Part shown: positions 1-26,249 of the stretch, piece after piece
How the letters are laid out: every line of letters begins with the position of its first letter
Position numbering within the stretch: the stretch's first letter is position 1
Source: a virus
Taxonomy: Duplodnaviria > Heunggongvirae > Uroviricota > Caudoviricetes
Strand: one strand, 5' to 3'
Length of the DNA: 26,249 bases
Virus record (IMG/VR): IMGVR_UViG_3300029517_000214
Location: 1-26,249 of that record
The notes under the pieces: model-generated
Told to the model about the DNA's origin: nothing
The model's input: only the letters and a program-made list of their open reading frames with translations
The model's database searches: none
Translations under genes and position numbers: made by a program

Positions 1-1329
1 TCATTGCACTGGCACCTTCAGAGGGATCACCGGCACAAAGCCGGGATGCGTAATGGCATTACGCCGGATAATGTCCGCGTCACGCGCCGCGTTATCAAAC
101 CAGGTCGCCGCCAGCACCAGCGCGGGTAAAACCTCATCCGGCGTGCGCTGAATGATCCGTGCAGACTGTTCAAGGCGCGTGTTGATATCCGCATTCAGAT
201 CTGCTTTCACCCGGCGCAGCGCCAGAAACAGCGCATCACTGGTTGTACGGGACAACTCCTTATCAGTTGCCGTATTCAGTGTGTCGCGAATGTCGGTCAG
301 TTCTTCCCACGTTGGCAGGTCAACCGTGTTTTTTACCGCCGGTGCATTGTTCAGCACCGGATGCGTGACGGCAGGCCAGCCGGAGCTCTGCGCGGGTGTT
401 GTTGACTGCCCCACTGCGGCATTCTGCATCACCGCAGAAGTTGTTGGCGCAGGCAATCGGGTAACGGCATACGCCGCTTCGCTGATTGCAGTCGTACGAA
501 GGGTGCTGGCAACCATGTTACGCTGCTGCGTCGCTGTGGCGGTGGTTTTACTGTCCGTTTTCCAGACGCCGCGCGGTTGCAAATCGCTGCCGAGGCTGAC
601 ACCAGAAAGCGTTTTGATCATGGTGACCAGGTCGCTGGCGTTACCATAAAGGCGTTTCCCGGTACGCCACATTTTCTGCACCTGTTCAACGAAATTTTTG
701 CCTGACGATGGCGGCGGCAGAAGTACCGAGATATCCCCCTGCAACAGCCTGGCGGCATCCGATACGGCAGAATCCACCACTTTCATCGCATCAGAAACAT
801 ACCCCAGCATTATGCTGGCATTACCGATAACGTCGTTCTGCACGAAATCCGCCACACCATCGATACTGAAACCGCTGAAGCTGTCACTGATGCAGTCATC
901 CAGTGCAGAACAGGATGACATCAGCGTCTGCGCCGTCGCCGCACCTGATGTGGGGTAAGAGAGTTCTCCTGCTTCGACAAACTTCAGGTCAAAGCGGACA
1001 ATACGCCCTTCACTTTTCGATGTGCTGACCCGAACTTCCCCGTCAACACAGACTTTCAGCTCACCATATGTCGGGTGGACAAGCGTGCCGGGACCTGGTT
1101 TATTCAGCGCTTCAATCAGGCGATCGCGCTGGTCAAAGCAGTCATCTCCCACCACATAAGCCGTGATGGACGGGCGAAAAGTGATTTTCCCCAGGTCTTC
1201 GGTATAGGGTTTGTCGCGGTTCGGGTATTCATGTGTTTCCACACGGCGACCGGTTCCCGCACTTTCTTCTTCAACCTTAAACGGCACGCCGCGAAATGAC
1301 GCGTCCTGAAGCCTGTCTTTCCACGTCAT
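1..1329 (-). CDS. Mu-type DNA circulation protein (gp43/N-like), tail/baseplate-associated
   Basis: Complete 442-aa ORF with stop at 1..3. N-terminal MTWKDRLQDASFRGVPF resembles the DNA circulation N-terminal domain of Mu-like tail modules. Sits downstream of the tape measure as in Mu/SfV tails. Confidence 0.6.
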   Translation of the reverse strand: MTWKDRLQDASFRGVPFKVEEESAGTGRRVETHEYPNRDKPYTEDLGKITFRPSITAYVVGDDCFDQRDRLIEALNKPGPGTLVHPTYGELKVCVDGEVRVSTSKSEGRIVRFDLKFVEAGELSYPTSGAATAQTLMSSCSALDDCISDSFSGFSIDGVADFVQNDVIGNASIMLGYVSDAMKVVDSAVSDAARLLQGDISVLLPPPSSGKNFVEQVQKMWRTGKRLYGNASDLVTMIKTLSGVSLGSDLQPRGVWKTDSKTTATATQQRNMVASTLRTTAISEAAYAVTRLPAPTTSAVMQNAAVGQSTTPAQSSGWPAVTHPVLNNAPAVKNTVDLPTWEELTDIRDTLNTATDKELSRTTSDALFLALRRVKADLNADINTRLEQSARIIQRTPDEVLPALVLAATWFDNAARDADIIRRNAITHPGFVPVIPLKVPVQ

Positions 1330-1340
1330 ATATACTCCGA

Positions 1341-1370
1341 AAATTAAAAAGCCACCTATTAGAAGGTGGC
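1341..1370 (-). terminator. Rho-independent terminator for the moron gene
   Basis: Minus strand reads GCCACCT-TCTAAT-AGGTGGC (7-bp stem, plus 1351..1370) followed by TTTTTAATTTT (plus 1341..1350), 21 nt after the stop of ORF 1391..1921. Confidence 0.5.
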
Positions 1371-1390
1371 CTTGTAATGAATTTTATTAA

Positions 1391-1921
1391 TTAGCGAGTC
1401 AGAAACAACGAATCTTTATACTTTTGCTGTTGTTCATTTAAATACTTAGCTGTTTCATCGCTGGCAAATGGAAATATTACCGTATTTTTAGGCATGGTAA
1501 TTTCTTTTTTGTCCAGCGTCAGAGTAAACATAGGAACATACTGAGCAGAGTAACGCACCGCAGAAACGAGCTCTAGTTTAGACTCTTCAATAACACTTAA
1601 ATTATCCAGGCTAACTTTCTCTTCATCTTTTTTCTTTGACGCATTTAAAGTTTTTATTACTTTATTTAATTTCTCCTGAAAATCCTCCTTAAAGTTTTCA
1701 GGATTGCCGTCGACAACAAGAATCTGTTCACCCTGATTATCTGGAAAAATAATCTTTGCACTTATCAATTTATTTTCTTTATAAACATCACCAAGTTTTA
1801 TGGCTCCTCCAGATAACTGAATAATATGTTCATCTTTAAAGGAGATGTTGCCAGAGATTATGAGAGATGAAAAAATAGCCGCTGCTCCAAGAATTACACT
1901 TGCTGTGATATAGCCTTTCAT
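1391..1921 (-). CDS. Secreted/periplasmic hypothetical protein (moron inside tail operon)
   Basis: 176-aa ORF in a visibly AT-rich island. N-terminal hydrophobic signal-like segment MKGYITASVILGAAAIFSSLIISG with no lipobox cysteine. Flanked by its own promoter-like hexamers and a terminator. Confidence 0.6.
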   Translation of the reverse strand: MKGYITASVILGAAAIFSSLIISGNISFKDEHIIQLSGGAIKLGDVYKENKLISAKIIFPDNQGEQILVVDGNPENFKEDFQEKLNKVIKTLNASKKKDEEKVSLDNLSVIEESKLELVSAVRYSAQYVPMFTLTLDKKEITMPKNTVIFPFASDETAKYLNEQQQKYKDSLFLTR

Positions 1922-1956
1922 TTTTCGCCTATTAACATTTTTCTAAATGTGCATTA

Positions 1957-1984
1957 ATTCTATCACTCTATTTATGACTTACAA
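1957..1984 (-). promoter_or_regulatory. Candidate sigma70 promoter for the moron
   Basis: Minus strand TTGTAA (plus 1979..1984), 16-nt spacer, TAGAAT (plus 1957..1962), about 35 nt upstream of the ATG at 1921. Confidence 0.3.
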
Positions 1985-2012
1985 CCAGCAATACCTGTGA
2001 GGGGAATCCTGG

Positions 2013-3845
2013 CTACCAAAATCGGGTATAGCCAACATCGTGATTTATATCAATGCCACTGGAGCGTGTTTCCGTAACCCGCATACCTGGTGGCATATTT
2101 ATAAATGATACCTTGATCTCACCATCAACTTTTGGCGCGGTAGCTTTATTAATCATGAAGGGATTCGGACCTGTGGCACCGGAGGCGTTGTTTGCCTGAG
2201 CCGGATCCACCTCCGGATAAGGAGTGTATCCCCGTGGCGGTATTCCCGTCCCATAAGCATCATAAGCACCCGCGCCCCACTGCGCCGAGTTAATGGCATC
2301 GACCGTGTCACCGGAACTGTCGGTAAACCATTCAATAATCGGCTTCAGCTTATCCCACATATCCTGAAACCACTTAACAACCGGTCCCCAGTTATTGATC
2401 ACCATCCCCAGCGGCGACCAGGCAAAAACCTTCTTCAGAAGTTCCCAGCCAGCCTCAAAATAAGGACTAATGGTTTCCCAGAGCTTCTTAAAATAAGGTC
2501 CGACAACATCCCAGTTAGTGATAATTAATCCCGCAGCCAGGGCTATCGCCGTCGCAATCATGCCAATCGGCGTCATCGACATGATCCTGCTGACGATACT
2601 GATGGCACTGCCCACGCCCATCAATCCCAGTTTCAGAATCGCAAGACCGGCAGCAAGCCCGACGACGCCGCGAATAACCCGGGGATTTTCATCCGCAAAC
2701 TTCGTGAATTTTTCCCCTAACTCCCCCAGCCATTGCGTGATATTTTTGACGTCACCAGAAAATGCGCCGCCAATAGCCGCAAGGCCGTTAGTTGCGGTCC
2801 CCGTCATTGCCTCCCACAGGTTGGACAGCGTACCAAGCTGGGCCTGAACACGTTTATTCAGGCTGGCCTGTTTATTCATCTTCTGCTGGATCTGATCGTA
2901 ACCATCCTTTCCTTTATCGATCAGAGCATTGACCACCTGAAGGGTTTCGGCATCATCACCAAATATTGCCTTAAGTACACCGGTTCGCTTAACGTCGGTC
3001 AGTTTTCGCAGCTTTGCCAGTTGCCTGAACATGTTATCAAGACCGCCAAAACTCCCTTTGCCGTCAGTAAAATCGAGCTGTACCCCGAGTTTCTGGCGGG
3101 CCATAACTTTATTAACGTCCCTGATTTTCTTAACGCTTAATCCGGACTGGATAACTTTTCGCAGGGCATTACCTGCCGACTCCCCGTTCATCCCCATCTG
3201 ATCCATCATGACGCTGATGGGGGCAAGGCTCTGTGCAGCCTGAAGACCGTCCTTGTTCACCATCTTCAGAACAGAACTGGTTTTAGTGAAGAAGGACAAC
3301 ATGTTGGTATCGTCAACGCCCAGATAAAACGCCTTCTGGATAGTGTCGAACAGCCCCATCATGTCTTCTGACGCCGTTCCGGTAGCATCCTGCATCTTTG
3401 CAGCAAACTCAGCAGCCGCTTCCGGTGTTTTTTTCAGTTGTACCGCAAGATAAGCTGTCGCTTTACCCACACCGCCAAGAATATTTTCTGCCGGGATCCC
3501 CTGACGCACCAGCATCTGCATCATGTTCTGGAAATCAGCCGTTGTACCGGGTAGCTGGTTACCCAGGCCAATAGCCAGTTTATTGATGTCCTGAAAGCTC
3601 TTTCCGACCTCGCCGTTCGCATCCATCATGGCGACTTTCAGCCCGGTGGCGGCGTTTTCCTGATCGGCATAAGATTTCAGGGAAAGCGTCAGACCCGCTG
3701 CCAGTCCGCCACCAAGCGCCAGCCCACCCTGTGATGCTTCTTCCGCCTGGCGTTTAAATCCCCGGATTTTCTTTTGCATTTTCGACAGCGCGGGAGAAAG
3801 TCTGTCGACACCGGTGATCAACGCCTTAAGCTCAAATTCAGCCAT
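2013..3845 (-). CDS. Tail tape measure protein
   Basis: 610-aa ORF with Ala/Gly-rich helical N-terminus, internal hydrophobic segment and Trp-rich C-terminal repeats (WDVVGPYFKKLWETISPYFEAGWELLKKVFAW). Lies directly after the frameshifted chaperone pair. Confidence 0.8.
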   Translation of the reverse strand: MAEFELKALITGVDRLSPALSKMQKKIRGFKRQAEEASQGGLALGGGLAAGLTLSLKSYADQENAATGLKVAMMDANGEVGKSFQDINKLAIGLGNQLPGTTADFQNMMQMLVRQGIPAENILGGVGKATAYLAVQLKKTPEAAAEFAAKMQDATGTASEDMMGLFDTIQKAFYLGVDDTNMLSFFTKTSSVLKMVNKDGLQAAQSLAPISVMMDQMGMNGESAGNALRKVIQSGLSVKKIRDVNKVMARQKLGVQLDFTDGKGSFGGLDNMFRQLAKLRKLTDVKRTGVLKAIFGDDAETLQVVNALIDKGKDGYDQIQQKMNKQASLNKRVQAQLGTLSNLWEAMTGTATNGLAAIGGAFSGDVKNITQWLGELGEKFTKFADENPRVIRGVVGLAAGLAILKLGLMGVGSAISIVSRIMSMTPIGMIATAIALAAGLIITNWDVVGPYFKKLWETISPYFEAGWELLKKVFAWSPLGMVINNWGPVVKWFQDMWDKLKPIIEWFTDSSGDTVDAINSAQWGAGAYDAYGTGIPPRGYTPYPEVDPAQANNASGATGPNPFMINKATAPKVDGEIKVSFINMPPGMRVTETRSSGIDINHDVGYTRFW

Positions 3846-4256
3846 GTGTGCGTTTCTCCTGCTCTATCCTGTTTGCCTGACTGACCAGCAAGGGAATTTC
3901 ACTGATCGGCATATTCAGCAATTCGAAAGGATTAATGCGCCAGTAACTGGCGCAGTCAAAGAAGCGATCAGTGAGGTATTCAGCCGTCAGGCCTGGAGGA
4001 AAAAACCGGCCACAAGCCACGCCGCTGCATTCAGGTCTGCCGGAGACATCTGGTCGACAGAGTTTTGCGGCACTTTCGCCAGCCGCACAATGTATTTCGA
4101 TACCACATGCGCCAGAAGTCTGACTGACTCATCCTGATTCATCTGGTAGGGATACCCCAGCTCGCGGACATCTTTCCCGGTGGGCTCATCAAACTCAAGT
4201 ACGGAGAGTGTCTCGCCATGAGCAGTAATCGGTTTCTTTAACTCAAGCTCTTTCAT
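3838..4256 (-). CDS. Tail assembly chaperone -1 frameshift fusion product (GT-like)
   Basis: The -1 frame is open from 4020 to 3838 and reads FFPPGLTAEY... straight after the slippery heptamer at 3999..4005. Fusion stop at 3838..3840 abuts the tape measure start at 3845. Confidence 0.5.
3987..4256 (-). CDS. Tail assembly chaperone (G-like, zero-frame product)
   Basis: 89-aa ORF between tube and tape measure genes, ending ...AGFFLQA across a TTTTTTC slippery heptamer. Confidence 0.6.
   Translation of the reverse strand: MKELELKKPITAHGETLSVLEFDEPTGKDVRELGYPYQMNQDESVRLLAHVVSKYIVRLAKVPQNSVDQMSPADLNAAAWLVAGFFLQA
3999..4005 (-). promoter_or_regulatory. Programmed -1 ribosomal frameshift slippery heptamer T_TTT_TTC
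   Basis: Zero-frame codons GGT TTT TTC give the X_XXY_YYZ pattern; a downstream -1 ORF of 53 codons follows. Confidence 0.55.
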
Positions 4257-4612
4257 TACTGGTAATCCCCTTCTTCACCGTGGAACTCAAGATCAACCGT
4301 GCCTTCTTCGGCATTATGGTTCGCTTCGCCGTGCAGCCAGGCAGACGACAGTACATAGACCTGACCGTTCGCCAGCTCGGCAGTGATGGTCATCTCATCA
4401 GACGAGGTGATTTTGCTCACCGGAAAATTCTTCGGCACCTTGAAGGTCCCTTTGACATAGGGCGCACGGTGAGTTTCCTTGCGGTCCACTGAACCGTCCA
4501 GGCCGATGATGTCATCATTGACCGTCCTGTTCATGGGCACCTCAATGCCGCCGGTCAGCGATAGCTGCTGACCGTCAATTTTGAAATAACAGGTTCCCCC
4601 GATACGGGCCAT
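4256..4612 (-). CDS. Tail tube protein (Mu gpM-like)
   Basis: 118-aa ORF translationally coupled to the sheath gene (shared coordinate 4612) and followed by chaperone and tape measure; size and position fit a contractile-tail tube. Confidence 0.65.
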   Translation of the reverse strand: MARIGGTCYFKIDGQQLSLTGGIEVPMNRTVNDDIIGLDGSVDRKETHRAPYVKGTFKVPKNFPVSKITSSDEMTITAELANGQVYVLSSAWLHGEANHNAEEGTVDLEFHGEEGDYQ

Positions 4613-6108
4613 TATGCAGACTCCTCTGAATACTGAAGACGGAACTGGTTAACCACGGCAAAGACACGCAACTGGTTAACATAGTCAGGCGGGAACAGCG
4701 TGTTCAGGCGGTTCGGATCGCTGGCATCACGCTCCACAACCAGGTACTGCTTAAACAGTTCGTAGTTTTCCACGATCCCCGCACGCTCAAGCTGACGGTA
4801 GGTTGCCAGCAGTTCCCCTTTGATCACCGCCGGGGTGACAATCGCCTGACCGGGACCAAAGCGGGTACCGTCACTGGCAAGCTTGTGACGCCCGTACTTA
4901 CTGGTAATGACGGATTTCAGTTTGCGCAGTACATACGCGCTGGTATGCAGTGTCTCACTGTCGAGGTAGCTGTTATCCGCAACCCCGTAAGCGTTTTTCC
5001 TGTACGTGGTGACATCACGCTGAATGCGCAGTACCCCGCTTTCGACATACGCCGTTGCCACGCCATGAGACAGCAGGGTCTGTTGTTCGGTCATCGTGAA
5101 CCGTTTCCCCTTCGGCGCAGGCAGCATACCCACCAGCTCACCGGTCTGCGTGGGACGTGCCGGATCGTTGCGAATAAACACCGCTGCGCGGGCGGTACGG
5201 CTTGCCGCCAGTTCGTCGGCAGGCGTCTGGGTCTCTTTTTCGTACCCCGCCAGGGTAATGTGCTGCTGGTTAAACTGGTCACCTGCGGTCACCAGTTCTG
5301 ACAGCGTGCCGATCTTTGCCGTATACACATGACCATACAGCTGACGCGCATAGCTCCAGCGACCGCTGGTATCGTTCATCTCGGTCACCAGCGTGTTAAC
5401 GGAGGCCGTGTCGTTGAACGGCAGGCCGATATAATCAAACGGCTCATCCGCCATTGCAGCCACCGCGCCGGTGAGAACCGGAGCACCCGTTCCGGCGGTA
5501 CCCGTCGCCACGGCAATCTGTACGCCCGCTGGCAGCACTTCGCCCCCACCAAAGCCGTAGTAATTGAGGCTGACAGGAATTTCATTCCCGCAAAGCCCCT
5601 TATGACGCGCGGTCAGTGTGACCACACCTGCCGAAGATGAAGCCGTAAACGGCAGGGCCGGAACGGCATTGATGGCATCTTTGATACTGCTGGCAATCGT
5701 CGTGACGTTATCGCCGTTGGTCACCGGAGCCTGCACGCGGGTACGTCCCACATAGACATTCACCGTGCCGCTTTCGGTTGCTTCCCCGGTCACCGTCAGC
5801 GTAACCGTTGCCGCCGCGCCTGTGGCTTCCGGAACGGCAATCACATACAGCTCACCAAACGGGTCGGTCTGGCGATAAGCCTCGACCATACGCGCCAGCT
5901 GACTTCCCGCACCACAAATCTGGCGTGCATAGTCTGCCGACGGCATCAGCACCAGACTGTTGGCAACAATCTCTGCACCGTTACTGGCATGACCAATCAG
6001 CAGCGATGCTCCGCTGTCCTGTGCAGTATTCGCCGCCTGGTTATCCATTTCCGCATAAAACAGCGGAACCAGCGTATTCGACGGAATGGTGTTAAAGCTT
6101 ATCGTCAT
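4612..6108 (-). CDS. Tail sheath protein (Mu gpL-like)
   Basis: 498-aa ORF immediately upstream of tube/chaperone/tape measure; length and context typical of a contractile sheath. Confidence 0.75.
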   Translation of the reverse strand: MTISFNTIPSNTLVPLFYAEMDNQAANTAQDSGASLLIGHASNGAEIVANSLVLMPSADYARQICGAGSQLARMVEAYRQTDPFGELYVIAVPEATGAAATVTLTVTGEATESGTVNVYVGRTRVQAPVTNGDNVTTIASSIKDAINAVPALPFTASSSAGVVTLTARHKGLCGNEIPVSLNYYGFGGGEVLPAGVQIAVATGTAGTGAPVLTGAVAAMADEPFDYIGLPFNDTASVNTLVTEMNDTSGRWSYARQLYGHVYTAKIGTLSELVTAGDQFNQQHITLAGYEKETQTPADELAASRTARAAVFIRNDPARPTQTGELVGMLPAPKGKRFTMTEQQTLLSHGVATAYVESGVLRIQRDVTTYRKNAYGVADNSYLDSETLHTSAYVLRKLKSVITSKYGRHKLASDGTRFGPGQAIVTPAVIKGELLATYRQLERAGIVENYELFKQYLVVERDASDPNRLNTLFPPDYVNQLRVFAVVNQFRLQYSEESA

Positions 6109-6252
6109 CGGTGTTCACCTTTTTATTCACGCGCCGGATATCACCAGCTGCTTCACGGCGCAGCCAGTAGTTGTTCTCGTCAACATTTCGCCCTTCGGCG
6201 GGCAAAAGGTCGCTGCGGGCAGGGTCAGGCACTGACCGCCCTTTAACAGGTT
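6082..6252 (-). CDS. Small hypothetical protein (below the ORF-track cutoff)
   Basis: Hand-translated 56 codons from ATG at 6252 (MFVKPVKGRSVPDPARSDLL...KKVNTDDDKL); fills the gap between 6271 and the sheath gene and overlaps the sheath start by 27 nt. Confidence 0.25.
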
Positions 6253-6270
6253 TCACAAACATGAGGATCC

Positions 6271-6831
6271 TCAGGAAGGAATGGTTATTTCTGTGTGATG
6301 TTCGATATCGCCGTCAGGCCCGTTACCGGGATCGAGATAATCAACATCAATCGCCAGCGTTTGCAGTTCATCCAGACTGTTCAGATCATCCTGCTGGCGG
6401 GTATCGTCTTCAGTCAGCTCGCTGATGACCGAAAAATCGAACTGATAAATCAGCTCATGACGATTCAGATCCAGCAGCGTGCCGCCGTCATAGGTAATCG
6501 GGTTACCGCACGCCTCCGGGTTCCAGCCCAGCAGAGCCTTAAAGAGCATCTGCCGGACATCGTCCACCACATCATACGAGGCAAACTGACCGCGCTCATC
6601 ACGCCCGTTACTCAGTATGACAATCACGGAGAAACCCTCTTTCAGCGCCTGCCAGTAGTCGGTCTGGCTTTTGTTTTCTCCCGGAGAATCATCACCCGGT
6701 ACAACATATGCCGCCGGGAGTTTCAGCTTTCCGACCTCCGGCAGATTTTTGAACTGGGCCGCACCTGCAACCCGGTTTTCAAAATACGGACAGCGGGCAC
6801 GCAGTGCAGCAATAACAGGCGTCAGTTTCAT
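6271..6831 (-). CDS. Putative tail completion/terminator-type protein (head-tail junction module)
   Basis: 186-aa ORF, ATGA-type coupling with the upstream gene at 6828..6831; call is by position between head-tail joining genes and the sheath. Confidence 0.4.
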   Translation of the reverse strand: MKLTPVIAALRARCPYFENRVAGAAQFKNLPEVGKLKLPAAYVVPGDDSPGENKSQTDYWQALKEGFSVIVILSNGRDERGQFASYDVVDDVRQMLFKALLGWNPEACGNPITYDGGTLLDLNRHELIYQFDFSVISELTEDDTRQQDDLNSLDELQTLAIDVDYLDPGNGPDGDIEHHTEITIPS

Positions 6832-7334
6832 CTGTGTCGTCGCTCCGGCTTCAGTGATTTACGCAATTCCCGCGCCAGAAAATAGCGTGTCCAGCTGCGG
6901 TTCTTTTCAAGCGTTTCCATCATGAAGTTATTACGTGGAGCCAGTCGCCAGCCGCTGCCACCGGATGCACCACGATGATGGCTGCGACGACGCTTTGCCC
7001 CTCGCCTCACTCCATAGAACAAAAAAGCCGGATAAAAATCACCAGTGATACGGCGGTTTCCCTCTCCATTACGCTGGTTAGGGGCTATACGTGCCATAAA
7101 ACCAGGGCGATGTTTACTGGCTCTGGGTACCATGTAACCAATCGAACGAGCCAGGCGTCCGGTCTGATAACCGGGGTTTTCACCCGGTGCCGACCGCGCA
7201 CGGCGCATCACCAGCCGACGGGCATCACGCATATGACGCTGACCAATCGTGACAAACGCCCGCCGGACACGGGCGCGGTTAAAGCGCATCTCCGTGGGCT
7301 GCTGAAAATCAACGTGCAAAAAGGAAGTCGCCAT
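6828..7334 (-). CDS. HK97 gp10-like tail component protein
   Basis: Arg-rich basic protein in the head-tail joining block. Start uncertain; an internal Met (MRFNRARV) near 7289 would remove the overlap with the upstream gene. Confidence 0.45.
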   Translation of the reverse strand: MATSFLHVDFQQPTEMRFNRARVRRAFVTIGQRHMRDARRLVMRRARSAPGENPGYQTGRLARSIGYMVPRASKHRPGFMARIAPNQRNGEGNRRITGDFYPAFLFYGVRRGAKRRRSHHRGASGGSGWRLAPRNNFMMETLEKNRSWTRYFLARELRKSLKPERRHR

Positions 7335-7719
7335 TGCTGCCTCCGTGACTCTGCCTACATTCGCCCAGCTCCGTACACTCCAGCAGCAGAAAGCGCCGCG
7401 CTCCGTTCAGATCGCGCTGACGTTTCACCCGGTACACACTGTCACCGCAGACCACCTCATAATCAGCAGTGATCCCCCGGCGGTAACGAATGGTGATGTA
7501 ATGGGTGATGGCGTCTCCGGTCTGCGCGGTTTCCTGCCAGGTGGTGGCACTGGTCTGGATAACCTTCGCCCATGTACTGAACGCAACCGGGTATTGAGGC
7601 TCCACGCCAAAGTTATCTGCGGGCATATCCACCCGCTGGCGGATCAGGACGCGTTTATTCAGTTCACCGGGGTCCGGCAGAATGTAGGTTGCGCTGGTCT
7701 GTGCCTGGCTAATTTTCAT
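7309..7719 (-). CDS. Head closure / head-tail joining protein
   Basis: 136-aa ORF with 4-nt overlap to the gp6-like connector gene; position typical of HK97-type head completion genes. Confidence 0.5.
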   Translation of the reverse strand: MKISQAQTSATYILPDPGELNKRVLIRQRVDMPADNFGVEPQYPVAFSTWAKVIQTSATTWQETAQTGDAITHYITIRYRRGITADYEVVCGDSVYRVKRQRDLNGARRFLLLECTELGECRQSHGGSNGDFLFAR

Positions 7720-8045
7720 TGCGGAAAGTACCTGTACGGGCTGACAAGCCAGCCAAAACTCTGCGGCATGTCGAGTTTCTCCACTTCCGTAACCGACGAG
7801 CGGTTTTCGTAAAAGTGGCTGATAAGCATCAGCATCCCAAGACGAATATCATCCGGCAGGTGCAGCCCGTCCGGATCGCTGTCCGGAATGGATTCATCCG
7901 GTGCATAGAGCTTCCGGTTCAGATACGTTTCCGTCCGCTTTTGCGCCGCACAGGCCAGCAGTTGCAGATGGCGGTCATCGGCATCGAAATCCTCATCCAG
8001 CCGGAGTTGGGCTTTAATCTCTTCCAGTGTCAGAAGCATTCTCAT
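7716..8045 (-). CDS. gp6-like head-tail connector protein
   Basis: N-terminus LTLEEIKAQLRLDEDFDADDRHLQLLACAAQKRTETYLNRKL matches the characteristic gp6-like connector pattern. Confidence 0.65.
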   Translation of the reverse strand: MRMLLTLEEIKAQLRLDEDFDADDRHLQLLACAAQKRTETYLNRKLYAPDESIPDSDPDGLHLPDDIRLGMLMLISHFYENRSSVTEVEKLDMPQSFGWLVSPYRYFPQ

Positions 8046-8241
8046 CCCTCTTTACTGGCCGTGGCTTTTTCTCTTTTGCCGCTTTACTGCTTTTTGCACT
8101 GGTTCCGCGCTCTGCTAACCCGGCCTGAAGTGCAATCTCCTGCACCCGGGCAGGAAGCGCCCCGTCGTCATACTCACCGGCCCTAATAACCTCAACACGC
8201 ATACCGTCCGGTGACCATTTAAGATCTTGTTTCAGGATCAT
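8014..8241 (-). CDS. Small hypothetical head-module protein
   Basis: 75-aa ORF between major capsid and connector genes with a purine-rich RBS-like stretch upstream of ATG 8241. Confidence 0.35.
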   Translation of the reverse strand: MILKQDLKWSPDGMRVEVIRAGEYDDGALPARVQEIALQAGLAERGTSAKSSKAAKEKKPRPVKRDENASDTGRD

Positions 8242-8264
8242 GATTCTTCACCCTTCAGAACAGG

Positions 8265-8282
8265 GGGCGCGGAACCGCGCCC
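8265..8282 (-). other. GC-rich hairpin just downstream of the major capsid gene
   Basis: GGGCGCGG / CCGCGCCC perfect 8-bp inverted repeat separated by AA, 9 nt after the capsid stop; no U-tract follows. Confidence 0.35.
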
Positions 8283-8290
8283 ATGAGCGA

Positions 8291-9496
8291 TTACTTCTCT
8301 GCAATCTTCAGCAGTTTGATGGCCTGCGAATCGACCAGCATTCCGCCGGTGCGCTTGGTGGTATAAAAACCGACAAACGGTTTATTGGTGTACGGGTCAC
8401 GCAGAATGCGGGTGCCGATACGGTCAACGATGGTGTAACCCCGTTTGAAGTTACCAAATGCGATGGCTTTCGCATCCGCAGCAATATCCGGCATCTGTTC
8501 GTTTTCAGCAATACCGTACCCCAGCAGAGAAGAAGGCTGCCCCAGTTCCAGCCCCGGACGCCACAGATAGTTACCCTCGTTGTCTTTCAACAGACGAATG
8601 GCAAACAGGCTGTTGTTGTTCATCATGAACTTCGCGCCAGTGCGGTGTGCCTTACGCAGCGTGTAAATCAGTTTGATAATGGCGTCTGCGGTCACCGCAG
8701 TCGCTTCGCCGGATACAATATGCTGAAGTTTGCCGAACGCCCGGACCTTATCGGTTTCATCAGTGGATTCATACGCCAGGAACCCTTTCGGCTTCTTGGT
8801 GCCATCGCCTGAGGTAAAGGCAATTTCTTCCTGTTCGGCAAATTCGGTTGCCAGCTCGCTGTTGATCCATGCTTCCACGTTGAAAAAGGCATCATCCAGC
8901 ATTTTCTGGGTGGCCTGCGGGTTACCGTAGATTTCCCCCATGAAAGGTTCAATCAGGCCCAGTTTTGAGGTGGCAGTCTGGGAGCGCGCGTCAGTCTCGC
9001 CAACCCATCCGGAAGCCGTGCCGCCCAGATTCACCAGTTTTTTGTAGTCGGAACCACCAATGGTGATCACCGTGGCTTCCTGACGCATCACCACTTCATC
9101 TTTCAGCAAGGTCAGAATGTTGCGATCCAGCGCTTCCGGCACGGCATAGCCGCCGTCTTCATCGGTGCCCACCTGTAATGCCTTGCGCTCCAGATCGCGC
9201 AGACCATCTTCACGGCCTTTACGCAGGAAGCCCACAAACGCTTCTTTATGCTCGGTGGTCAGTTTATTTTGCGCTCCACCAGCCGGACGTTTCAGCTCAA
9301 GCAGCTCTTTTTCAAGGTCGCTTTTGAGATTTTCCAGCTCGCTGAGTTTCCCGTTCAGGGTTTCCACCTGCCCGGCAAGCTTGCCTTTTTCCTGCTCAAT
9401 CGCATCCACGCGCTTGTCGTTCTTTGCTTTGAAGTCGTCAAACTTCTGCTGCAGCTCCTGCGCGACCTGTTCGACATCTTTAATATCAACCGCCAT
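8291..9496 (-). CDS. Major capsid protein, HK97 family
   Basis: 401 aa with coiled-coil N-terminal delta-like region followed by a capsid-fold region; AGGAG RBS 7 nt upstream; directly follows the prohead protease gene. Confidence 0.85.
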   Translation of the reverse strand: MAVDIKDVEQVAQELQQKFDDFKAKNDKRVDAIEQEKGKLAGQVETLNGKLSELENLKSDLEKELLELKRPAGGAQNKLTTEHKEAFVGFLRKGREDGLRDLERKALQVGTDEDGGYAVPEALDRNILTLLKDEVVMRQEATVITIGGSDYKKLVNLGGTASGWVGETDARSQTATSKLGLIEPFMGEIYGNPQATQKMLDDAFFNVEAWINSELATEFAEQEEIAFTSGDGTKKPKGFLAYESTDETDKVRAFGKLQHIVSGEATAVTADAIIKLIYTLRKAHRTGAKFMMNNNSLFAIRLLKDNEGNYLWRPGLELGQPSSLLGYGIAENEQMPDIAADAKAIAFGNFKRGYTIVDRIGTRILRDPYTNKPFVGFYTTKRTGGMLVDSQAIKLLKIAEK

Positions 9497-9510
9497 CGTA
9501 TTTCTCCTGA

Positions 9511-10161
9511 TTAGAAGTTCAGATTTTTCAGTGCATTCAGTGCAGAGCCCACATCCTCAGCGTCGCGCAGGGACAGTGCGCTATAGCCCCCGGCCATGAA
9601 TGCTTTGGCCTGGGTACGGGAGAGTCCGACATCACGCAGGACTCTTTCGATTTTTTTCTGTTCGGGGATTTCCCCGCGGGCCTGTGCGTTCTTGACGTCG
9701 CTGATCCGCGCCTCGTCGTTAGACGGGAACGTCACCAGGCTGACTTCCCAGAGGTCGATTTCTTTCAGCAGAAAGGCTTCTTTGCTCCGGTCGTATTCCC
9801 AGTCTTTCAGGACGTACCCAATAGAAAGGCCGGTTAACGAACCGGCCTTCATGTGTGCATGTGCGCGTTTTGCGAGGGGATCATCATCAATAAGCAACCG
9901 TCCCCTGACGTAAAGCCCGACATCGTCTTCCTTCATTTCGGTGTAAACACCGATGGGTTCATCCATGCGGTGCTGCCAGAGCAGCGCAGGTAACGCTTTT
10001 CTGTCACTCCACGCCCGCAGGGAAGCAGCAAATGCCCCGGACATCACCACATCATCGTGGCTGTCCTTTACACCAAAGACGGAGCCATACCCTTCAAACT
10101 CACCGGAGTCACTGACAGATTTCAGACTCAGCGGTACATCAAGACGTTGTTTCGTCTGCAT
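9511..10161 (-). CDS. Prohead protease (HK97 family)
   Basis: GYGSVFGVKDSHDDVVMSGAF region typical of HK97-type prohead proteases. Start placed at the internal Met 10161, which has an AAGGA RBS; the longest ORF starts at 10197. Confidence 0.8.
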   Translation of the reverse strand: MQTKQRLDVPLSLKSVSDSGEFEGYGSVFGVKDSHDDVVMSGAFAASLRAWSDRKALPALLWQHRMDEPIGVYTEMKEDDVGLYVRGRLLIDDDPLAKRAHAHMKAGSLTGLSIGYVLKDWEYDRSKEAFLLKEIDLWEVSLVTFPSNDEARISDVKNAQARGEIPEQKKIERVLRDVGLSRTQAKAFMAGGYSALSLRDAEDVGSALNALKNLNF

Positions 10162-11380
10162 TGGCGTTATCCTTCTGCTTACCGGCTTTACTGCCATCGG
10201 AGGGCTTCGTGGTCATGTTCATCGGTGTGAGATAGACATCACCACCGGGACGCGGATTCATATCTTCCAGGTCGCGGCAGTCATTGGGAGAGTAAATTCC
10301 CCAGTTGATCCCGGTGGCGTAGGCTTCAAAACGGGACTTCATATCCCCGCGCAGTAACGCCCCGGCGTTAAATTTGGCGTAATAAACGCCCTGCTTACTT
10401 TTTCGTACCAGTCCGGTGTTGATCCGCTGTTCGATGCGGGTCAGATACGGCACCAGTGAATAGTTGATAAATCCCAGCCCCAGCTCTTCGATATTGTTGA
10501 AGGTGGCGCGATCGGTGTTCTGCACCATGTGCAACGGCACCCGGAACAGACGACAGATTTCTTCAAGCTGAAACTTGCGGGTTTCCAGGAACTGGCTGTC
10601 CTCGGCGTTCAGCGCCATCGACTTCCAGTCCAGCCCCATCTCAAGGATCATCGGGCGGTGAGCATTGCCAAGCCCGGTGTGACGCTCCTCAAAATCTTTC
10701 TTCAGGCGCTCATAAGCCTGATCTGACAGCGTCTGCTCTGTACGCAACACACCCGACGTCACCGCGCCATTGCTGAACAGTCTGGCCCCGTGCTCTTCGG
10801 TCGCTGCCGCCAGCGATATTGCCTCGCGGGCATAGGCGATGGGATTCAGCCCCACCAGTCCGTCCAGCGTCAGCGTGCGCACATGCCAGATATCCTCCTG
10901 GCTCAGTACATCCGTGGAGCCATCCGGGAATGTGACCTGATAGACCGGCTCCCAGCTACTGTTAAGCTTCGGTACCACACAGCCGGGATCGACGGGCAGC
11001 AGTTCAGCCACTTCGCCAAATGCTTTCACTTTGTAGGCGTAAAAGTTTCCCCGCAGACACAGACAGGTGACCACCAGCTCCCAGAACTCCTGCGGCGTCA
11101 TATAGCCATTGGGATGCGTGGAGATCAGCTTATGCAGACGTTCGCCAGTGGCTCTCTGCTTCAGGCTGCCGTTCAGGTGATACAGGTTGCAGGGCAACAT
11201 CCCGACCGACTCCGCCAGCACCCTGACACAGGAAAAAACCGCCGTCAGTCGCATGGCCCGCTGGCTGCTGATCTGCTTTCCGGTATAGGTGTCGTAGGAC
11301 AACCCGATAGCATCCGCCAGCTCTGCTGGCGTGGTCACCGGTGCGTCACTTTTTCGTTGAAATAATCCCGAAAAGAACAC
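10139..11380 (-). CDS. Portal protein (HK97 family)
   Basis: 413-aa ORF between terminase large subunit and prohead protease; size and order are canonical. Confidence 0.8.
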   Translation of the reverse strand: MFFSGLFQRKSDAPVTTPAELADAIGLSYDTYTGKQISSQRAMRLTAVFSCVRVLAESVGMLPCNLYHLNGSLKQRATGERLHKLISTHPNGYMTPQEFWELVVTCLCLRGNFYAYKVKAFGEVAELLPVDPGCVVPKLNSSWEPVYQVTFPDGSTDVLSQEDIWHVRTLTLDGLVGLNPIAYAREAISLAAATEEHGARLFSNGAVTSGVLRTEQTLSDQAYERLKKDFEERHTGLGNAHRPMILEMGLDWKSMALNAEDSQFLETRKFQLEEICRLFRVPLHMVQNTDRATFNNIEELGLGFINYSLVPYLTRIEQRINTGLVRKSKQGVYYAKFNAGALLRGDMKSRFEAYATGINWGIYSPNDCRDLEDMNPRPGGDVYLTPMNMTTKPSDGSKAGKQKDNANADETTS

Positions 11381-11562
11381 TATTTACCTCCGCCGACAGA
11401 CGACTGTGTACGGTCGAGATATCGCGCCACCAGCCACGACCAGAACAGGCACAACGCCCCGGCAACAACAAACCCCGCCGGGGGATAAATCAGCCAGGCA
11501 CCATACGCCAGCAAAAGCGCCCCCAGCACGCCCACCAGAGGCGCGAGAATCAGCATGATCAT
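11380..11562 (-). CDS. Small membrane protein
   Basis: 60 aa with two hydrophobic helices; its stop overlaps the portal start (TGATG-type coupling) and it sits 12 nt after the TerL stop. Confidence 0.4.
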
Positions 11563-11573
11563 AATTACCTCAG

Positions 11574-13307
11574 TTAAAGCGAGCGGATCCCATAGGACTC
11601 AATGTGGTCAGACAGCGTGTCTTCTTTCTCGTACAGCATGGCTCTGCCAACCGCCATAATCAGCGCAACTGCACCATCGATTTTGTTTTCCGCCTGCTCT
11701 TTGACGGGCTTCACCACATCATCGTTACCCGGAATGGTTTTGCCGACCACGTTGCCGATACACCAGGTCATGATGGGATTGCCATCATGATGAAAGCGCC
11801 CCGATTCAATTGCCGCTTCCAGCTCTTTCATCGGGTCGGACATGTTGGTGTAGTTCTGAATGATAGTGATGGGGTTCAGGTCTTCATCAGCAAGGTCATG
11901 TGACAACCCGGTCGCCCCGAAGGGGTCGATGGGTGACTCACTGACCGGGCTGATTTTGTTCGCCGCTTTGGCCTCCTCGAGGATGTAGCGATAATCCACC
12001 TCCGCACCATCGGTAACGGTCAGAACGCCCATTTCCACCCATTTCTGAAAGCGTTCGGCTGTCCGTCGATCTTCATTTTTCTCGACGCTGTACACCGTGT
12101 CATACGGTACCCAGAAACGCGGGGCCACACTGTAGTAATGCGTTTTACCGTCAATCTCGCGGGTATAAAGTCGCGCCATACTGTTCATATCCAGCTTACG
12201 CGCCAGGTCAAAGGCCAGAATGCACGGCTGCCCCTCGAACTGCTCAAGGGTCAGTGATTTATCCTCGCAGCTCTGCCAGCTCACCAGATTGAAATACGCC
12301 GAACGCGCCGACACCCAGATATTGAGGTGTTTTGTTTTAAAGACGTTTGCCAGACGGGCGTTATTTTTCGCACGCTGCTGCTGACTTAACAAAAATTCGC
12401 GATAAACCGACACGCCAATATTTGGATTGGCTTTTTCCAGCACCTGCGGGTCGGTCCAGTCATCGCCTTCGTCAACGGTATAGATGATCCCGAACAGTTC
12501 ATCGTTGGGTACCGACCCGTTGAGCATCTCGATAACTTCCCGCCGCTTGTCGTAGCACGGCCCCTCAATGTTGTACCCGGCAGTAGTAATGGCCCACATC
12601 AGTGGCTGACGTCGCGCCCCCATCCCGGTAAGCATCGTGGTGTAAAGCGCATCGGTGGCGTGCTCGTGATATTCATCCACCACCGCACAGTGGGGTGATG
12701 AACCATCACCGGGGTTACCGATCAGCGGTTCAAAACGCGCACCATCCTCCGGACGGTTCATGTTTGAGGCGTTAACCTCAATCCCGAACGCTTCCGTCAG
12801 CATGGGTGTGCGTTTACACATCAGTCTTGCCGGACGAAAGACTTCCCATGCCTGTTTCTCCGTCGTGGCACCGGAATACACTTCCGCGCCGAACTCGTTA
12901 TCACAGGCAAAACAATACAGGGCGACACCGGCAGAGATTGCCGATTTGCCGTTCTTACGGGGGATTTCGGTATACACCTCACGGAAGCGGCGCAGCCGGG
13001 AGCCTTTATTGACCCAGCCAAACGCGCAGCAGATCACAAAGAGCTGCCACAGCTCCAGCGTGATGGGCATCCTCTTAAATGCCCACTCACCCTTGGTGTG
13101 CGGCAACAGCTGAATAAATTTAGCGGCCCGTTCAGCCAGGTCCTTGTCGAAGCGGTAACGAAACGACTTACTTTTTTCCGCCATCAGGTCATCAAGATGC
13201 CGCTGGCAGGCCTGAATCACAAACTGGCAGGCCACAATCTTTCCGCGCACGACATCACGGGCATACTGATTGGCAGCATTTACGTTGGGGTAAGATTTCC
13301 GGCTCAT
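11574..13307 (-). CDS. Terminase large subunit
   Basis: 577 aa with Walker A-like EIPRKNGKS and a C-terminal nuclease region; ATGA overlap with the small subunit gene. Confidence 0.9.
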
Positions 13308-13807
13308 GATTCGATGATTTTCAGAAACGGGTTAGTGGCTTTCTTCTTCCCCGCCAGGCCAATCAGACGCTGGCGGCTGCTGGGGTCGAGTCCGAGCATT
13401 GCCCCCGTACTGCTCATCTCGGACTCCTGTTCTTTTTTGGCGGTCAGCTCCGGATTTTTGACCATACCGCCCATTGCACCGGTGATGGTGTTGCCCTGTC
13501 TGGCAATATTTTTCACGGCACGTCGCCAGAACTCATAGGCCACACACCACCGCTCAAGCACTGCGAGGTCAGTCACGCACAGCAGGCCCTGACCGCAGAG
13601 TTCTTTAGTTGTCAGTTGCCACATGATCGTGGCGAGAGGGAGATCTTCTTCAGCGAACCACTCCGGTGGCTCAACACCTTTGATGGGCGTAAAAACAGGT
13701 TCATCTTTATTCAGGGCTCGCTTGCCGGGGTTTCCGGCCAGCGCCTTGCGCGCCGTTGGCTTGGGGCGACGCCCGGAACGCCCCGCCGTTCCAGCCATAT
13801 GCGGCAC
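13304..13807 (-). CDS. Terminase small subunit (P27 family)
   Basis: 167-aa basic N-terminus ([22 protein letters not shown]) typical of P27-family small subunits, immediately upstream of TerL. Confidence 0.75.
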
Positions 13808-13924
13808 TCCTGGTTAAATTTCATTTTTCGCGGGTATAAAAAAACGATGGGGCGGGCAGTCCGGAAGGCGCGCGGTTGCAAAGATTCGACCTCCCCCTCC
13901 CCTGGCTGATGATGACATCAATTC

Positions 13925-14275
13925 TCACCTGAACCGCTCACGCGCGGTCTTCACTGCGTGACACGACCAGCACAGACTCTCAAGGTTGCTGTCTTCATCA
14001 GTGCCGCCGTGAGCCTTCGCCTTGAGGTGGTCCACGCAGGACGCTTGCTTCACAACTCCCTGCCGAAGATGGTTCTGACATAACCCTTTGTCGCGCTTTA
14101 GTATCCGCTCCCGGATGACTTCCCACTTTGTTCCATATCCGCGCTGCTGCCGTGATTGACCTGGCTTGTAGGATTTCCAGCCCTCACCTTTATGATTTTC
14201 GCAGTAGCCTGACGGATCTGTAGTGGTAGAACGGCAGCCGCGAACACGGCAGGCTTTTGGGATTCGTGGCGGCAT
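13925..14275 (-). CDS. HNH endonuclease (terminase-associated)
   Basis: Cys-rich N-terminus and C-terminal CVDHLKAKAHGGTDEDSNLESLCWSCHAVKT HNH motif; located just upstream of terS as in HK97-like packaging modules. Confidence 0.8.
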   Translation of the reverse strand: MPPRIPKACRVRGCRSTTTDPSGYCENHKGEGWKSYKPGQSRQQRGYGTKWEVIRERILKRDKGLCQNHLRQGVVKQASCVDHLKAKAHGGTDEDSNLESLCWSCHAVKTARERFR

Positions 14276-14373
14276 ATGGAAAACTCCGGATAGAAATTAT
14301 GATAGAAACCATGTTATTTAATAGCGTTTCAATCCGTTAAGTAACAATGGTTATGCTCGTAAAGGACGCCCTG

Positions 14374-14763
14374 ATGACAAATAACTACATGAATGATTTC
14401 CTCAAATACTCACAGCCATATGTTCCAAAGGACTACAATCTTGCAAATGAATTTCATAGACGCCTTATATGCTGGATAAATGATTTTCACCGTGAACTTG
14501 AAGAAGAGTATGAGGTAGGAGGACAACTAGCTAGCTTTGGTAAAAACATTGAATTTCATTTCACAGACATAAGCTACTGGAATCCATCATTAATTTCTTT
14601 CATTGGTACTCTGGAGGATGGCAGTCCTGTAGAACTTGTTCAGCATGTATCTCAAATAAATGTCCTGCTAATCCGAAAAAAACGCTTATGCTTAGAGACC
14701 CCTAAAAGACCGATTGGGTTTGCTGATTGGGGTGAATACGACTCCTTTAAAGGAGATAATTGA
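14374..14763 (+). CDS. Hypothetical protein, opposite-strand moron at the bor position (possibly YbcV/YdfO-like)
   Basis: AT-rich plus-strand ORF between the spanin genes and the packaging module. Start assigned to the Met with an AAGGA RBS 8 nt upstream (MTNNYMNDF...); the longest ORF starts at 14347. Family guess is from memory of position and size only. Confidence 0.55.
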   Translation: MTNNYMNDFLKYSQPYVPKDYNLANEFHRRLICWINDFHRELEEEYEVGGQLASFGKNIEFHFTDISYWNPSLISFIGTLEDGSPVELVQHVSQINVLLIRKKRLCLETPKRPIGFADWGEYDSFKGDN

Positions 14764-14770
14764 TAACTTT

Positions 14771-14795
14771 ATTGCGGGCGATAATTGCCCGCAAT
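14771..14795. terminator. Hairpin between convergent genes (possible bidirectional terminator)
   Basis: ATTGCGGGC / GCCCGCAAT 9-bp stem with 7-nt loop, between the stop of 14374..14763 (+) and the stop of 14806..15024 (-); flanking U-tract is weak. Confidence 0.4.
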
Positions 14796-14805
14796 CTCGT
14801 TTGCC

Positions 14806-15024
14806 TCATAACTGGCTAATACAGTTGCGCTGTACTGCTTTGTTATGTGCCAGAATATCCCGCTTCGTAAGCTTATCCAGCACTTCAATGTCCTGACCTG
14901 TGAGGTAGATGATTCTTACCCAGTCACAGGCCGTGTCCGTTACTTCAGGTTTTGCGGGTAAAGTTTTCGCGCAACTCACGGTCAACATCGTCATCAGGTA
15001 GATGATTAACAGTCTGCTGTACAT
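14806..15024 (-). CDS. Putative outer-membrane spanin lipoprotein (o-spanin)
   Basis: 72 aa with signal peptide and lipobox-like LTVSC plus two further cysteines; overlaps the upstream gene by 80 nt in another frame. Confidence 0.45.
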   Translation of the reverse strand: MYSRLLIIYLMTMLTVSCAKTLPAKPEVTDTACDWVRIIYLTGQDIEVLDKLTKRDILAHNKAVQRNCISQL

Positions 15025-15214
15025 CCCAGGCTCCTTTTGTTGTCTCTACCCTACGTTCTGCAACGGCTTCAGTAGCAGCTGCACGTTCTTCAGTGCGTTG
15101 CTGGTCCGCTTTTGTTTCTGCGATACTTGTACCGCGTGATTTACCCAGACCAAAAGCACCTGCAATTGCAGCCAGCACAGCAACAACCAGGCCGATAATC
15201 ATTTCAAGTCCCAT
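14945..15214 (-). CDS. Putative inner-membrane spanin (i-spanin)
   Basis: N-terminal TM helix (MGLEMIIGLVVAVLAAIAGAF) then a charged Ala/Glu/Arg-rich segment; start at 15214 with GAGG RBS, just after the endolysin stop. Confidence 0.45.
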   Translation of the reverse strand: MGLEMIIGLVVAVLAAIAGAFGLGKSRGTSIAETKADQQRTEERAAATEAVAERRVETTKGAWDVQQTVNHLPDDDVDRELRENFTRKT

Positions 15215-15221
15215 AGTGACC

Positions 15222-15836
15222 TCATACCAGTGCGGCTTTTGCTTTGGCGTAACGTTCACGGCGGTCTTTAATGCCATTCTGTCCGCCGTTAATAATCTGC
15301 GTTACACGTTCCACGTCACCCGAATACATCAAGCAACCGCGTAACGTGAAGTACCACGCCGCCGAACGGGCCGCATGTCGCTCCTGCGTTAGCAATTCTG
15401 GTGTATTGACAAGGTCAAGTTTCAGCGCCGCACCACATTTGGTGTAGTTCTCACGGCCAGTAATTTGAAGCAGGCCACGACCGCGATATTTCCAGCCGTC
15501 ACCCTGGCTGTTATTCCCCATGCGGTCACCGTAAACCAGATTGGCTATTTGCGGCTGGTGAGCGACCTGTTTACCATCGACACGCCCCAGCATTTCGCAC
15601 TGGTACGGCGTCAGACGCTTACCAAAGGTTTTCTTCAGCCCTTCAACCGAGTAGTTAAAACTCTCTGCCAGCGAAGTAAATCCTGCAGACTCATGCCCGA
15701 CTTGTGCAATGAACATGGCCTGATCATTAACTGCTGTAATACCAAACTCTTTCATTGCCGCATCAATGTGCGGAAACCAGCGTGCAGAAACATCGGCGCT
15801 GATACCAGCCGCCTGCTGAAATTGTGATTGGTTCAT
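15222..15836 (-). CDS. Endolysin, probably glycoside hydrolase family 19 (chitinase-like)
   Basis: 204 aa directly downstream of two membrane-protein genes; FIAQVGHESAGF resembles the GH19 catalytic-region motif. Family assignment is from memory. Confidence 0.7.
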   Translation of the reverse strand: MNQSQFQQAAGISADVSARWFPHIDAAMKEFGITAVNDQAMFIAQVGHESAGFTSLAESFNYSVEGLKKTFGKRLTPYQCEMLGRVDGKQVAHQPQIANLVYGDRMGNNSQGDGWKYRGRGLLQITGRENYTKCGAALKLDLVNTPELLTQERHAARSAAWYFTLRGCLMYSGDVERVTQIINGGQNGIKDRRERYAKAKAALV

Positions 15837-16117
15837 TAGTGCCTCAGATGGTCAACCAGACGTGCCACATTGCCTCTGACGGCGACCAGCACGGACAGGA
15901 AAATAATGTTGGCCACGATAGTGGCCCACGATGAATAAGGGTAGATACCGCACAGATACGCCAGCGGTACGGCGCTATAAATGACCGTAAGCAGCCACGC
16001 TAAGCGAGATATCCACGGTCGATGTCTGGAGTCGCCACGACGATAAAACATCAGAGTAATAACAACACAAGCACATAACAGCGCATTTATAGTTGCTGTC
16101 GGGTCATTTAGCTCCAC
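15836..16117 (-). CDS. Holin-like small membrane protein (holin or antiholin)
   Basis: 93 aa with about three predicted TM helices, immediately upstream of the endolysin gene. Confidence 0.5.
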   Translation of the reverse strand: MELNDPTATINALLCACVVITLMFYRRGDSRHRPWISRLAWLLTVIYSAVPLAYLCGIYPYSSWATIVANIIFLSVLVAVRGNVARLVDHLRH

Positions 16118-16490
16118 CTGAACCTCCCCGGCGCGTTATGAGCGCCACCAGCGAGCCGATATCCTGATTATTCAGGAACGTCAGGATTTTAACGGCTAAA
16201 GCAGAGACGATTACGGCACCAATAGCATCCAGAGGTTTATCACTGTATCCGGTCAAGTTCGCCAGCTTGGAGCCAACCAACCCAGAGCAAAGGATCCCGG
16301 CAATATATGACACGATAAAATATGCTAGTCGGCGCGATGCACTCAGATCTGCTGCTGTTGCTATGTAGAATACAGCCCCTGCAAATGCGCCAAATACAAC
16401 GCCGTAATCAGTTCCGGTCAGCAGTCCATAAATACTAGCGCCCGTTAGGGCTCCACCAGCTAACCCTGTGCCGGAAATCGGATCGGACAT
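16104..16490 (-). CDS. Putative holin
   Basis: Gly/Ala-rich hydrophobic helices with a charged C-terminus (RRGGSGGAK); start taken at ATG 16490 with GAGGTGG RBS rather than the longer ORF start at 16556. Confidence 0.5.
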   Translation of the reverse strand: MSDPISGTGLAGGALTGASIYGLLTGTDYGVVFGAFAGAVFYIATAADLSASRRLAYFIVSYIAGILCSGLVGSKLANLTGYSDKPLDAIGAVIVSALAVKILTFLNNQDIGSLVALITRRGGSGGAK

Positions 16491-16598
16491 TAGCCACCTC
16501 TTATTGCAGTGAGTCCTCTCAGAAATAGAAATGAGAGGAATAAAAAAGGCCACCATTTGGCAGCCATAGAATTGATGTAATTATAACTAATTCATTAA

Positions 16599-17405
16599 CT
16601 ATTTCTTAATGATGCTATTTAACATTTCTAATGCAAAAAGCAACATGGAGCTAATAAAATACAATATAACCGCACTGGCAATCGCTCCAATTATAGCCTG
16701 GACACTCCAGTGAAAGTAATTTTTACCATTAATAACAAACTTAACACTAGGAAACAAAAAGTCGATAAGCTTAATTATTAATGGAATAGCAAAGCTCCAT
16801 AAGTTCGAAAACAAAATAAAGATACAAATAAATGATAAAGCAAATGCACCATCGATTGATAGTTTTGGCGCCAGTTTTGAGGCTGTCCATAAGCTAAGCA
16901 AAAAGCCAACTGTCACACCTGAAATCTGGATACTTAACATAGTCCAAGCTGTTCTAAAAAATCTAAATTTATTTTTGCACTTGTTAAGTAAATCCTGAAT
17001 CGTAATCCATAACGAGTCAACCCACTCATTATCTTCCGATGCTACAATCATTGTGCTGCTATTTGAATTCCTCTCATCAATTCGTAGCTCCATCCAAGAT
17101 CCATTCATCCTGTTAGACTGTCGACTTTGATAAGTTTCAATAGTAAAAATTATTTGATCAATCCTAGTGGCCTGTCTAAAGTATTTCACAAGCTCACCGA
17201 TAGAATCAACTTTATACCCCTTACCATCGAACAAAATAAAAAAAACACATTGAGCACAAACTTCCCTACTTTCCTTTTGAGCTTGCTCATTCATTTTAAC
17301 GCAGCGTTCGACAATTGCCGTGCTTAAGCTAATCAAGCTATCTTCATTTATAGAAACACCTGAAATATTCTTGCTTCTGTAAAAATATGACACTTTCGAT
17401 TCCAC
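16599..17405 (-). CDS. Hypothetical membrane protein: ~165-aa soluble N-terminal domain plus ~3 C-terminal TM helices
   Basis: 268-aa ORF in a strongly AT-rich island between Q/tR' and the holin; I recognise no family. Confidence 0.6.
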   Translation of the reverse strand: MESKVSYFYRSKNISGVSINEDSLISLSTAIVERCVKMNEQAQKESREVCAQCVFFILFDGKGYKVDSIGELVKYFRQATRIDQIIFTIETYQSRQSNRMNGSWMELRIDERNSNSSTMIVASEDNEWVDSLWITIQDLLNKCKNKFRFFRTAWTMLSIQISGVTVGFLLSLWTASKLAPKLSIDGAFALSFICIFILFSNLWSFAIPLIIKLIDFLFPSVKFVINGKNYFHWSVQAIIGAIASAVILYFISSMLLFALEMLNSIIKK

Positions 17406-17602
17406 TCCGCACCAGTCTCGATTTAGCGCAGGTTAACATAACCACTTCATTGGTAGAAGAAAAGAACTCTTCTTGTCAGAAAGCTACTGTGATATCCCTA
17501 AACCTGCAGATGATACAGAACAAAATTTAAGCATCAATTGTAGGCGATTTTAAATTCACTTTACAGTTTAGGCTGCCAATTGGCAGCCGATTGAAGCAGA
17601 AA

Positions 17603-17872
17603 TCAATGAGTGCTCATCGATGAATTTTTTTCAGCGCCAATCTCACTCAAAAAAGCAAAACCTTTTGACGTTATCTCATTAGCAATCAATCCACCTTCGG
17701 CAGATTTGCTTCGTATAACATCGATAAAACCTATATCAGCAAGATCTGAAATAGCAAAGTTAACCTCTTTTGCTGAGAGATGAGGTAATGATGCAGCCTG
17801 AATTCTAGAATCCTTTGGCTGCAATTCATTCACTCGACGTAGTATTTCAAGATGGATAGAGGTCAGTTTCAT
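17603..17872 (-). CDS. Small hypothetical protein, possible winged-helix DNA-binding fold
   Basis: 89-aa ORF in the same AT-rich island, same strand and upstream of the membrane-protein gene; helix pattern HLEILRRVNEL...EVNFAISDLADIGFI suggests a wHTH. Confidence 0.5.
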   Translation of the reverse strand: MKLTSIHLEILRRVNELQPKDSRIQAASLPHLSAKEVNFAISDLADIGFIDVIRSKSAEGGLIANEITSKGFAFLSEIGAEKNSSMSTH

Positions 17873-17940
17873 AATGTTCTCCTGTTTTTAATGTTGTTTT
17901 ACAGAAAACATTATAACACATTGATTTTGATGTAGATTGA

Positions 17941-17980
17941 ATAGAAAAAAACCATAAAAAAACCTCGCAATAGCGAGGTC
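17941..17980 (-). terminator. Candidate tR' terminator of the late leader transcript
   Basis: Minus strand ACCTCGC-TATT-GCGAGGT hairpin (plus 17963..17980) followed by TTTTTTTATGGTTTTTTTC, about 100 nt after the Q stop codon. Confidence 0.5.
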
Positions 17981-18086
17981 GTAAAAATTGTTCAACGATA
18001 GATACACAAGCCCCATCGTTGAGAAAATCTTATCCATATTTTTTGAGAAATACAAGTATTATGTCGTTATCTTCGGCGAAAATCGC

Positions 18087-18839
18087 TTATCTCGTCACCC
18101 TTCTCAATTGTGCTTCAGCGTAAGCTTCCTCCTGCCAGCACTTTGTAACCAGTTTATCAATGACATCTGCATATCCTTTGTACCACTGATAATCCGTCAG
18201 GTCTGGTACCAGCTTCTGGACATGAAGCCGCGCCAGTGTGGTTGGTAAACGGCTAAACCGGTTTCCACTGCAACGCCCACAAATCTTATAAACAGGCGTG
18301 CCATGAAGCCGGGTTCTTTTTTCATCCAGGACAATACCTTTACCCTTACACCCTCTGCACGCGGTGCTGACTTCTCCCTTACCATGGCAATGCTGACATA
18401 GTTCCTTCACCCACTCTTCCTTGATAACAGATTCCCCGCTTCTGGAGTGTTTCACCACTTCGCGCAATACATTATGAAATCCAGTACCAGCACAATGCTC
18501 ACAGCGAGCCTTACTTGCCGCAGACCTGGAATAATCAGCAAAGGCAAAATTCACAAGGTAAGGGATGATCTGTAACCGGGTTTCTTCACTCAATTTGTTC
18601 AATGTCGGGTTATCCAGTGCCATCGCGTAATTGAGCAGACCTTCAATCGCAAACTGAGGATCCTGAACACCAACTTTTGCCAGGAATAAGGCAAACCCAA
18701 GCGGTGCTTTCGACTGCACCATCCCCTGCGCAGCCATCACATCCGTAATCGTTAAACCACCTGAGCCTGTCGCCGGTGCGTCATCGCTCAATTTTGGAGA
18801 TTTTGGGGAGTAATATTTTGGTAAGGCTTCAAGGTTCAT
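18087..18839 (-). CDS. Late-gene antitermination protein Q
   Basis: Cys-rich zinc-binding segments (CEHCAGTG, CQHCHGKGE, CRGCKGKG, CGRCSG). Start at MNLEALPKYY with GGAGAA RBS, which avoids overlap with the upstream gene. Positioned upstream of the lysis genes. Confidence 0.75.
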   Translation of the reverse strand: MNLEALPKYYSPKSPKLSDDAPATGSGGLTITDVMAAQGMVQSKAPLGFALFLAKVGVQDPQFAIEGLLNYAMALDNPTLNKLSEETRLQIIPYLVNFAFADYSRSAASKARCEHCAGTGFHNVLREVVKHSRSGESVIKEEWVKELCQHCHGKGEVSTACRGCKGKGIVLDEKRTRLHGTPVYKICGRCSGNRFSRLPTTLARLHVQKLVPDLTDYQWYKGYADVIDKLVTKCWQEEAYAEAQLRRVTR

Positions 18840-18852
18840 GCTCGTTCTCCAC

Positions 18853-19838
18853 TTACGCCAGCACGCCAATTGCCAGCGCACGATCGATAAAACGAAATAT
18901 CAGCTCCAACTGGGAGCCATACTTTTCTTCAAATGCCACGGTATCCGCATGCAGATCGTCGTGATGCTTTCTGCACAAAGGCAACACAAAGAGGTCATGC
19001 GCTTTTGTACCCATTCCCCCCTGACCGTCGCCTATCAGGTGGTGGGGATCATCAGCAAGCTTTCCACAACATGCACACGGCTGTGTCTTAACCCAGCGCG
19101 TGTACTTTTCATTAGCCCAGCGGCGACGTTTTGGGCGTAACATAAAAGACTCCGGCGACTCCGGATCCACTTTCAGCGCCAGCACCTTTTTCGCCTTATC
19201 CTGGATGATGCTGGTGGCAGGAACCGAAGGCACAAGGTCACTTTCCCGGGTGACAGACGGCACAACAGGCTTCGGTAATCTCAGTGCCTTACGGGCTGCA
19301 CTTTCCGGTAAGGCATCCGCCAGGTCATTACGAACCAGCCACCAGCACAGTTCCGGCATTGTCACAACGTGACTATCATCAAAACCGAGATCCCGACGCA
19401 CAACAGACAATACCCAGCGGGCACAGTTATCCGTTGCCATTGATTCCAGCCGTTCCGTGAACTGATCGCGCAACTGGTTATCGCAGTGCCAGCACAGACG
19501 GATTGCGCCCGGCGCGTGTCGCATTGTGGTCATGTTCTCGCTGTGCCAGTCGGANNNNNNNNNNNNNNNNNNNNNNNNNAGCTTTCAAGACATTCCACCC
19601 CACCAGCACGACGAATCACTGCCTCATTACGGAACACGGCCCGAACGACAGGATCATCCGCCAGCGGTTGTGATGCCGCGGGAACGGCACCACTGGCGAA
19701 AGATGAATAATGCTCCGGCTCAGGCTCCAGCAGTACACGCCCCTGCATAAACAGGGGCATCAGCTCTGAACCTGGTCTGAACAATACGATCCCCATACGC
19801 GGGGCAATTTCAGGGGTCAGTAGTGCTCTCACGGTCAC
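18853..19838 (-). CDS. DUF968-like (YdfU-like) protein, interrupted by an assembly gap
   Basis: Two ORF pieces (19530..19838 and 18853..19533) flank the N-run. The C-terminal part has a Cys/His-rich region (QPCACCGKLADDPHHL...CRKHHDDLH). Position directly upstream of Q matches ydfU next to quuQ in Qin. True length and frame across the gap are unknown. Confidence 0.5.
19556..19579. other. Assembly gap (24 N)
   Basis: Run of n characters in the sequence. Confidence 0.99.
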
Positions 19839-19839
19839 C

Positions 19840-20637
19840 TCAATGAACGGTATCGAGCAGCTTTAACAGCTCAGGGAATCGGGATTCGAAAAAGTGCGGC
19901 TGCGTCTCGCGCGGATTTGCGGGACTGGTGATGTTCTTGCCGAACATGCAGCCTTTCGCTGTCAGCGACCAGAATTTTTTGATGTTGTTAATCGCGGTAC
20001 GGCTGTATCGTTCGCGCTGTTCGACGATCCCCAGCTTCACCATCTGGTGATATGCCTGATTAGCCGTAAGGCGGATACCATACTGCTTCAGCAGTGCACT
20101 CAATGATAGCGTAGGGCGGCTTGAGCCATCGAGTGCATCAGCAGGAGCATCAATGGCATAGCGCGGTGCCAGATTCGGTAAGCCAACAGCCTCCTGAAGC
20201 TTCTGACAGGCACCAAGCACTGAAGAGTTAGACAGGTTTAACTCCCTGCGCATAAAGTCCAGCAGAATCACACCAGCCTGCATCTTGTCAGCAGCCTGCC
20301 CGGATAATTTTTCCGGTGCGCTGGTTACCATATCGAAAGTACGGATCACCTTCAGATGGAATGACGGGCTGATCCACATTGCATAGGCATACACCAGTTC
20401 TTTGCAGACATACGTCCCCTGGTTATTTCCGCCACGAATAACGTTAACTGGCTCTATATTGACCGAGTTGCAAATCTGCAACTCGCTTATTAAACGTTCA
20501 GTTTGCTCATTGCGGAGCCAGAATGCAGGCTTATGCTTATCCAGAGAACCGGCAGCCCTGTGCAGATCGTTCAGGCTGTAACGACCATAAGCATCACGAC
20601 GAACTTCAATACCATCAATGACCATCAGATTATTCAT
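19840..20637 (-). CDS. KilA-N domain protein
   Basis: N-terminus IDGIEVRRDAYGRYSLNDLHRAAG...KPAFWLRNEQTERLISEL fits the KilA-N domain; GAGGAG RBS upstream of ATG 20637. Confidence 0.7.
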   Translation of the reverse strand: MNNLMVIDGIEVRRDAYGRYSLNDLHRAAGSLDKHKPAFWLRNEQTERLISELQICNSVNIEPVNVIRGGNNQGTYVCKELVYAYAMWISPSFHLKVIRTFDMVTSAPEKLSGQAADKMQAGVILLDFMRRELNLSNSSVLGACQKLQEAVGLPNLAPRYAIDAPADALDGSSRPTLSLSALLKQYGIRLTANQAYHQMVKLGIVEQRERYSRTAINNIKKFWSLTAKGCMFGKNITSPANPRETQPHFFESRFPELLKLLDTVH

Positions 20638-20656
20638 ACTTCGTTTCTCCTCTTAA

Positions 20657-20905
20657 TCAGGCGGCTGCACCCGCCGTTTTCTCGTACTTACTGATAGTGA
20701 TCTCGACCTTCCCTTCCGGGATAACCGGTCCCCACTCCACCAGCATTCTTTTCACCTGACTGTCGTCTTCCCACACCCCCGCGTGGGTCAGGGCGTCAAA
20801 CAGCGCCTTGTTATAGTTGTCCAGATCGCGGATCCTGTTAGCGTGGATGCAATGGCAGTGTGGCACGTTGATTGCCAGTACATCCCTACAGAAAGCCTGA
20901 TTGAG
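20657..20905 (-). pseudogene. rusA: rusA (Holliday junction resolvase) 5'-truncated remnant
   Basis: C-terminal ~70 residues (ANRIRDLDNYNKALFDALTHAGVWEDDSQV...) align to the RusA C-terminal half. The frame opens only 13 codons upstream of a GTG with no RBS; about 40 N-terminal residues are absent. Confidence 0.55.
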
Positions 20906-21304
20906 TCAGATTGCACTGCGTATGTGGCCTACAAAAAAGGTAGCTGGAACGGCAACGATGTTTACTGGCTTCAACACGGTGGATTGCCAACAGATGACTT
21001 CAGTAAAGCGACCATCTTTAGCGTCGCCAACAAAAACGAACCAGGAATAGTTTGGTTGCCATTTTCCATTGCTGATGCAGCAAAGCGCAGGACGTTCAAT
21101 ATCAATAACTTTAACCGCAGAACAATGGTTCAGGGCGCAGGTTTGGTCATGCCTGACTGGTTGAAAGAGCAGAACAGAAGAAAGAAGTCGCGAAGCGGGA
21201 AGGTGCGTTGGAATTGTCCGCATTGCGGAAAAATCTCCTGGCAGTACAGCCCATATGATTTTGAAGGCTGTAGTGATTACAACTGTGAAGGATGGCGAGA
21301 ATGA
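20852..21304 (+). CDS. Hypothetical early protein with C-terminal Cys-rich zinc-ribbon-like tail; start uncertain
   Basis: Plus-strand ORF open from 20783 (GTG), overlapping the rusA remnant antisense; first ATG at 20852, alternative GTG at 20924. C-terminus NCPHCGKISWQYSPYDFEGCSDYNCEGW. Confidence 0.3.
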   Translation: MAVWHVDCQYIPTESLIESDCTAYVAYKKGSWNGNDVYWLQHGGLPTDDFSKATIFSVANKNEPGIVWLPFSIADAAKRRTFNINNFNRRTMVQGAGLVMPDWLKEQNRRKKSRSGKVRWNCPHCGKISWQYSPYDFEGCSDYNCEGWRE

Positions 21305-21897
21305 CAATTGACTATCAGGCACTGCGTGATGCGGCAGAAGCAATAAAAATAGCAGCCACACCACAAAAATTGCTGGCATTTCGTATGAAGGTCACACCTC
21401 AGGTTGTGCTGGCACTACTGGATGAACGGGAAAGGAACCAGCAATACATCAAATCCCGCGACCAGGAGAACGAGGAAATTGCGCTAACGGTAGGGAAGCT
21501 GCGCGTTGATCTGGAAGGCAAAGACAGCAAAATAGCCAATCTTACCGCCGAACGCGATGCTCTTCGTGAAGGTGAGATGGGCGACGCTAGGCATAGCAAC
21601 ACACGGGCCGCAGCTGATATCTACTTCCAACTGGTCGAGGAGTGCGAAATTCCTGCTGGCGGATCTCTGGTCGAGTACGTTGACGATATGCGCGAGAAGC
21701 TGGAAGCCGCAGAGAAGCGCATTGCTGAGCTGGAGTTGCGGGAGGTTGTGCTTCCGCAATGCTATAGCATGTTGCATCGCGTCGATTTTGACGAGCCTTA
21801 CCACACTGAAATGGTTTACAGGCAGCATCAGGTTCTTGAGGCACTGCACAACGCTGGAATAAACGTCACCGAAGCATGTAAAGGAGAGGCATCATGA
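21301..21897 (+). CDS. Ea22-like coiled-coil early protein
   Basis: Start MTIDYQALRDAAEAIK with AAGGA RBS and ATGA overlap with the upstream gene; coiled-coil segments such as LEAAEKRIAELELRE. Family call is from memory. Confidence 0.45.
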   Translation: MTIDYQALRDAAEAIKIAATPQKLLAFRMKVTPQVVLALLDERERNQQYIKSRDQENEEIALTVGKLRVDLEGKDSKIANLTAERDALREGEMGDARHSNTRAAADIYFQLVEECEIPAGGSLVEYVDDMREKLEAAEKRIAELELREVVLPQCYSMLHRVDFDEPYHTEMVYRQHQVLEALHNAGINVTEACKGEAS

Positions 21898-22379
21898 GCA
21901 CTATCACAAGAGAATGGCTGCAGCAGGCTATCAACGATTATGAAAGCGTTCGTGATGAGCTTCCTTTCGGGCTTGATGATTACCAGGGGAATATCCTGGC
22001 TGCCCTGCGTATTGCACTGGCATCGCTGGAAGCAGAGCCGGTGGCGTGGAAGGTAACATTCACGCAAATTGACCGTGAATATAACACGTTCACTGGTATG
22101 TATTCTGACAAAGCAGAAGTCGAACGGTGGGTGCGGCTGCATAAAGCATGTAATTTTCGGGCAGATATAACACCGCTTTATACCGCCCAGCAAGTGCCGG
22201 TAACTCCGGATGGTTGGGTTATGGTGACGAAGGAGTTAACCCCGGAAATGATGAGAGCCGTTCAGATTAGAAGTGAGCTTGGAGGGTATGCCACTTCCAA
22301 TCTATCTGGTGCATACAATATGTTTTCTGAGTTCTGGAATGTTGCTGTCTCAGCTGCGCCTAAGATGGATGATTTATGA
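21894..22379 (+). CDS. Hypothetical early-left protein
   Basis: 161-aa ORF with AGGAG RBS, ATGA coupling to the upstream gene and coupling to the downstream Lar-like gene; no recognisable motif. Confidence 0.5.
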   Translation: MSTITREWLQQAINDYESVRDELPFGLDDYQGNILAALRIALASLEAEPVAWKVTFTQIDREYNTFTGMYSDKAEVERWVRLHKACNFRADITPLYTAQQVPVTPDGWVMVTKELTPEMMRAVQIRSELGGYATSNLSGAYNMFSEFWNVAVSAAPKMDDL

Positions 22380-22678
22380 ATCTATATCGCTGCCCATTCT
22401 GTGGTTCCACTGTGCTTAACATCGGATACTCATTCAGTATCAGAGGGAAAATGCGCTATGTGTCATGCAAATGTGGTGCCCAAGGACCAGAAAAACGAAC
22501 TAAATCTGAAGCGATTTCTTCATGGAATAGTCGAATGAAAGTATGGGTTTATGATCCAGAAACCATATTAAACGCTGAAGAGCGCAGGAGAACGGAAGTC
22601 TATATTCATAACCTTAATGAAGATGGATTTACACCAGTGCTTGTAAAGGCTACTCCGCAGGAGGTTAACCATGGCTAA
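22376..22678 (+). CDS. Lar-family restriction alleviation protein
   Basis: MNLYRCPFCGS...YVSCKCGAQGPEKRTKSEAISSWNSR matches the Lar-family zinc-ribbon pattern (CPFCG ... CxCGAxGP ... AIxxWN); carries a ~40-aa C-terminal extension. Confidence 0.7.
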   Translation: MNLYRCPFCGSTVLNIGYSFSIRGKMRYVSCKCGAQGPEKRTKSEAISSWNSRMKVWVYDPETILNAEERRRTEVYIHNLNEDGFTPVLVKATPQEVNHG

Positions 22679-22778
22679 CCTGCAACTTGCCGTCAAAGGT
22701 GAATAACAATCCTCGCACTCGCGGGGATTTCTTTTATCTGAACTCGCTACGGCGAGTTTTGTTTTATGGAGATGAAAA

Positions 22779-22946
22779 ATGCACTTCCGAGTCACAGGTG
22801 AATGGAATGGAGAACCATTCAACAGAGTTATCGAAGCGGAGAACATCAATGACTGCTATGACCACTGGATGATATGGGCGCAGATAGCACATGCAGACAT
22901 AACCAATATTCGATTTGAAGAACTGAAAGAACACCAAGCCGCCTGA
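22779..22946 (+). CDS. Small hypothetical protein (55 aa, below the ORF-track cutoff)
   Basis: Hand-translated MHFRVTGEWNGEPFNRVIEAENINDCYDHWMIWAQIAHADITNIRFEELKEHQAA with GGAG RBS 7 nt upstream; its stop overlaps the next ATG. Confidence 0.35.
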   Translation: MHFRVTGEWNGEPFNRVIEAENINDCYDHWMIWAQIAHADITNIRFEELKEHQAA

Positions 22947-22972
22947 TGGCGGTTTTTTATTGGAGACAAGAA

Positions 22973-23317
22973 ATGTCAGATTTGGCTATGAAGATTTTGA
23001 AATGGCAATCGACTGGCGATGTCGGCATCAGTAGCGCAACTCTTGCCTCAATCGCGTGTGGACTGAAAAAGAATATCTATGGTCATCACTTCGGCGCTCC
23101 ACATGACGCAGCCGATTTCCGACGATGCGTTGCACTTGTTGAGCAGATTCCAGAAATCAGAGATTCATTCGACAAGGTTGCAAAGCGCGTTCCGACATTC
23201 AAAGGCATCCTCAACGAATGGGATTCCCTCGTTGCTCTGTTGAAGTCTGAAATGAAGATACACGGAAACAAAGCACCAGAGACTTACAGAAGAATTAGCG
23301 AGTTACGCAAGGACTAA
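22973..23317 (+). CDS. Hypothetical protein
   Basis: Start taken at MSDLAMKILK with GGAG RBS rather than the ORF-track start at 22946; no recognisable motif. Confidence 0.45.
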   Translation: MSDLAMKILKWQSTGDVGISSATLASIACGLKKNIYGHHFGAPHDAADFRRCVALVEQIPEIRDSFDKVAKRVPTFKGILNEWDSLVALLKSEMKIHGNKAPETYRRISELRKD

Positions 23318-23406
23318 CCACAGCCTCACACTCGATGAGGCCTGTTCATTTCTCAAGATATCCAGACCTACAGTAATCATGTCAATCCAATAAATGGAGA
23401 CTCCAA

Positions 23407-23754
23407 GTGGAAGAAGAAATCTTCACTCGTGAAGAGGCTGCGTCGTATCTGAAGGTAGACAAAGGCACTATCACGCAGTGGATACGAAGTGGACGACTTC
23501 AAGCCGCAAAGATAAATCCAGATAAACCTAAAAGCCCATATCGCATTTGCAAGTCAGACTGCATTGCGGCGCTTAAGTCTGTGAGACACAATGGCGCGGT
23601 GAATGCGGTTGATGTGCAGGAGGTTAAAGCATGTCAATCAAACTGCGCGGTGGCACATGGCACTGCGATTTCGTCGCGCCAGATGGATCAAGAGTTAGAC
23701 GCTCTCTTGAAACATCGGACAAGAGGCAAGCGCAAGAACTTCACGATCGTCTGA
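23407..23754 (+). CDS. xis: Excisionase-like DNA-binding protein (Xis)
   Basis: GTG start with GGAG RBS; N-terminus FTREEAASYLKVDKGTITQWIRSGRLQAAKI fits excisionase/AlpA-type HTH; immediately upstream of and overlapping int. True 3' end uncertain. Confidence 0.6.
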   Translation: MEEEIFTREEAASYLKVDKGTITQWIRSGRLQAAKINPDKPKSPYRICKSDCIAALKSVRHNGAVNAVDVQEVKACQSNCAVAHGTAISSRQMDQELDALLKHRTRGKRKNFTIV

Positions 23755-24791
23755 AAGCAGAAGCGTGGAGAGTAAAAAATCTCGGGGAATCACCGAAAAA
23801 GCTATTCAAGGAAGCCTGCATACGGTGGCTGCGTGAGAAATCGGATAAGAAGTCCATTGATGATGACAAGAGCATTATATCGTTCTGGATGTTGCACTTC
23901 AGAGAAACCATTCTCTCTGACATAACAACAGAAAAAATAATGGAGGCGGTAGACGGGATGGAAAACCGCCGCCATCGCCTGAACTGGGAGATGAGCCGGG
24001 ATAGGTGTTTGCGGCTTGGCAAGCCAGTGCCGGAGTATAAACCAAAGCTGGCAAGCAAAGGAACGAAGACGCGGCATCTGGCAATACTTCGCGCTATTCT
24101 CAATATGGCTGTTGAATGGGGATGGCTTGACAGGGCGCCCAAAATATCAACACCACGCGTTAAGAATGGACGAATCAGATGGCTTACAGAGGAGGAATCG
24201 AAGCGCCTGTTTGCAGAAATTGCTCCTCATTTCTTCCCTGTGGTCATGTTTGCAATCACGACAGGCCTTCGTCGTTCCAACGTTACAGACCTTGAGTGGT
24301 CACAGGTCGATCTGGATAAGAAAATGGCATGGATGCACCCTGATGAAACAAAAGCTGGCAATGCGATCGGAGTTCCTCTTAACGAAACCGCATGCCAGAT
24401 ATTAAGAAAACAGCAGGGGCTCCATAAGAGATGGGTATTTGTCCACACCAAACCTGCCTACCGAAGCGACGGAACAAAAACAGCAGCGGTAAGGAAGATG
24501 AGAACCGACAGCAACAAGGCATGGAAGGGAGCGTTAAAGCGGGCAGGCATTAGCAACTTCCGCTTCCATGACCTGAGGCATACCTGGGCAAGCTGGCTGG
24601 TTCAGTCCGGTGTCTCTCTTCTTGCACTTAAAGAGATGGGAGGATGGGAAACTCTCGAAATGGTTCAAAGATACGCCCACCTTTCAGCTTGGCATCTCAC
24701 CGAGCACGCGAGCAAAATCGATGCGATTATAAGTCGCAATGGCACAAATACGGCACAAGAGGAGAACGTAGTTTACTTAAATACGAGGTAA
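23631..24791 (+). CDS. int: Tyrosine-type site-specific integrase
   Basis: 386 aa with C-terminal catalytic motifs (HDLRHTWAS; LEMVQRYAHL with the catalytic Tyr); AGGAGG RBS; stop 14 nt from the tRNA 3' end. Confidence 0.9.
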   Translation: MSIKLRGGTWHCDFVAPDGSRVRRSLETSDKRQAQELHDRLKAEAWRVKNLGESPKKLFKEACIRWLREKSDKKSIDDDKSIISFWMLHFRETILSDITTEKIMEAVDGMENRRHRLNWEMSRDRCLRLGKPVPEYKPKLASKGTKTRHLAILRAILNMAVEWGWLDRAPKISTPRVKNGRIRWLTEEESKRLFAEIAPHFFPVVMFAITTGLRRSNVTDLEWSQVDLDKKMAWMHPDETKAGNAIGVPLNETACQILRKQQGLHKRWVFVHTKPAYRSDGTKTAAVRKMRTDSNKAWKGALKRAGISNFRFHDLRHTWASWLVQSGVSLLALKEMGGWETLEMVQRYAHLSAWHLTEHASKIDAIISRNGTNTAQEENVVYLNTR

Positions 24792-24805
24792 CTTATTGAT
24801 TTAGA

Positions 24806-24881
24806 TGGTGCCGATAATAGGAGTCGAACCTACGACCTTCGCATTACGAATGCGCTGCTCTACCAACTGAGCTATATCGGC
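24806..24881 (-). tRNA. thrW: tRNA-Thr (anticodon CGT), thrW-type
   Basis: Hand-folded cloverleaf: acceptor GCCGATA/TATCGGC, D arm GCTC/GAGC, anticodon stem GCGCA/TGCGC with loop TTCGTAA, T arm GTAGG/CCTAT, encoded CCA. Confidence 0.9.
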
Positions 24882-24995
24882 CCTGAAAGGACATGTTCAC
24901 GAACGTGAATCACGGTGGACAAGGTTAAAACTAACCGGGCGATGCGTCAATGGCCTTGTGAATCAAATGGCTACTTTTGCATCACCCGGTTTTAT

Positions 24996-26249
24996 TTACG
25001 CACGAATGGTGTAATCACCAATGCCGATCCACTTGTAAGTGGTCAGTGCTTCCAGCCCCATTGGGCCACGCGCGTGGAGTTTTTGTGTGCTTACCGCCAC
25101 TTCCGCACCCAGACCAAACTGGCCGCCGTCGGTAAAACGCGTAGAGGCGTTAACGTAAACAGCGGACGAATCCACTTCGTTAACAAAACGCTGGGCGTTG
25201 CGCATATCGCGGGTCAGGATCGCATCGGAGTGTTGTGTGCCGTGTTCACGAATATGGGCGATGGCATCGTCAAGATCGCTGACGATTTTGACGTTCAAAT
25301 CTAATGACAGAAACTCATCGTCATACTCTTCGGCTTTAACAGCAACCACCTTCGCAGGGCCTGCCTGCAACTGCGCCAGTGCAGCTGCATCTGCGTGTAA
25401 TGTCACGCCGCTTTCCGCCATTTGTTTGCTTAATGCGGGCAGGAAGCTATCGGCGATGTTTTTATTCACCAGCAACGTTTCAACCGTATTACATGTGCTC
25501 GGACGCTGAGTTTTCGCGTTGACGATCACTTTTAATGCTTCAGCGATCTCTACACTTTCATCAACGTAAATATGGCATACGCCTATACCACCTGTGATCA
25601 CCGGGATTGTCGACTGTTCACGGCACAGTTTATGCAAACCAGCGCCACCACGCGGGATCAGCATGTCGATGTATTTATCCATACGCAGCATTTCACTGAC
25701 CAGCGCACGGTCAGGATTATCAATCGCCTGCACGGCACCCGCCGGTAAGCCGCAGGATTTCAGGGCGTCCTGAATCACCGCCACCGTTGCAGCGTTAGTG
25801 CGACACGTTTCTTTGCCACCGCGCAGGATCACCGCATTACCGGTTTTCAGGCACAGCGAAGCGACATCAACCGTCACGTTCGGGCGCGCTTCATAAATCA
25901 CGCCAATAACCCCCAGCGGTACGCGACGACGCTCAAGACGCAGGCCGCTGTCCAGTACGCCGCCATCGATTACCTGCCCCACCGGATCGGCGAGGTTGCA
26001 CACCTGACGTACATCGTCGGCAATGCCTTTCAGCCGTGCGGGCGTCAGTGCCAGACGGTCAAGCATCGCTTCGCTAAGGCCATTGGCTCGCGCGTCAGCA
26101 ACATCCTGGGCGTTAGCGTTGAGGATGATTTCGCTTTGTGCTTCCAGTTCATCGGCGATTTTTTCCAGCACGCGATTTTTTTCGCGGCTGGAGAGTTGCG
26201 CTAATTTATACGAGGCTTGCTTCGCGGCAATGCCCATTTGTTCCAGCAT
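24996..26249 (-). CDS. proA: Gamma-glutamyl phosphate reductase
   Basis: Complete 417-aa ORF recognised as enterobacterial ProA ([40 protein letters not shown]...); start codon at the window edge. Confidence 0.95.

What the first reader, a model, noticed from the sequence alone, without database searches (positions are those of the whole stretch)
1340..2012. Self-contained moron (promoter, signal-peptide protein, terminator) inserted in the tail operon
Between the tape measure and DNA circulation genes lies an AT-rich block with sigma70-like hexamers (TTGTAA, 16-nt spacer, TAGAAT), a 176-aa ORF with an N-terminal signal-like segment and no lipobox cysteine, and a clean hairpin plus U-tract terminator. 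This is textbook moron architecture, interrupting an otherwise tightly coupled Mu-type tail operon. A secreted Lys/Glu-rich protein expressed from a lysogen could be a host-fitness or exclusion factor.
Basis: partly seen in the sequence, partly recalled or inferred. Interest (0 to 1): 0.55.

Follow-up and report, generated by a model that had tools for sequence, protein, structure and literature searches.

The report
Optional membrane-protein cassette in tail operon
An optional, AT-rich add-on gene ("moron") sits between two tail genes of an SfV-like E. coli prophage and encodes a small membrane-tethered periplasmic protein of unknown function, most plausibly a shield against other phages; the arrangement is textbook, but the protein family has not been characterised.

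Summary
Window 1340-2012 is a 673-bp block of 34% GC in a 51% GC prophage. It lies between the tape-measure gene (2013-3845, -) and the Mu gpN-like hub gene (1-1329, -).

The block holds a sigma70-like promoter with an extended -10, a 176-aa ORF (1391-1921, -) and a hairpin plus T-tract.

SfV, SfI and SfII, and most relatives whose flanks are 97-99% identical, lack the block. They have a 60-nt spacer there instead. Other relatives carry unrelated genes in the same slot, so this junction is a cargo hotspot and the gene is dispensable.

- The N-terminus looks like an uncleaved membrane anchor rather than a secretion signal.
- A terminator hairpin is present in this slot even when it is empty.
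- The family (about 79 sequence clusters; phrog_5485; no Pfam family, no solved fold) recurs next to tape-measure, hub or spike genes in at least three tail-module types. It also survives as chromosomal orphans and once sits next to a repressor.

My best guess is a prophage-expressed, envelope-located superinfection-exclusion factor analogous to HK97 gp15 or P22 SieA. The function is untested. This is a new member of a known kind, of moderate interest.

The parts
1340..2012 (-). The whole optional cassette (673 bp, 33.9% GC), bounded by the TMP stop codon (2015..2013) and the ribosome-binding site of the N gene
   Evidence: Composition. Missing from SfV, SfI and SfII and from 43 of 77 close relatives. 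At least 99% identical in 179 of 5426 complete E. coli genomes.
1979..1984 (-). -35-like hexamer TTGTAA
   Evidence: A TTGnnA hexamer is present at the equivalent upstream position (by scan) in diverged homologues L180, L182/183, L004 and L008.
1957..1965 (-). Extended -10 element TGaTAGAAT (TG at 1965..1964, TAGAAT at 1962..1957); the predicted transcript start is near 1950
   Evidence: The 12-mer AATAGAGTGATA (1972..1961) is identical upstream of the Kosakonia and Enterobacter orphan copies, whose proteins are only about 40% identical. No E. coli variant changes any base between the -35 and the ATG.
1926..1930 (-). Shine-Dalgarno-like AGGCG, 5-9 nt upstream of the ATG
   Evidence: Read from the sequence. 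It aligns with GGAGGCG in Kosakonia.
1391..1921 (-). ORF X: 176 aa, phrog_5485, no Pfam, NCBIfam or PADLOC family
   Evidence: Homologues. AlphaFold2 model with pLDDT 91.7.
1850..1915 (-). Codons 3-24: the apolar N-terminal segment, predicted to be a transmembrane signal anchor (N-terminus in, C-terminus out) or a long signal peptide
   Evidence: 22 uncharged residues, Kyte-Doolittle 19-residue window score 2.1, family median stretch 20 residues; helix over residues 2-23.
1338..1373 (-). Intrinsic-terminator-like hairpin (1373..1348) with T-rich tail (1347..1338)
   Evidence: About -17 kcal/mol. Found as inverted repeat I1. Every homologue examined has an equivalent hairpin with a U-tract, and so does the empty slot.
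2013..3845 (-). Upstream flank: tail tape-measure protein, 610 aa
   Evidence: PF10145 at 9.8e-27 and phrog_28. 97.6% identical to SfV orf14.
1..1329 (-). Downstream flank: Mu gpN-like DNA-circulation / baseplate hub protein, 442 aa; its SD sequence GGAG is at 1338..1335
   Evidence: PF07157 at 8.4e-34 and phrog_184. 97.3% identical to SfV orf15.

Best explanation
The block is a moron, meaning a dispensable accessory cassette lodged in a recombination-permissive cargo slot between the tape-measure gene (TMP) and the gpN-like hub gene (N) of an SfV-like prophage integrated at thrW.

Proposed expression (inferred). In the lysogen, host RNA polymerase starts at the cassette's extended -10 promoter near 1950, transcribes the 176-codon gene, and stops at the hairpin at 1373..1348, so the baseplate genes stay silent. 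During lytic growth, Q-modified polymerase coming from the late promoter reads through the hairpin, so the late operon is not interrupted.

Proposed product (inferred). The protein is tethered to the inner membrane by an N-terminal helix (residues about 3-24, N-terminus in the cytoplasm). It displays a roughly 150-residue alpha/beta domain in the periplasm.

Proposed function (the weakest step). It acts as a superinfection-exclusion factor. It would interfere in the periplasm or at the inner membrane with the tape-measure, hub or spike machinery that incoming contractile-tailed phages use to cross the envelope. The analogy is to HK97 gp15, P22 SieA and T4 Sp/Imm.

What is shown: optionality, composition, the existence of the family, fold confidence, and genomic contexts.

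What is inferred: promoter use, membrane topology, and above all the anti-phage function.

My confidence by layer: moron about 0.9; envelope or periplasmic location about 0.8; exclusion function about 0.4.
For: Optional and foreign:
- The block is absent from SfV, SfI and SfII and from 43 of 77 relatives with a 99%-identical N gene.
- It occupies about 16% of E. coli junctions.
- It is 34% GC against 51% for the rest of the window, with GC3 of 30%.
- The same slot holds unrelated cargo elsewhere: the SKA5-type signal-peptide protein, a bPH_1 protein, an 'OB-fold protein' and a lipoprotein.

Own expression signals:
- The window has TTGTAA, a 16-nt spacer, then TGaTAGAAT.
- Homologues that are 55-59% identical have TTGTCA-16-TATAAT and TTGCTA-16-CATAAT at the same place.
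- A 12-nt stretch of the extended -10 region is conserved in orphan copies whose proteins are about 40% identical.
- A hairpin with a U-tract follows every homologue examined.
- A Q antiterminator gene lies at 18087..18881. This explains how a terminator can be tolerated inside a late operon.

Selected independently of the phage:
- A Lelliottia orphan keeps only a 31-codon TMP remnant, the promoter region, the ORF and the terminator, next to icd.
- Further orphans occur in Kosakonia and Enterobacter.
- One homologue sits immediately downstream of an S24 repressor-type gene, beside defence-like genes.
- Within E. coli copies there are 7 synonymous changes against 4 conservative non-synonymous ones.

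Envelope location:
- All 48 aligned family members keep an N-terminal apolar segment, mostly 17-25 residues long.
- The AlphaFold2 model (pLDDT 91.7) has a helix over residues 2-23 followed by a compact alpha/beta domain.
- The only structural relative found is a lipoprotein (lipobox LLTGC) of the lytic Pseudomonas phage ventosus. It shares the membrane-proximal motif (Foldseek E 1.2e-6; hhalign E 0.0018). So the domain is extracytoplasmic and membrane-tethered in both versions.

Link to the injection machinery:
- Of the 8 phage-borne contexts examined, 7 place the gene within four genes of the tape-measure gene. In 5 it is directly adjacent to the tape-measure gene. In the other 2 it sits beside the spike gene in the baseplate cluster.
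- These contexts span three tail-module types.

Precedent:
- HK97 gene 15 is a moron next to the tape-measure gene. [quoted passage not shown]
Against: - There are no expression, localisation or phenotype data.
- The consensus promoter and terminator counts do not exceed shuffles. A relaxed promoter pattern turns up in 21% of shuffled upstream sequences.
- Two homologues (L090, L095) show no recognisable promoter, and one (L103) overlaps the stop of the spike gene. In those phages expression from the late operon seems to be the main route.
- Signal-peptide cleavage, which would give a soluble periplasmic protein, cannot be excluded without SignalP or an experiment.
- Envelope morons can also be virulence or fitness factors, as with lambda Bor and Lom.
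Confidence: 0.45

Rival explanations
1. The cassette is a moron, but its product is a host-fitness or virulence envelope factor, in the way lambda Bor and Lom are. It would contribute to serum resistance, adhesion, stress tolerance or envelope homeostasis, not to phage exclusion.
For: The protein is predicted to sit in the envelope. Orphan copies are kept in chromosomes outside intact prophages. The block is at least 99% identical in E. coli from many hosts. Alternative cargo in the slot is mostly envelope proteins of unknown role.
Against: The family is repeatedly placed next to tape-measure, hub or spike genes in unrelated tail modules, and once beside a repressor and defence-like genes. A generic host-fitness role does not explain that pattern. 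A relative occurs as a lipoprotein in a strictly lytic 97-kb phage, which has no lysogen to benefit.
Confidence: 0.2
2. The gene is a non-essential late gene that serves the phage's own lytic cycle and is transcribed mainly with the tail operon. One possibility is a membrane protein that stops progeny or superinfecting tails from firing on the already-infected cell or its debris, as T5 Llp does. Another is a protein that modulates envelope events at lysis.
For: The gene always has the same orientation as the tail genes. In L103 its start overlaps the stop of the spike gene. In L095 it starts only 34 nt after the TMP stop and no promoter is detectable. Its divergence ranks in the same order as that of the N gene across Leclercia, Mangrovibacter and L095. 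A relative exists in a lytic phage. The Q antiterminator would allow read-through.
Against: Orphan copies keep their own promoter region and terminator after the prophage has been lost. One copy is next to a repressor gene. The gene is dispensable in SfV, SfI and SfII. L180-183 show a TMP that is 75-77% identical but a gene X that is only 55-59% identical, so the histories are partly independent. This rival overlaps the best explanation, since the two differ in timing rather than in mechanism.
Confidence: 0.2
3. The protein is a structural or assembly component of the Mu-type tail that SfV-type annotations have simply missed.
For: The gene lies inside tail or baseplate gene clusters in 7 of the 8 phage-borne contexts.
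Against: It is absent from viable isolated phages SfV, SfI and SfII and from most close relatives. It can be replaced by unrelated genes. It has an N-terminal membrane anchor or signal segment, which is not expected of a protein assembled into tails in the cytoplasm. It occurs as chromosomal orphans and next to a repressor.
Confidence: 0.02
4. The block is a decaying, non-functional remnant of horizontally acquired DNA, and the promoter- and terminator-like motifs are chance products of AT-rich sequence.
For: The motif counts do not exceed the shuffled expectation. Some database copies are truncated, and the Enterobacter EA-1 copy has a premature stop.
Against: The family is full-length in about 79 clusters, with invariant residues. 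The fold is predicted with high confidence. Synonymous changes outnumber non-synonymous ones. The signals keep their positions in diverged copies.
Confidence: 0.03

Closest known systems
HK97 gene 15 moron (Juhala et al. 2000; Cumby et al. 2012; reviewed in PMC3594210)
   Same: Both are compositionally deviant add-ons inside a tail operon, directly adjacent to the tape-measure gene, in the same orientation as the tail genes, with their own promoter and terminator. Both encode a small protein with an N-terminal membrane segment. In one relative (L101/102), gene X occupies exactly the gp15 position, between the chaperone-like ORFs and the tape-measure gene.
   Different: There is no sequence relationship. 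gp15 belongs to the YebO family, and no Pfam hit of any kind was found for X. X is about three times larger and has a folded roughly 150-residue periplasmic alpha/beta domain. The host phage has a contractile Mu/SfV-type tail rather than a siphovirus tail. Exclusion has been demonstrated for gp15 and is untested for X.
P22 SieA (PMC10883804), and T4 Imm and Sp (the latter two from my own knowledge)
   Same: These are phage-encoded inner-membrane or periplasmic proteins that block envelope crossing by incoming phage DNA or tail-tip proteins. Their specificity is set by the injected or tail-tip proteins of the incoming phage.
   Different: No homology was detected. Those genes are not in tail operons. 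The function of X is only inferred.
Outer-membrane or periplasmic lipoprotein exclusion factors T5 Llp and phi80/N15 Cor (Cor is discussed in PMC3594210)
   Same: These are envelope-tethered phage proteins, and cor lies in the tail-gene region of lambdoid phages. The only structural relative of X is a phage lipoprotein, ventosus CNR37_00111.
   Different: X has no cysteine and therefore no lipobox. There is no evidence that it masks a receptor. No homology to these proteins was detected.
phrog_5485 and phrog_34391 (PHROGs families of unknown function)
   Same: X matches phrog_5485 over its full length, 176 of 176 positions, at E 3.8e-108. It is a member of that family.
   Different: The PHROG carries no annotation, so membership says nothing about function. 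The broader family defined here (about 79 clusters at 50% identity) reaches beyond it.
The cargo slot between Q and the lysis genes in lambdoid and SfV-like phages (described as a moron in SfIV, PMC3851460)
   Same: It is the same kind of variable, AT-rich, promoter- and terminator-flanked slot. This window has one too, at about 16560-17990.
   Different: It is a different position. In the papers I could search, I found no description of the TMP|N junction as a cargo hotspot.

Membership tests
Moron (in the sense of Juhala and Hendrix; definition in PMC3594210) | Present in one phage genome and absent from closely related genomes, so that it adds extra DNA | tested here: met
   SfV, SfI and SfII match only the flanks, and the two matched pieces lie 381 bp apart there instead of 1001 bp. 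43 of 77 relatives have an empty 60-nt junction. 175 of about 1,084 E. coli genomes that have the junction carry the block.
Moron (in the sense of Juhala and Hendrix) | Base composition differs from that of the surrounding genes | tested here: met
   33.9% GC against 51.5%; GC3 of 30% against 56-60%. The homologues are also AT-rich, at 35-43% GC against 46-57% in their flanks.
Moron (in the sense of Juhala and Hendrix) | Has its own promoter | tested here: inconclusive
   TTGTAA, 16 nt, TGaTAGAAT is present, and it keeps its position in several homologues. However, the count does not exceed shuffles, two homologues lack a recognisable promoter, and there are no transcript data.
Moron (in the sense of Juhala and Hendrix) | Has its own terminator | tested here: met
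   A hairpin of about -17 kcal/mol with a T-tract begins 18 nt after the stop codon. All homologues examined have one. Caveat: the empty slot also has one.
Moron (in the sense of Juhala and Hendrix) | Expressed from the repressed prophage | not testable with these tools
   This needs RNA-seq, 5'-RACE or a reporter assay in a lysogen.
phrog_5485 | Significant full-length match to the family HMM | tested here: met
   E 3.8e-108, residues 1-176 against profile positions 1-176 of 176.
HK97 gp15 / YebO family, and the other exclusion families modelled in Pfam (for example T4 Imm) | Sequence match to the family model | tested here: not met
   No Pfam family at E <= 1. The only PHROG hits are its own two unannotated families plus one weak hit (E 0.014) annotated 'endonuclease'.
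Known anti-phage defence systems (PADLOC-DB v2) | Match to any PADLOC protein model | tested here: not met
   No family at E <= 1.
Superinfection-exclusion proteins (a functional class) | Located in the inner membrane or periplasm | tested here: inconclusive
   Predicted only: a 22-residue apolar N-terminal helix with Lys2 on the cytoplasmic side, and a distant homologue that is a lipoprotein. No experiment.
Superinfection-exclusion proteins (a functional class) | Blocks infection by incoming phage after adsorption | not testable with these tools
   This needs efficiency-of-plating, adsorption and DNA-entry assays.
   The n-region (MK) and h-region are present. A possible site is IISG|N. But the apolar stretch is 22 residues (family median 20), and no conserved AXA-type motif appears across 48 members. 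SignalP was not available.
Bacterial lipoprotein | Lipobox ending in Cys at the end of the signal peptide | tested here: not met
   The protein contains no cysteine.
Essential Mu-type tail or baseplate component | Present in all functional members of the tail-module family | tested here: not met
   Absent from the isolated phages SfV, SfI, SfII and vB_EcoM-689R6, and from most prophage relatives.

The most novel reading that the evidence does not exclude
The 176-aa protein may be the founding member of an unrecognised family of membrane-tethered periplasmic proteins. Members are anchored either by an N-terminal transmembrane helix or, in a lytic Pseudomonas phage, by a lipid. The family is genetically linked to the envelope-penetrating parts of phage tails (tape measure, hub, spike) in at least three unrelated tail-module types. 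On this reading it would be a new, tail-tip-specific superinfection-exclusion mechanism for contractile-tailed phages, with a fold that has no solved relative. In addition, the TMP|gpN junction of SfV-like prophages would be a previously undescribed hotspot that exchanges such envelope-acting cargo.
Probability: 0.3. Interest if true: 0.6.

Novelty: new member of a known kind. Interest (0 to 1): 0.38.

Why it matters
SfV-like prophages are present in about a fifth of complete E. coli genomes (1094 of 5426). They also drive serotype conversion in Shigella. A polymorphic cargo slot inside their tail operon is a compact natural library of lysogen-expressed genes, most of them encoding envelope proteins. 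At least five alternatives were seen.

If the 176-aa protein excludes related phages, three things follow:
- It would help explain competition between nearly identical prophages.
- It would add a new fold and a new family to the small set of injection-blocking proteins.
- It could affect the host range of therapeutic or typing phages on roughly 3% of E. coli strains.

If it is instead a host-fitness factor, it would be one more uncharacterised envelope moron. Either way the cassette is small, self-contained and easy to test.

Tried and rejected
- Family libraries. Pfam, NCBIfam and PADLOC gave no hit for the protein. A sequence-profile search of the PDB gave nothing below E 0.3.
- The afdb50 fold library was unavailable.
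- tblastn of the protein against 50,697 isolated phage genomes found no match.
- A genome-contig scan with the wide family alignment failed because no stretch was conserved enough. The narrower alignment returned only 3 loci.
PMC3430355, the primary gp15 paper, is not held.
- I looked for operator-like repeats around the promoter. Only the terminator hairpin stood out.
- Rfam found nothing in the block.
- I considered whether the TMP C-terminal variant correlates with the cargo. It does not: the OB-fold-type locus L064 has almost the same TMP 3' end as loci that carry gene X.
- Strict co-divergence of X with the TMP was rejected. L180-183 have a TMP that is 75-77% identical but an X that is only 55-59% identical.
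- Literature searches for the RefSeq accession, and for any description of this slot, found nothing.
Full report
THE OBSERVATION

All genes here are on the minus strand. The window begins at the stop codon of a 442-aa gene (1..1329). That gene matches PF07157 DNA_circ_N (8.4e-34) and phrog_184 'baseplate hub', so it is the Mu gpN-type protein, called N below. Upstream of it, at 2013..3845, lies a 610-aa tape-measure protein, called TMP below (PF10145, phrog_28).

Its features are:
- Composition: 33.9% GC, against 51.5% for the rest of the window. The GC3 of its ORF is 30%, against 56% for TMP and 60% for N.
- Promoter-like site: TTGTAA (1984..1979), a 16-nt spacer, then TAGAAT (1962..1957), preceded by TG at 1965..1964.
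- Ribosome-binding site: AGGCG at 1930..1926.
- ORF: ATG at 1921, 176 codons, TAA ending at 1391.
- Terminator-like site: a 10-bp stem-loop at 1373..1348 (about -17 kcal/mol) followed by TTAATTTT. This runs directly into the GGAG ribosome-binding site of N.
- Protein: no cysteine; 12% Lys and 8% Glu; an uncharged N-terminal stretch at residues 3-24.

The motif scans alone are not significant. They found 2 promoter-like sites against 3.0 +/- 1.9 in shuffles, and 1 terminator-like site against 1.5 +/- 1.2. The reality of the feature therefore rests on composition, coding evidence and comparison with related sequences.

IS IT AN INSERTION?

Yes, in the sense that it is optional.
- Megablast of 1200..2200 against isolated phages hits SfV, SfI, SfII and vB_EcoM-689R6 only in the flanks. 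The two matched pieces lie 381 bp apart in those genomes instead of 1001 bp.
- In SfV the TMP stop is separated from the N start codon by a short spacer that contains its own hairpin and T-run.
- I fetched 80 IMG/VR loci with a 99%-identical N gene and measured the distance from the TMP stop to the N start in the 77 that had both genes. The results were:
  - 43 empty, with a 60-nt spacer;
  - 18 with this gene (gaps of 683 or 680 nt);
  - 10 with an unrelated, AT-rich 170-aa signal-peptide protein, the same one found in phage SKA5;
  - 5 with a bPH_1 (PF08000) protein;
  - 1 with a 225-aa lipoprotein (lipobox LLGGC);
  - 1 with another insert.
- In complete E. coli genomes, the N gene is present in 1094 of 5426, the block in 179, and the block in its full TMP|X|N context in 175. 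A spread sample of the remaining junctions shows mostly empty ones, plus 'PH domain', 'OB-fold' and SKA5-type cargo, and one IS200C insertion.
- All 79 IMG/VR loci that encode the protein and have enough flanking sequence show TMP upstream and N downstream.

The TMP|N junction is therefore a cargo hotspot, and this gene is one of at least five alternative occupants.

Each occupant brings a different GC hairpin with a T-run, placed directly before the conserved sequence CGGAGTtTATATG at the start of N. The empty junction has such a hairpin as well, at about -14.8 kcal/mol. So the terminator is a constant feature of the slot, not something special to this cassette.

The prophage also encodes a Q-type antiterminator (18087..18881, PF03589). 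This gives the classical explanation for why a terminator can be tolerated inside a late operon. That explanation is an inference from the established behaviour of lambdoid Q proteins.

THE PROTEIN FAMILY

The protein matches phrog_5485, a family of unknown function, over its full length (E 3.8e-108). It matches nothing in Pfam, NCBIfam or PADLOC.

A word-indexed search found homologues that are 52-59% identical and 173-174 aa long, including named Leclercia and Lelliottia proteins. An exhaustive profile search of 1.84 billion cluster representatives found 79 clusters at E <= 1e-3. Most full-length members are about 165-205 aa, and the matches run from the N-terminus.

All 48 aligned members share three features:
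- an N-terminal apolar segment;
- a motif directly after it, N-[IV]-x4-G-x-V-x-L-G-x-V-Y-x-E;
- a Y-S-E...P.F.LTLD block. Gly44 and Tyr124 are invariant.

Within E. coli copies I counted 7 synonymous changes and 4 conservative non-synonymous changes. No change falls between the -35 and the ATG.

TOPOLOGY AND FOLD

With the 48-sequence alignment, AlphaFold2 gives pLDDT 91.7 and pTM 0.76. The model has a helix over residues 2-23, a short linker, and then a compact domain with the order beta-beta-beta-beta-alpha-beta-beta-alpha.

The apolar stretch has a family-wide median of 20 residues (mostly 17-25). The mean Kyte-Doolittle score over 19 residues is about 2.2. A positive charge precedes the stretch, and there is no conserved AXA-type cleavage motif. 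This fits an uncleaved type II signal anchor better than a typical 8-12-residue signal-peptide core. Cleavage after IISG24 cannot be excluded without SignalP or an experiment.

Foldseek against BFVD found a single hit, at E 1.2e-6 with TM-scores of 0.56 and 0.66. It is a 144-aa 'lipoprotein' of the lytic 97-kb Pseudomonas phage ventosus. I located that gene as CNR37_00111. It has the lipobox LLTGC, followed by TKDTIIHT..VVNVGEV, which hhalign aligns to the family motif (E 0.0018; the hhalign probability is low, 15%, because the template is a single sequence). The domain therefore appears to be extracytoplasmic and membrane-tethered in both versions.

GENOMIC CONTEXTS OF RELATIVES

Same slot, TMP|X|N:
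- Leclercia: X 53%, N 68%, TMP 35% identical to the window.
- Mangrovibacter: X 38%, N 56%, TMP 22.5%.
- A metagenomic contig, L095: X 30%, N 44%, TMP 21%.

The identity of X ranks in the same order as that of N. But L180-183 have a TMP that is 75-77% identical and an X that is only 55-59% identical, so the histories are mosaic.

Other tail modules:
- In E217/Pam3-type baseplate operons, X lies just upstream of the spike gene (L093, L094). In L103 it lies just after the spike gene, with its start overlapping that gene's stop.
- In a third module type, X lies between chaperone-like ORFs and a phrog_28 tape-measure gene, which is the HK97 gp15 position.

Outside tail modules:
- One copy follows an S24 repressor-type gene and precedes defence-like genes with HNH_2/CTD11, MC6/MC7 and DUF2326 domains.

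Chromosomal orphans:
- Lelliottia has a copy 370 nt downstream of icd. It still carries a 31-codon TMP 3' remnant, the promoter region and the terminator.
- Kosakonia and Enterobacter sp. EA-1 have copies next to a chemoreceptor gene. The EA-1 copy has a premature stop.
- Two further copies lie on short contigs.

All copies examined for composition are AT-rich relative to their flanks.

PROMOTER EVIDENCE FROM COMPARISON

In the scans, -35/-10 pairs lie a similar distance (about 48-66 nt) upstream of the ATG in several homologues:
- window: TTGTAA-16-TAGAAT;
- L180: TTGTCA-16-TATAAT;
- L182/183: TTGCTA-16-CATAAT;
- Lelliottia: TTGTCA-17-GAAAAT;
- Leclercia: a weaker TTGCAA-16-CGCAAT, read by eye from the alignment; the scan did not report it (its own Leclercia hit is a different pair closer to the ATG).

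The 12-mer AATAGAGTGATA, which spans the extended -10, is identical upstream of the Kosakonia and Enterobacter orphans, even though their proteins are only about 40% identical.

A relaxed version of the pattern occurs in 21% of shuffled upstream sequences, and the sequences compared are related to one another. The support is therefore modest.

Mangrovibacter and L095 show no recognisable promoter, and L103 overlaps the spike gene's stop. So a dedicated promoter is not universal in the family.

INTERPRETATION

The block meets the definition of a moron: extra DNA relative to relatives, deviant GC, and its own promoter and terminator (PMC3594210). It closely parallels the archetype, HK97 gene 15. 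[quoted passage not shown] The block depends on the tail region of the incoming phage. P22 SieA is a second inner-membrane protein that blocks the ejection-protein conduit.

Five observations bear on function:
- the predicted periplasm-facing, membrane-tethered topology;
- the recurrent linkage to tape-measure, hub and spike genes, which encode the tail parts that cross the envelope;
- the copy next to a repressor gene;
- the survival of orphan cassettes after the prophage has decayed;
- the lipoprotein relative in a lytic phage.

From these I judge superinfection exclusion at the envelope to be the most likely function, at about 0.4.

The main rivals are a host-fitness envelope factor (0.2) and a non-essential late function serving the phage's own lytic cycle (0.2). 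That second rival overlaps mechanistically with exclusion. A structural tail role and non-functional junk are both essentially excluded.

NOVELTY

The architecture is textbook. The protein family is uncharacterised. I found no description of this slot as a hotspot in the searchable literature. The SfIV paper describes only the moron slot between Q and the lysis genes. Verdict: a new member of a known kind, of moderate interest.

Noticed in passing
window 16560-17990 (minus strand): A second AT-rich cassette (32-38% GC) lies between the Q antiterminator gene (18087..18881) and the holin gene (about 16104..16490). It contains a hairpin with a T-run after Q (about 17980-17955), an extended -10 TGTGTTATAAT (17920..17910), an 89-aa ORF (17603..17872) with a weak, sub-threshold match to DUF2513, and a 268-aa ORF (16599..17405) with hydrophobic C-terminal segments and no Pfam or PADLOC hit. 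A further hairpin with a T-run follows at about 16566-16543. The same slot was called a moron in SfIV (PMC3851460).
   Followed up: partly
window 1330-1347; SfV locus L002 1650-1690; L023: The 'empty' TMP|N junction of SfV, SfI and SfII, and of 43 of 77 relatives, still holds a 60-nt spacer with a GC hairpin and a T-run (about -14.8 kcal/mol). Every cargo type brings a different hairpin, placed just before the conserved CGGAGTtTATATG. So there is always an intrinsic-terminator-like element between the tape-measure and hub genes. Its role is unexplained; it could set the ratio of tail to baseplate transcripts, act as a recombination joint, or be a relic of earlier cargo.
   Followed up: partly
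IMG/VR loci L088, L034, L019, L064; E. coli hits H58-H92: The same slot holds other cargo in other genomes: an SKA5-type 170-aa signal-peptide protein (31% GC), a bPH_1 (PF08000) protein, an 'OB-fold protein', and a 225-aa lipoprotein (lipobox LLGGC). In strain L65 (NZ_CP034738) an IS200C element has inserted into the cassette.
   Followed up: partly
L008 (Lelliottia) 5800-6620; L092 (Enterobacter sp. EA-1); L091 (Kosakonia): Orphan copies of the gene occur outside prophages. The Lelliottia copy is 370 nt downstream of icd and keeps a 31-codon remnant of the TMP 3' end plus the terminator. The Enterobacter copy is 3.3 kb from an icd fragment and has a premature stop. The Kosakonia copy lies next to a chemoreceptor gene and about 4.7 kb from an integrase fragment. 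These look like prophage decay that spared the cassette.
   Followed up: partly
L103 4222-5513; L101/L102 4020-7888: In an E217/Pam3-type baseplate operon, the homologue's start codon overlaps the stop of the spike gene, suggesting translational coupling. In another prophage the homologue sits between chaperone-like ORFs and the tape-measure gene, which is exactly the position of HK97 gene 15.
   Followed up: partly
L096 184-5219: A 22%-identical family member directly follows an S24 (LexA/CI-type) peptidase gene. It is followed by genes with HNH_2/CTD11, MC6/MC7 and DUF2326 domains, a neighbourhood that looks like a defence island.
   Followed up: no
L104 1160-2167: A distant family member lies next to a BOF (periplasmic OB-fold, PF04076) gene. 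This is curious because an 'OB-fold protein' is one of the alternative cargo genes in the E. coli slot. It may be a coincidence.
   Followed up: no
window 23631-26249: A tRNA-Thr(CGU) gene at 24806..24881 abuts the integrase gene (23631..24791). It is followed by a host aldehyde-dehydrogenase-family gene (24996..26249), which I take to be proA-like. This is the thrW attachment site typical of SfV-like phages, so the window spans the prophage from the hub gene to its integrase end.
   Followed up: partly
window 14000-15000: A patch of 43-47% GC contains a DUF6173 ORF (14347..14763) on the opposite (+) strand to the structural genes. It may be another accessory gene, lying between the packaging and lysis regions.
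   Followed up: no
phages collection: No isolated phage genome among 50,697 records encodes a tblastn-detectable homologue of the 176-aa protein. Yet the gene is in about 3% of complete E. coli genomes and in at least 79 IMG/VR prophage contigs. It has so far been seen only in prophages and metagenomes.
   Followed up: yes

Follow-up and report, generated by a model that had tools for sequence, protein, structure and literature searches.

Why does one small gene run against the late region of a prophage, in an AT-rich gap between the lysis and packaging genes, and what might its product do for the element that carries it? The gene lies within a 26,249-nucleotide stretch of DNA (IMG/VR record IMGVR_UViG_3300029517_000214), the whole of which we refer to as the window. 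The window is an e14/SfI/SfII-like E. coli prophage with a contractile tail, a P27-type packaging module headed by an HNH gene, and lambdoid Q and lysis genes. The interval 14276-14805 is the entire gap (530 bp) from the start of the HNH gene to the stop of the o-spanin gene, and its GC content of 0.381, compared with 0.51 for the window, places it at the 7th percentile among all segments of that length. An initial annotation of this DNA had described an opposite-strand gene in an AT-rich island here and had called it the only plus-strand gene of the late region. Both descriptions hold. The gene occupies 14374-14763 on the plus strand, and in a RefSeq prophage that is 98% identical over window positions 2019-19554 it is the sole plus-strand coding sequence from the baseplate genes to Q. 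The gene and its neighbours are arranged as follows:

11574-13307, minus strand: large terminase (Pfam and PHROGs).
13304-13807, minus strand: small terminase, P27-type (Pfam and PHROGs).
13925-14275, minus strand: HNH endonuclease that heads the packaging module (PF01844, E 8.3e-9; phrog_144, E 1e-38).
14276-14373, plus strand: AT-rich gap of 98 bp before the DUF6173 gene, common to the divergent HNH start.
14347-14373, plus strand: nine additional N-terminal codons if translation began at the first in-frame ATG, which is probably not the case.
14374-14763, plus strand: DUF6173 coding sequence, 129 aa (Pfam, PHROGs, RefSeq and a selection test).
14771-14795, either strand: hairpin with a perfect 9-bp stem and a 7-nt loop (inverted repeat and folding).
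14806-15024, minus strand: o-spanin with the lipobox LTVSC, overlapping the i-spanin gene (phrog_1275, E 9.5e-29).
14945-15277, minus strand: i-spanin (phrog_1026, E 6.5e-32).
15222-15836, minus strand: GH19 endolysin (Pfam and PHROGs).

The open reading frame at 14347-14763 (+) encodes 138 aa when counted from its first ATG and 129 aa when counted from the ATG at 14374. A good ribosome-binding site (AAAGGA, 14362-14367) stands seven bases before the latter, conservation among homologues begins only around residue 17 of the 129-aa form in an alignment of 40 sequences, and the RefSeq (PGAP) annotation also starts the gene at this position. These three observations make ATG 14374 the likely start. 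The 129-aa protein matches the Pfam family DUF6173 (PF19670) with an E-value of 3.8e-21 and a score of 75.8 bits against a gathering cut-off of 27, over positions 16-101 of the 102 in the model, and it matches phrog_3306, a PHROGs family of unknown function, with an E-value of 2.4e-17. The identical protein WP_000184049.1 is already named 'DUF6173 family protein' in RefSeq. When the gene is compared with eight homologues, non-synonymous differences amount to 0.11-0.29 per site and synonymous differences are saturated at 0.67-0.92, which indicates strong purifying selection. The interval 14374-14763 is a real and strongly constrained DUF6173 gene. That it might instead be a chance open reading frame within an AT-rich spacer would agree with the promoter scan, which found none in the upstream gap, but the strength of the Pfam match, the hundreds of homologues, the good ribosome-binding site and a non-synonymous divergence that stays low while synonymous sites are saturated leave this idea with virtually no probability.

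DUF6173 is the sole Pfam match of the protein at E-values up to 1, and no recognisable catalytic domain was found, in keeping with the earlier remark that the product has no recognisable catalytic motif. A scan against NCBIfam gave no match, and the PADLOC 2.0 defence models gave none at E-values up to 1. The protein has a mass of 15.2 kDa, a pI of 5.14 and a net charge of about -6. Its N terminus, MTNNYMNDFLKYSQPYVPKDY, is polar and its first Cys is residue 33. A signal peptide, a lipobox and a membrane segment are all lacking (the highest 19-residue Kyte-Doolittle mean is 0.74), which argues that the DUF6173 protein is cytoplasmic, unlike Bor.

Bor enters the comparison through the initial annotation, which placed the gene at the bor position of lambda. 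We take lambda bor to be the positional equivalent of the DUF6173 slot, between the spanins and the packaging genes. Both genes follow the spanin genes and precede cos and the terminase genes, both are antisense to the late operon, and both are small cargo genes dispensable for lytic growth. The Bor protein is a lipoprotein of the outer membrane that has a signal peptide and a lipobox, and lysogenic expression has been shown for bor, whereas for the DUF6173 gene we infer it. The lambda gene is reportedly the subject of work by Barondess and Beckwith from 1990 and 1995. The slot and the antisense orientation therefore agree with the annotated position, but the protein itself is not Bor-like: with no lipobox and a first Cys only at residue 33, it gives no match to the Bor family at E-values up to 1. 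The annotation had also suggested membership of the YbcV/YdfO (DUF1398) group of DLP12 and Qin, presumably small, functionally uncharacterised proteins whose genes lie close to the lysis genes of these defective lambdoid prophages. A Pfam search at E-values up to 1 returned no DUF1398, and the DUF6173 protein has no sequence relationship to this group. A lysogenic-conversion gene of the Bor-like or YbcV/YdfO kind is thus extremely unlikely, since the agreement with lambda bor is limited to position and orientation, the Pfam scan refutes membership of both families, and the protein shows none of the three features of export or membrane insertion listed above. The interpretation offered by the initial annotation is, as a whole, partly supported.

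Its observations are confirmed except for the regulatory signals that they implied. The 9-bp-stem hairpin described as common to the convergent o-spanin gene is present, with arms ATTGCGGGC and GCCCGCAAT, and is placed between the convergent stop codons at 14761-14763 and 14806-14808. It folds at -18 kcal/mol on each strand, with z-scores of -4.2 and -4.1 relative to shuffled sequences. A U tract is absent on both strands, and the terminator scan did not call the hairpin. It probably defines the 3' terminus of the plus-strand transcript or makes it more stable and, because the minus strand has no U tract, it should not block Q-modified late transcription. Upstream, the 98-bp gap contains no consensus-like sigma-70 promoter in a scan of 13800-15300. 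The single promoter match in the scanned region (14075-14104) lies within the HNH gene, about 270 bp upstream, and one match where 1.7 are expected is no more than chance. Strong hairpins also occur 3' of the stop codon in other DUF6173 cassettes, where 32% of 128 distinct downstream 60-mers have z-scores below -2, with no sequence conservation among them. We found no promoter or terminator sequence shared between cassettes, as DNA similarity ends at the coding region, and similarity between the cassette in the window and the others does not extend upstream of about 14416.

An Rfam scan of the whole window returned nothing except tRNA. A tRNA-Thr (CGT) gene at 24806-24881 (-) is separated by 15 bp from the end of a 386-aa open reading frame at 23631-24791 (+) that probably encodes an integrase. 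This arrangement suggests integration of the prophage at tRNA-Thr, and the part of the window to the right of about 24900 is probably host DNA.

Comparison with sister prophages of E. coli defines the segment in which the DUF6173 gene is carried:

14278-14820, no strand: exchangeable cargo segment between conserved HNH and spanin sequence (sister-prophage comparison).

Similarity to the sister prophages ends at 14277 on the HNH side and returns at 14819-14821 on the spanin side. The slot holds two hypothetical genes on the same strand in strain D2, and three genes on the late-operon strand, including one for a Rha regulator, in strain VE-T9. We further note that the region 14200-14900 is complete in 32 of 5,426 complete E. 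coli genomes, while 446 have a partial or better match. In the viral contig IMGVR_UViG_2547132281_000013, the DUF6173 gene is split at the equivalent of window positions 14500-14510 by an IS66-family element (ISCro1, 2.7 kb; locus L124, 5305-8000) with an 11-bp flanking duplication, and E. coli TW14425 carries an identical ISCro1 junction. The existence of sisters without the gene, together with a copy split by an IS66 element, indicates that the gene is dispensable for the prophage. Its presence is patchy between conserved genes and its base composition is unlike that of its flanks. Related E. coli prophages hold other genes in exactly this slot, which bears out the earlier view of a moron at the spanin/packaging junction. 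On these observations the DUF6173 gene is, with high confidence, exchangeable cargo in the lysis-to-packaging slot and is not required by the phage. Other cargo at the same junction in sister E. coli and Yersinia prophages consists of Rha, KilA-N, ANT family and hypothetical genes; these belong to other families and lie on the late-operon strand, whereas DUF6173 is antisense in Proteobacteria.

The family represented by this cargo gene is broad and conserved. A word-indexed search returned 281 relatives in Enterobacterales, Pseudomonas, Pseudoalteromonas, Aeromonas and others, with 55-82% identity among the 120 listed, and a full profile search returned 1,490 clusters at 50% identity, 1,013 of them with E-values up to 1e-10. 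A scan of one genome per species found the family in 80 species at 38-76% identity to the query, in phyla that include Proteobacteria, Bacillota, Cyanobacteria, Acidobacteriota, Bacteroidota, Planctomycetota and Spirochaetes. The E. coli prophage and Bacillota proteins share 43-50% identity. The 40-sequence alignment has 32 invariant columns, all of them present in the query, and the invariant motifs include YWNPSLISF, QHVSQ and PKRPIGF. Family members are acidic, with a median pI of about 5.2 and 95% below 6.5. The domain invariably occupies the C-terminal part of the protein, preceded by an N terminus that varies between members. In two of ten longer proteins scanned, an XRE-type helix-turn-helix and a repetitive helical linker stand ahead of the domain, fusions that fit a ligand-sensing or oligomerising module, and none of the ten carries an enzyme domain fused to DUF6173. 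The GC content of the gene is below that of its flanks in 88% of 160 DUF6173 loci. The family occurs in 3 of 50,697 isolated phage records and in 11 of 72,556 plasmid records. A literature search with the family name and accessions found no paper mentioning DUF6173 in the library searched; a paper on Gifsy defence genes concerns an unrelated ATPase in the immunity region.

The placement of the gene in the window recurs in other phages. In lambdoid prophages of Klebsiella and Yersinia, which have different lysis and terminase genes, DUF6173 is again antisense, just upstream of the small terminase and downstream of lysis or KilA-N/ANT/Rha-type genes. In the Klebsiella prophage another cargo gene on the opposite strand, a member of the Rap1a (type VI immunity) family, adjoins a Mu-F-like head gene (locus L006, 1046-1390). 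When 1,167 neighbouring open reading frames from 164 loci were clustered, the commonest neighbours were small terminases, namely phrog_51 (adjacent, 14 loci) and phrog_1206 (13 loci), followed by the large terminase, portal, spanin and endolysin. A large terminase is detectable in 32 loci, a set biased by the 8-kb flanks within which a terminase could be revealed, and in all 32 of them DUF6173 lies no more than four open reading frames upstream of the first packaging gene. It adjoins that gene in 27 of the 32, and in 26 of those 27 it has the opposite orientation. This pattern spans three unrelated small-terminase families (phrog_51, phrog_1206 and P27/Terminase_4). DUF6173 also precedes an HNH-small-large terminase module, in the same orientation and at a distance of zero to four open reading frames, in Lysinibacillus, Bacillus thuringiensis, Niallia, Peribacillus and a KSB1 genome. 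The synteny crosses phyla, and in the following loci, from the KSB1 genome and three Bacillaceae prophages, DUF6173 stands immediately before the module or one gene away:

L091, 8001-11129: co-oriented packaging-edge locus.
L176, 7001-10281: co-oriented packaging-edge locus.
L178, 5380-8454: co-oriented packaging-edge locus.
L184, 6001-9952: co-oriented packaging-edge locus.

The HNH-terminase module of KSB1 and Peribacillus is detectably homologous to that of the window. The recurrence of DUF6173 at the packaging edge across phyla is the strongest unexplained observation of this analysis.

One way to account for it is that the position is functional and that DUF6173 is an accessory of the packaging module, acting with the HNH-terminase genes, for example in late or packaging timing or in cos/pac handling. 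The consistent placement upstream of the first packaging gene, the three unrelated small-terminase families and the co-orientation in Bacillota and KSB1 are all in favour of such a role. However, sister E. coli prophages share the packaging genes without DUF6173, one copy is disrupted by an insertion sequence, and in Proteobacteria the gene runs opposite to the packaging operon. Most family members lie far from packaging genes, some of them beside transposases or on plasmids, and the 8-kb flanks again bias which loci are able to show a terminase. We consider a packaging role unlikely and retain the reading of DUF6173 as exchangeable cargo.

Antisense placement would suit expression of this cargo from its own signals in the lysogen, where the late operon is silent. 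The gene is antisense in most of the terminase loci described above; it is antisense within the early lytic operon of the Clostridioides phage phiCDKH02, where it shares the direction of the lysogeny genes; and it runs against the surrounding replication genes in a Brevibacillus prophage. All three count for lysogenic expression. From this orientation in several phage types, and from the rarity of the family in lytic phages, we infer that the DUF6173 gene is expressed independently in the lysogen.

Other phage contexts are found away from the packaging edge. DUF6173 is located at the integrase end of P2/HP1-like prophages of Pseudoalteromonas. P2 carries the cargo genes old, tin and fun(Z) near its attachment site, and the likeness to these genes extends to Methylophaga, in which DUF6173 follows a full-length OLD-family nuclease gene; they differ in that there is no sequence relationship between DUF6173 and the P2 genes. 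We know of no exclusion phenotype for DUF6173. Among the 80 species-level loci, phage structural genes occur within 8 kb in four and an integrase in seven, both of which are lower bounds because the profiles are not sensitive.

Outside phages, several DUF6173 genes are found beside defence genes. The OLD-family nuclease of Methylophaga (AAA_15 ATPase and TOPRIM, 652 aa) is encoded directly upstream of DUF6173. In related marine contigs just the TOPRIM part is left, immediately after a Tn3-family transposase gene, and a transposon may thus have truncated the nuclease gene:

L036, 5883-7841, and L018-L022: OLD-family nuclease loci in Methylophaga and related marine contigs.

In Pseudomonas oryzihabitans, DUF6173 lies between a resolvase gene and a Pycsar system. 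Other neighbours are a CBASS cyclase with a 4TM effector, a SLATT effector and a type IIG restriction enzyme. Also nearby in some genomes are a large SIR2 protein, type I restriction genes, PDC-M18B and others. On small Acinetobacter plasmids, DUF6173 adjoins a BrnT/BrnA or an SMI1/KNR4 gene. Defence neighbours make up a raw share of about one tenth of the contexts. Many neighbours are housekeeping genes, such as those for release factor 2, RuvB, urease and RecJ, and no conserved partner gene emerged from the 1,167 clustered neighbours or from a Pfam census of 98 direct neighbours in 80 species.

The defence neighbours raise the question of whether DUF6173 acts against immunity. An anti-defence protein would shield its mobile element on entry into a new host, by binding or sequestering an immune signal (for instance a cyclic nucleotide) or by imitating nucleic acid. 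This fits a small, acidic protein without an enzyme domain, a gene at the end of the phage genome by cos, carriage by several kinds of mobile element, and the cyclic-nucleotide systems that adjoin it in four unrelated genomes (Pycsar, CBASS, SLATT and a cyclase-like gene). It is harder to reconcile with the low counts among plasmids and among isolated phages, which are mostly lytic, and with an orientation against lytic operons that fits lysogenic rather than early lytic expression. We found no structural match to known sponges, and an inhibitor is not predicted to adjoin a host chromosomal defence system. An anti-defence function is, in our estimate, improbable.

The same small, acidic, cytoplasmic product could also be an orphan immunity protein, which would neutralise a cytoplasm-acting toxin delivered by a competitor and thereby protect the lysogen. 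On the Acinetobacter plasmid pM164-3.2, DUF6173 follows the SMI1/KNR4 (SUKH) immunity-type gene, and the Klebsiella prophage with DUF6173 has the opposite-strand Rap1a-family gene mentioned above. Yet no toxin gene (Rhs, CdiA, LXG or PAAR) is adjacent in about 100 distinct contexts, and the identity between phyla, at 43-50%, is far above that usual for immunity proteins. We therefore regard this function as very unlikely.

A different indication of function comes from the predicted structure. An AlphaFold2 model based on the 40-sequence alignment (pLDDT 84.7, pTM 0.72) has a disordered N terminus, a helix at residues 23-41, strands at 46-54, 57-69, 73-79, 85-91 and 97-103, a conserved loop, and a helix at 119-127. 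The predicted fold is an N-terminal helix followed by five bent strands that form an Sm-like small barrel. In this model, strand 2 closes with Y68-W69 and leads into a loop that carries the invariant N70-P71 before strand 3; the invariant Q90-H91 end strand 4, with Q94 in the following loop. We take the Y68-W69-N70-P71 and Q90-H91-Q94 loops to correspond to the nucleotide-pocket loops of Sm and Hfq, a correspondence that we treat as a lead. The likeness to Sm/LSm/Hfq consists of the helix-plus-five-bent-strand fold of the predicted model; no significant structural or sequence similarity to these proteins was found, and hhalign against E. coli Hfq gave a probability of 2%. Pfam returned no LSM or WYL match at E-values up to 1, the comparison with WYL gave no clear structural similarity, and solved structures searched by sequence returned nothing meaningful. 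DUF6173 differs from the Sm/LSm/Hfq and WYL barrels in its extra conserved PKRPIGF loop, its C-terminal helix and its acidity.

The explanation that we favour combines these elements. The DUF6173 gene would be a cargo gene expressed in the lysogen, and its soluble, acidic, cytoplasmic 15-kDa product would work through binding, not catalysis, and probably as an oligomer. It may bind RNA, single-stranded DNA or a nucleotide, and the benefit to the carrier would lie in conflicts with other mobile elements, for example in the exclusion of, or defence against, an incoming phage. We give this explanation as a whole a probability of roughly one half. Judged separately, binding of nucleic acid or nucleotides is a possibility suggested by the modelled fold that we hold to be less than probable, and a role in exclusion or defence, suggested by the genomic contexts, is a tentative proposal of somewhat lower standing.

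Repeated capture by unrelated elements (lambdoid prophages, P2/HP1-like prophages, a Tn3 neighbour and plasmids) counts for the cargo and conflict reading, and the defence genes directly adjacent in several genomes count for its conflict component. The recurrent 3' hairpins in other cassettes also count for the explanation. On the other side, an acidic protein is not an obvious binder of nucleic acids, and conservation as high as that of DUF6173 is unusual for defence proteins. The promoter scan without a match in the upstream gap, the PADLOC scan without a match, the 2% probability with Hfq, a family that no paper found mentions, the many housekeeping neighbours and the few phage or integrase contexts likewise weigh against the explanation, and the link to the packaging edge across phyla could mean that the role is phage-specific.

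A more far-reaching version of the favoured explanation would make DUF6173 a single-gene conflict module of several phyla that has gone unrecognised, in which a barrel of the Sm/WYL-like type would bind a nucleic-acid or nucleotide signal. Phages of Proteobacteria and Bacillota would keep this module at the packaging edge, and for prophages, other islands and plasmids it would serve to keep out rivals or to weaken host immunity. We put forward this version, which draws on the predicted model, as speculative and doubtful.

Within the window, the DUF6173 gene is an ordinary cargo gene in a known variable slot and is already named in RefSeq. The wider value lies in the family, with about 1,500 clusters, conserved sequence, carriage by several kinds of mobile element and a recurrent phage position, and no paper found on it. 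Because of this breadth, conservation, recurrent position and lack of study, DUF6173 makes a sensible target for experiments. Being small, soluble and encoded by a single gene, it is cheap to test, and a clear phenotype would annotate thousands of genes and would explain the retention of DUF6173 on the packaging side across phyla.

The window contains other AT-rich islands. The largest, at 16231-18401 with a GC content of 0.32-0.35, lies between the Q antiterminator and holin genes, which is the position of the Shiga-toxin genes in Stx phages. Its 268-aa open reading frame at 16599-17405 (-) has no Pfam match, and its 89-aa open reading frame at 17603-17872 (-) has a weak, sub-threshold match to DUF2513. 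A 176-aa open reading frame at 1391-1921 (-), also with no Pfam match, sits in an AT-rich zone (1131-2271) between the DNA-circularisation gene (1-1329) and the tape-measure gene (2013-3845). The match to the RefSeq prophage ends left of 2019, and the interval 1391-1921 therefore resembles a further cargo slot, located among the tail genes.

Follow-up and report, generated by a model that had tools for sequence, protein, structure and literature searches.

Lambdoid phages carry cargo genes between the antiterminator gene Q and the holin gene, as with stx in Stx phages. In the window analyzed here (the whole stretch of 26,249 nucleotides), this slot holds two reading frames, at 17603-17872 (89 aa) and 16599-17405 (268 aa), both on the minus strand, like every feature described below, and both at the positions given by the initial annotation. 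Do the two genes form one system, and what might the larger product, a predicted membrane protein, do for the element that carries it?

The borders of the slot are well defined. Q, at 18087..18881, forms its upstream limit (PF03589 Antiterm, E 4.8e-53; phrog_127, E 1e-107). A putative late promoter pR' at 18027..18055 (TTGTAT, a 17-nt spacer, and TAAGAT) was proposed from reading the sequence; it was not called by a consensus promoter scan, and phage SKA5 has a counterpart with the same layout (TTGCAT-17-TAGGAT). The terminator scan placed a tR'-type intrinsic terminator at 17953..17980 (GACCTCGC-TATT-GCGAGGTT, followed by a T-run), which is the last element common to insert-free relatives before the cargo starts. 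The downstream limit is the Phage_holin_8 gene at 16104..16490 (PF16931, E 1.5e-34), the start of which follows the RefSeq annotation of the identical locus. The lysis cassette beyond the insert consists of holin_8, holin_3_7, a GH19 endolysin, and Rz/Rz1. Compared with phages SKA5 and 118970_sal3, the DNA is homologous as far as 16526 and then again from 17958 onward. Therefore, the insert starts directly after the tR' hairpin (17961-17980) and stops about 36 bp short of the holin start at 16490; compared with these insert-free relatives, its edges coincide with tR' and with the holin ribosome-binding site. At the same site, SKA5 and 118970_sal3 have about 320 bp with an unrelated 85-aa open reading frame.

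The insert (16527-17957, 1431 bp) has a GC content of 35.1%, against a mean of 52.0% (standard deviation, 3.8) for the rest of the window, and is the lowest-GC 1.4-kb stretch of the window. The two cargo genes have GC contents of 34.6% and 38.1%, the intergenic parts range from 26 to 40%, and the window as a whole is at 51%. Composition and comparison with SKA5 and 118970_sal3 thus agree with the initial proposal that AT-rich cargo of foreign composition has been inserted at the classic position between Q/tR' and the lysis cassette. The arrangement corresponds to that of a moron, a concept reportedly introduced by Hendrix and colleagues: the insertion separates genes that are adjacent in related phages, and its base composition differs from theirs. 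As in lambdoid morons, the DNA fills exactly the interval from tR' to the holin, is missing from close relatives, is foreign in composition, and has its own terminator and a promoter-like element. Unlike in those morons, the cargo here corresponds to no toxin gene and to no other known gene, and its expression from the prophage is putative.

The 89-aa gene (17603..17872) has a strong AGGAG ribosome-binding site, and its product belongs to a small family of its own (phrog_32916, E 3e-61). A pattern search located an extended -10 element, TGTTATAAT, at 17910..17918, 37 nt upstream of the start codon, making it a candidate cargo promoter; a homologue of the gene in Klebsiella is preceded by an equivalent element, TGGTAAAAT. 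Promoter-like matches to the consensus in this region are at chance level (6 found versus 6.4 expected). Downstream of the gene, the repeat search and the sequence itself revealed a perfect hairpin without a T-run at 17570..17588 (GGCTGCC-AATT-GGCAGCC).

Judging from profile matches, the 89-aa gene probably encodes a small DNA-binding protein of the winged-helix type. It matches DUF2513 (PF10711) with 21.8 bits (E 2.4e-4), below the gathering threshold of 29.6 bits, and the Klebsiella homologue matches the same DUF2513 region with 17.5 bits (E 5.4e-3), likewise below threshold. Weaker subthreshold matches to HTH_45, Lrs14, and the winged-helix domain of the Pol III subunit RPC39 point the same way. 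The initial description as winged-helix-like is therefore favored by the convergence of these matches, although every score stays below threshold, and DUF2513 is itself a domain without known function. The AlphaFold2 model is all-helical with a pLDDT of 54 and too unreliable to bear on the fold; it was computed from the single sequence, since the family is too shallow for a useful alignment.

The larger reading frame (16599..17405) encodes 268 aa when read from the GTG at 17405. Its true start is most likely the GTG at 17393, giving a protein of 264 aa, because this codon is used by RefSeq and distant homologues align to it. The dN/dS values against homologues (0.15 to 0.21) indicate purifying selection and hence a real gene. 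A profile search recovered 230 cluster representatives at an E value of 1e-3 or lower and 127 at 1e-30 or lower, nearly all of them full-length proteins of 250 to 270 aa. The protein matches phrog_30208, a family of unknown function, over the entire profile (E 8.5e-162, positions 1 to 231 of 231), and all 65 diverse homologues scanned match this family; the profile omits the N-terminal 37 residues or so, a stretch conserved in full-length homologues. Searches of Pfam, NCBIfam, PADLOC, and PDB sequences with the protein and the 65 family members returned no consistent match. In PADLOC-DB 2.0, neither protein of the window has a match at an E value of 1 or lower, and the 65 family members yield only scattered single matches, all at E values of 0.006 or higher. 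No informative domain fusion was found among longer family members with N-terminal extensions. A literature search on the protein accessions, the PHROG identifiers, and DUF2513 found no paper, and one on cargo and defense genes of the Q-holin region found nothing describing either cargo protein.

In the structural model, the N-terminal domain (about residues 5 to 145, some 145 aa) is an alpha/beta domain predicted with a pLDDT of 88 to 91, and the model shows a generic TBP/AdoMetDC-like fold, which would be cytoplasmic. It is followed by three predicted membrane helices (153-178, 187-217, and 233-267), for which model confidence is low. The most conserved polar motifs of these helices are Q156, S196-N197-x-W199, and P215 (264-aa numbering). 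Across the 65 members, lysine and arginine residues average 3.55 before the first helix, 1.31 in loop 1, and 2.89 in loop 2; these counts obey the positive-inside rule, which places the N terminus inside and the C terminus outside. Profile searches and the model together uphold the initial view of a soluble domain fused to transmembrane helices outside known families. As for the layout, the estimate of about three helices stands, whereas the soluble domain comes to about 145 aa in the model and not to about 165 aa.

Whether this protein acts together with its 89-aa neighbor was the central proposal of the initial annotation. Such a system would pair a regulator with an effector or resemble a toxin-antitoxin module, with the winged-helix protein controlling or neutralizing the membrane protein. 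The two genes are adjacent on the same strand in this prophage, with the extended -10 element before the first. No T-run terminator lies between them and one follows the second, so that a two-gene transcript is plausible. Both genes also occur in the same 41 of 5426 complete E. coli genomes, that is, in every genome having either, with at least 99% identity. Since these copies represent a single recent cassette lineage, however, their co-occurrence is uninformative about functional linkage and carries no weight. The pair was found in this lineage of at least 99% identity and not across independent lineages; what is conserved outside this prophage is the large protein alone.

Indeed, either gene is found in the absence of the other. 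Other enterobacterial phages have, in the same slot, homologues of the large protein (52 to 79% identity) but not the 89-aa gene, which is also absent beside every more distant homologue. Upstream of these phage homologues lies usually an N6_N4 DNA methyltransferase gene, or else a gene for a different small protein: four loci (L007, L008, L010, and L018) have another protein of 65 to 73 aa with faint TrmB-like similarity, encoded first after Q, an arrangement that would speak for one system. In two Klebsiella phages, conversely, this slot contains a homologue of the 89-aa protein (37 to 39% identity) by itself, and the large gene is missing. Between the two genes, at about 17442, DNA homology to the phages with the methyltransferase gene breaks off, and no partner family recurs among 122 neighboring proteins from 16 loci. 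Given that the pair is limited to one lineage, that each gene occurs without the other, and that a breakpoint separates them, the proposal of one system is not supported, and we consider a functional pair improbable.

On these sequence comparisons, the genes of the AT-rich insert are separate cargo units and not a pair: two stacked, independently mobile morons in an SfV-like E. coli prophage. The first unit would run from the extended -10 promoter-like element through the 89-aa gene to the hairpin at 17570-17588. The second would be the 264-aa gene together with an intrinsic terminator of its own at 16542..16565 (GGCTGCCAAATGGTGGCC, then TTTTTT), which the terminator scan placed directly 3' of the membrane protein gene, between that gene and the holin. 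The hairpin is 84% identical to the stem of this terminator (16547-16565) and may be a scar left where the two modules were joined. No convincing promoter was found directly upstream of the large gene. The terminator at 16542..16565 is kept in three related loci (L003, L014, and L043), and in L007, whose homologue is 52% identical, the gene is followed by a different hairpin with a T-run. A terminator trails the large gene here and in two other phage backgrounds. Taken jointly, two separate units, a real and conserved family, and the predicted membrane topology make up a picture that is very probably correct.

The position of the large gene next to the holin gene raises the possibility of a lysis accessory, either an antiholin or a modulator of lysis timing working with the adjacent holins. 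In every phage context with a visible downstream gene, that next gene on the late-operon strand encodes the holin; the product of the large gene is predicted to be a multipass inner-membrane protein, and 2 of the 65 family members weakly match the holin family phrog_689 (E 4e-4). However, the window protein itself matches none of the holin and antiholin families of Pfam and PHROG, and an intrinsic terminator separates its gene from the holin gene. Moreover, close phage relatives with the same lysis cassette lack the large gene, which is found with two unrelated holin types, and most of the family resides in nonphage loci without lysis genes. A role in lysis therefore appears highly improbable. 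Within phages, the slot of the gene is constant; the Q genes preceding it belong to three different families, and the lysis cassettes following it are of two kinds.

The distribution of the family bears on its function. Among 185,579 species genomes, the related-locus search, based on an 8-sequence alignment of the large-protein family, recovered the gene in 13 with the patterns applied. None of 50,697 deposited phage genomes carries it. Outside phages, the gene stands alone, with no conserved partner, and the enrichment analysis of neighboring proteins gave no recurrent partner family. In one locus (L021), it adjoins an integron-cassette protein within an array of short same-strand genes, apparently an integron cassette array. 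In two others, it directly follows AbiEi/AbiEii (L052 and L054). Elsewhere, it lies beside GmrSD_N and HEPN genes as well as TumE (L011), beside SocA_Panacea (L013), beside a HigBA-like pair (L025), or beside a transposase gene (L012), and in L050, it is part of a conjugative element that also bears a TIR gene. PD-T4-2 and NsnA were also matched by PADLOC among the neighboring proteins pooled over loci. Housekeeping neighbors include NusA/IF2 and Nuo-type genes (L049), chorismate lyase (L026), and FecCD (L022).

With respect to a defensive role, the integron, AbiE, toxin-antitoxin, GmrSD/HEPN, and conjugative-element contexts speak in its favor. Against it speak the lack of homology to any known defense, exclusion, holin, or toxin family, the several plain housekeeping neighborhoods, the low confidence of the membrane helices, the zero count among deposited phage genomes, and promoter matches at chance.

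The protein could also be a nondefense accessory membrane protein borne by mobile elements, such as a sensor or channel for small molecules or lipids, a stress factor, or a lysogenic-conversion factor. Yet the family is sparse and patchy, its neighborhood is not conserved, and it recurs in mobile, toxin-antitoxin, or defense-type contexts. This combination fits a selfish or defensive gene better than a physiological one, and we regard a nondefense role as unlikely.

Genomic context leads us to favor, tentatively and with somewhat less than even confidence, a self-contained membrane-acting protein of phage exclusion or abortive infection. The 264-aa product would be an inner-membrane protein with an alpha/beta N-terminal domain of about 145 aa on the cytoplasmic side, ahead of three membrane helices, and it would be expressed by the prophage or another mobile element. 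The cytoplasmic domain may sense a signal from an infecting phage, upon which the membrane helices would assemble or open, and the resulting membrane damage would exclude or abort the infection. Upon induction of its own prophage, Q-driven read-through would also yield the protein, in a cell that would be near lysis anyway.

Inner-membrane proteins of exclusion or abortive infection are known from prophages and phages, among them lambda RexB, P22 SieA, T4 Imm, and HK97 gp15. The large protein resembles them in being prophage-borne inner-membrane accessory cargo that could act alone at the membrane, but it shares no sequence or fold similarity with them, and its folded cytoplasmic domain of about 145 aa is absent from all four. 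In addition, RexB requires RexA, whereas the large-protein family has no conserved partner. The combination of a soluble sensor or ligand domain with a few membrane helices thought to be membrane disrupting is reminiscent of the CBASS 2TM/4TM effectors, Cap15, PycTM, and SLATT proteins. Those effectors, however, are encoded beside a cyclase or another signal generator, while the gene of this family stands alone. The "2TM effector", PycTM, and SAVED_TM models each match 1 of the 65 members at E values of 0.006 to 0.2, and these isolated matches are compositional noise; the SLATT models of Pfam match none of the 65.

A broader proposal, which we hold with more doubt, is that the 264-aa protein is the founding member of a new family of anti-phage proteins, each encoded by a single gene and acting at the membrane. 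An undescribed cytoplasmic sensor would be wired directly to a three-helix membrane effector. In Proteobacteria, Nitrospira, and Bacteroidota, this minimal unit would be spreading via prophage cargo slots, integron cassettes, and islands of defense or toxin-antitoxin genes.

For practical purposes, the large gene should be considered alone and not merely as one of a pair. Should it have no such function, the locus would hold no more than two ordinary orphan genes as cargo. About 230 clusters without a Pfam entry make up the family, so that assigning it a function would give an annotation to a recurrent "hypothetical" gene. If the family is indeed anti-phage, the prophage-borne defenses would gain a compact system of one gene with a new sensor domain, and the slot from Q to the holin in E. 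coli and Salmonella prophages, best known for Shiga toxin, would also exchange defense cargo.

Two independent cargo units occupy the slot between the tR'-type terminator and the holin of this SfV-like prophage, which encodes tape-measure and DNA-circulation proteins and whose integrase (23631-24791) adjoins a tRNA-Thr gene (24806-24881). From Q to Rz1, every gene is encoded on the minus strand: the Q antiterminator (18087-18881; PF03589, E 5e-53; phrog_127) is followed in transcription order by the 89-aa ORF (17603-17872), the 268-aa ORF (16599-17405), a class-8 holin starting at 16490, a 3-TM holin (15836-16117), a GH19 endolysin (15222-15836) and, last of the lysis genes, Rz and Rz1. The mechanical ORF start of the first holin, at 16556 (150 aa), would overlap the terminator hairpin; the start at 16490 (128 aa) is backed instead by RefSeq and by holin profiles. 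The strongly AT-rich island described in the initial annotation is borne out, as positions 16527-17957 have 35.1% GC, the lowest of all 1.4-kb stretches of the window, versus a mean of 52.0% outside (standard deviation, 3.8); GC is 34.6% and 38.1% in the two cargo genes and 26 to 40% in the spacers, versus 51% for the window. The Q gene and lysis cassette of phages SKA5 and 118970_sal3 share 88 to 95% DNA identity with the window. This homology ends at 16526 and picks up again at 17958, and between these breakpoints both phages hold only about 320 bp, with an 85-aa ORF unrelated to the cargo. The cargo therefore starts right after the tR'-type terminator identified by the terminator scan (17961-17980 plus a T-run) and stops some 36 bp short of the holin start codon. 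Cargo in the Q-to-holin slot is a well-known phenomenon.

In transcription order, the insert opens with an extended -10 element (TGTTATAAT, 17918-17910), and a strong AGGAG ribosome-binding site lies ahead of the 89-aa gene. This gene is followed by a perfect hairpin with no T-run (17570-17588), a spacer of about 165 bp, the large gene and an intrinsic terminator with a T6 run (16565-16548). The hairpin is 84% identical to the terminator stem (16547-16565), the T-run being present in the latter only; this resemblance could be the scar of one unit stacked behind the other. Since no T-run terminator separates the two genes, a joint transcript is possible in this phage. Promoter-like matches in the region were not above chance (6 found versus 6.4 expected), and terminator-like sites were somewhat enriched (7 versus 2.7).

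The two genes had been proposed to form one system, in which the small protein would be the regulator and the membrane protein the effector. Both are present in the same 41 of 5,426 complete E. coli genomes, never apart and with at least 99% identity; because this is a single recent cassette, such co-occurrence is uninformative on functional linkage. Large-protein homologues (52 to 79% identity) in other enterobacterial phages occupy the same slot directly upstream of the holin, behind three Q families (PF03589, PF06323, and PF06530) and ahead of two different lysis cassettes. Their upstream neighbor is an N6_N4 DNA methyltransferase of 345 to 357 aa or an unrelated 65- to 73-aa protein, never the 89-aa protein, and DNA homology to these phages extends from the holin across the large gene before breaking off at 17442, between the two genes. 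Conversely, detectable relatives of the 89-aa protein are limited to the 79-aa proteins (37 to 39% identity) of the Klebsiella phages ST405-OXA48phi1.2 and vB_VIPKPNMC05, whose genes lie in the same Q-holin slot, with an extended -10 element (TGGTAAAAT), their own terminator and no large-gene homologue beside them. Since each gene occurs without the other and a breakpoint falls between them, we conclude that each is its own mobile unit, stacked in this prophage. The pair is not conserved across prophages beyond the one E. coli cassette, and we consider a regulator-plus-effector pair improbable.

The different small protein of 65 to 73 aa is the first after Q in phages with large-protein homologues (L007 2096-2296, L008 2188-2409, L010 49-246, and L018 582-782, in coordinates of the compared loci). 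It has a winged-helix-like sequence pattern, only faint TrmB and DnaD_N matches and no detectable relation to the 89-aa protein. In E. coli XB2 (NZ_CP162303.1), the same cassette and lysis genes persist in a decayed prophage, with a frameshifted adenine methyltransferase in place of Q and the head genes deleted, beside CPS-53-like yfdP/Q/R genes.

The 89-aa protein is probably a winged-helix protein, judging from its sequence matches. All of them point to this fold, which the initial annotation had suggested, albeit below threshold: DUF2513 (21.8 bits versus a cutoff of 29.6), HTH_45 (E 0.026), Lrs14 (E 0.06) and, weakest, the Pol III RPC39 winged-helix domain (E 1.1). The Klebsiella homologue matches DUF2513 independently. 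A single-sequence structure model was unusable (pLDDT 54). The terminator hairpin after the Klebsiella gene, AACCTCGCTTCGGCGGGGTTTTTT (L047 3735-3800 and L048 3170-3235), matches the tR' hairpin of E. coli phage SKA5 (about 1948-1975 of locus L045) in its stem-loop, their T-runs differing at one base (G for the last T). Because of this shared stem-loop, the late promoter and tR' may flank the Klebsiella small gene, which would then be transcribed constitutively.

The large protein genuinely belongs to a sizeable uncharacterized family. While a word-indexed search retrieved only 9 clusters, a profile search run exhaustively against 1.84 billion representatives gave 230 proteins with E ≤ 1e-3, 127 of them with E ≤ 1e-30. 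Nearly all of these proteins are 250 to 270 aa long and align end to end. The first ~37 residues are conserved in distant homologues, whose start aligns to GTG 17393. This makes 264 aa, the length annotated in RefSeq, the most likely one; the phrog_30208 profile (231 aa) is N-terminally truncated. The dN/dS ratio versus homologues is 0.15 to 0.21. Consistent with its having gone unrecognized initially, the protein has no match to Pfam, NCBIfam or PADLOC models or to PDB sequences, and no such match recurs across 65 diverse members, all 65 of which match phrog_30208 (function unknown). tblastn found no copies among 50,697 deposited phage genomes; prophage-derived IMG/VR contigs do carry the gene, and its 90%-identity protein cluster includes Salmonella and Shigella members. 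One profile hit, P0086 (2,105 aa), has 24 separate matches around family positions 136-180, corresponding to the basic stretch and TM1; its other matches are DUF3331 and a weak T2SSF only, and the repeats may be an artifact or a repeated membrane-anchor module.

An AlphaFold2 model built from an 8-sequence alignment confidently places residues 5-145 (pLDDT about 88 to 91) in an N-terminal domain of order βαββαβββα, followed by three long, low-confidence helices (153-178, 187-217, and 233-267). The proposed build of a soluble domain plus about three TM helices thus stands, with a domain smaller than the ~165 aa first estimated. Foldseek returned nothing significant in PDB or BFVD, and fold searches gave generic resemblance only. 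Across the 65 members, positive charges average 3.55 ahead of TM1, 1.31 for loop 1 and 2.89 for loop 2; under the positive-inside rule, these values fit an N-domain in the cytoplasm, three passes through the membrane and a short C terminus outside. The most conserved positions (264-aa numbering) are D7, D56, G59, A75 and G98 in the soluble domain and Q156, F188, S196, N197, W199, P215 and F219 in the membrane part, where the conserved polar residues would fit an oligomeric or pore-lining arrangement. The larger unit is a conserved module of one gene, whose product is an inner-membrane protein with a domain in the cytoplasm.

Two further AT-rich islands lie in the window. At 1300-2100 (~33% GC), a minus-strand 176-aa ORF (1391-1921) with no Pfam match, flanked by the tape-measure (2013-3845) and DNA-circulation (1-1329) genes, appears to be a further piece of cargo among the tail genes. 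At 14200-14850 (37 to 40% GC), a plus-strand DUF6173 gene (14347-14763; E 4e-21), between Rz1 and the HNH/terminase genes and with all neighbors on the opposite strand, has the look of a moron. In addition, a run of 25 N at 19555-19579 leaves the DUF968 gene as a pair of ORFs (18853-19533 and 19530-19838); the identical locus in RefSeq has it whole (990 bp).

Beyond phages, family members occur in Methylobacter, Gallionella, Thiobacillus, Methyloversatilis, Moraxellaceae, Thiomicrorhabdus, Nitrospira and Bacteroidota, with no recurrent partner family among 122 neighboring proteins from 16 loci. Many loci have an accessory or defense-like character. The family gene comes straight after AbiEi/AbiEii (L052 and L054) or adjoins GmrSD_N plus HEPN and a TumE pair (L011), SocA_Panacea (L013), a HigBA-like pair (L025) or a transposase (L012); at L050, it is part of a conjugative element that bears TraM, close to a TIR gene, and PD-T4-2 and NsnA were also matched among neighbors. 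In Gallionella sp. UBA4121 (L021), it is one of six short same-strand genes (5386-8900) with palindrome-containing spacers of about 75 to 110 bp, next to an upstream "integron cassette protein" (PF21648, E 5e-40); this row is probably an integron cassette array. At four other loci (L049, L026, L022, and L055), the surroundings are ordinary housekeeping genes. That the protein is an accessory membrane protein with no role in defense seems rather unlikely. A lysis accessory is improbable: the gene sits beside the holin, but a terminator stands between them, close relatives with the same lysis genes lack it, and most family members have no lysis genes nearby. We tentatively propose that the large protein acts alone in phage exclusion or abortive infection; it would sense something in the cytoplasm and then perturb the membrane.

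Both genes were already database hypothetical proteins (phrog_30208 for the large one and phrog_32916 for the 89-aa one). What is new here is the placement of the large protein in a single-gene family, widespread and unnamed, of distinctive build, and its separability from its neighbor. Its gene is one of many that would be reasonable to clone and test.

Follow-up and report, generated by a model that had tools for sequence, protein, structure and literature searches.

A defective lambdoid prophage at thrW whose regulatory and replication core was probably lost by recombination at a TA dinucleotide in rusA

How does a lambdoid prophage come to carry a late block and an integration block that meet head to head, with none of the immunity and replication genes that intact relatives hold between them? 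We use ‘the window’ for the whole 26,249-nt stretch of DNA analysed here (IMG/VR record IMGVR_UViG_3300029517_000214), which is a prophage adjoining thrW and is read on the minus strand from position 1 to ~20.8 kb and on the plus strand from ~20.84 kb (Table 1). An earlier, sequence-only reading of the window had placed a truncated rusA gene at this strand switch, where the minus-strand block would abut a plus-strand early-left block running to xis-int, and had seen there an internal deletion that left a cryptic prophage. Our analysis confirmed this layout, with thrW and proA following the integrase gene.

Table 1. Coordinates of the features of the window and of the junction between its two arms.
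Feature	Position	Strand	Basis or remark
SfV-like late region: tail, head, portal, terminase, HNH, GH19 endolysin, moron gene, two holins	1..17405	-	
Q, late-gene antiterminator, intact	18087..18839	-	Pfam Antiterm E = 5e-53; L001 annotation: antitermination protein
DUF968 / HNH-like gene	18853..19842	-	Pfam DUF968
KilA-N domain gene, intact	19840..20637	-	Pfam KilA-N E = 2e-26; present in L001 too
rusA 3' remnant, 184 nt (last 60 codons + stop)	20657..20840	-	Pfam RusA positions 77-123/124, E = 1.3e-11
GGATAACCGG, inverted 10-bp copy of the hot-spot motif	20719..20728	.	105 nt from junction
Deletion junction	20835..20840	.	Five-way alignment; left-arm similarity stops at 20840, right-arm similarity starts at 20835
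phrog_2457-family early-left gene, 5'-truncated	20841..21304	+	PHROG 2457 profile positions 63-220/222, E = 1.2e-81
Remaining early-left genes	21292..23317	+	Gene order as in L005 and L094
Ead/Ea22	21292/21301-21897	+	
Lar	22376-22678	+	
Excisionase	23407-23754	+	
Tyrosine integrase, thrW-specific, mEp213/HK446/SfX/HS type	23631-24791	+	
tRNA-Thr (CGU), thrW	24806..24881	-	ARAGORN
proA	24996-26249		

The late region continues past the left edge of the window, which begins within tail genes. From position 1 to 20840 the window matches, at ~100% identity, a prophage that eight complete genomes share, E. coli AMSHJX01 among them, a base-by-base comparison of the left arm with the AMSHJX01-type prophage giving four SNPs in 13.9 kb; the same arm is 96% identical to phage SfV, with 93-97% nucleotide identity across the matched blocks. 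The ~100% identity to the prophage in the eight genomes indicates that the deletion event was recent. The claim that the Q-lysis-packaging-head-tail region is apparently intact held up, as this region is essentially identical to that of an apparently complete prophage in other strains and, on sequence comparison, appears as intact as in the prophages of the eight genomes. The exception is the DUF968 gene, which carries a run of 25 N (19555-19579) where relatives such as L001 have 35 nt and which thus looks frameshifted; the N run is probably masking or a gap and not a mutation. Two further features of this arm are recorded here as observations in their own right. A pair of minus-strand genes (16599-17405 and 17603-17872) is inserted between the holins and Q and is conserved in related prophages, the first gene encoding a predicted membrane protein of 268 aa with no Pfam match and the second an 89-aa protein with a sub-threshold match to DUF2513, and the two are possibly moron or defence cargo. 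A DUF6173 gene lies on the opposite strand (14347-14763, plus) between the HNH/terminase genes and the lysis genes, and is missing from some relatives (KSC1031, VREC0761).

The right arm and its int have their best matches in HS, mEp213, HK446 and SfX, the same type also occurring in mEp043 and HK75, and a blastn comparison of window positions 20841-24791 with SfV gave no match. Its first gene is a remnant. When intact, the phrog_2457 gene is 645 nt long (L004 11826-12470; L009 19826-20470); here its first 175 nt are gone, a loss of 58 codons, and what remains matches the 3' part of the intact L004 and L009 genes at 99.8% identity. The other early-left products are a 161-aa protein, encoded between Ead/Ea22 and Lar, and proteins of 55 aa and 123 aa, encoded after Lar. 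The arm then ends as a prophage attachment site does, int being followed by a 46-nt att core and thrW and then by proA. The att core is the 3' 46 nt of thrW (24806-24851), and position 24851 is also where the identity of the window to contig L094 stops. In L094 an AraC-family island (4195-6034) follows the 46-nt att core and replaces the 5' part of thrW and proA, which indicates that islands are stacked at thrW in another strain.

At the strand switch, the rusA remnant corresponds by alignment to the 3'-terminal 184 nt of the 390-nt, 129-codon rusA gene of the relatives (L001 12268-12451; SfV orf43) and also matches PHROG RusA families. By this alignment 69 of the 129 codons are absent and not ~40, as had been estimated from the sequence alone; the fragment had also been drawn too long, up to 20930, since 20841-20930 is the antisense of the second 5'-truncated gene, that of the phrog_2457 family. 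The remnant does not qualify as a functional gene for the RusA Holliday-junction resolvase (PF05866), because its domain is not full-length and, as had been noted before, its native start codon is missing. An in-frame GTG at 20864-20866 gives rise to a 69-aa ORF (20657-20866) that crosses the junction and exists by chance; no Shine-Dalgarno sequence was seen upstream of this GTG when the sequence was read by eye, and database look-ups found neither this ORF nor a 150-aa junction ORF on record. The sequence-only reading had proposed alignment to SfV-like or lambdoid relatives as the means of locating the deletion endpoints, and such an alignment placed them at 20840 for the left arm and 20835 for the right arm, the latter corresponding to nt 176 of the phrog_2457 gene. 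The hexanucleotide CTGTTA at the junction is imperfectly common to the two parents (CTGTTA or CGGTTA in rusA and CTGATA in the partner, that is, CTG(T/A)TA), and the exact microhomology between them is the TA at 20839-20840. The junction is thus formed by two 5'-truncated, promoter-less genes placed head to head, and a promoter scan returned only weak matches near it. Between the rusA stop codon and the KilA-N start there is a sigma-70-like match on the minus strand (20629-20656; TTAAGA, a 16-nt spacer and AATAAT; 9/12), and this is the sole promoter candidate that remained ahead of KilA-N, DUF968 and Q once the deletion had occurred.

Pfam and PHROGs scans covered every ORF from Q to int and yielded DUF968, KilA-N, the RusA fragment, phrog_2457, Ead/Ea22, Lar, the excisionase, the integrase and three unassigned proteins. 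Within the window, no repressor, cro, cII, N or O/P replication gene was detected between Q and int, which is what the sequence-only reading had reported, and this closer search brought to light no overlooked repressor or replication module. Intact relatives hold N, cI, cro, cII, O-like and P/DnaB-like genes within the corresponding interval. In the SfV-like relatives (the thrW prophages KSC1031, VREC0761 and L7_E1373, the icd prophage AMSHJX01 and SfV itself) the order upstream of rusA is a LexA-family small regulator, an optional dam methylase, PerC, an O-like HTH replication gene, DUF4222, ymfL, cro and a cI-type repressor. In the right-arm relatives (E. coli HS, VTB97584v and contig L092, which are HS-type and P22-like) the genes upstream of phrog_2457 are, nearest first, DUF2737, an anti-RecBCD gene, ssb and a Rad52/Erf/RecT-type recombinase and, farther out, N and cI, then cro, cII, O and a DnaB-like helicase. 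Judged from these relatives, the lost interval would be at least ~10 kb.

We consider it likely, with a probability of roughly 0.8, that the element is a deletion-crippled lambdoid prophage at thrW, made by illegitimate recombination at a TA microhomology and both non-inducible and non-replicating. Structural, lysis and late-regulation genes are present in it, and modules essential for the lytic cycle are missing from the window. In a single illegitimate (non-homologous) event, the TA at the centre of the rusA sequence CCGGT-TA-TCCGG would have been joined to a TA within a phrog_2457-family gene, and all that lay between both TAs (what else the early-left operon contained, PL, N, the repressor gene, cro and cII, the replication genes, and the nin genes as far as the middle of rusA) would have been lost. 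Going by lambdoid biology, an element from which PR, PL, the repressor, N and the origin/initiator are all absent should be neither induced nor replicated. Because no notable promoter lies upstream of Q, this gene and the late operon would be without known transcriptional input and are expected to be silent, and the sole way to activate the late genes would be a related superinfecting phage that supplies Q in trans. The retained xis and int would have lost their normal control, and repressor-based immunity would have gone with the repressor. The earlier view of an internal deletion that produced a cryptic prophage is thus borne out as regards the loss of immunity, replication and most nin genes, and stops short of a single SfV-like parent. 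Likewise, the statement that the element has no way to regulate or replicate itself holds for the visible sequence; the window starts inside tail genes, and modules missing from it may sit farther left, beyond its edge.

The question of the parent arises because the two arms belong to different phage lineages, the left being SfV-like and ~100% identical to an icd-site prophage that has its own intE/xisE, and the right being that of an HS/mEp213-type thrW lambdoid. No intact parent linking both arms was found among 5,426 complete E. coli genomes, 50,697 phage records and species-representative genomes, and the parent may have been a single phage of mosaic make-up, which is quite possible, or a pair of elements that lay side by side or interacted. 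A tentative alternative, to which we give clearly less weight, is that the junction joined two separate elements, one an SfV-like phage, whether already resident, in tandem or newly arriving, and the other a thrW prophage or remnant of HS/mEp213 type already in place, which would imply a much larger deleted interval, or a replacement. The different lineages of the arms and the near-perfect match of the left arm to a prophage with an integration module of its own argue for this, as does the fact that intact SfV-like prophages at thrW, unlike the window, bear SfV-type early-left genes and int; stacked elements at thrW also exist, as in FDAARGOS_1077, where the 5' half of rusA adjoins a truncated HS-type int, and in the island of L094. 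However, lambdoid mosaicism makes a single hybrid parent equally plausible, and directly oriented icd and thrW prophages could recombine only with deletion of ~0.9 Mb of chromosome, which would be expected to be lethal. A tandem intermediate was not found in these searches.

Four independent assemblies, L005 (metagenome ERZ1303571), L006 (metagenome ERZ28596318), L094 (ERZ27272400) and L095 (ERR1190717), carry the same junction at 99.9-100% identity, and its presence in four other samples means that it is not an assembly artefact. L094 is 100% identical to the window across 20658-24851; L094 and L095 are short contigs that end inside the rusA remnant and are uninformative on anything farther left. 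None of the 5,426 complete E. coli genomes has the junction, and the exact junction was not found in species-representative genomes either. L005 and L006 are reduced remnants without Q and late genes, in which a second rearrangement (L005 8082-8087) starts from codon 20 of KilA-N (window-equivalent 20578) and leads into a truncated tail-fibre-assembly gene and then helicase, AbiTii and retron Ec48, a block that adjoins ssrA in other strains (e.g. AR436); this second rearrangement indicates that the lineage is still decaying. These carriers bear on the idea that a resident thrW prophage received, within its early-left gene, a circular, whole SfV-like genome by reciprocal TA exchange, an event that would place the repressor and replication genes left of the window, past the tail genes. 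Such an insertion is compatible with the natural occurrence of both product classes of TA breakage (rusA 3' half or 5' half kept), with the virtual identity of the left arm to a circulating prophage and with a left end that the window does not reach. Nevertheless, we regard it as improbable, because the carriers that extend leftward, L005 and L006, are the reduced remnants just described and because the reciprocal junction, in which the 5' part of phrog_2457 would be followed by TATCCGG, is absent among the six right-side partners found. Finally, an assembly chimera of two prophages, towards which the N run inside the window and the lack of complete genomes with the junction might point, is barely credible given that independent assemblies from different assemblers agree so closely and that an overlap of 2-6 nt is too short for misassembly.

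Comparable losses of the immunity region, again leaving genes head to head, are seen in other thrW prophages, with junctions ninG'/'ssb in ETEC1730 and PerC'/'hyp in strain 300490. The thrW prophages of these two strains (L002 and L031) and those of FDAARGOS_1077 (L019) and CFS3273 (L032) are multiply deleted remnants. Decay at the thrW locus is convergent, and there are two independent core deletions among those remnants.

One of the two endpoints defined by alignment to relatives, that in rusA, is not random, and in this respect the earlier notion of the deletion endpoint needs amending. Window positions 20839-20840 (L001 12450-12451) mark a nucleotide-precise breakpoint, CCGGT-TA-TCCGG, in SfV-type rusA, and at least 16 distinct rearrangements or partners share this hot-spot TA in other genomes and viral contigs (L002, L013-L015, L019-L030, L058 and L085-L090). 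In ETEC1730, which among E. coli matches the junction region best, the rusA remnant stops at the same base and abuts the first 72 nt of a lambda-type ninI. Pattern scans from the rusA side detected partners exactly at GGTTA| of two types in gut metagenome contigs and of seven types in 10 IMG/VR contigs, the two metagenome types recurring among the seven, and several of these partners fall at differing codons of the upstream replication gene. Some products retain an open reading frame: an in-frame Rep(1-78)-RusA(70-129) fusion of 138 aa (L013 838-1254) arose at the hot spot, an in-frame Rha-RusA fusion in E. coli Res13 has its break 3 nt from the hot-spot TA, and in L020 (6877-7869) RefSeq annotates an in-frame Rha-RusA ORF of 330 aa as an ordinary protein. 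The reciprocal half, |TATCCGG, in which the 5' part of rusA is kept, has six different partners in IMG/VR contigs, and one of these, a truncated integrase, recurs as the partner in FDAARGOS_1077. When complete genomes were queried with 120 nt centred on the site, 38 records matched only in part, vs 1 and 5 for the flanking 120-nt rusA windows, and four control anchors ending in TA (three in rusA and an 8-mer in Q) gave SNP alleles only and no junctions.

The site itself is an imperfect palindrome, CCGGt-TA-tCCGG, and can also be read as a direct repeat, ATCCGGT-T-ATCCGGT. The TA is kept in both product classes and lies at the crossover in all seven partners whose intact sequence is visible (7/7), so that the site is dyad-symmetric with a fixed 2-bp crossover common to both partners. 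The TA of the inverted copy, GGATAACCGG, is a rarer breakpoint in two other genomes (L031 4000/4001; L091 6201). By inspection, the partner flanks share the TA and scattered similarity only, with no conserved partner site, and no recombinase or element was detected at the hot-spot junctions. A literature search for the hot-spot motif gave no match. In a protein search with full-length RusA, the top 120 matches were mostly full-length, contig-end partials or fusions near residue 108-113, and none of these 120 bears on the mid-gene breakpoint. The SNPs are too few for their pattern to show whether the rusA remnant has a separate ancestry.

Several candidate explanations of the hot spot were set aside. 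It does not resemble a pseudo-cos site, as the ends of SfV show no similarity to it, and it does not look like a transposon end, as the window, L001, L011, SfV and L007 have no inverted terminal copy. The 117-bp segment between the motif copies is not a MITE-like insertion, since it encodes RusA residues, including RDLDN, that are presumably conserved in K-12 RusA, nor is it an invertible switch, no inverted state having been found in IMG/VR. The 8-mer GGTTATCC is not a sufficient signal, because its copy in Q (window 18608) shows a SNP allele only and no junctions. Int-mediated recombination at a secondary site was rejected, since by inspection the thrW core has no more than TCC..TTATC in common with the site, and the partners are not att-like. 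A type IIS cut of the GGATC(4/5) kind would, we assume, hit the correct bond at the hot spot; the window contains 57 GGATC sites, hence such a cut explains nothing alone. Pin-type invertases are present in related prophages, and we take the hot-spot motif to be unlike their crossover sites.

The rusA TA (20839-20840) is possibly a site of sequence-specific breakage or strand exchange by a putative nuclease, recombinase or pseudo-site transposase, a suggestion that we hold only tentatively. The TA may be cut in a staggered, sequence-specific manner or undergo strand exchange, or a replication fork may stall at the quasi-palindrome and then switch template. Were the suggestion correct, such an activity would repeatedly produce deletions, gene fusions and module swaps and would be ‘grounding’ SfV-like E. 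coli prophages, the crippling deletion in the window being one of its products.

Decay of prophages by deletion is a general pattern according to PMC6379469, in which Casjens 2003 and Bobay 2014 are cited, and the element described here resembles the cryptic or ‘grounded’ prophages DLP12, Rac, Qin, e14 and CP4-6 of E. coli K-12 (CP4-6 also being at thrW) in that it is a deleted remnant which has kept some late, nin and Q-type genes and which, from its gene content, should be unable to complete a lytic cycle. In contrast to the K-12 prophages, the loss here was one clean event that struck the regulatory and replication core precisely; the ~21 kb of late genes that it spared remain essentially identical to their counterparts in a seemingly complete prophage, and by this identity the event looks very recent. 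The element also differs from the ‘grounding’ model, in which excision functions are struck: here the repressor was removed, and with it repressor-based immunity. In comparison with SfV, KSC1031 and VREC0761, the late genes, Q, DUF968 (orf45), KilA-N (orf44) and rusA (orf43) are 93-97% identical at the nucleotide level and in the same order, and the integration site is the same. Unlike SfV, the window is without orf33 through orf42 (cI, cro, replication, dam and others), and its early-left genes, xis and int are of the mEp213/HK446/SfX/HS type; gtr genes, if any, would fall outside the window. The element thus appears SfV-like in its late, Q and nin genes and not in its early-left genes and int, and would not simply be an SfV prophage with a hole. 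Overall, the element is a defective prophage of an ordinary kind that stands out only by the cleanness and recency of the loss, and its main use is as a very recent, sharply defined case in which the regulatory and replication core has been removed and ~21 kb of late genes left untouched.

The hot spot, for its part, can be compared with two kinds of system. Like the sites of serine-recombinase crossovers and of TA-target transposons (IS630/Tc1-mariner), it is an imperfect palindrome around a 2-bp TA crossover in which the TA is kept; unlike them, it has no conserved partner site, no recombinase at the junction, no terminal inverted repeat and no inverted state of the segment between the motif copies, and the resemblance may serve as a lead only. 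In phage lambda, the nin deletions (nin5) and illegitimate recombination at short homologies among lambdoid phages provide examples of spontaneous deletions between the replication genes and Q whose junctions fall at very short homologies. Among the hot-spot partners, several lie in the replication gene and give nin-like deletions of the same kind. In marked contrast to the nin deletions, many independent events at the hot spot share one endpoint to the nucleotide, a feature that, to our knowledge, has not been described for nin deletions. If one short motif in a common prophage gene does underlie many such events, prophage inactivation and lambdoid mosaicism would be partly site-directed and not random.

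Follow-up and report, generated by a model that had tools for sequence, protein, structure and literature searches.

The four small genes upstream of xis and int in the window, by which we mean the whole 26,249-nucleotide stretch of viral DNA analysed here, constitute an ordinary lambdoid exo-xis accessory block, and the account that we consider most probable is that this block was recombined from known modules and is stranded in a defective prophage. As judged by sequence comparison, the four genes are near-identical copies of accessory genes that were sequenced long ago, in Sf6, lambda, 434 and HK022. An earlier note on this DNA had described them as tightly coupled, early-expressed genes, a Lar-family anti-restriction gene with unrecognised neighbours, and had proposed a counter-defence island; several of its observations were confirmed, and others were revised by the results described below.

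All four open reading frames (ORFs) are present on the plus strand, at 21894–22379, 22376–22678, 22779–22946 and 22973–23317 (161, 100, 55 and 114 aa), and lie upstream of an excisionase gene (xis, 23407–23754, plus strand) and a tyrosine integrase gene (int, 23631–24791, plus strand), as the earlier note had reported. Its placement of the block in the early-left region of a lambdoid phage was likewise borne out, since the block corresponds to the xis-proximal end of the early-left (pL) operon. The excisionase matches PF12728 (HTH_17) at 35.3 bits and phrog_2907 over its full length (E 5e-51), the integrase matches PF00589 at 120 bits as well as phrog_1, and this downstream xis-int pair is of the mEp213/mEp043 type, not of the lambda/434 type. 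Beyond int lies the integration site, a tRNA-Thr(cgt) gene (24806–24881, minus strand), followed by proA; homology to SfII and to one metagenome contig (L012) stops at 24851, inside this tRNA gene, indicating the boundary of the att core. On the other side, the block is preceded by a gene for an Ead/Ea22-like protein of 201 aa (21292–21897, plus strand), which matches phrog_250 and scores 64.1 bits against PF13935 (gathering cut-off 27), covering profile positions 2–139 of 139. The reading frames across the block are all intact, and by sequence measures the ORFs did not arise by chance but are real genes: many homologues are known for each of them, and dN/dS values from pairwise comparison of the block genes, ORF55 included, range from 0.11 to 0.46, with few substitutions behind the figures.

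The tight coupling described earlier holds for the first part of this array only. ATGA overlaps join the Ea22-like gene to the 161-aa gene (21894–21897) and the latter to the Lar-like gene (22376–22379), whereas ORF55 and ORF114 are set off by intrinsic terminators. The 100-nt gap between the Lar-like gene and ORF55 holds two plus-strand hairpins, the first being an intrinsic terminator (22708–22736) with a 9-bp stem and a T run, which aligns with tL4 of HK022 (X51962) and is its equivalent, and the second a terminator-like hairpin (22740–22767) with an 8-bp stem followed by TGTTTTAT. A further intrinsic terminator on the same strand (22936–22963; GCCGCC/GGCGGT stem, then T6) extends over the ORF55 stop codon, at the ORF55-end site where the HK140 annotation places a rho-independent terminator, and in the window it stands just upstream of the ORF114 start. 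Another terminator-like hairpin (23323–23349, plus strand) follows ORF114, where the annotation of phage 434 also places a terminator.

Mapping of the mosaic boundaries by blastn showed modules that are 95–99% identical to sequenced phages or prophages. Positions 21406–22217 of the window match an E. coli prophage (strain D1) and 21405–22033 match HK140; the adjoining stretch, 22197–22775, matches Sf6 at 98.6% DNA identity; and 22700–23371 match HK022, 434 and mEp213, with lambda sharing 22703–22962. The neighbours of the Lar-like gene are thus recognisable, contrary to the earlier description: the 161-aa protein belongs to the EaA/DUF551 family, ORF55 is lambda orf55, and ORF114 is the ORF114 of phage 434.

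The 161-aa protein (21894–22379, plus strand), a member of the EaA/DUF551 prophage family, is itself a mosaic of three modules, as revealed by module alignment; its homologues number 3,268, and the NCBI label for the family is DUF551/EaA. Residues 1–40 form a variable leader, residues 41–108 a conserved core, and residues 109–161 an alternative C-terminal module that replaces DUF551. Residues 1–108 are 90–100% identical to many EaA or 'DUF551 domain-containing' proteins of E. coli and Shigella, and the ALASLEAEPVAW and PVTPDGW joints are common to both; the window's protein differs, however, in having a 53-aa module of unknown fold instead of PF04448, and the alignment places the swap directly after PVTPDGW. 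DUF551 in this context is NCBI's name for proteins 97–99% identical to the 161-aa protein, which itself has no Pfam match at E up to 0.1, DUF551 (PF04448) being absent; the precomputed Pfam field is empty for its clusters, whereas relatives that carry the other C-terminus have PF04448 entered there. In the AF2 model, pLDDT is 70–88 for residues 1–97 and below 50 for residues 98–161. The last 60 aa are 97% identical to the C-terminus of Sf6 gp21, and Sf6 has the same overlapping stop and start leading into its Lar gene (genes 21-20); there, however, the module ends an Ead/Ea22-type protein and not one with an EaA/DUF551 core, and the genes downstream are gene 19 and a TorI-like xis.

The next gene (22376–22678, plus strand) encodes an orthologue of Sf6 gp20, 99% identical over the full 100 aa, in which a Lar-family zinc ribbon (residues 1–54) is joined to a conserved 46-aa C-terminal extension. 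Profile scores confirmed the zinc ribbon noted previously: TIGR03655 (anti_R_Lar) gave 59.5 bits against a cut-off of 39.6 and PF14354 (Lar_restr_allev) 36.1 bits against 28.6, the whole of each model being covered by residues 2–54, and phrog_599, 'Lar-like restriction alleviation protein', matches residues 1–99. The extension, previously put at ~40 aa, measures ~46 aa (residues 55–100), and its conservation defines a small subfamily from Escherichia and Enterobacter. With its 100 aa the protein is outside the ~55–65 aa single-domain size of the Lar family, and its sequence marks it as a subfamily variant and not as a protein excluded from that family. Of the four cysteines, C6, C9 and C33 do not vary and C31 hardly does, while E45, A46, W50, N51 and R53 are the same throughout this long-form subfamily and in the Lar of the Rac prophage. 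An apparent truncation of the gene in one metagenome contig (L009, a 75-aa call) was traced to the gene caller's choice of start, the DNA at window positions 22360–22460 being identical.

Rac Lar, also called RalR, is to our knowledge the only member of the family that has been studied experimentally. It has the CPFCG...C.C zinc ribbon and the EA..WN.R motif in common with the window's protein, and both genes are sited early-left, near xis-int, in a defective lambdoid prophage; identity is nevertheless only 34%, over 53 aa, and Rac Lar, at 64 aa, is without the conserved 46-aa extension. The antisense sRNA RalA and rcbA lie downstream of lar in Rac, whereas neither is found in the window, where blastn of K-12 ralA and of xisR-rcbA-ralR yielded chance matches of 10–18 nt (E at least 0.74) and an Rfam scan returned tRNA only. 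Rac Lar reduces EcoKI restriction and, through a mechanism that is not known, is believed to increase de novo methylation, and in K-12 without Lar, EcoKI restriction goes up (PMC3177214). The same protein has been reported as a non-specific DNase toxin that is neutralised by RalA (PMC4041452). By homology to Rac Lar, the protein encoded in the window would most likely relieve type IA (EcoKI-like) restriction; its activity may differ, given the 34% identity and the absence of the 46-aa domain from Rac Lar, and the tail could confer a target range unlike that of Rac Lar. The ral gene of lambda sits elsewhere in the left operon, near N, and its product represents a separate protein family, with no Ral-family match in a Pfam scan of the block. 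Provided that the homology to Lar holds, the two would nevertheless be expected to share a phenotype (PMC3177214; PMC12707154). If the long form does alleviate type I restriction, a function described in a single 1995 study would extend to a common prophage gene.

ORF55 (22779–22946, plus strand) is a copy of lambda orf55 (lambdap35), with 53/55 residues identical (96%) and two conservative substitutions, and it matches phrog_676 over positions 1–55 of 55 (E 3.6e-38). Its site just upstream of the xis region and its flanking terminators are those of lambda orf55 and of the 434, HK022 and HK140 copies, except that orf55 adjoins xis in lambda whereas ORF114 intervenes in the window. A PDB sequence search with ORF55 produced no match. 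[quoted passage not shown]

ORF114 (22973–23317, plus strand) is a copy of the gene found in phages 434 and HK022, to which it is 96% and 99% identical, respectively, and it matches phrog_1229 over its full length (E 1.2e-51). The order ORF55-ORF114-xis is the same in 434, HK022, mEp213 and mEp043, with ORF114 identities of 96–99%; no difference of substance from the 434 protein was seen, and only the type of xis-int downstream sets the two loci apart. An alternative 123-aa reading from ATG 22946 is possible, and the GGAG at 22962–22965 favours ATG 22973 as the start. The family is large and uncurated: a profile search returned 2,918 cluster representatives, carried by phages of Proteobacteria and Actinobacteria, by Mu-like phages and by Pseudomonas megaplasmids. 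S20, P43, D45, D48, R51 and C52 are invariant across 66 diverse representatives, suggesting a catalytic or ligand-binding pocket. A scan of 66 stand-alone relatives found no Pfam family, a PDB sequence search with the 66-member profile returned nothing significant, and the predicted fold, which is all-helical and confident, has no significant PDB match. Neither Pfam nor PHROGs scans of 33 longer relatives detected a recurrent fused domain; one of the 33 forms a fusion with a phage tRNA nucleotidyltransferase (CCA-adding enzyme), an arrangement that would be consistent with a role against tRNA-targeting defences. In unrelated phages (Mu-like SuMu, Nonanavirus PJ16 and Vibrio phages), relatives belong to arrays of early or accessory genes, plasmid-borne relatives lie among arrays of hypothetical genes, and phi419 has a DNA methyltransferase gene behind the first 56 codons of its ORF114 copy. 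Used as a query, one distant relative retrieved only three related loci. That this very widespread early phage and plasmid family might supply an enzyme or inhibitor neutralising a common host defence is an idea to which we give little weight.

The prophage that carries the block is defective, pL, N, cI, cro and the replication genes having been lost by a deletion at ~20840. At the junction (20835–20840), the late/nin side of an SfV/SfII-like prophage is joined to the early-left block, with late-side homology stopping at 20840 and early-left homology starting at 20835. On the late side, a 3' fragment of rusA (20657–20839, minus strand; codons 70–129 only, PF05866 profile positions 77–123 of 124) is 100% identical to residues 70–129 of SfII RusA, residues 1–69 being missing. 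On the early-left side lies a 5'-truncated, P7 upf87.6-like gene of unknown function (20841–21304, plus strand) with a partial match to phrog_2457: the ORF from GTG 20783 covers profile positions 63–220 of 222 only, and a longer form of the gene is present in contig L012. Between xis and the same point in rusA, SfII has ~6.9 kb with cI, cro, cII and replication genes that is missing in the window, and the DUF968/HNH gene in the window is frameshifted.

This deletion bears directly on the earlier description of the block as early-expressed, which in its usual sense cannot hold for the window: with pL and the antiterminator gone, no early programme can be run from the block in this prophage. A simple consensus scan detected no sigma-70-like promoter on the plus strand ahead of the block, which may thus be silent here; weak or non-sigma-70 promoters, or read-through, could still transcribe it. 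In an intact phage, by contrast, transcription of these genes would start at pL and, with N as antiterminator, would run on past tL4 and two more terminators, so that infection or induction would yield the products within its first minutes. In the window, the deletion fused codon 70 of rusA to an early-left gene of the upstream region, at a point midway along that gene, and it left the block as apparently promoterless cargo in an SfV/SfII-like prophage that is decaying at thrW.

What the neighbours of the Lar-like gene do in an intact phage can be approached from the exo-xis region as a whole, whose early genes affect lysogenisation and induction (PMC3824215, PMC7093339, PMC8614690). ORF55, ORF114 and the 161-aa protein would most likely modulate host physiology or the lysis-lysogeny choice early on, and would not be structural or replicative. 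A stricter form of this reading, in which they regulate lysis-lysogeny or host transcription and physiology in the manner of Ea22, orf60a, orf61, orf63 and orf73 and have no anti-defence role, draws on analogy: the block lies in the exo-xis region with an Ea22-like gene at its start, Ea22 favours lysogeny and further genes of that region have effects on lysogenisation and induction (PMC7093339, PMC3824215), and the speculative Gp2-like model of lambda Orf55 (PMC8614690) points in the same direction. Relatives of ORF114 are, however, found in virulent-type phages (Nonanavirus), which make no lysogeny decision, and we regard this stricter form as possible rather than probable. The counter-defence island put forward previously, in which Lar would act against restriction while the 161-aa, 55-aa and 114-aa proteins each inhibit another defence early in infection, appears unlikely. 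It has in its favour the early-left accessory siting, a bona fide Lar-family gene, the settings of ORF114 relatives in phage arrays and on plasmids, the methyltransferase gene behind the phi419 copy, and a Lar slot that varies between phages, with a DUF4752 gene in its place in E. coli D1, turnover of this kind being typical of arms-race genes; moreover, accessory-gene screens recover counter-defence genes, Ral included, from such regions (PMC12373910). Against it, the neighbours have neither homology nor a fold match to known anti-defence proteins, PDB sequence searches with all four block proteins gave nothing significant, and comparison of the block proteins with PADLOC-DB identified no defence-system match. 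The four peptides are absent from those supplements of a 200-gene accessory screen that were searched (PMC12373910), published exo-xis phenotypes concern lysogenisation and induction and not defence, and the deletion has taken promoter and antiterminator out of this prophage. Homology of the neighbours to structural or replication proteins, which the earlier note had named as an outcome that would speak against its proposal, was likewise not seen, so that a counter-defence role for them, neither linked to any result here nor refuted by one, is a hypothesis and not a finding. The PADLOC-DB comparison additionally returned PbeC for the coiled coil of the Ea22-like protein, which we discarded as a chance-level match (E 0.005, 13.6 bits). 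The genes themselves are already known from lambda, 434, HK022 and Sf6 and lie here in a dead prophage, so that in this setting they matter little; ORF114, and to a lesser degree orf55 and the long-form Lar, are nonetheless abundant, conserved and uncharacterised candidates for anti-defence or host-takeover screens.

Two further explanations assign the block a function in the remnant itself. The Lar-like protein could be the toxin of a RalR/RalA-type type I toxin-antitoxin pair that stabilises the remnant, and not an anti-restriction protein, a reading prompted by the reported DNase activity of RalR with RalA (PMC4041452) and by the unchanged state of the block in a more decayed remnant; with no RalA homologue in the window, identity to RalR of just 34%, and ORF55 rather than rcbA downstream, we judge it very improbable. 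Alternatively, the remnant might have been domesticated and kept for host benefit, for example by tempering the host's own type I restriction from an unrecognised promoter. Such a role would accord with the intact reading frames and with the rise in EcoKI restriction when Lar is removed from K-12 (PMC3177214). An identical junction is also present in four metagenome contigs from independent assemblies (L009–L012), and junction and block are 99.9–100% identical across these samples, the more decayed version included. Near-identity of the contigs is, however, most simply explained by recent common ancestry and carries no signal of selection, the promoter scan found no candidate, and none of 5,426 complete E. 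coli genomes has the arrangement at a coverage of at least 80%; domestication therefore seems to us quite unlikely. No junction-spanning phage record or complete E. coli genome was found, and an exact 40-nt junction pattern had no match in species-representative genomes. On the preferred account of a block stranded in a decaying prophage, the window represents one stage in the step-wise erosion of a thrW prophage, the same junction recurring in the more eroded remnant. That remnant has lost nearly all of its late genes and adjoins retron Ec48, AbiTii and a UvrD-like helicase.

The plus-strand genes at 21894–23317 are best explained as a lambdoid phage’s exo-xis/ea accessory block of the ordinary kind, typical in its mosaic construction and stranded without its promoter in a decaying thrW prophage. 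All four genes were found at exactly the positions claimed in the earlier note: a 161-aa gene (21894–22379), a Lar-like gene encoding 100 aa (22376–22678), ORF55 (55 aa, 22779–22946) and ORF114 (114 aa, 22973–23317). An Ead/Ea22-like gene lies 5′ of the block (21292–21897, plus strand; PF13935, 64 bits), and the placement upstream of xis-int also held, with plus-strand genes for an excisionase (xis, 23407–23754) and a tyrosine integrase (23631–24791) downstream, past which come tRNA-Thr(cgt) (24806–24881) and then proA. Elsewhere the window holds, on the minus strand, an SfV/SfII-like prophage’s late region, ~96% identical to SfII, SfV and relatives, with genes running from tail, head, terminase and lysis to Q, DUF968/HNH, KilA-N and rusA.

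The Lar-family signature was borne out, as the protein passes both curated thresholds, for TIGR03655 (59.5 bits, cut-off 39.6) and PF14354 (36.1 bits, cut-off 28.6), and phrog_599 ‘Lar-like restriction alleviation protein’ spans its residues 1–99. Judged from its sequence, the gene is a genuine Lar family member, and the annotation is routine; Sf6 gp20, 99% identical to the window’s protein, is already Lar-like in RefSeq. Identity to Rac Lar (RalR of E. coli K-12), the only studied member, is 34% over 53 residues. The C-terminal extension, described previously as ~40 aa, was confirmed as residues 55–100 and is absent from Rac Lar; its motif, MKVWVYDPETL..ERRRT..YI..L..DGF.P, is conserved at 65–98% identity within a narrow Escherichia/Enterobacter subfamily, indicating that it is a real domain and not read-through. 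EcoKI restriction is stronger in K-12 without Lar; Lar, like lambda Ral, is believed to boost de novo methylation, though it is unknown how (PMC3177214). RalR has also been reported as a DNase toxin with the sRNA RalA as its partner (PMC4041452); no RalA homologue was found within the window. Going by homology, alleviation of type IA restriction is the most likely activity of the Lar-like gene.

The three neighbours, previously considered unrecognised, turned out to be genes already on record, though without an assigned function. ORF55 is lambda orf55/lambdap35 (96% identical), copies of which are also carried by 434, HK022 and HK140. For lambda Orf55, published modelling gives a small alpha/beta protein and, speculatively, a modulator of RNA polymerase resembling T7 Gp2 (PMC8614690). 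For the 161-aa protein 3,268 homologues were found, and an alignment with its DUF551 relatives (A5) resolves three modules: a variable leader (1–40), a core (41–108) that is nearly invariant from ALASLEAEPVAW to PVTPDGW, and an exchangeable C-terminus. DUF551 occupies this last position in most relatives, whereas the 161-aa protein carries a 53-aa module with 97% identity to the C-terminus of Sf6 gp21. AlphaFold2 modelled residues 1–97 with moderate confidence as two helices and a beta-beta-alpha-beta unit, and was unconfident on the C-terminal module. 161-aa proteins 97–99% identical to the window copy (clusters P0066–P0084) bear the NCBI name ‘DUF551 domain-containing protein’; despite this name the DUF551 domain is absent from the 161-aa protein, and the name appears to be inherited from relatives alike in the N-terminal 108 residues only.

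ORF114 is the ORF114 of phage 434 (96% identity; 99% to the HK022 copy), with a confident AlphaFold2 model of seven helices (pLDDT 92.9, pTM 0.86). Its fold matches in BFVD were uncharacterised viral proteins only, with a Clavibacter phage and a giant virus among their sources, and no PDB relative was found by sequence (family profile) or fold. When 1.84 billion cluster representatives were searched with a profile, 2,918 relatives (counted at 50% clustering) emerged at E ≤0.001, 717 of them at ≤1e-10; most of the relatives are stand-alone proteins of 110–130 aa. Residues S20, P43, D45, D48, R51 and C52 are invariant in 66 diverse members, none of which (0/66) matched a Pfam family. Members are found on Pseudomonas megaplasmids and in phages that infect Proteobacteria or Actinobacteria. 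In Mu-like SuMu, Nonanavirus PJ16, an Arthrobacter phage and many Vibrio phages they lie within arrays of early or accessory genes, and 126 plasmids, chiefly the megaplasmids, also carry them. Of 33 longer relatives, just one, protein P0290, has a recognisable fused domain, a tRNA nucleotidyltransferase plus HD. This 558-aa protein joins a C-terminal ORF114-like domain to a tRNA nucleotidyltransferase of phage type (PolyA_pol head, RNA-binding, HD; phrog_2244), which may hint at function or may have arisen in gene calling. In phage vB_EcoP_phi419 (3001–3832 of its locus), a DNA methyltransferase gene comes after the first 56 codons of ORF114 (93% identical), a mosaic replacement inside the ORF114 slot adjoining the integrase, and the Stx phage P27 has the same 56-codon remnant.

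The mosaic make-up of the block is evident in blastn matches, with 21406–22217 corresponding to E. coli D1 (98.3%), 22197–22775 to Sf6 (98.6%), 22700–23371 to HK022, 434 and D1 (95–96%), 22703–22962 to lambda (96%), and ~22702 to at least 23760, the query end, to mEp213 and mEp043 (96.4%). No phage record and none of 5,426 complete E. coli genomes covers at least 80% of 21292–23760; each piece is common, and every component was already known from public phage genomes at 96–99% identity. The Lar position is a variable cassette site, occupied in the otherwise collinear D1 prophage by a 92-aa DUF4752 gene (3995–4273 of that locus). The Lar-like protein ends in TPQEVNHG (22655–22678) and the DUF551 proteins of alignment A5 in PPQEVNRG, and HK140 DNA homology restarts at 22655, within the Lar 3′ end. 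We read the common PQEVN ending as a recombination joint or module boundary inside the coding ends, though HK022 and D1 homology restarts only at 22700–22702, just past the Lar stop. The counterpart joint on the other side is PVTPDGW at 22197–22217.

The description of the four genes as tightly coupled was right for the ATGA overlap of the 161-aa and Lar genes, and wrong beyond it. Such overlaps join the Ea22-like gene to the 161-aa gene and that gene to Lar, and no others, and terminators split Lar, ORF55 and ORF114: two hairpins after Lar (22708–22736, aligned with the annotated tL4 of HK022, and 22740–22767), a strong terminator over the ORF55 stop (22936–22963, annotated as such in HK140) and a hairpin after ORF114 (23323–23349). 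Terminator-like sites are enriched in the block region (14 observed, 4.5 expected). By established lambda biology, this series would in an intact phage stop all transcription except that starting at pL and modified by N. The plus strand leading up to the block yielded no sigma-70-like promoter.

The minus-strand ORF at 20657–20866 matches only positions 77–123 of the 124 in the RusA profile; its segment 20657–20839 is 100% identical to SfII RusA residues 70–129, and residues 1–69 are missing. Homology to SfII and relatives ends at 20840, homology to other phages’ early-left regions begins at 20835, and the plus-strand gene at this point (20841–21304) matches only positions 63–220 of the 222 in phrog_2457. 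These boundaries indicate a deletion at 20835–20840 that joined codon 70 of minus-strand rusA to a 5′-truncated plus-strand gene of the early-left region. In SfII, ~6.9 kb containing cI, cro, cII, replication genes and dam lies between xis and the corresponding rusA point, no part of which is in the window. Because pL, N, cI, cro and replication genes are missing, the prophage is defective. The DUF968/HNH gene (18853–19838, minus strand), one 329-aa ORF in SfII, is in the window divided into two frames of 102 and 226 aa by a frameshift near 19554–19581 that disrupts SfII residues 85–96; it is probably a pseudogene and a second sign of decay.

No record spanning the junction was found among 50,697 phage records or 5,426 complete E. 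coli genomes; the junction is present at 99.9–100% identity in contigs from four human-gut metagenome samples, and is not an assembly artefact. Contigs L009–L011 share the junction and block at 99.9% identity and part from the window left of 20578, beyond which (about 700–8200 in each locus) all they retain is a tail-fibre-assembly fragment, followed by genes for a UvrD-like helicase and its 212-aa partner, AbiTii, and retron Ec48 (reverse transcriptase and effector). They are the same remnant, further eroded, beside proA, proB, phoE and a defence island at proA–thrW. Contig L012 is 100% identical to 20658–24851 and departs to the right, where (4195–6034) an AraC-family regulator gene stands in place of proA and the 5′ part of tRNA-Thr; it may be the same element in another site, or an attP/tandem form. 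Its divergence places the att core boundary at 24851.

The earlier note had proposed a possible counter-defence island, a role on which the results for ORF55, ORF114 and the 161-aa protein point neither way. PADLOC gave no match over all block proteins save one at chance level, and the proteins did not appear in the searched supplements of a large accessory-gene screen (PMC12373910); the effects documented for exo-xis genes are on lysogenisation and induction (PMC3824215, PMC7093339). Pairwise dN/dS, with very few substitutions behind each figure, is consistent with purifying selection on ORF55 (0.11–0.46), ORF114 (0.15–0.23) and Lar (0.28). That ORF114 founds a large family of experimentally unsolved fold with an enzymatic or inhibitory anti-defence role seems to us quite unlikely.

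Two minus-strand genes (16599–17405 and 17603–17872) lie between the Q antiterminator and holin genes, one being phrog_30208 and the other phrog_32916, which also resembles DUF2513 below threshold; PADLOC matched neither gene. The Q-to-holin interval is the usual site of lambdoid morons such as stx. A 138-aa plus-strand ORF at 14347–14763 (phrog_3306), opposite in direction to the neighbouring late genes and flanked by an HNH endonuclease gene on one side and the Rz/Rz1 spanin genes on the other, may be a moron.
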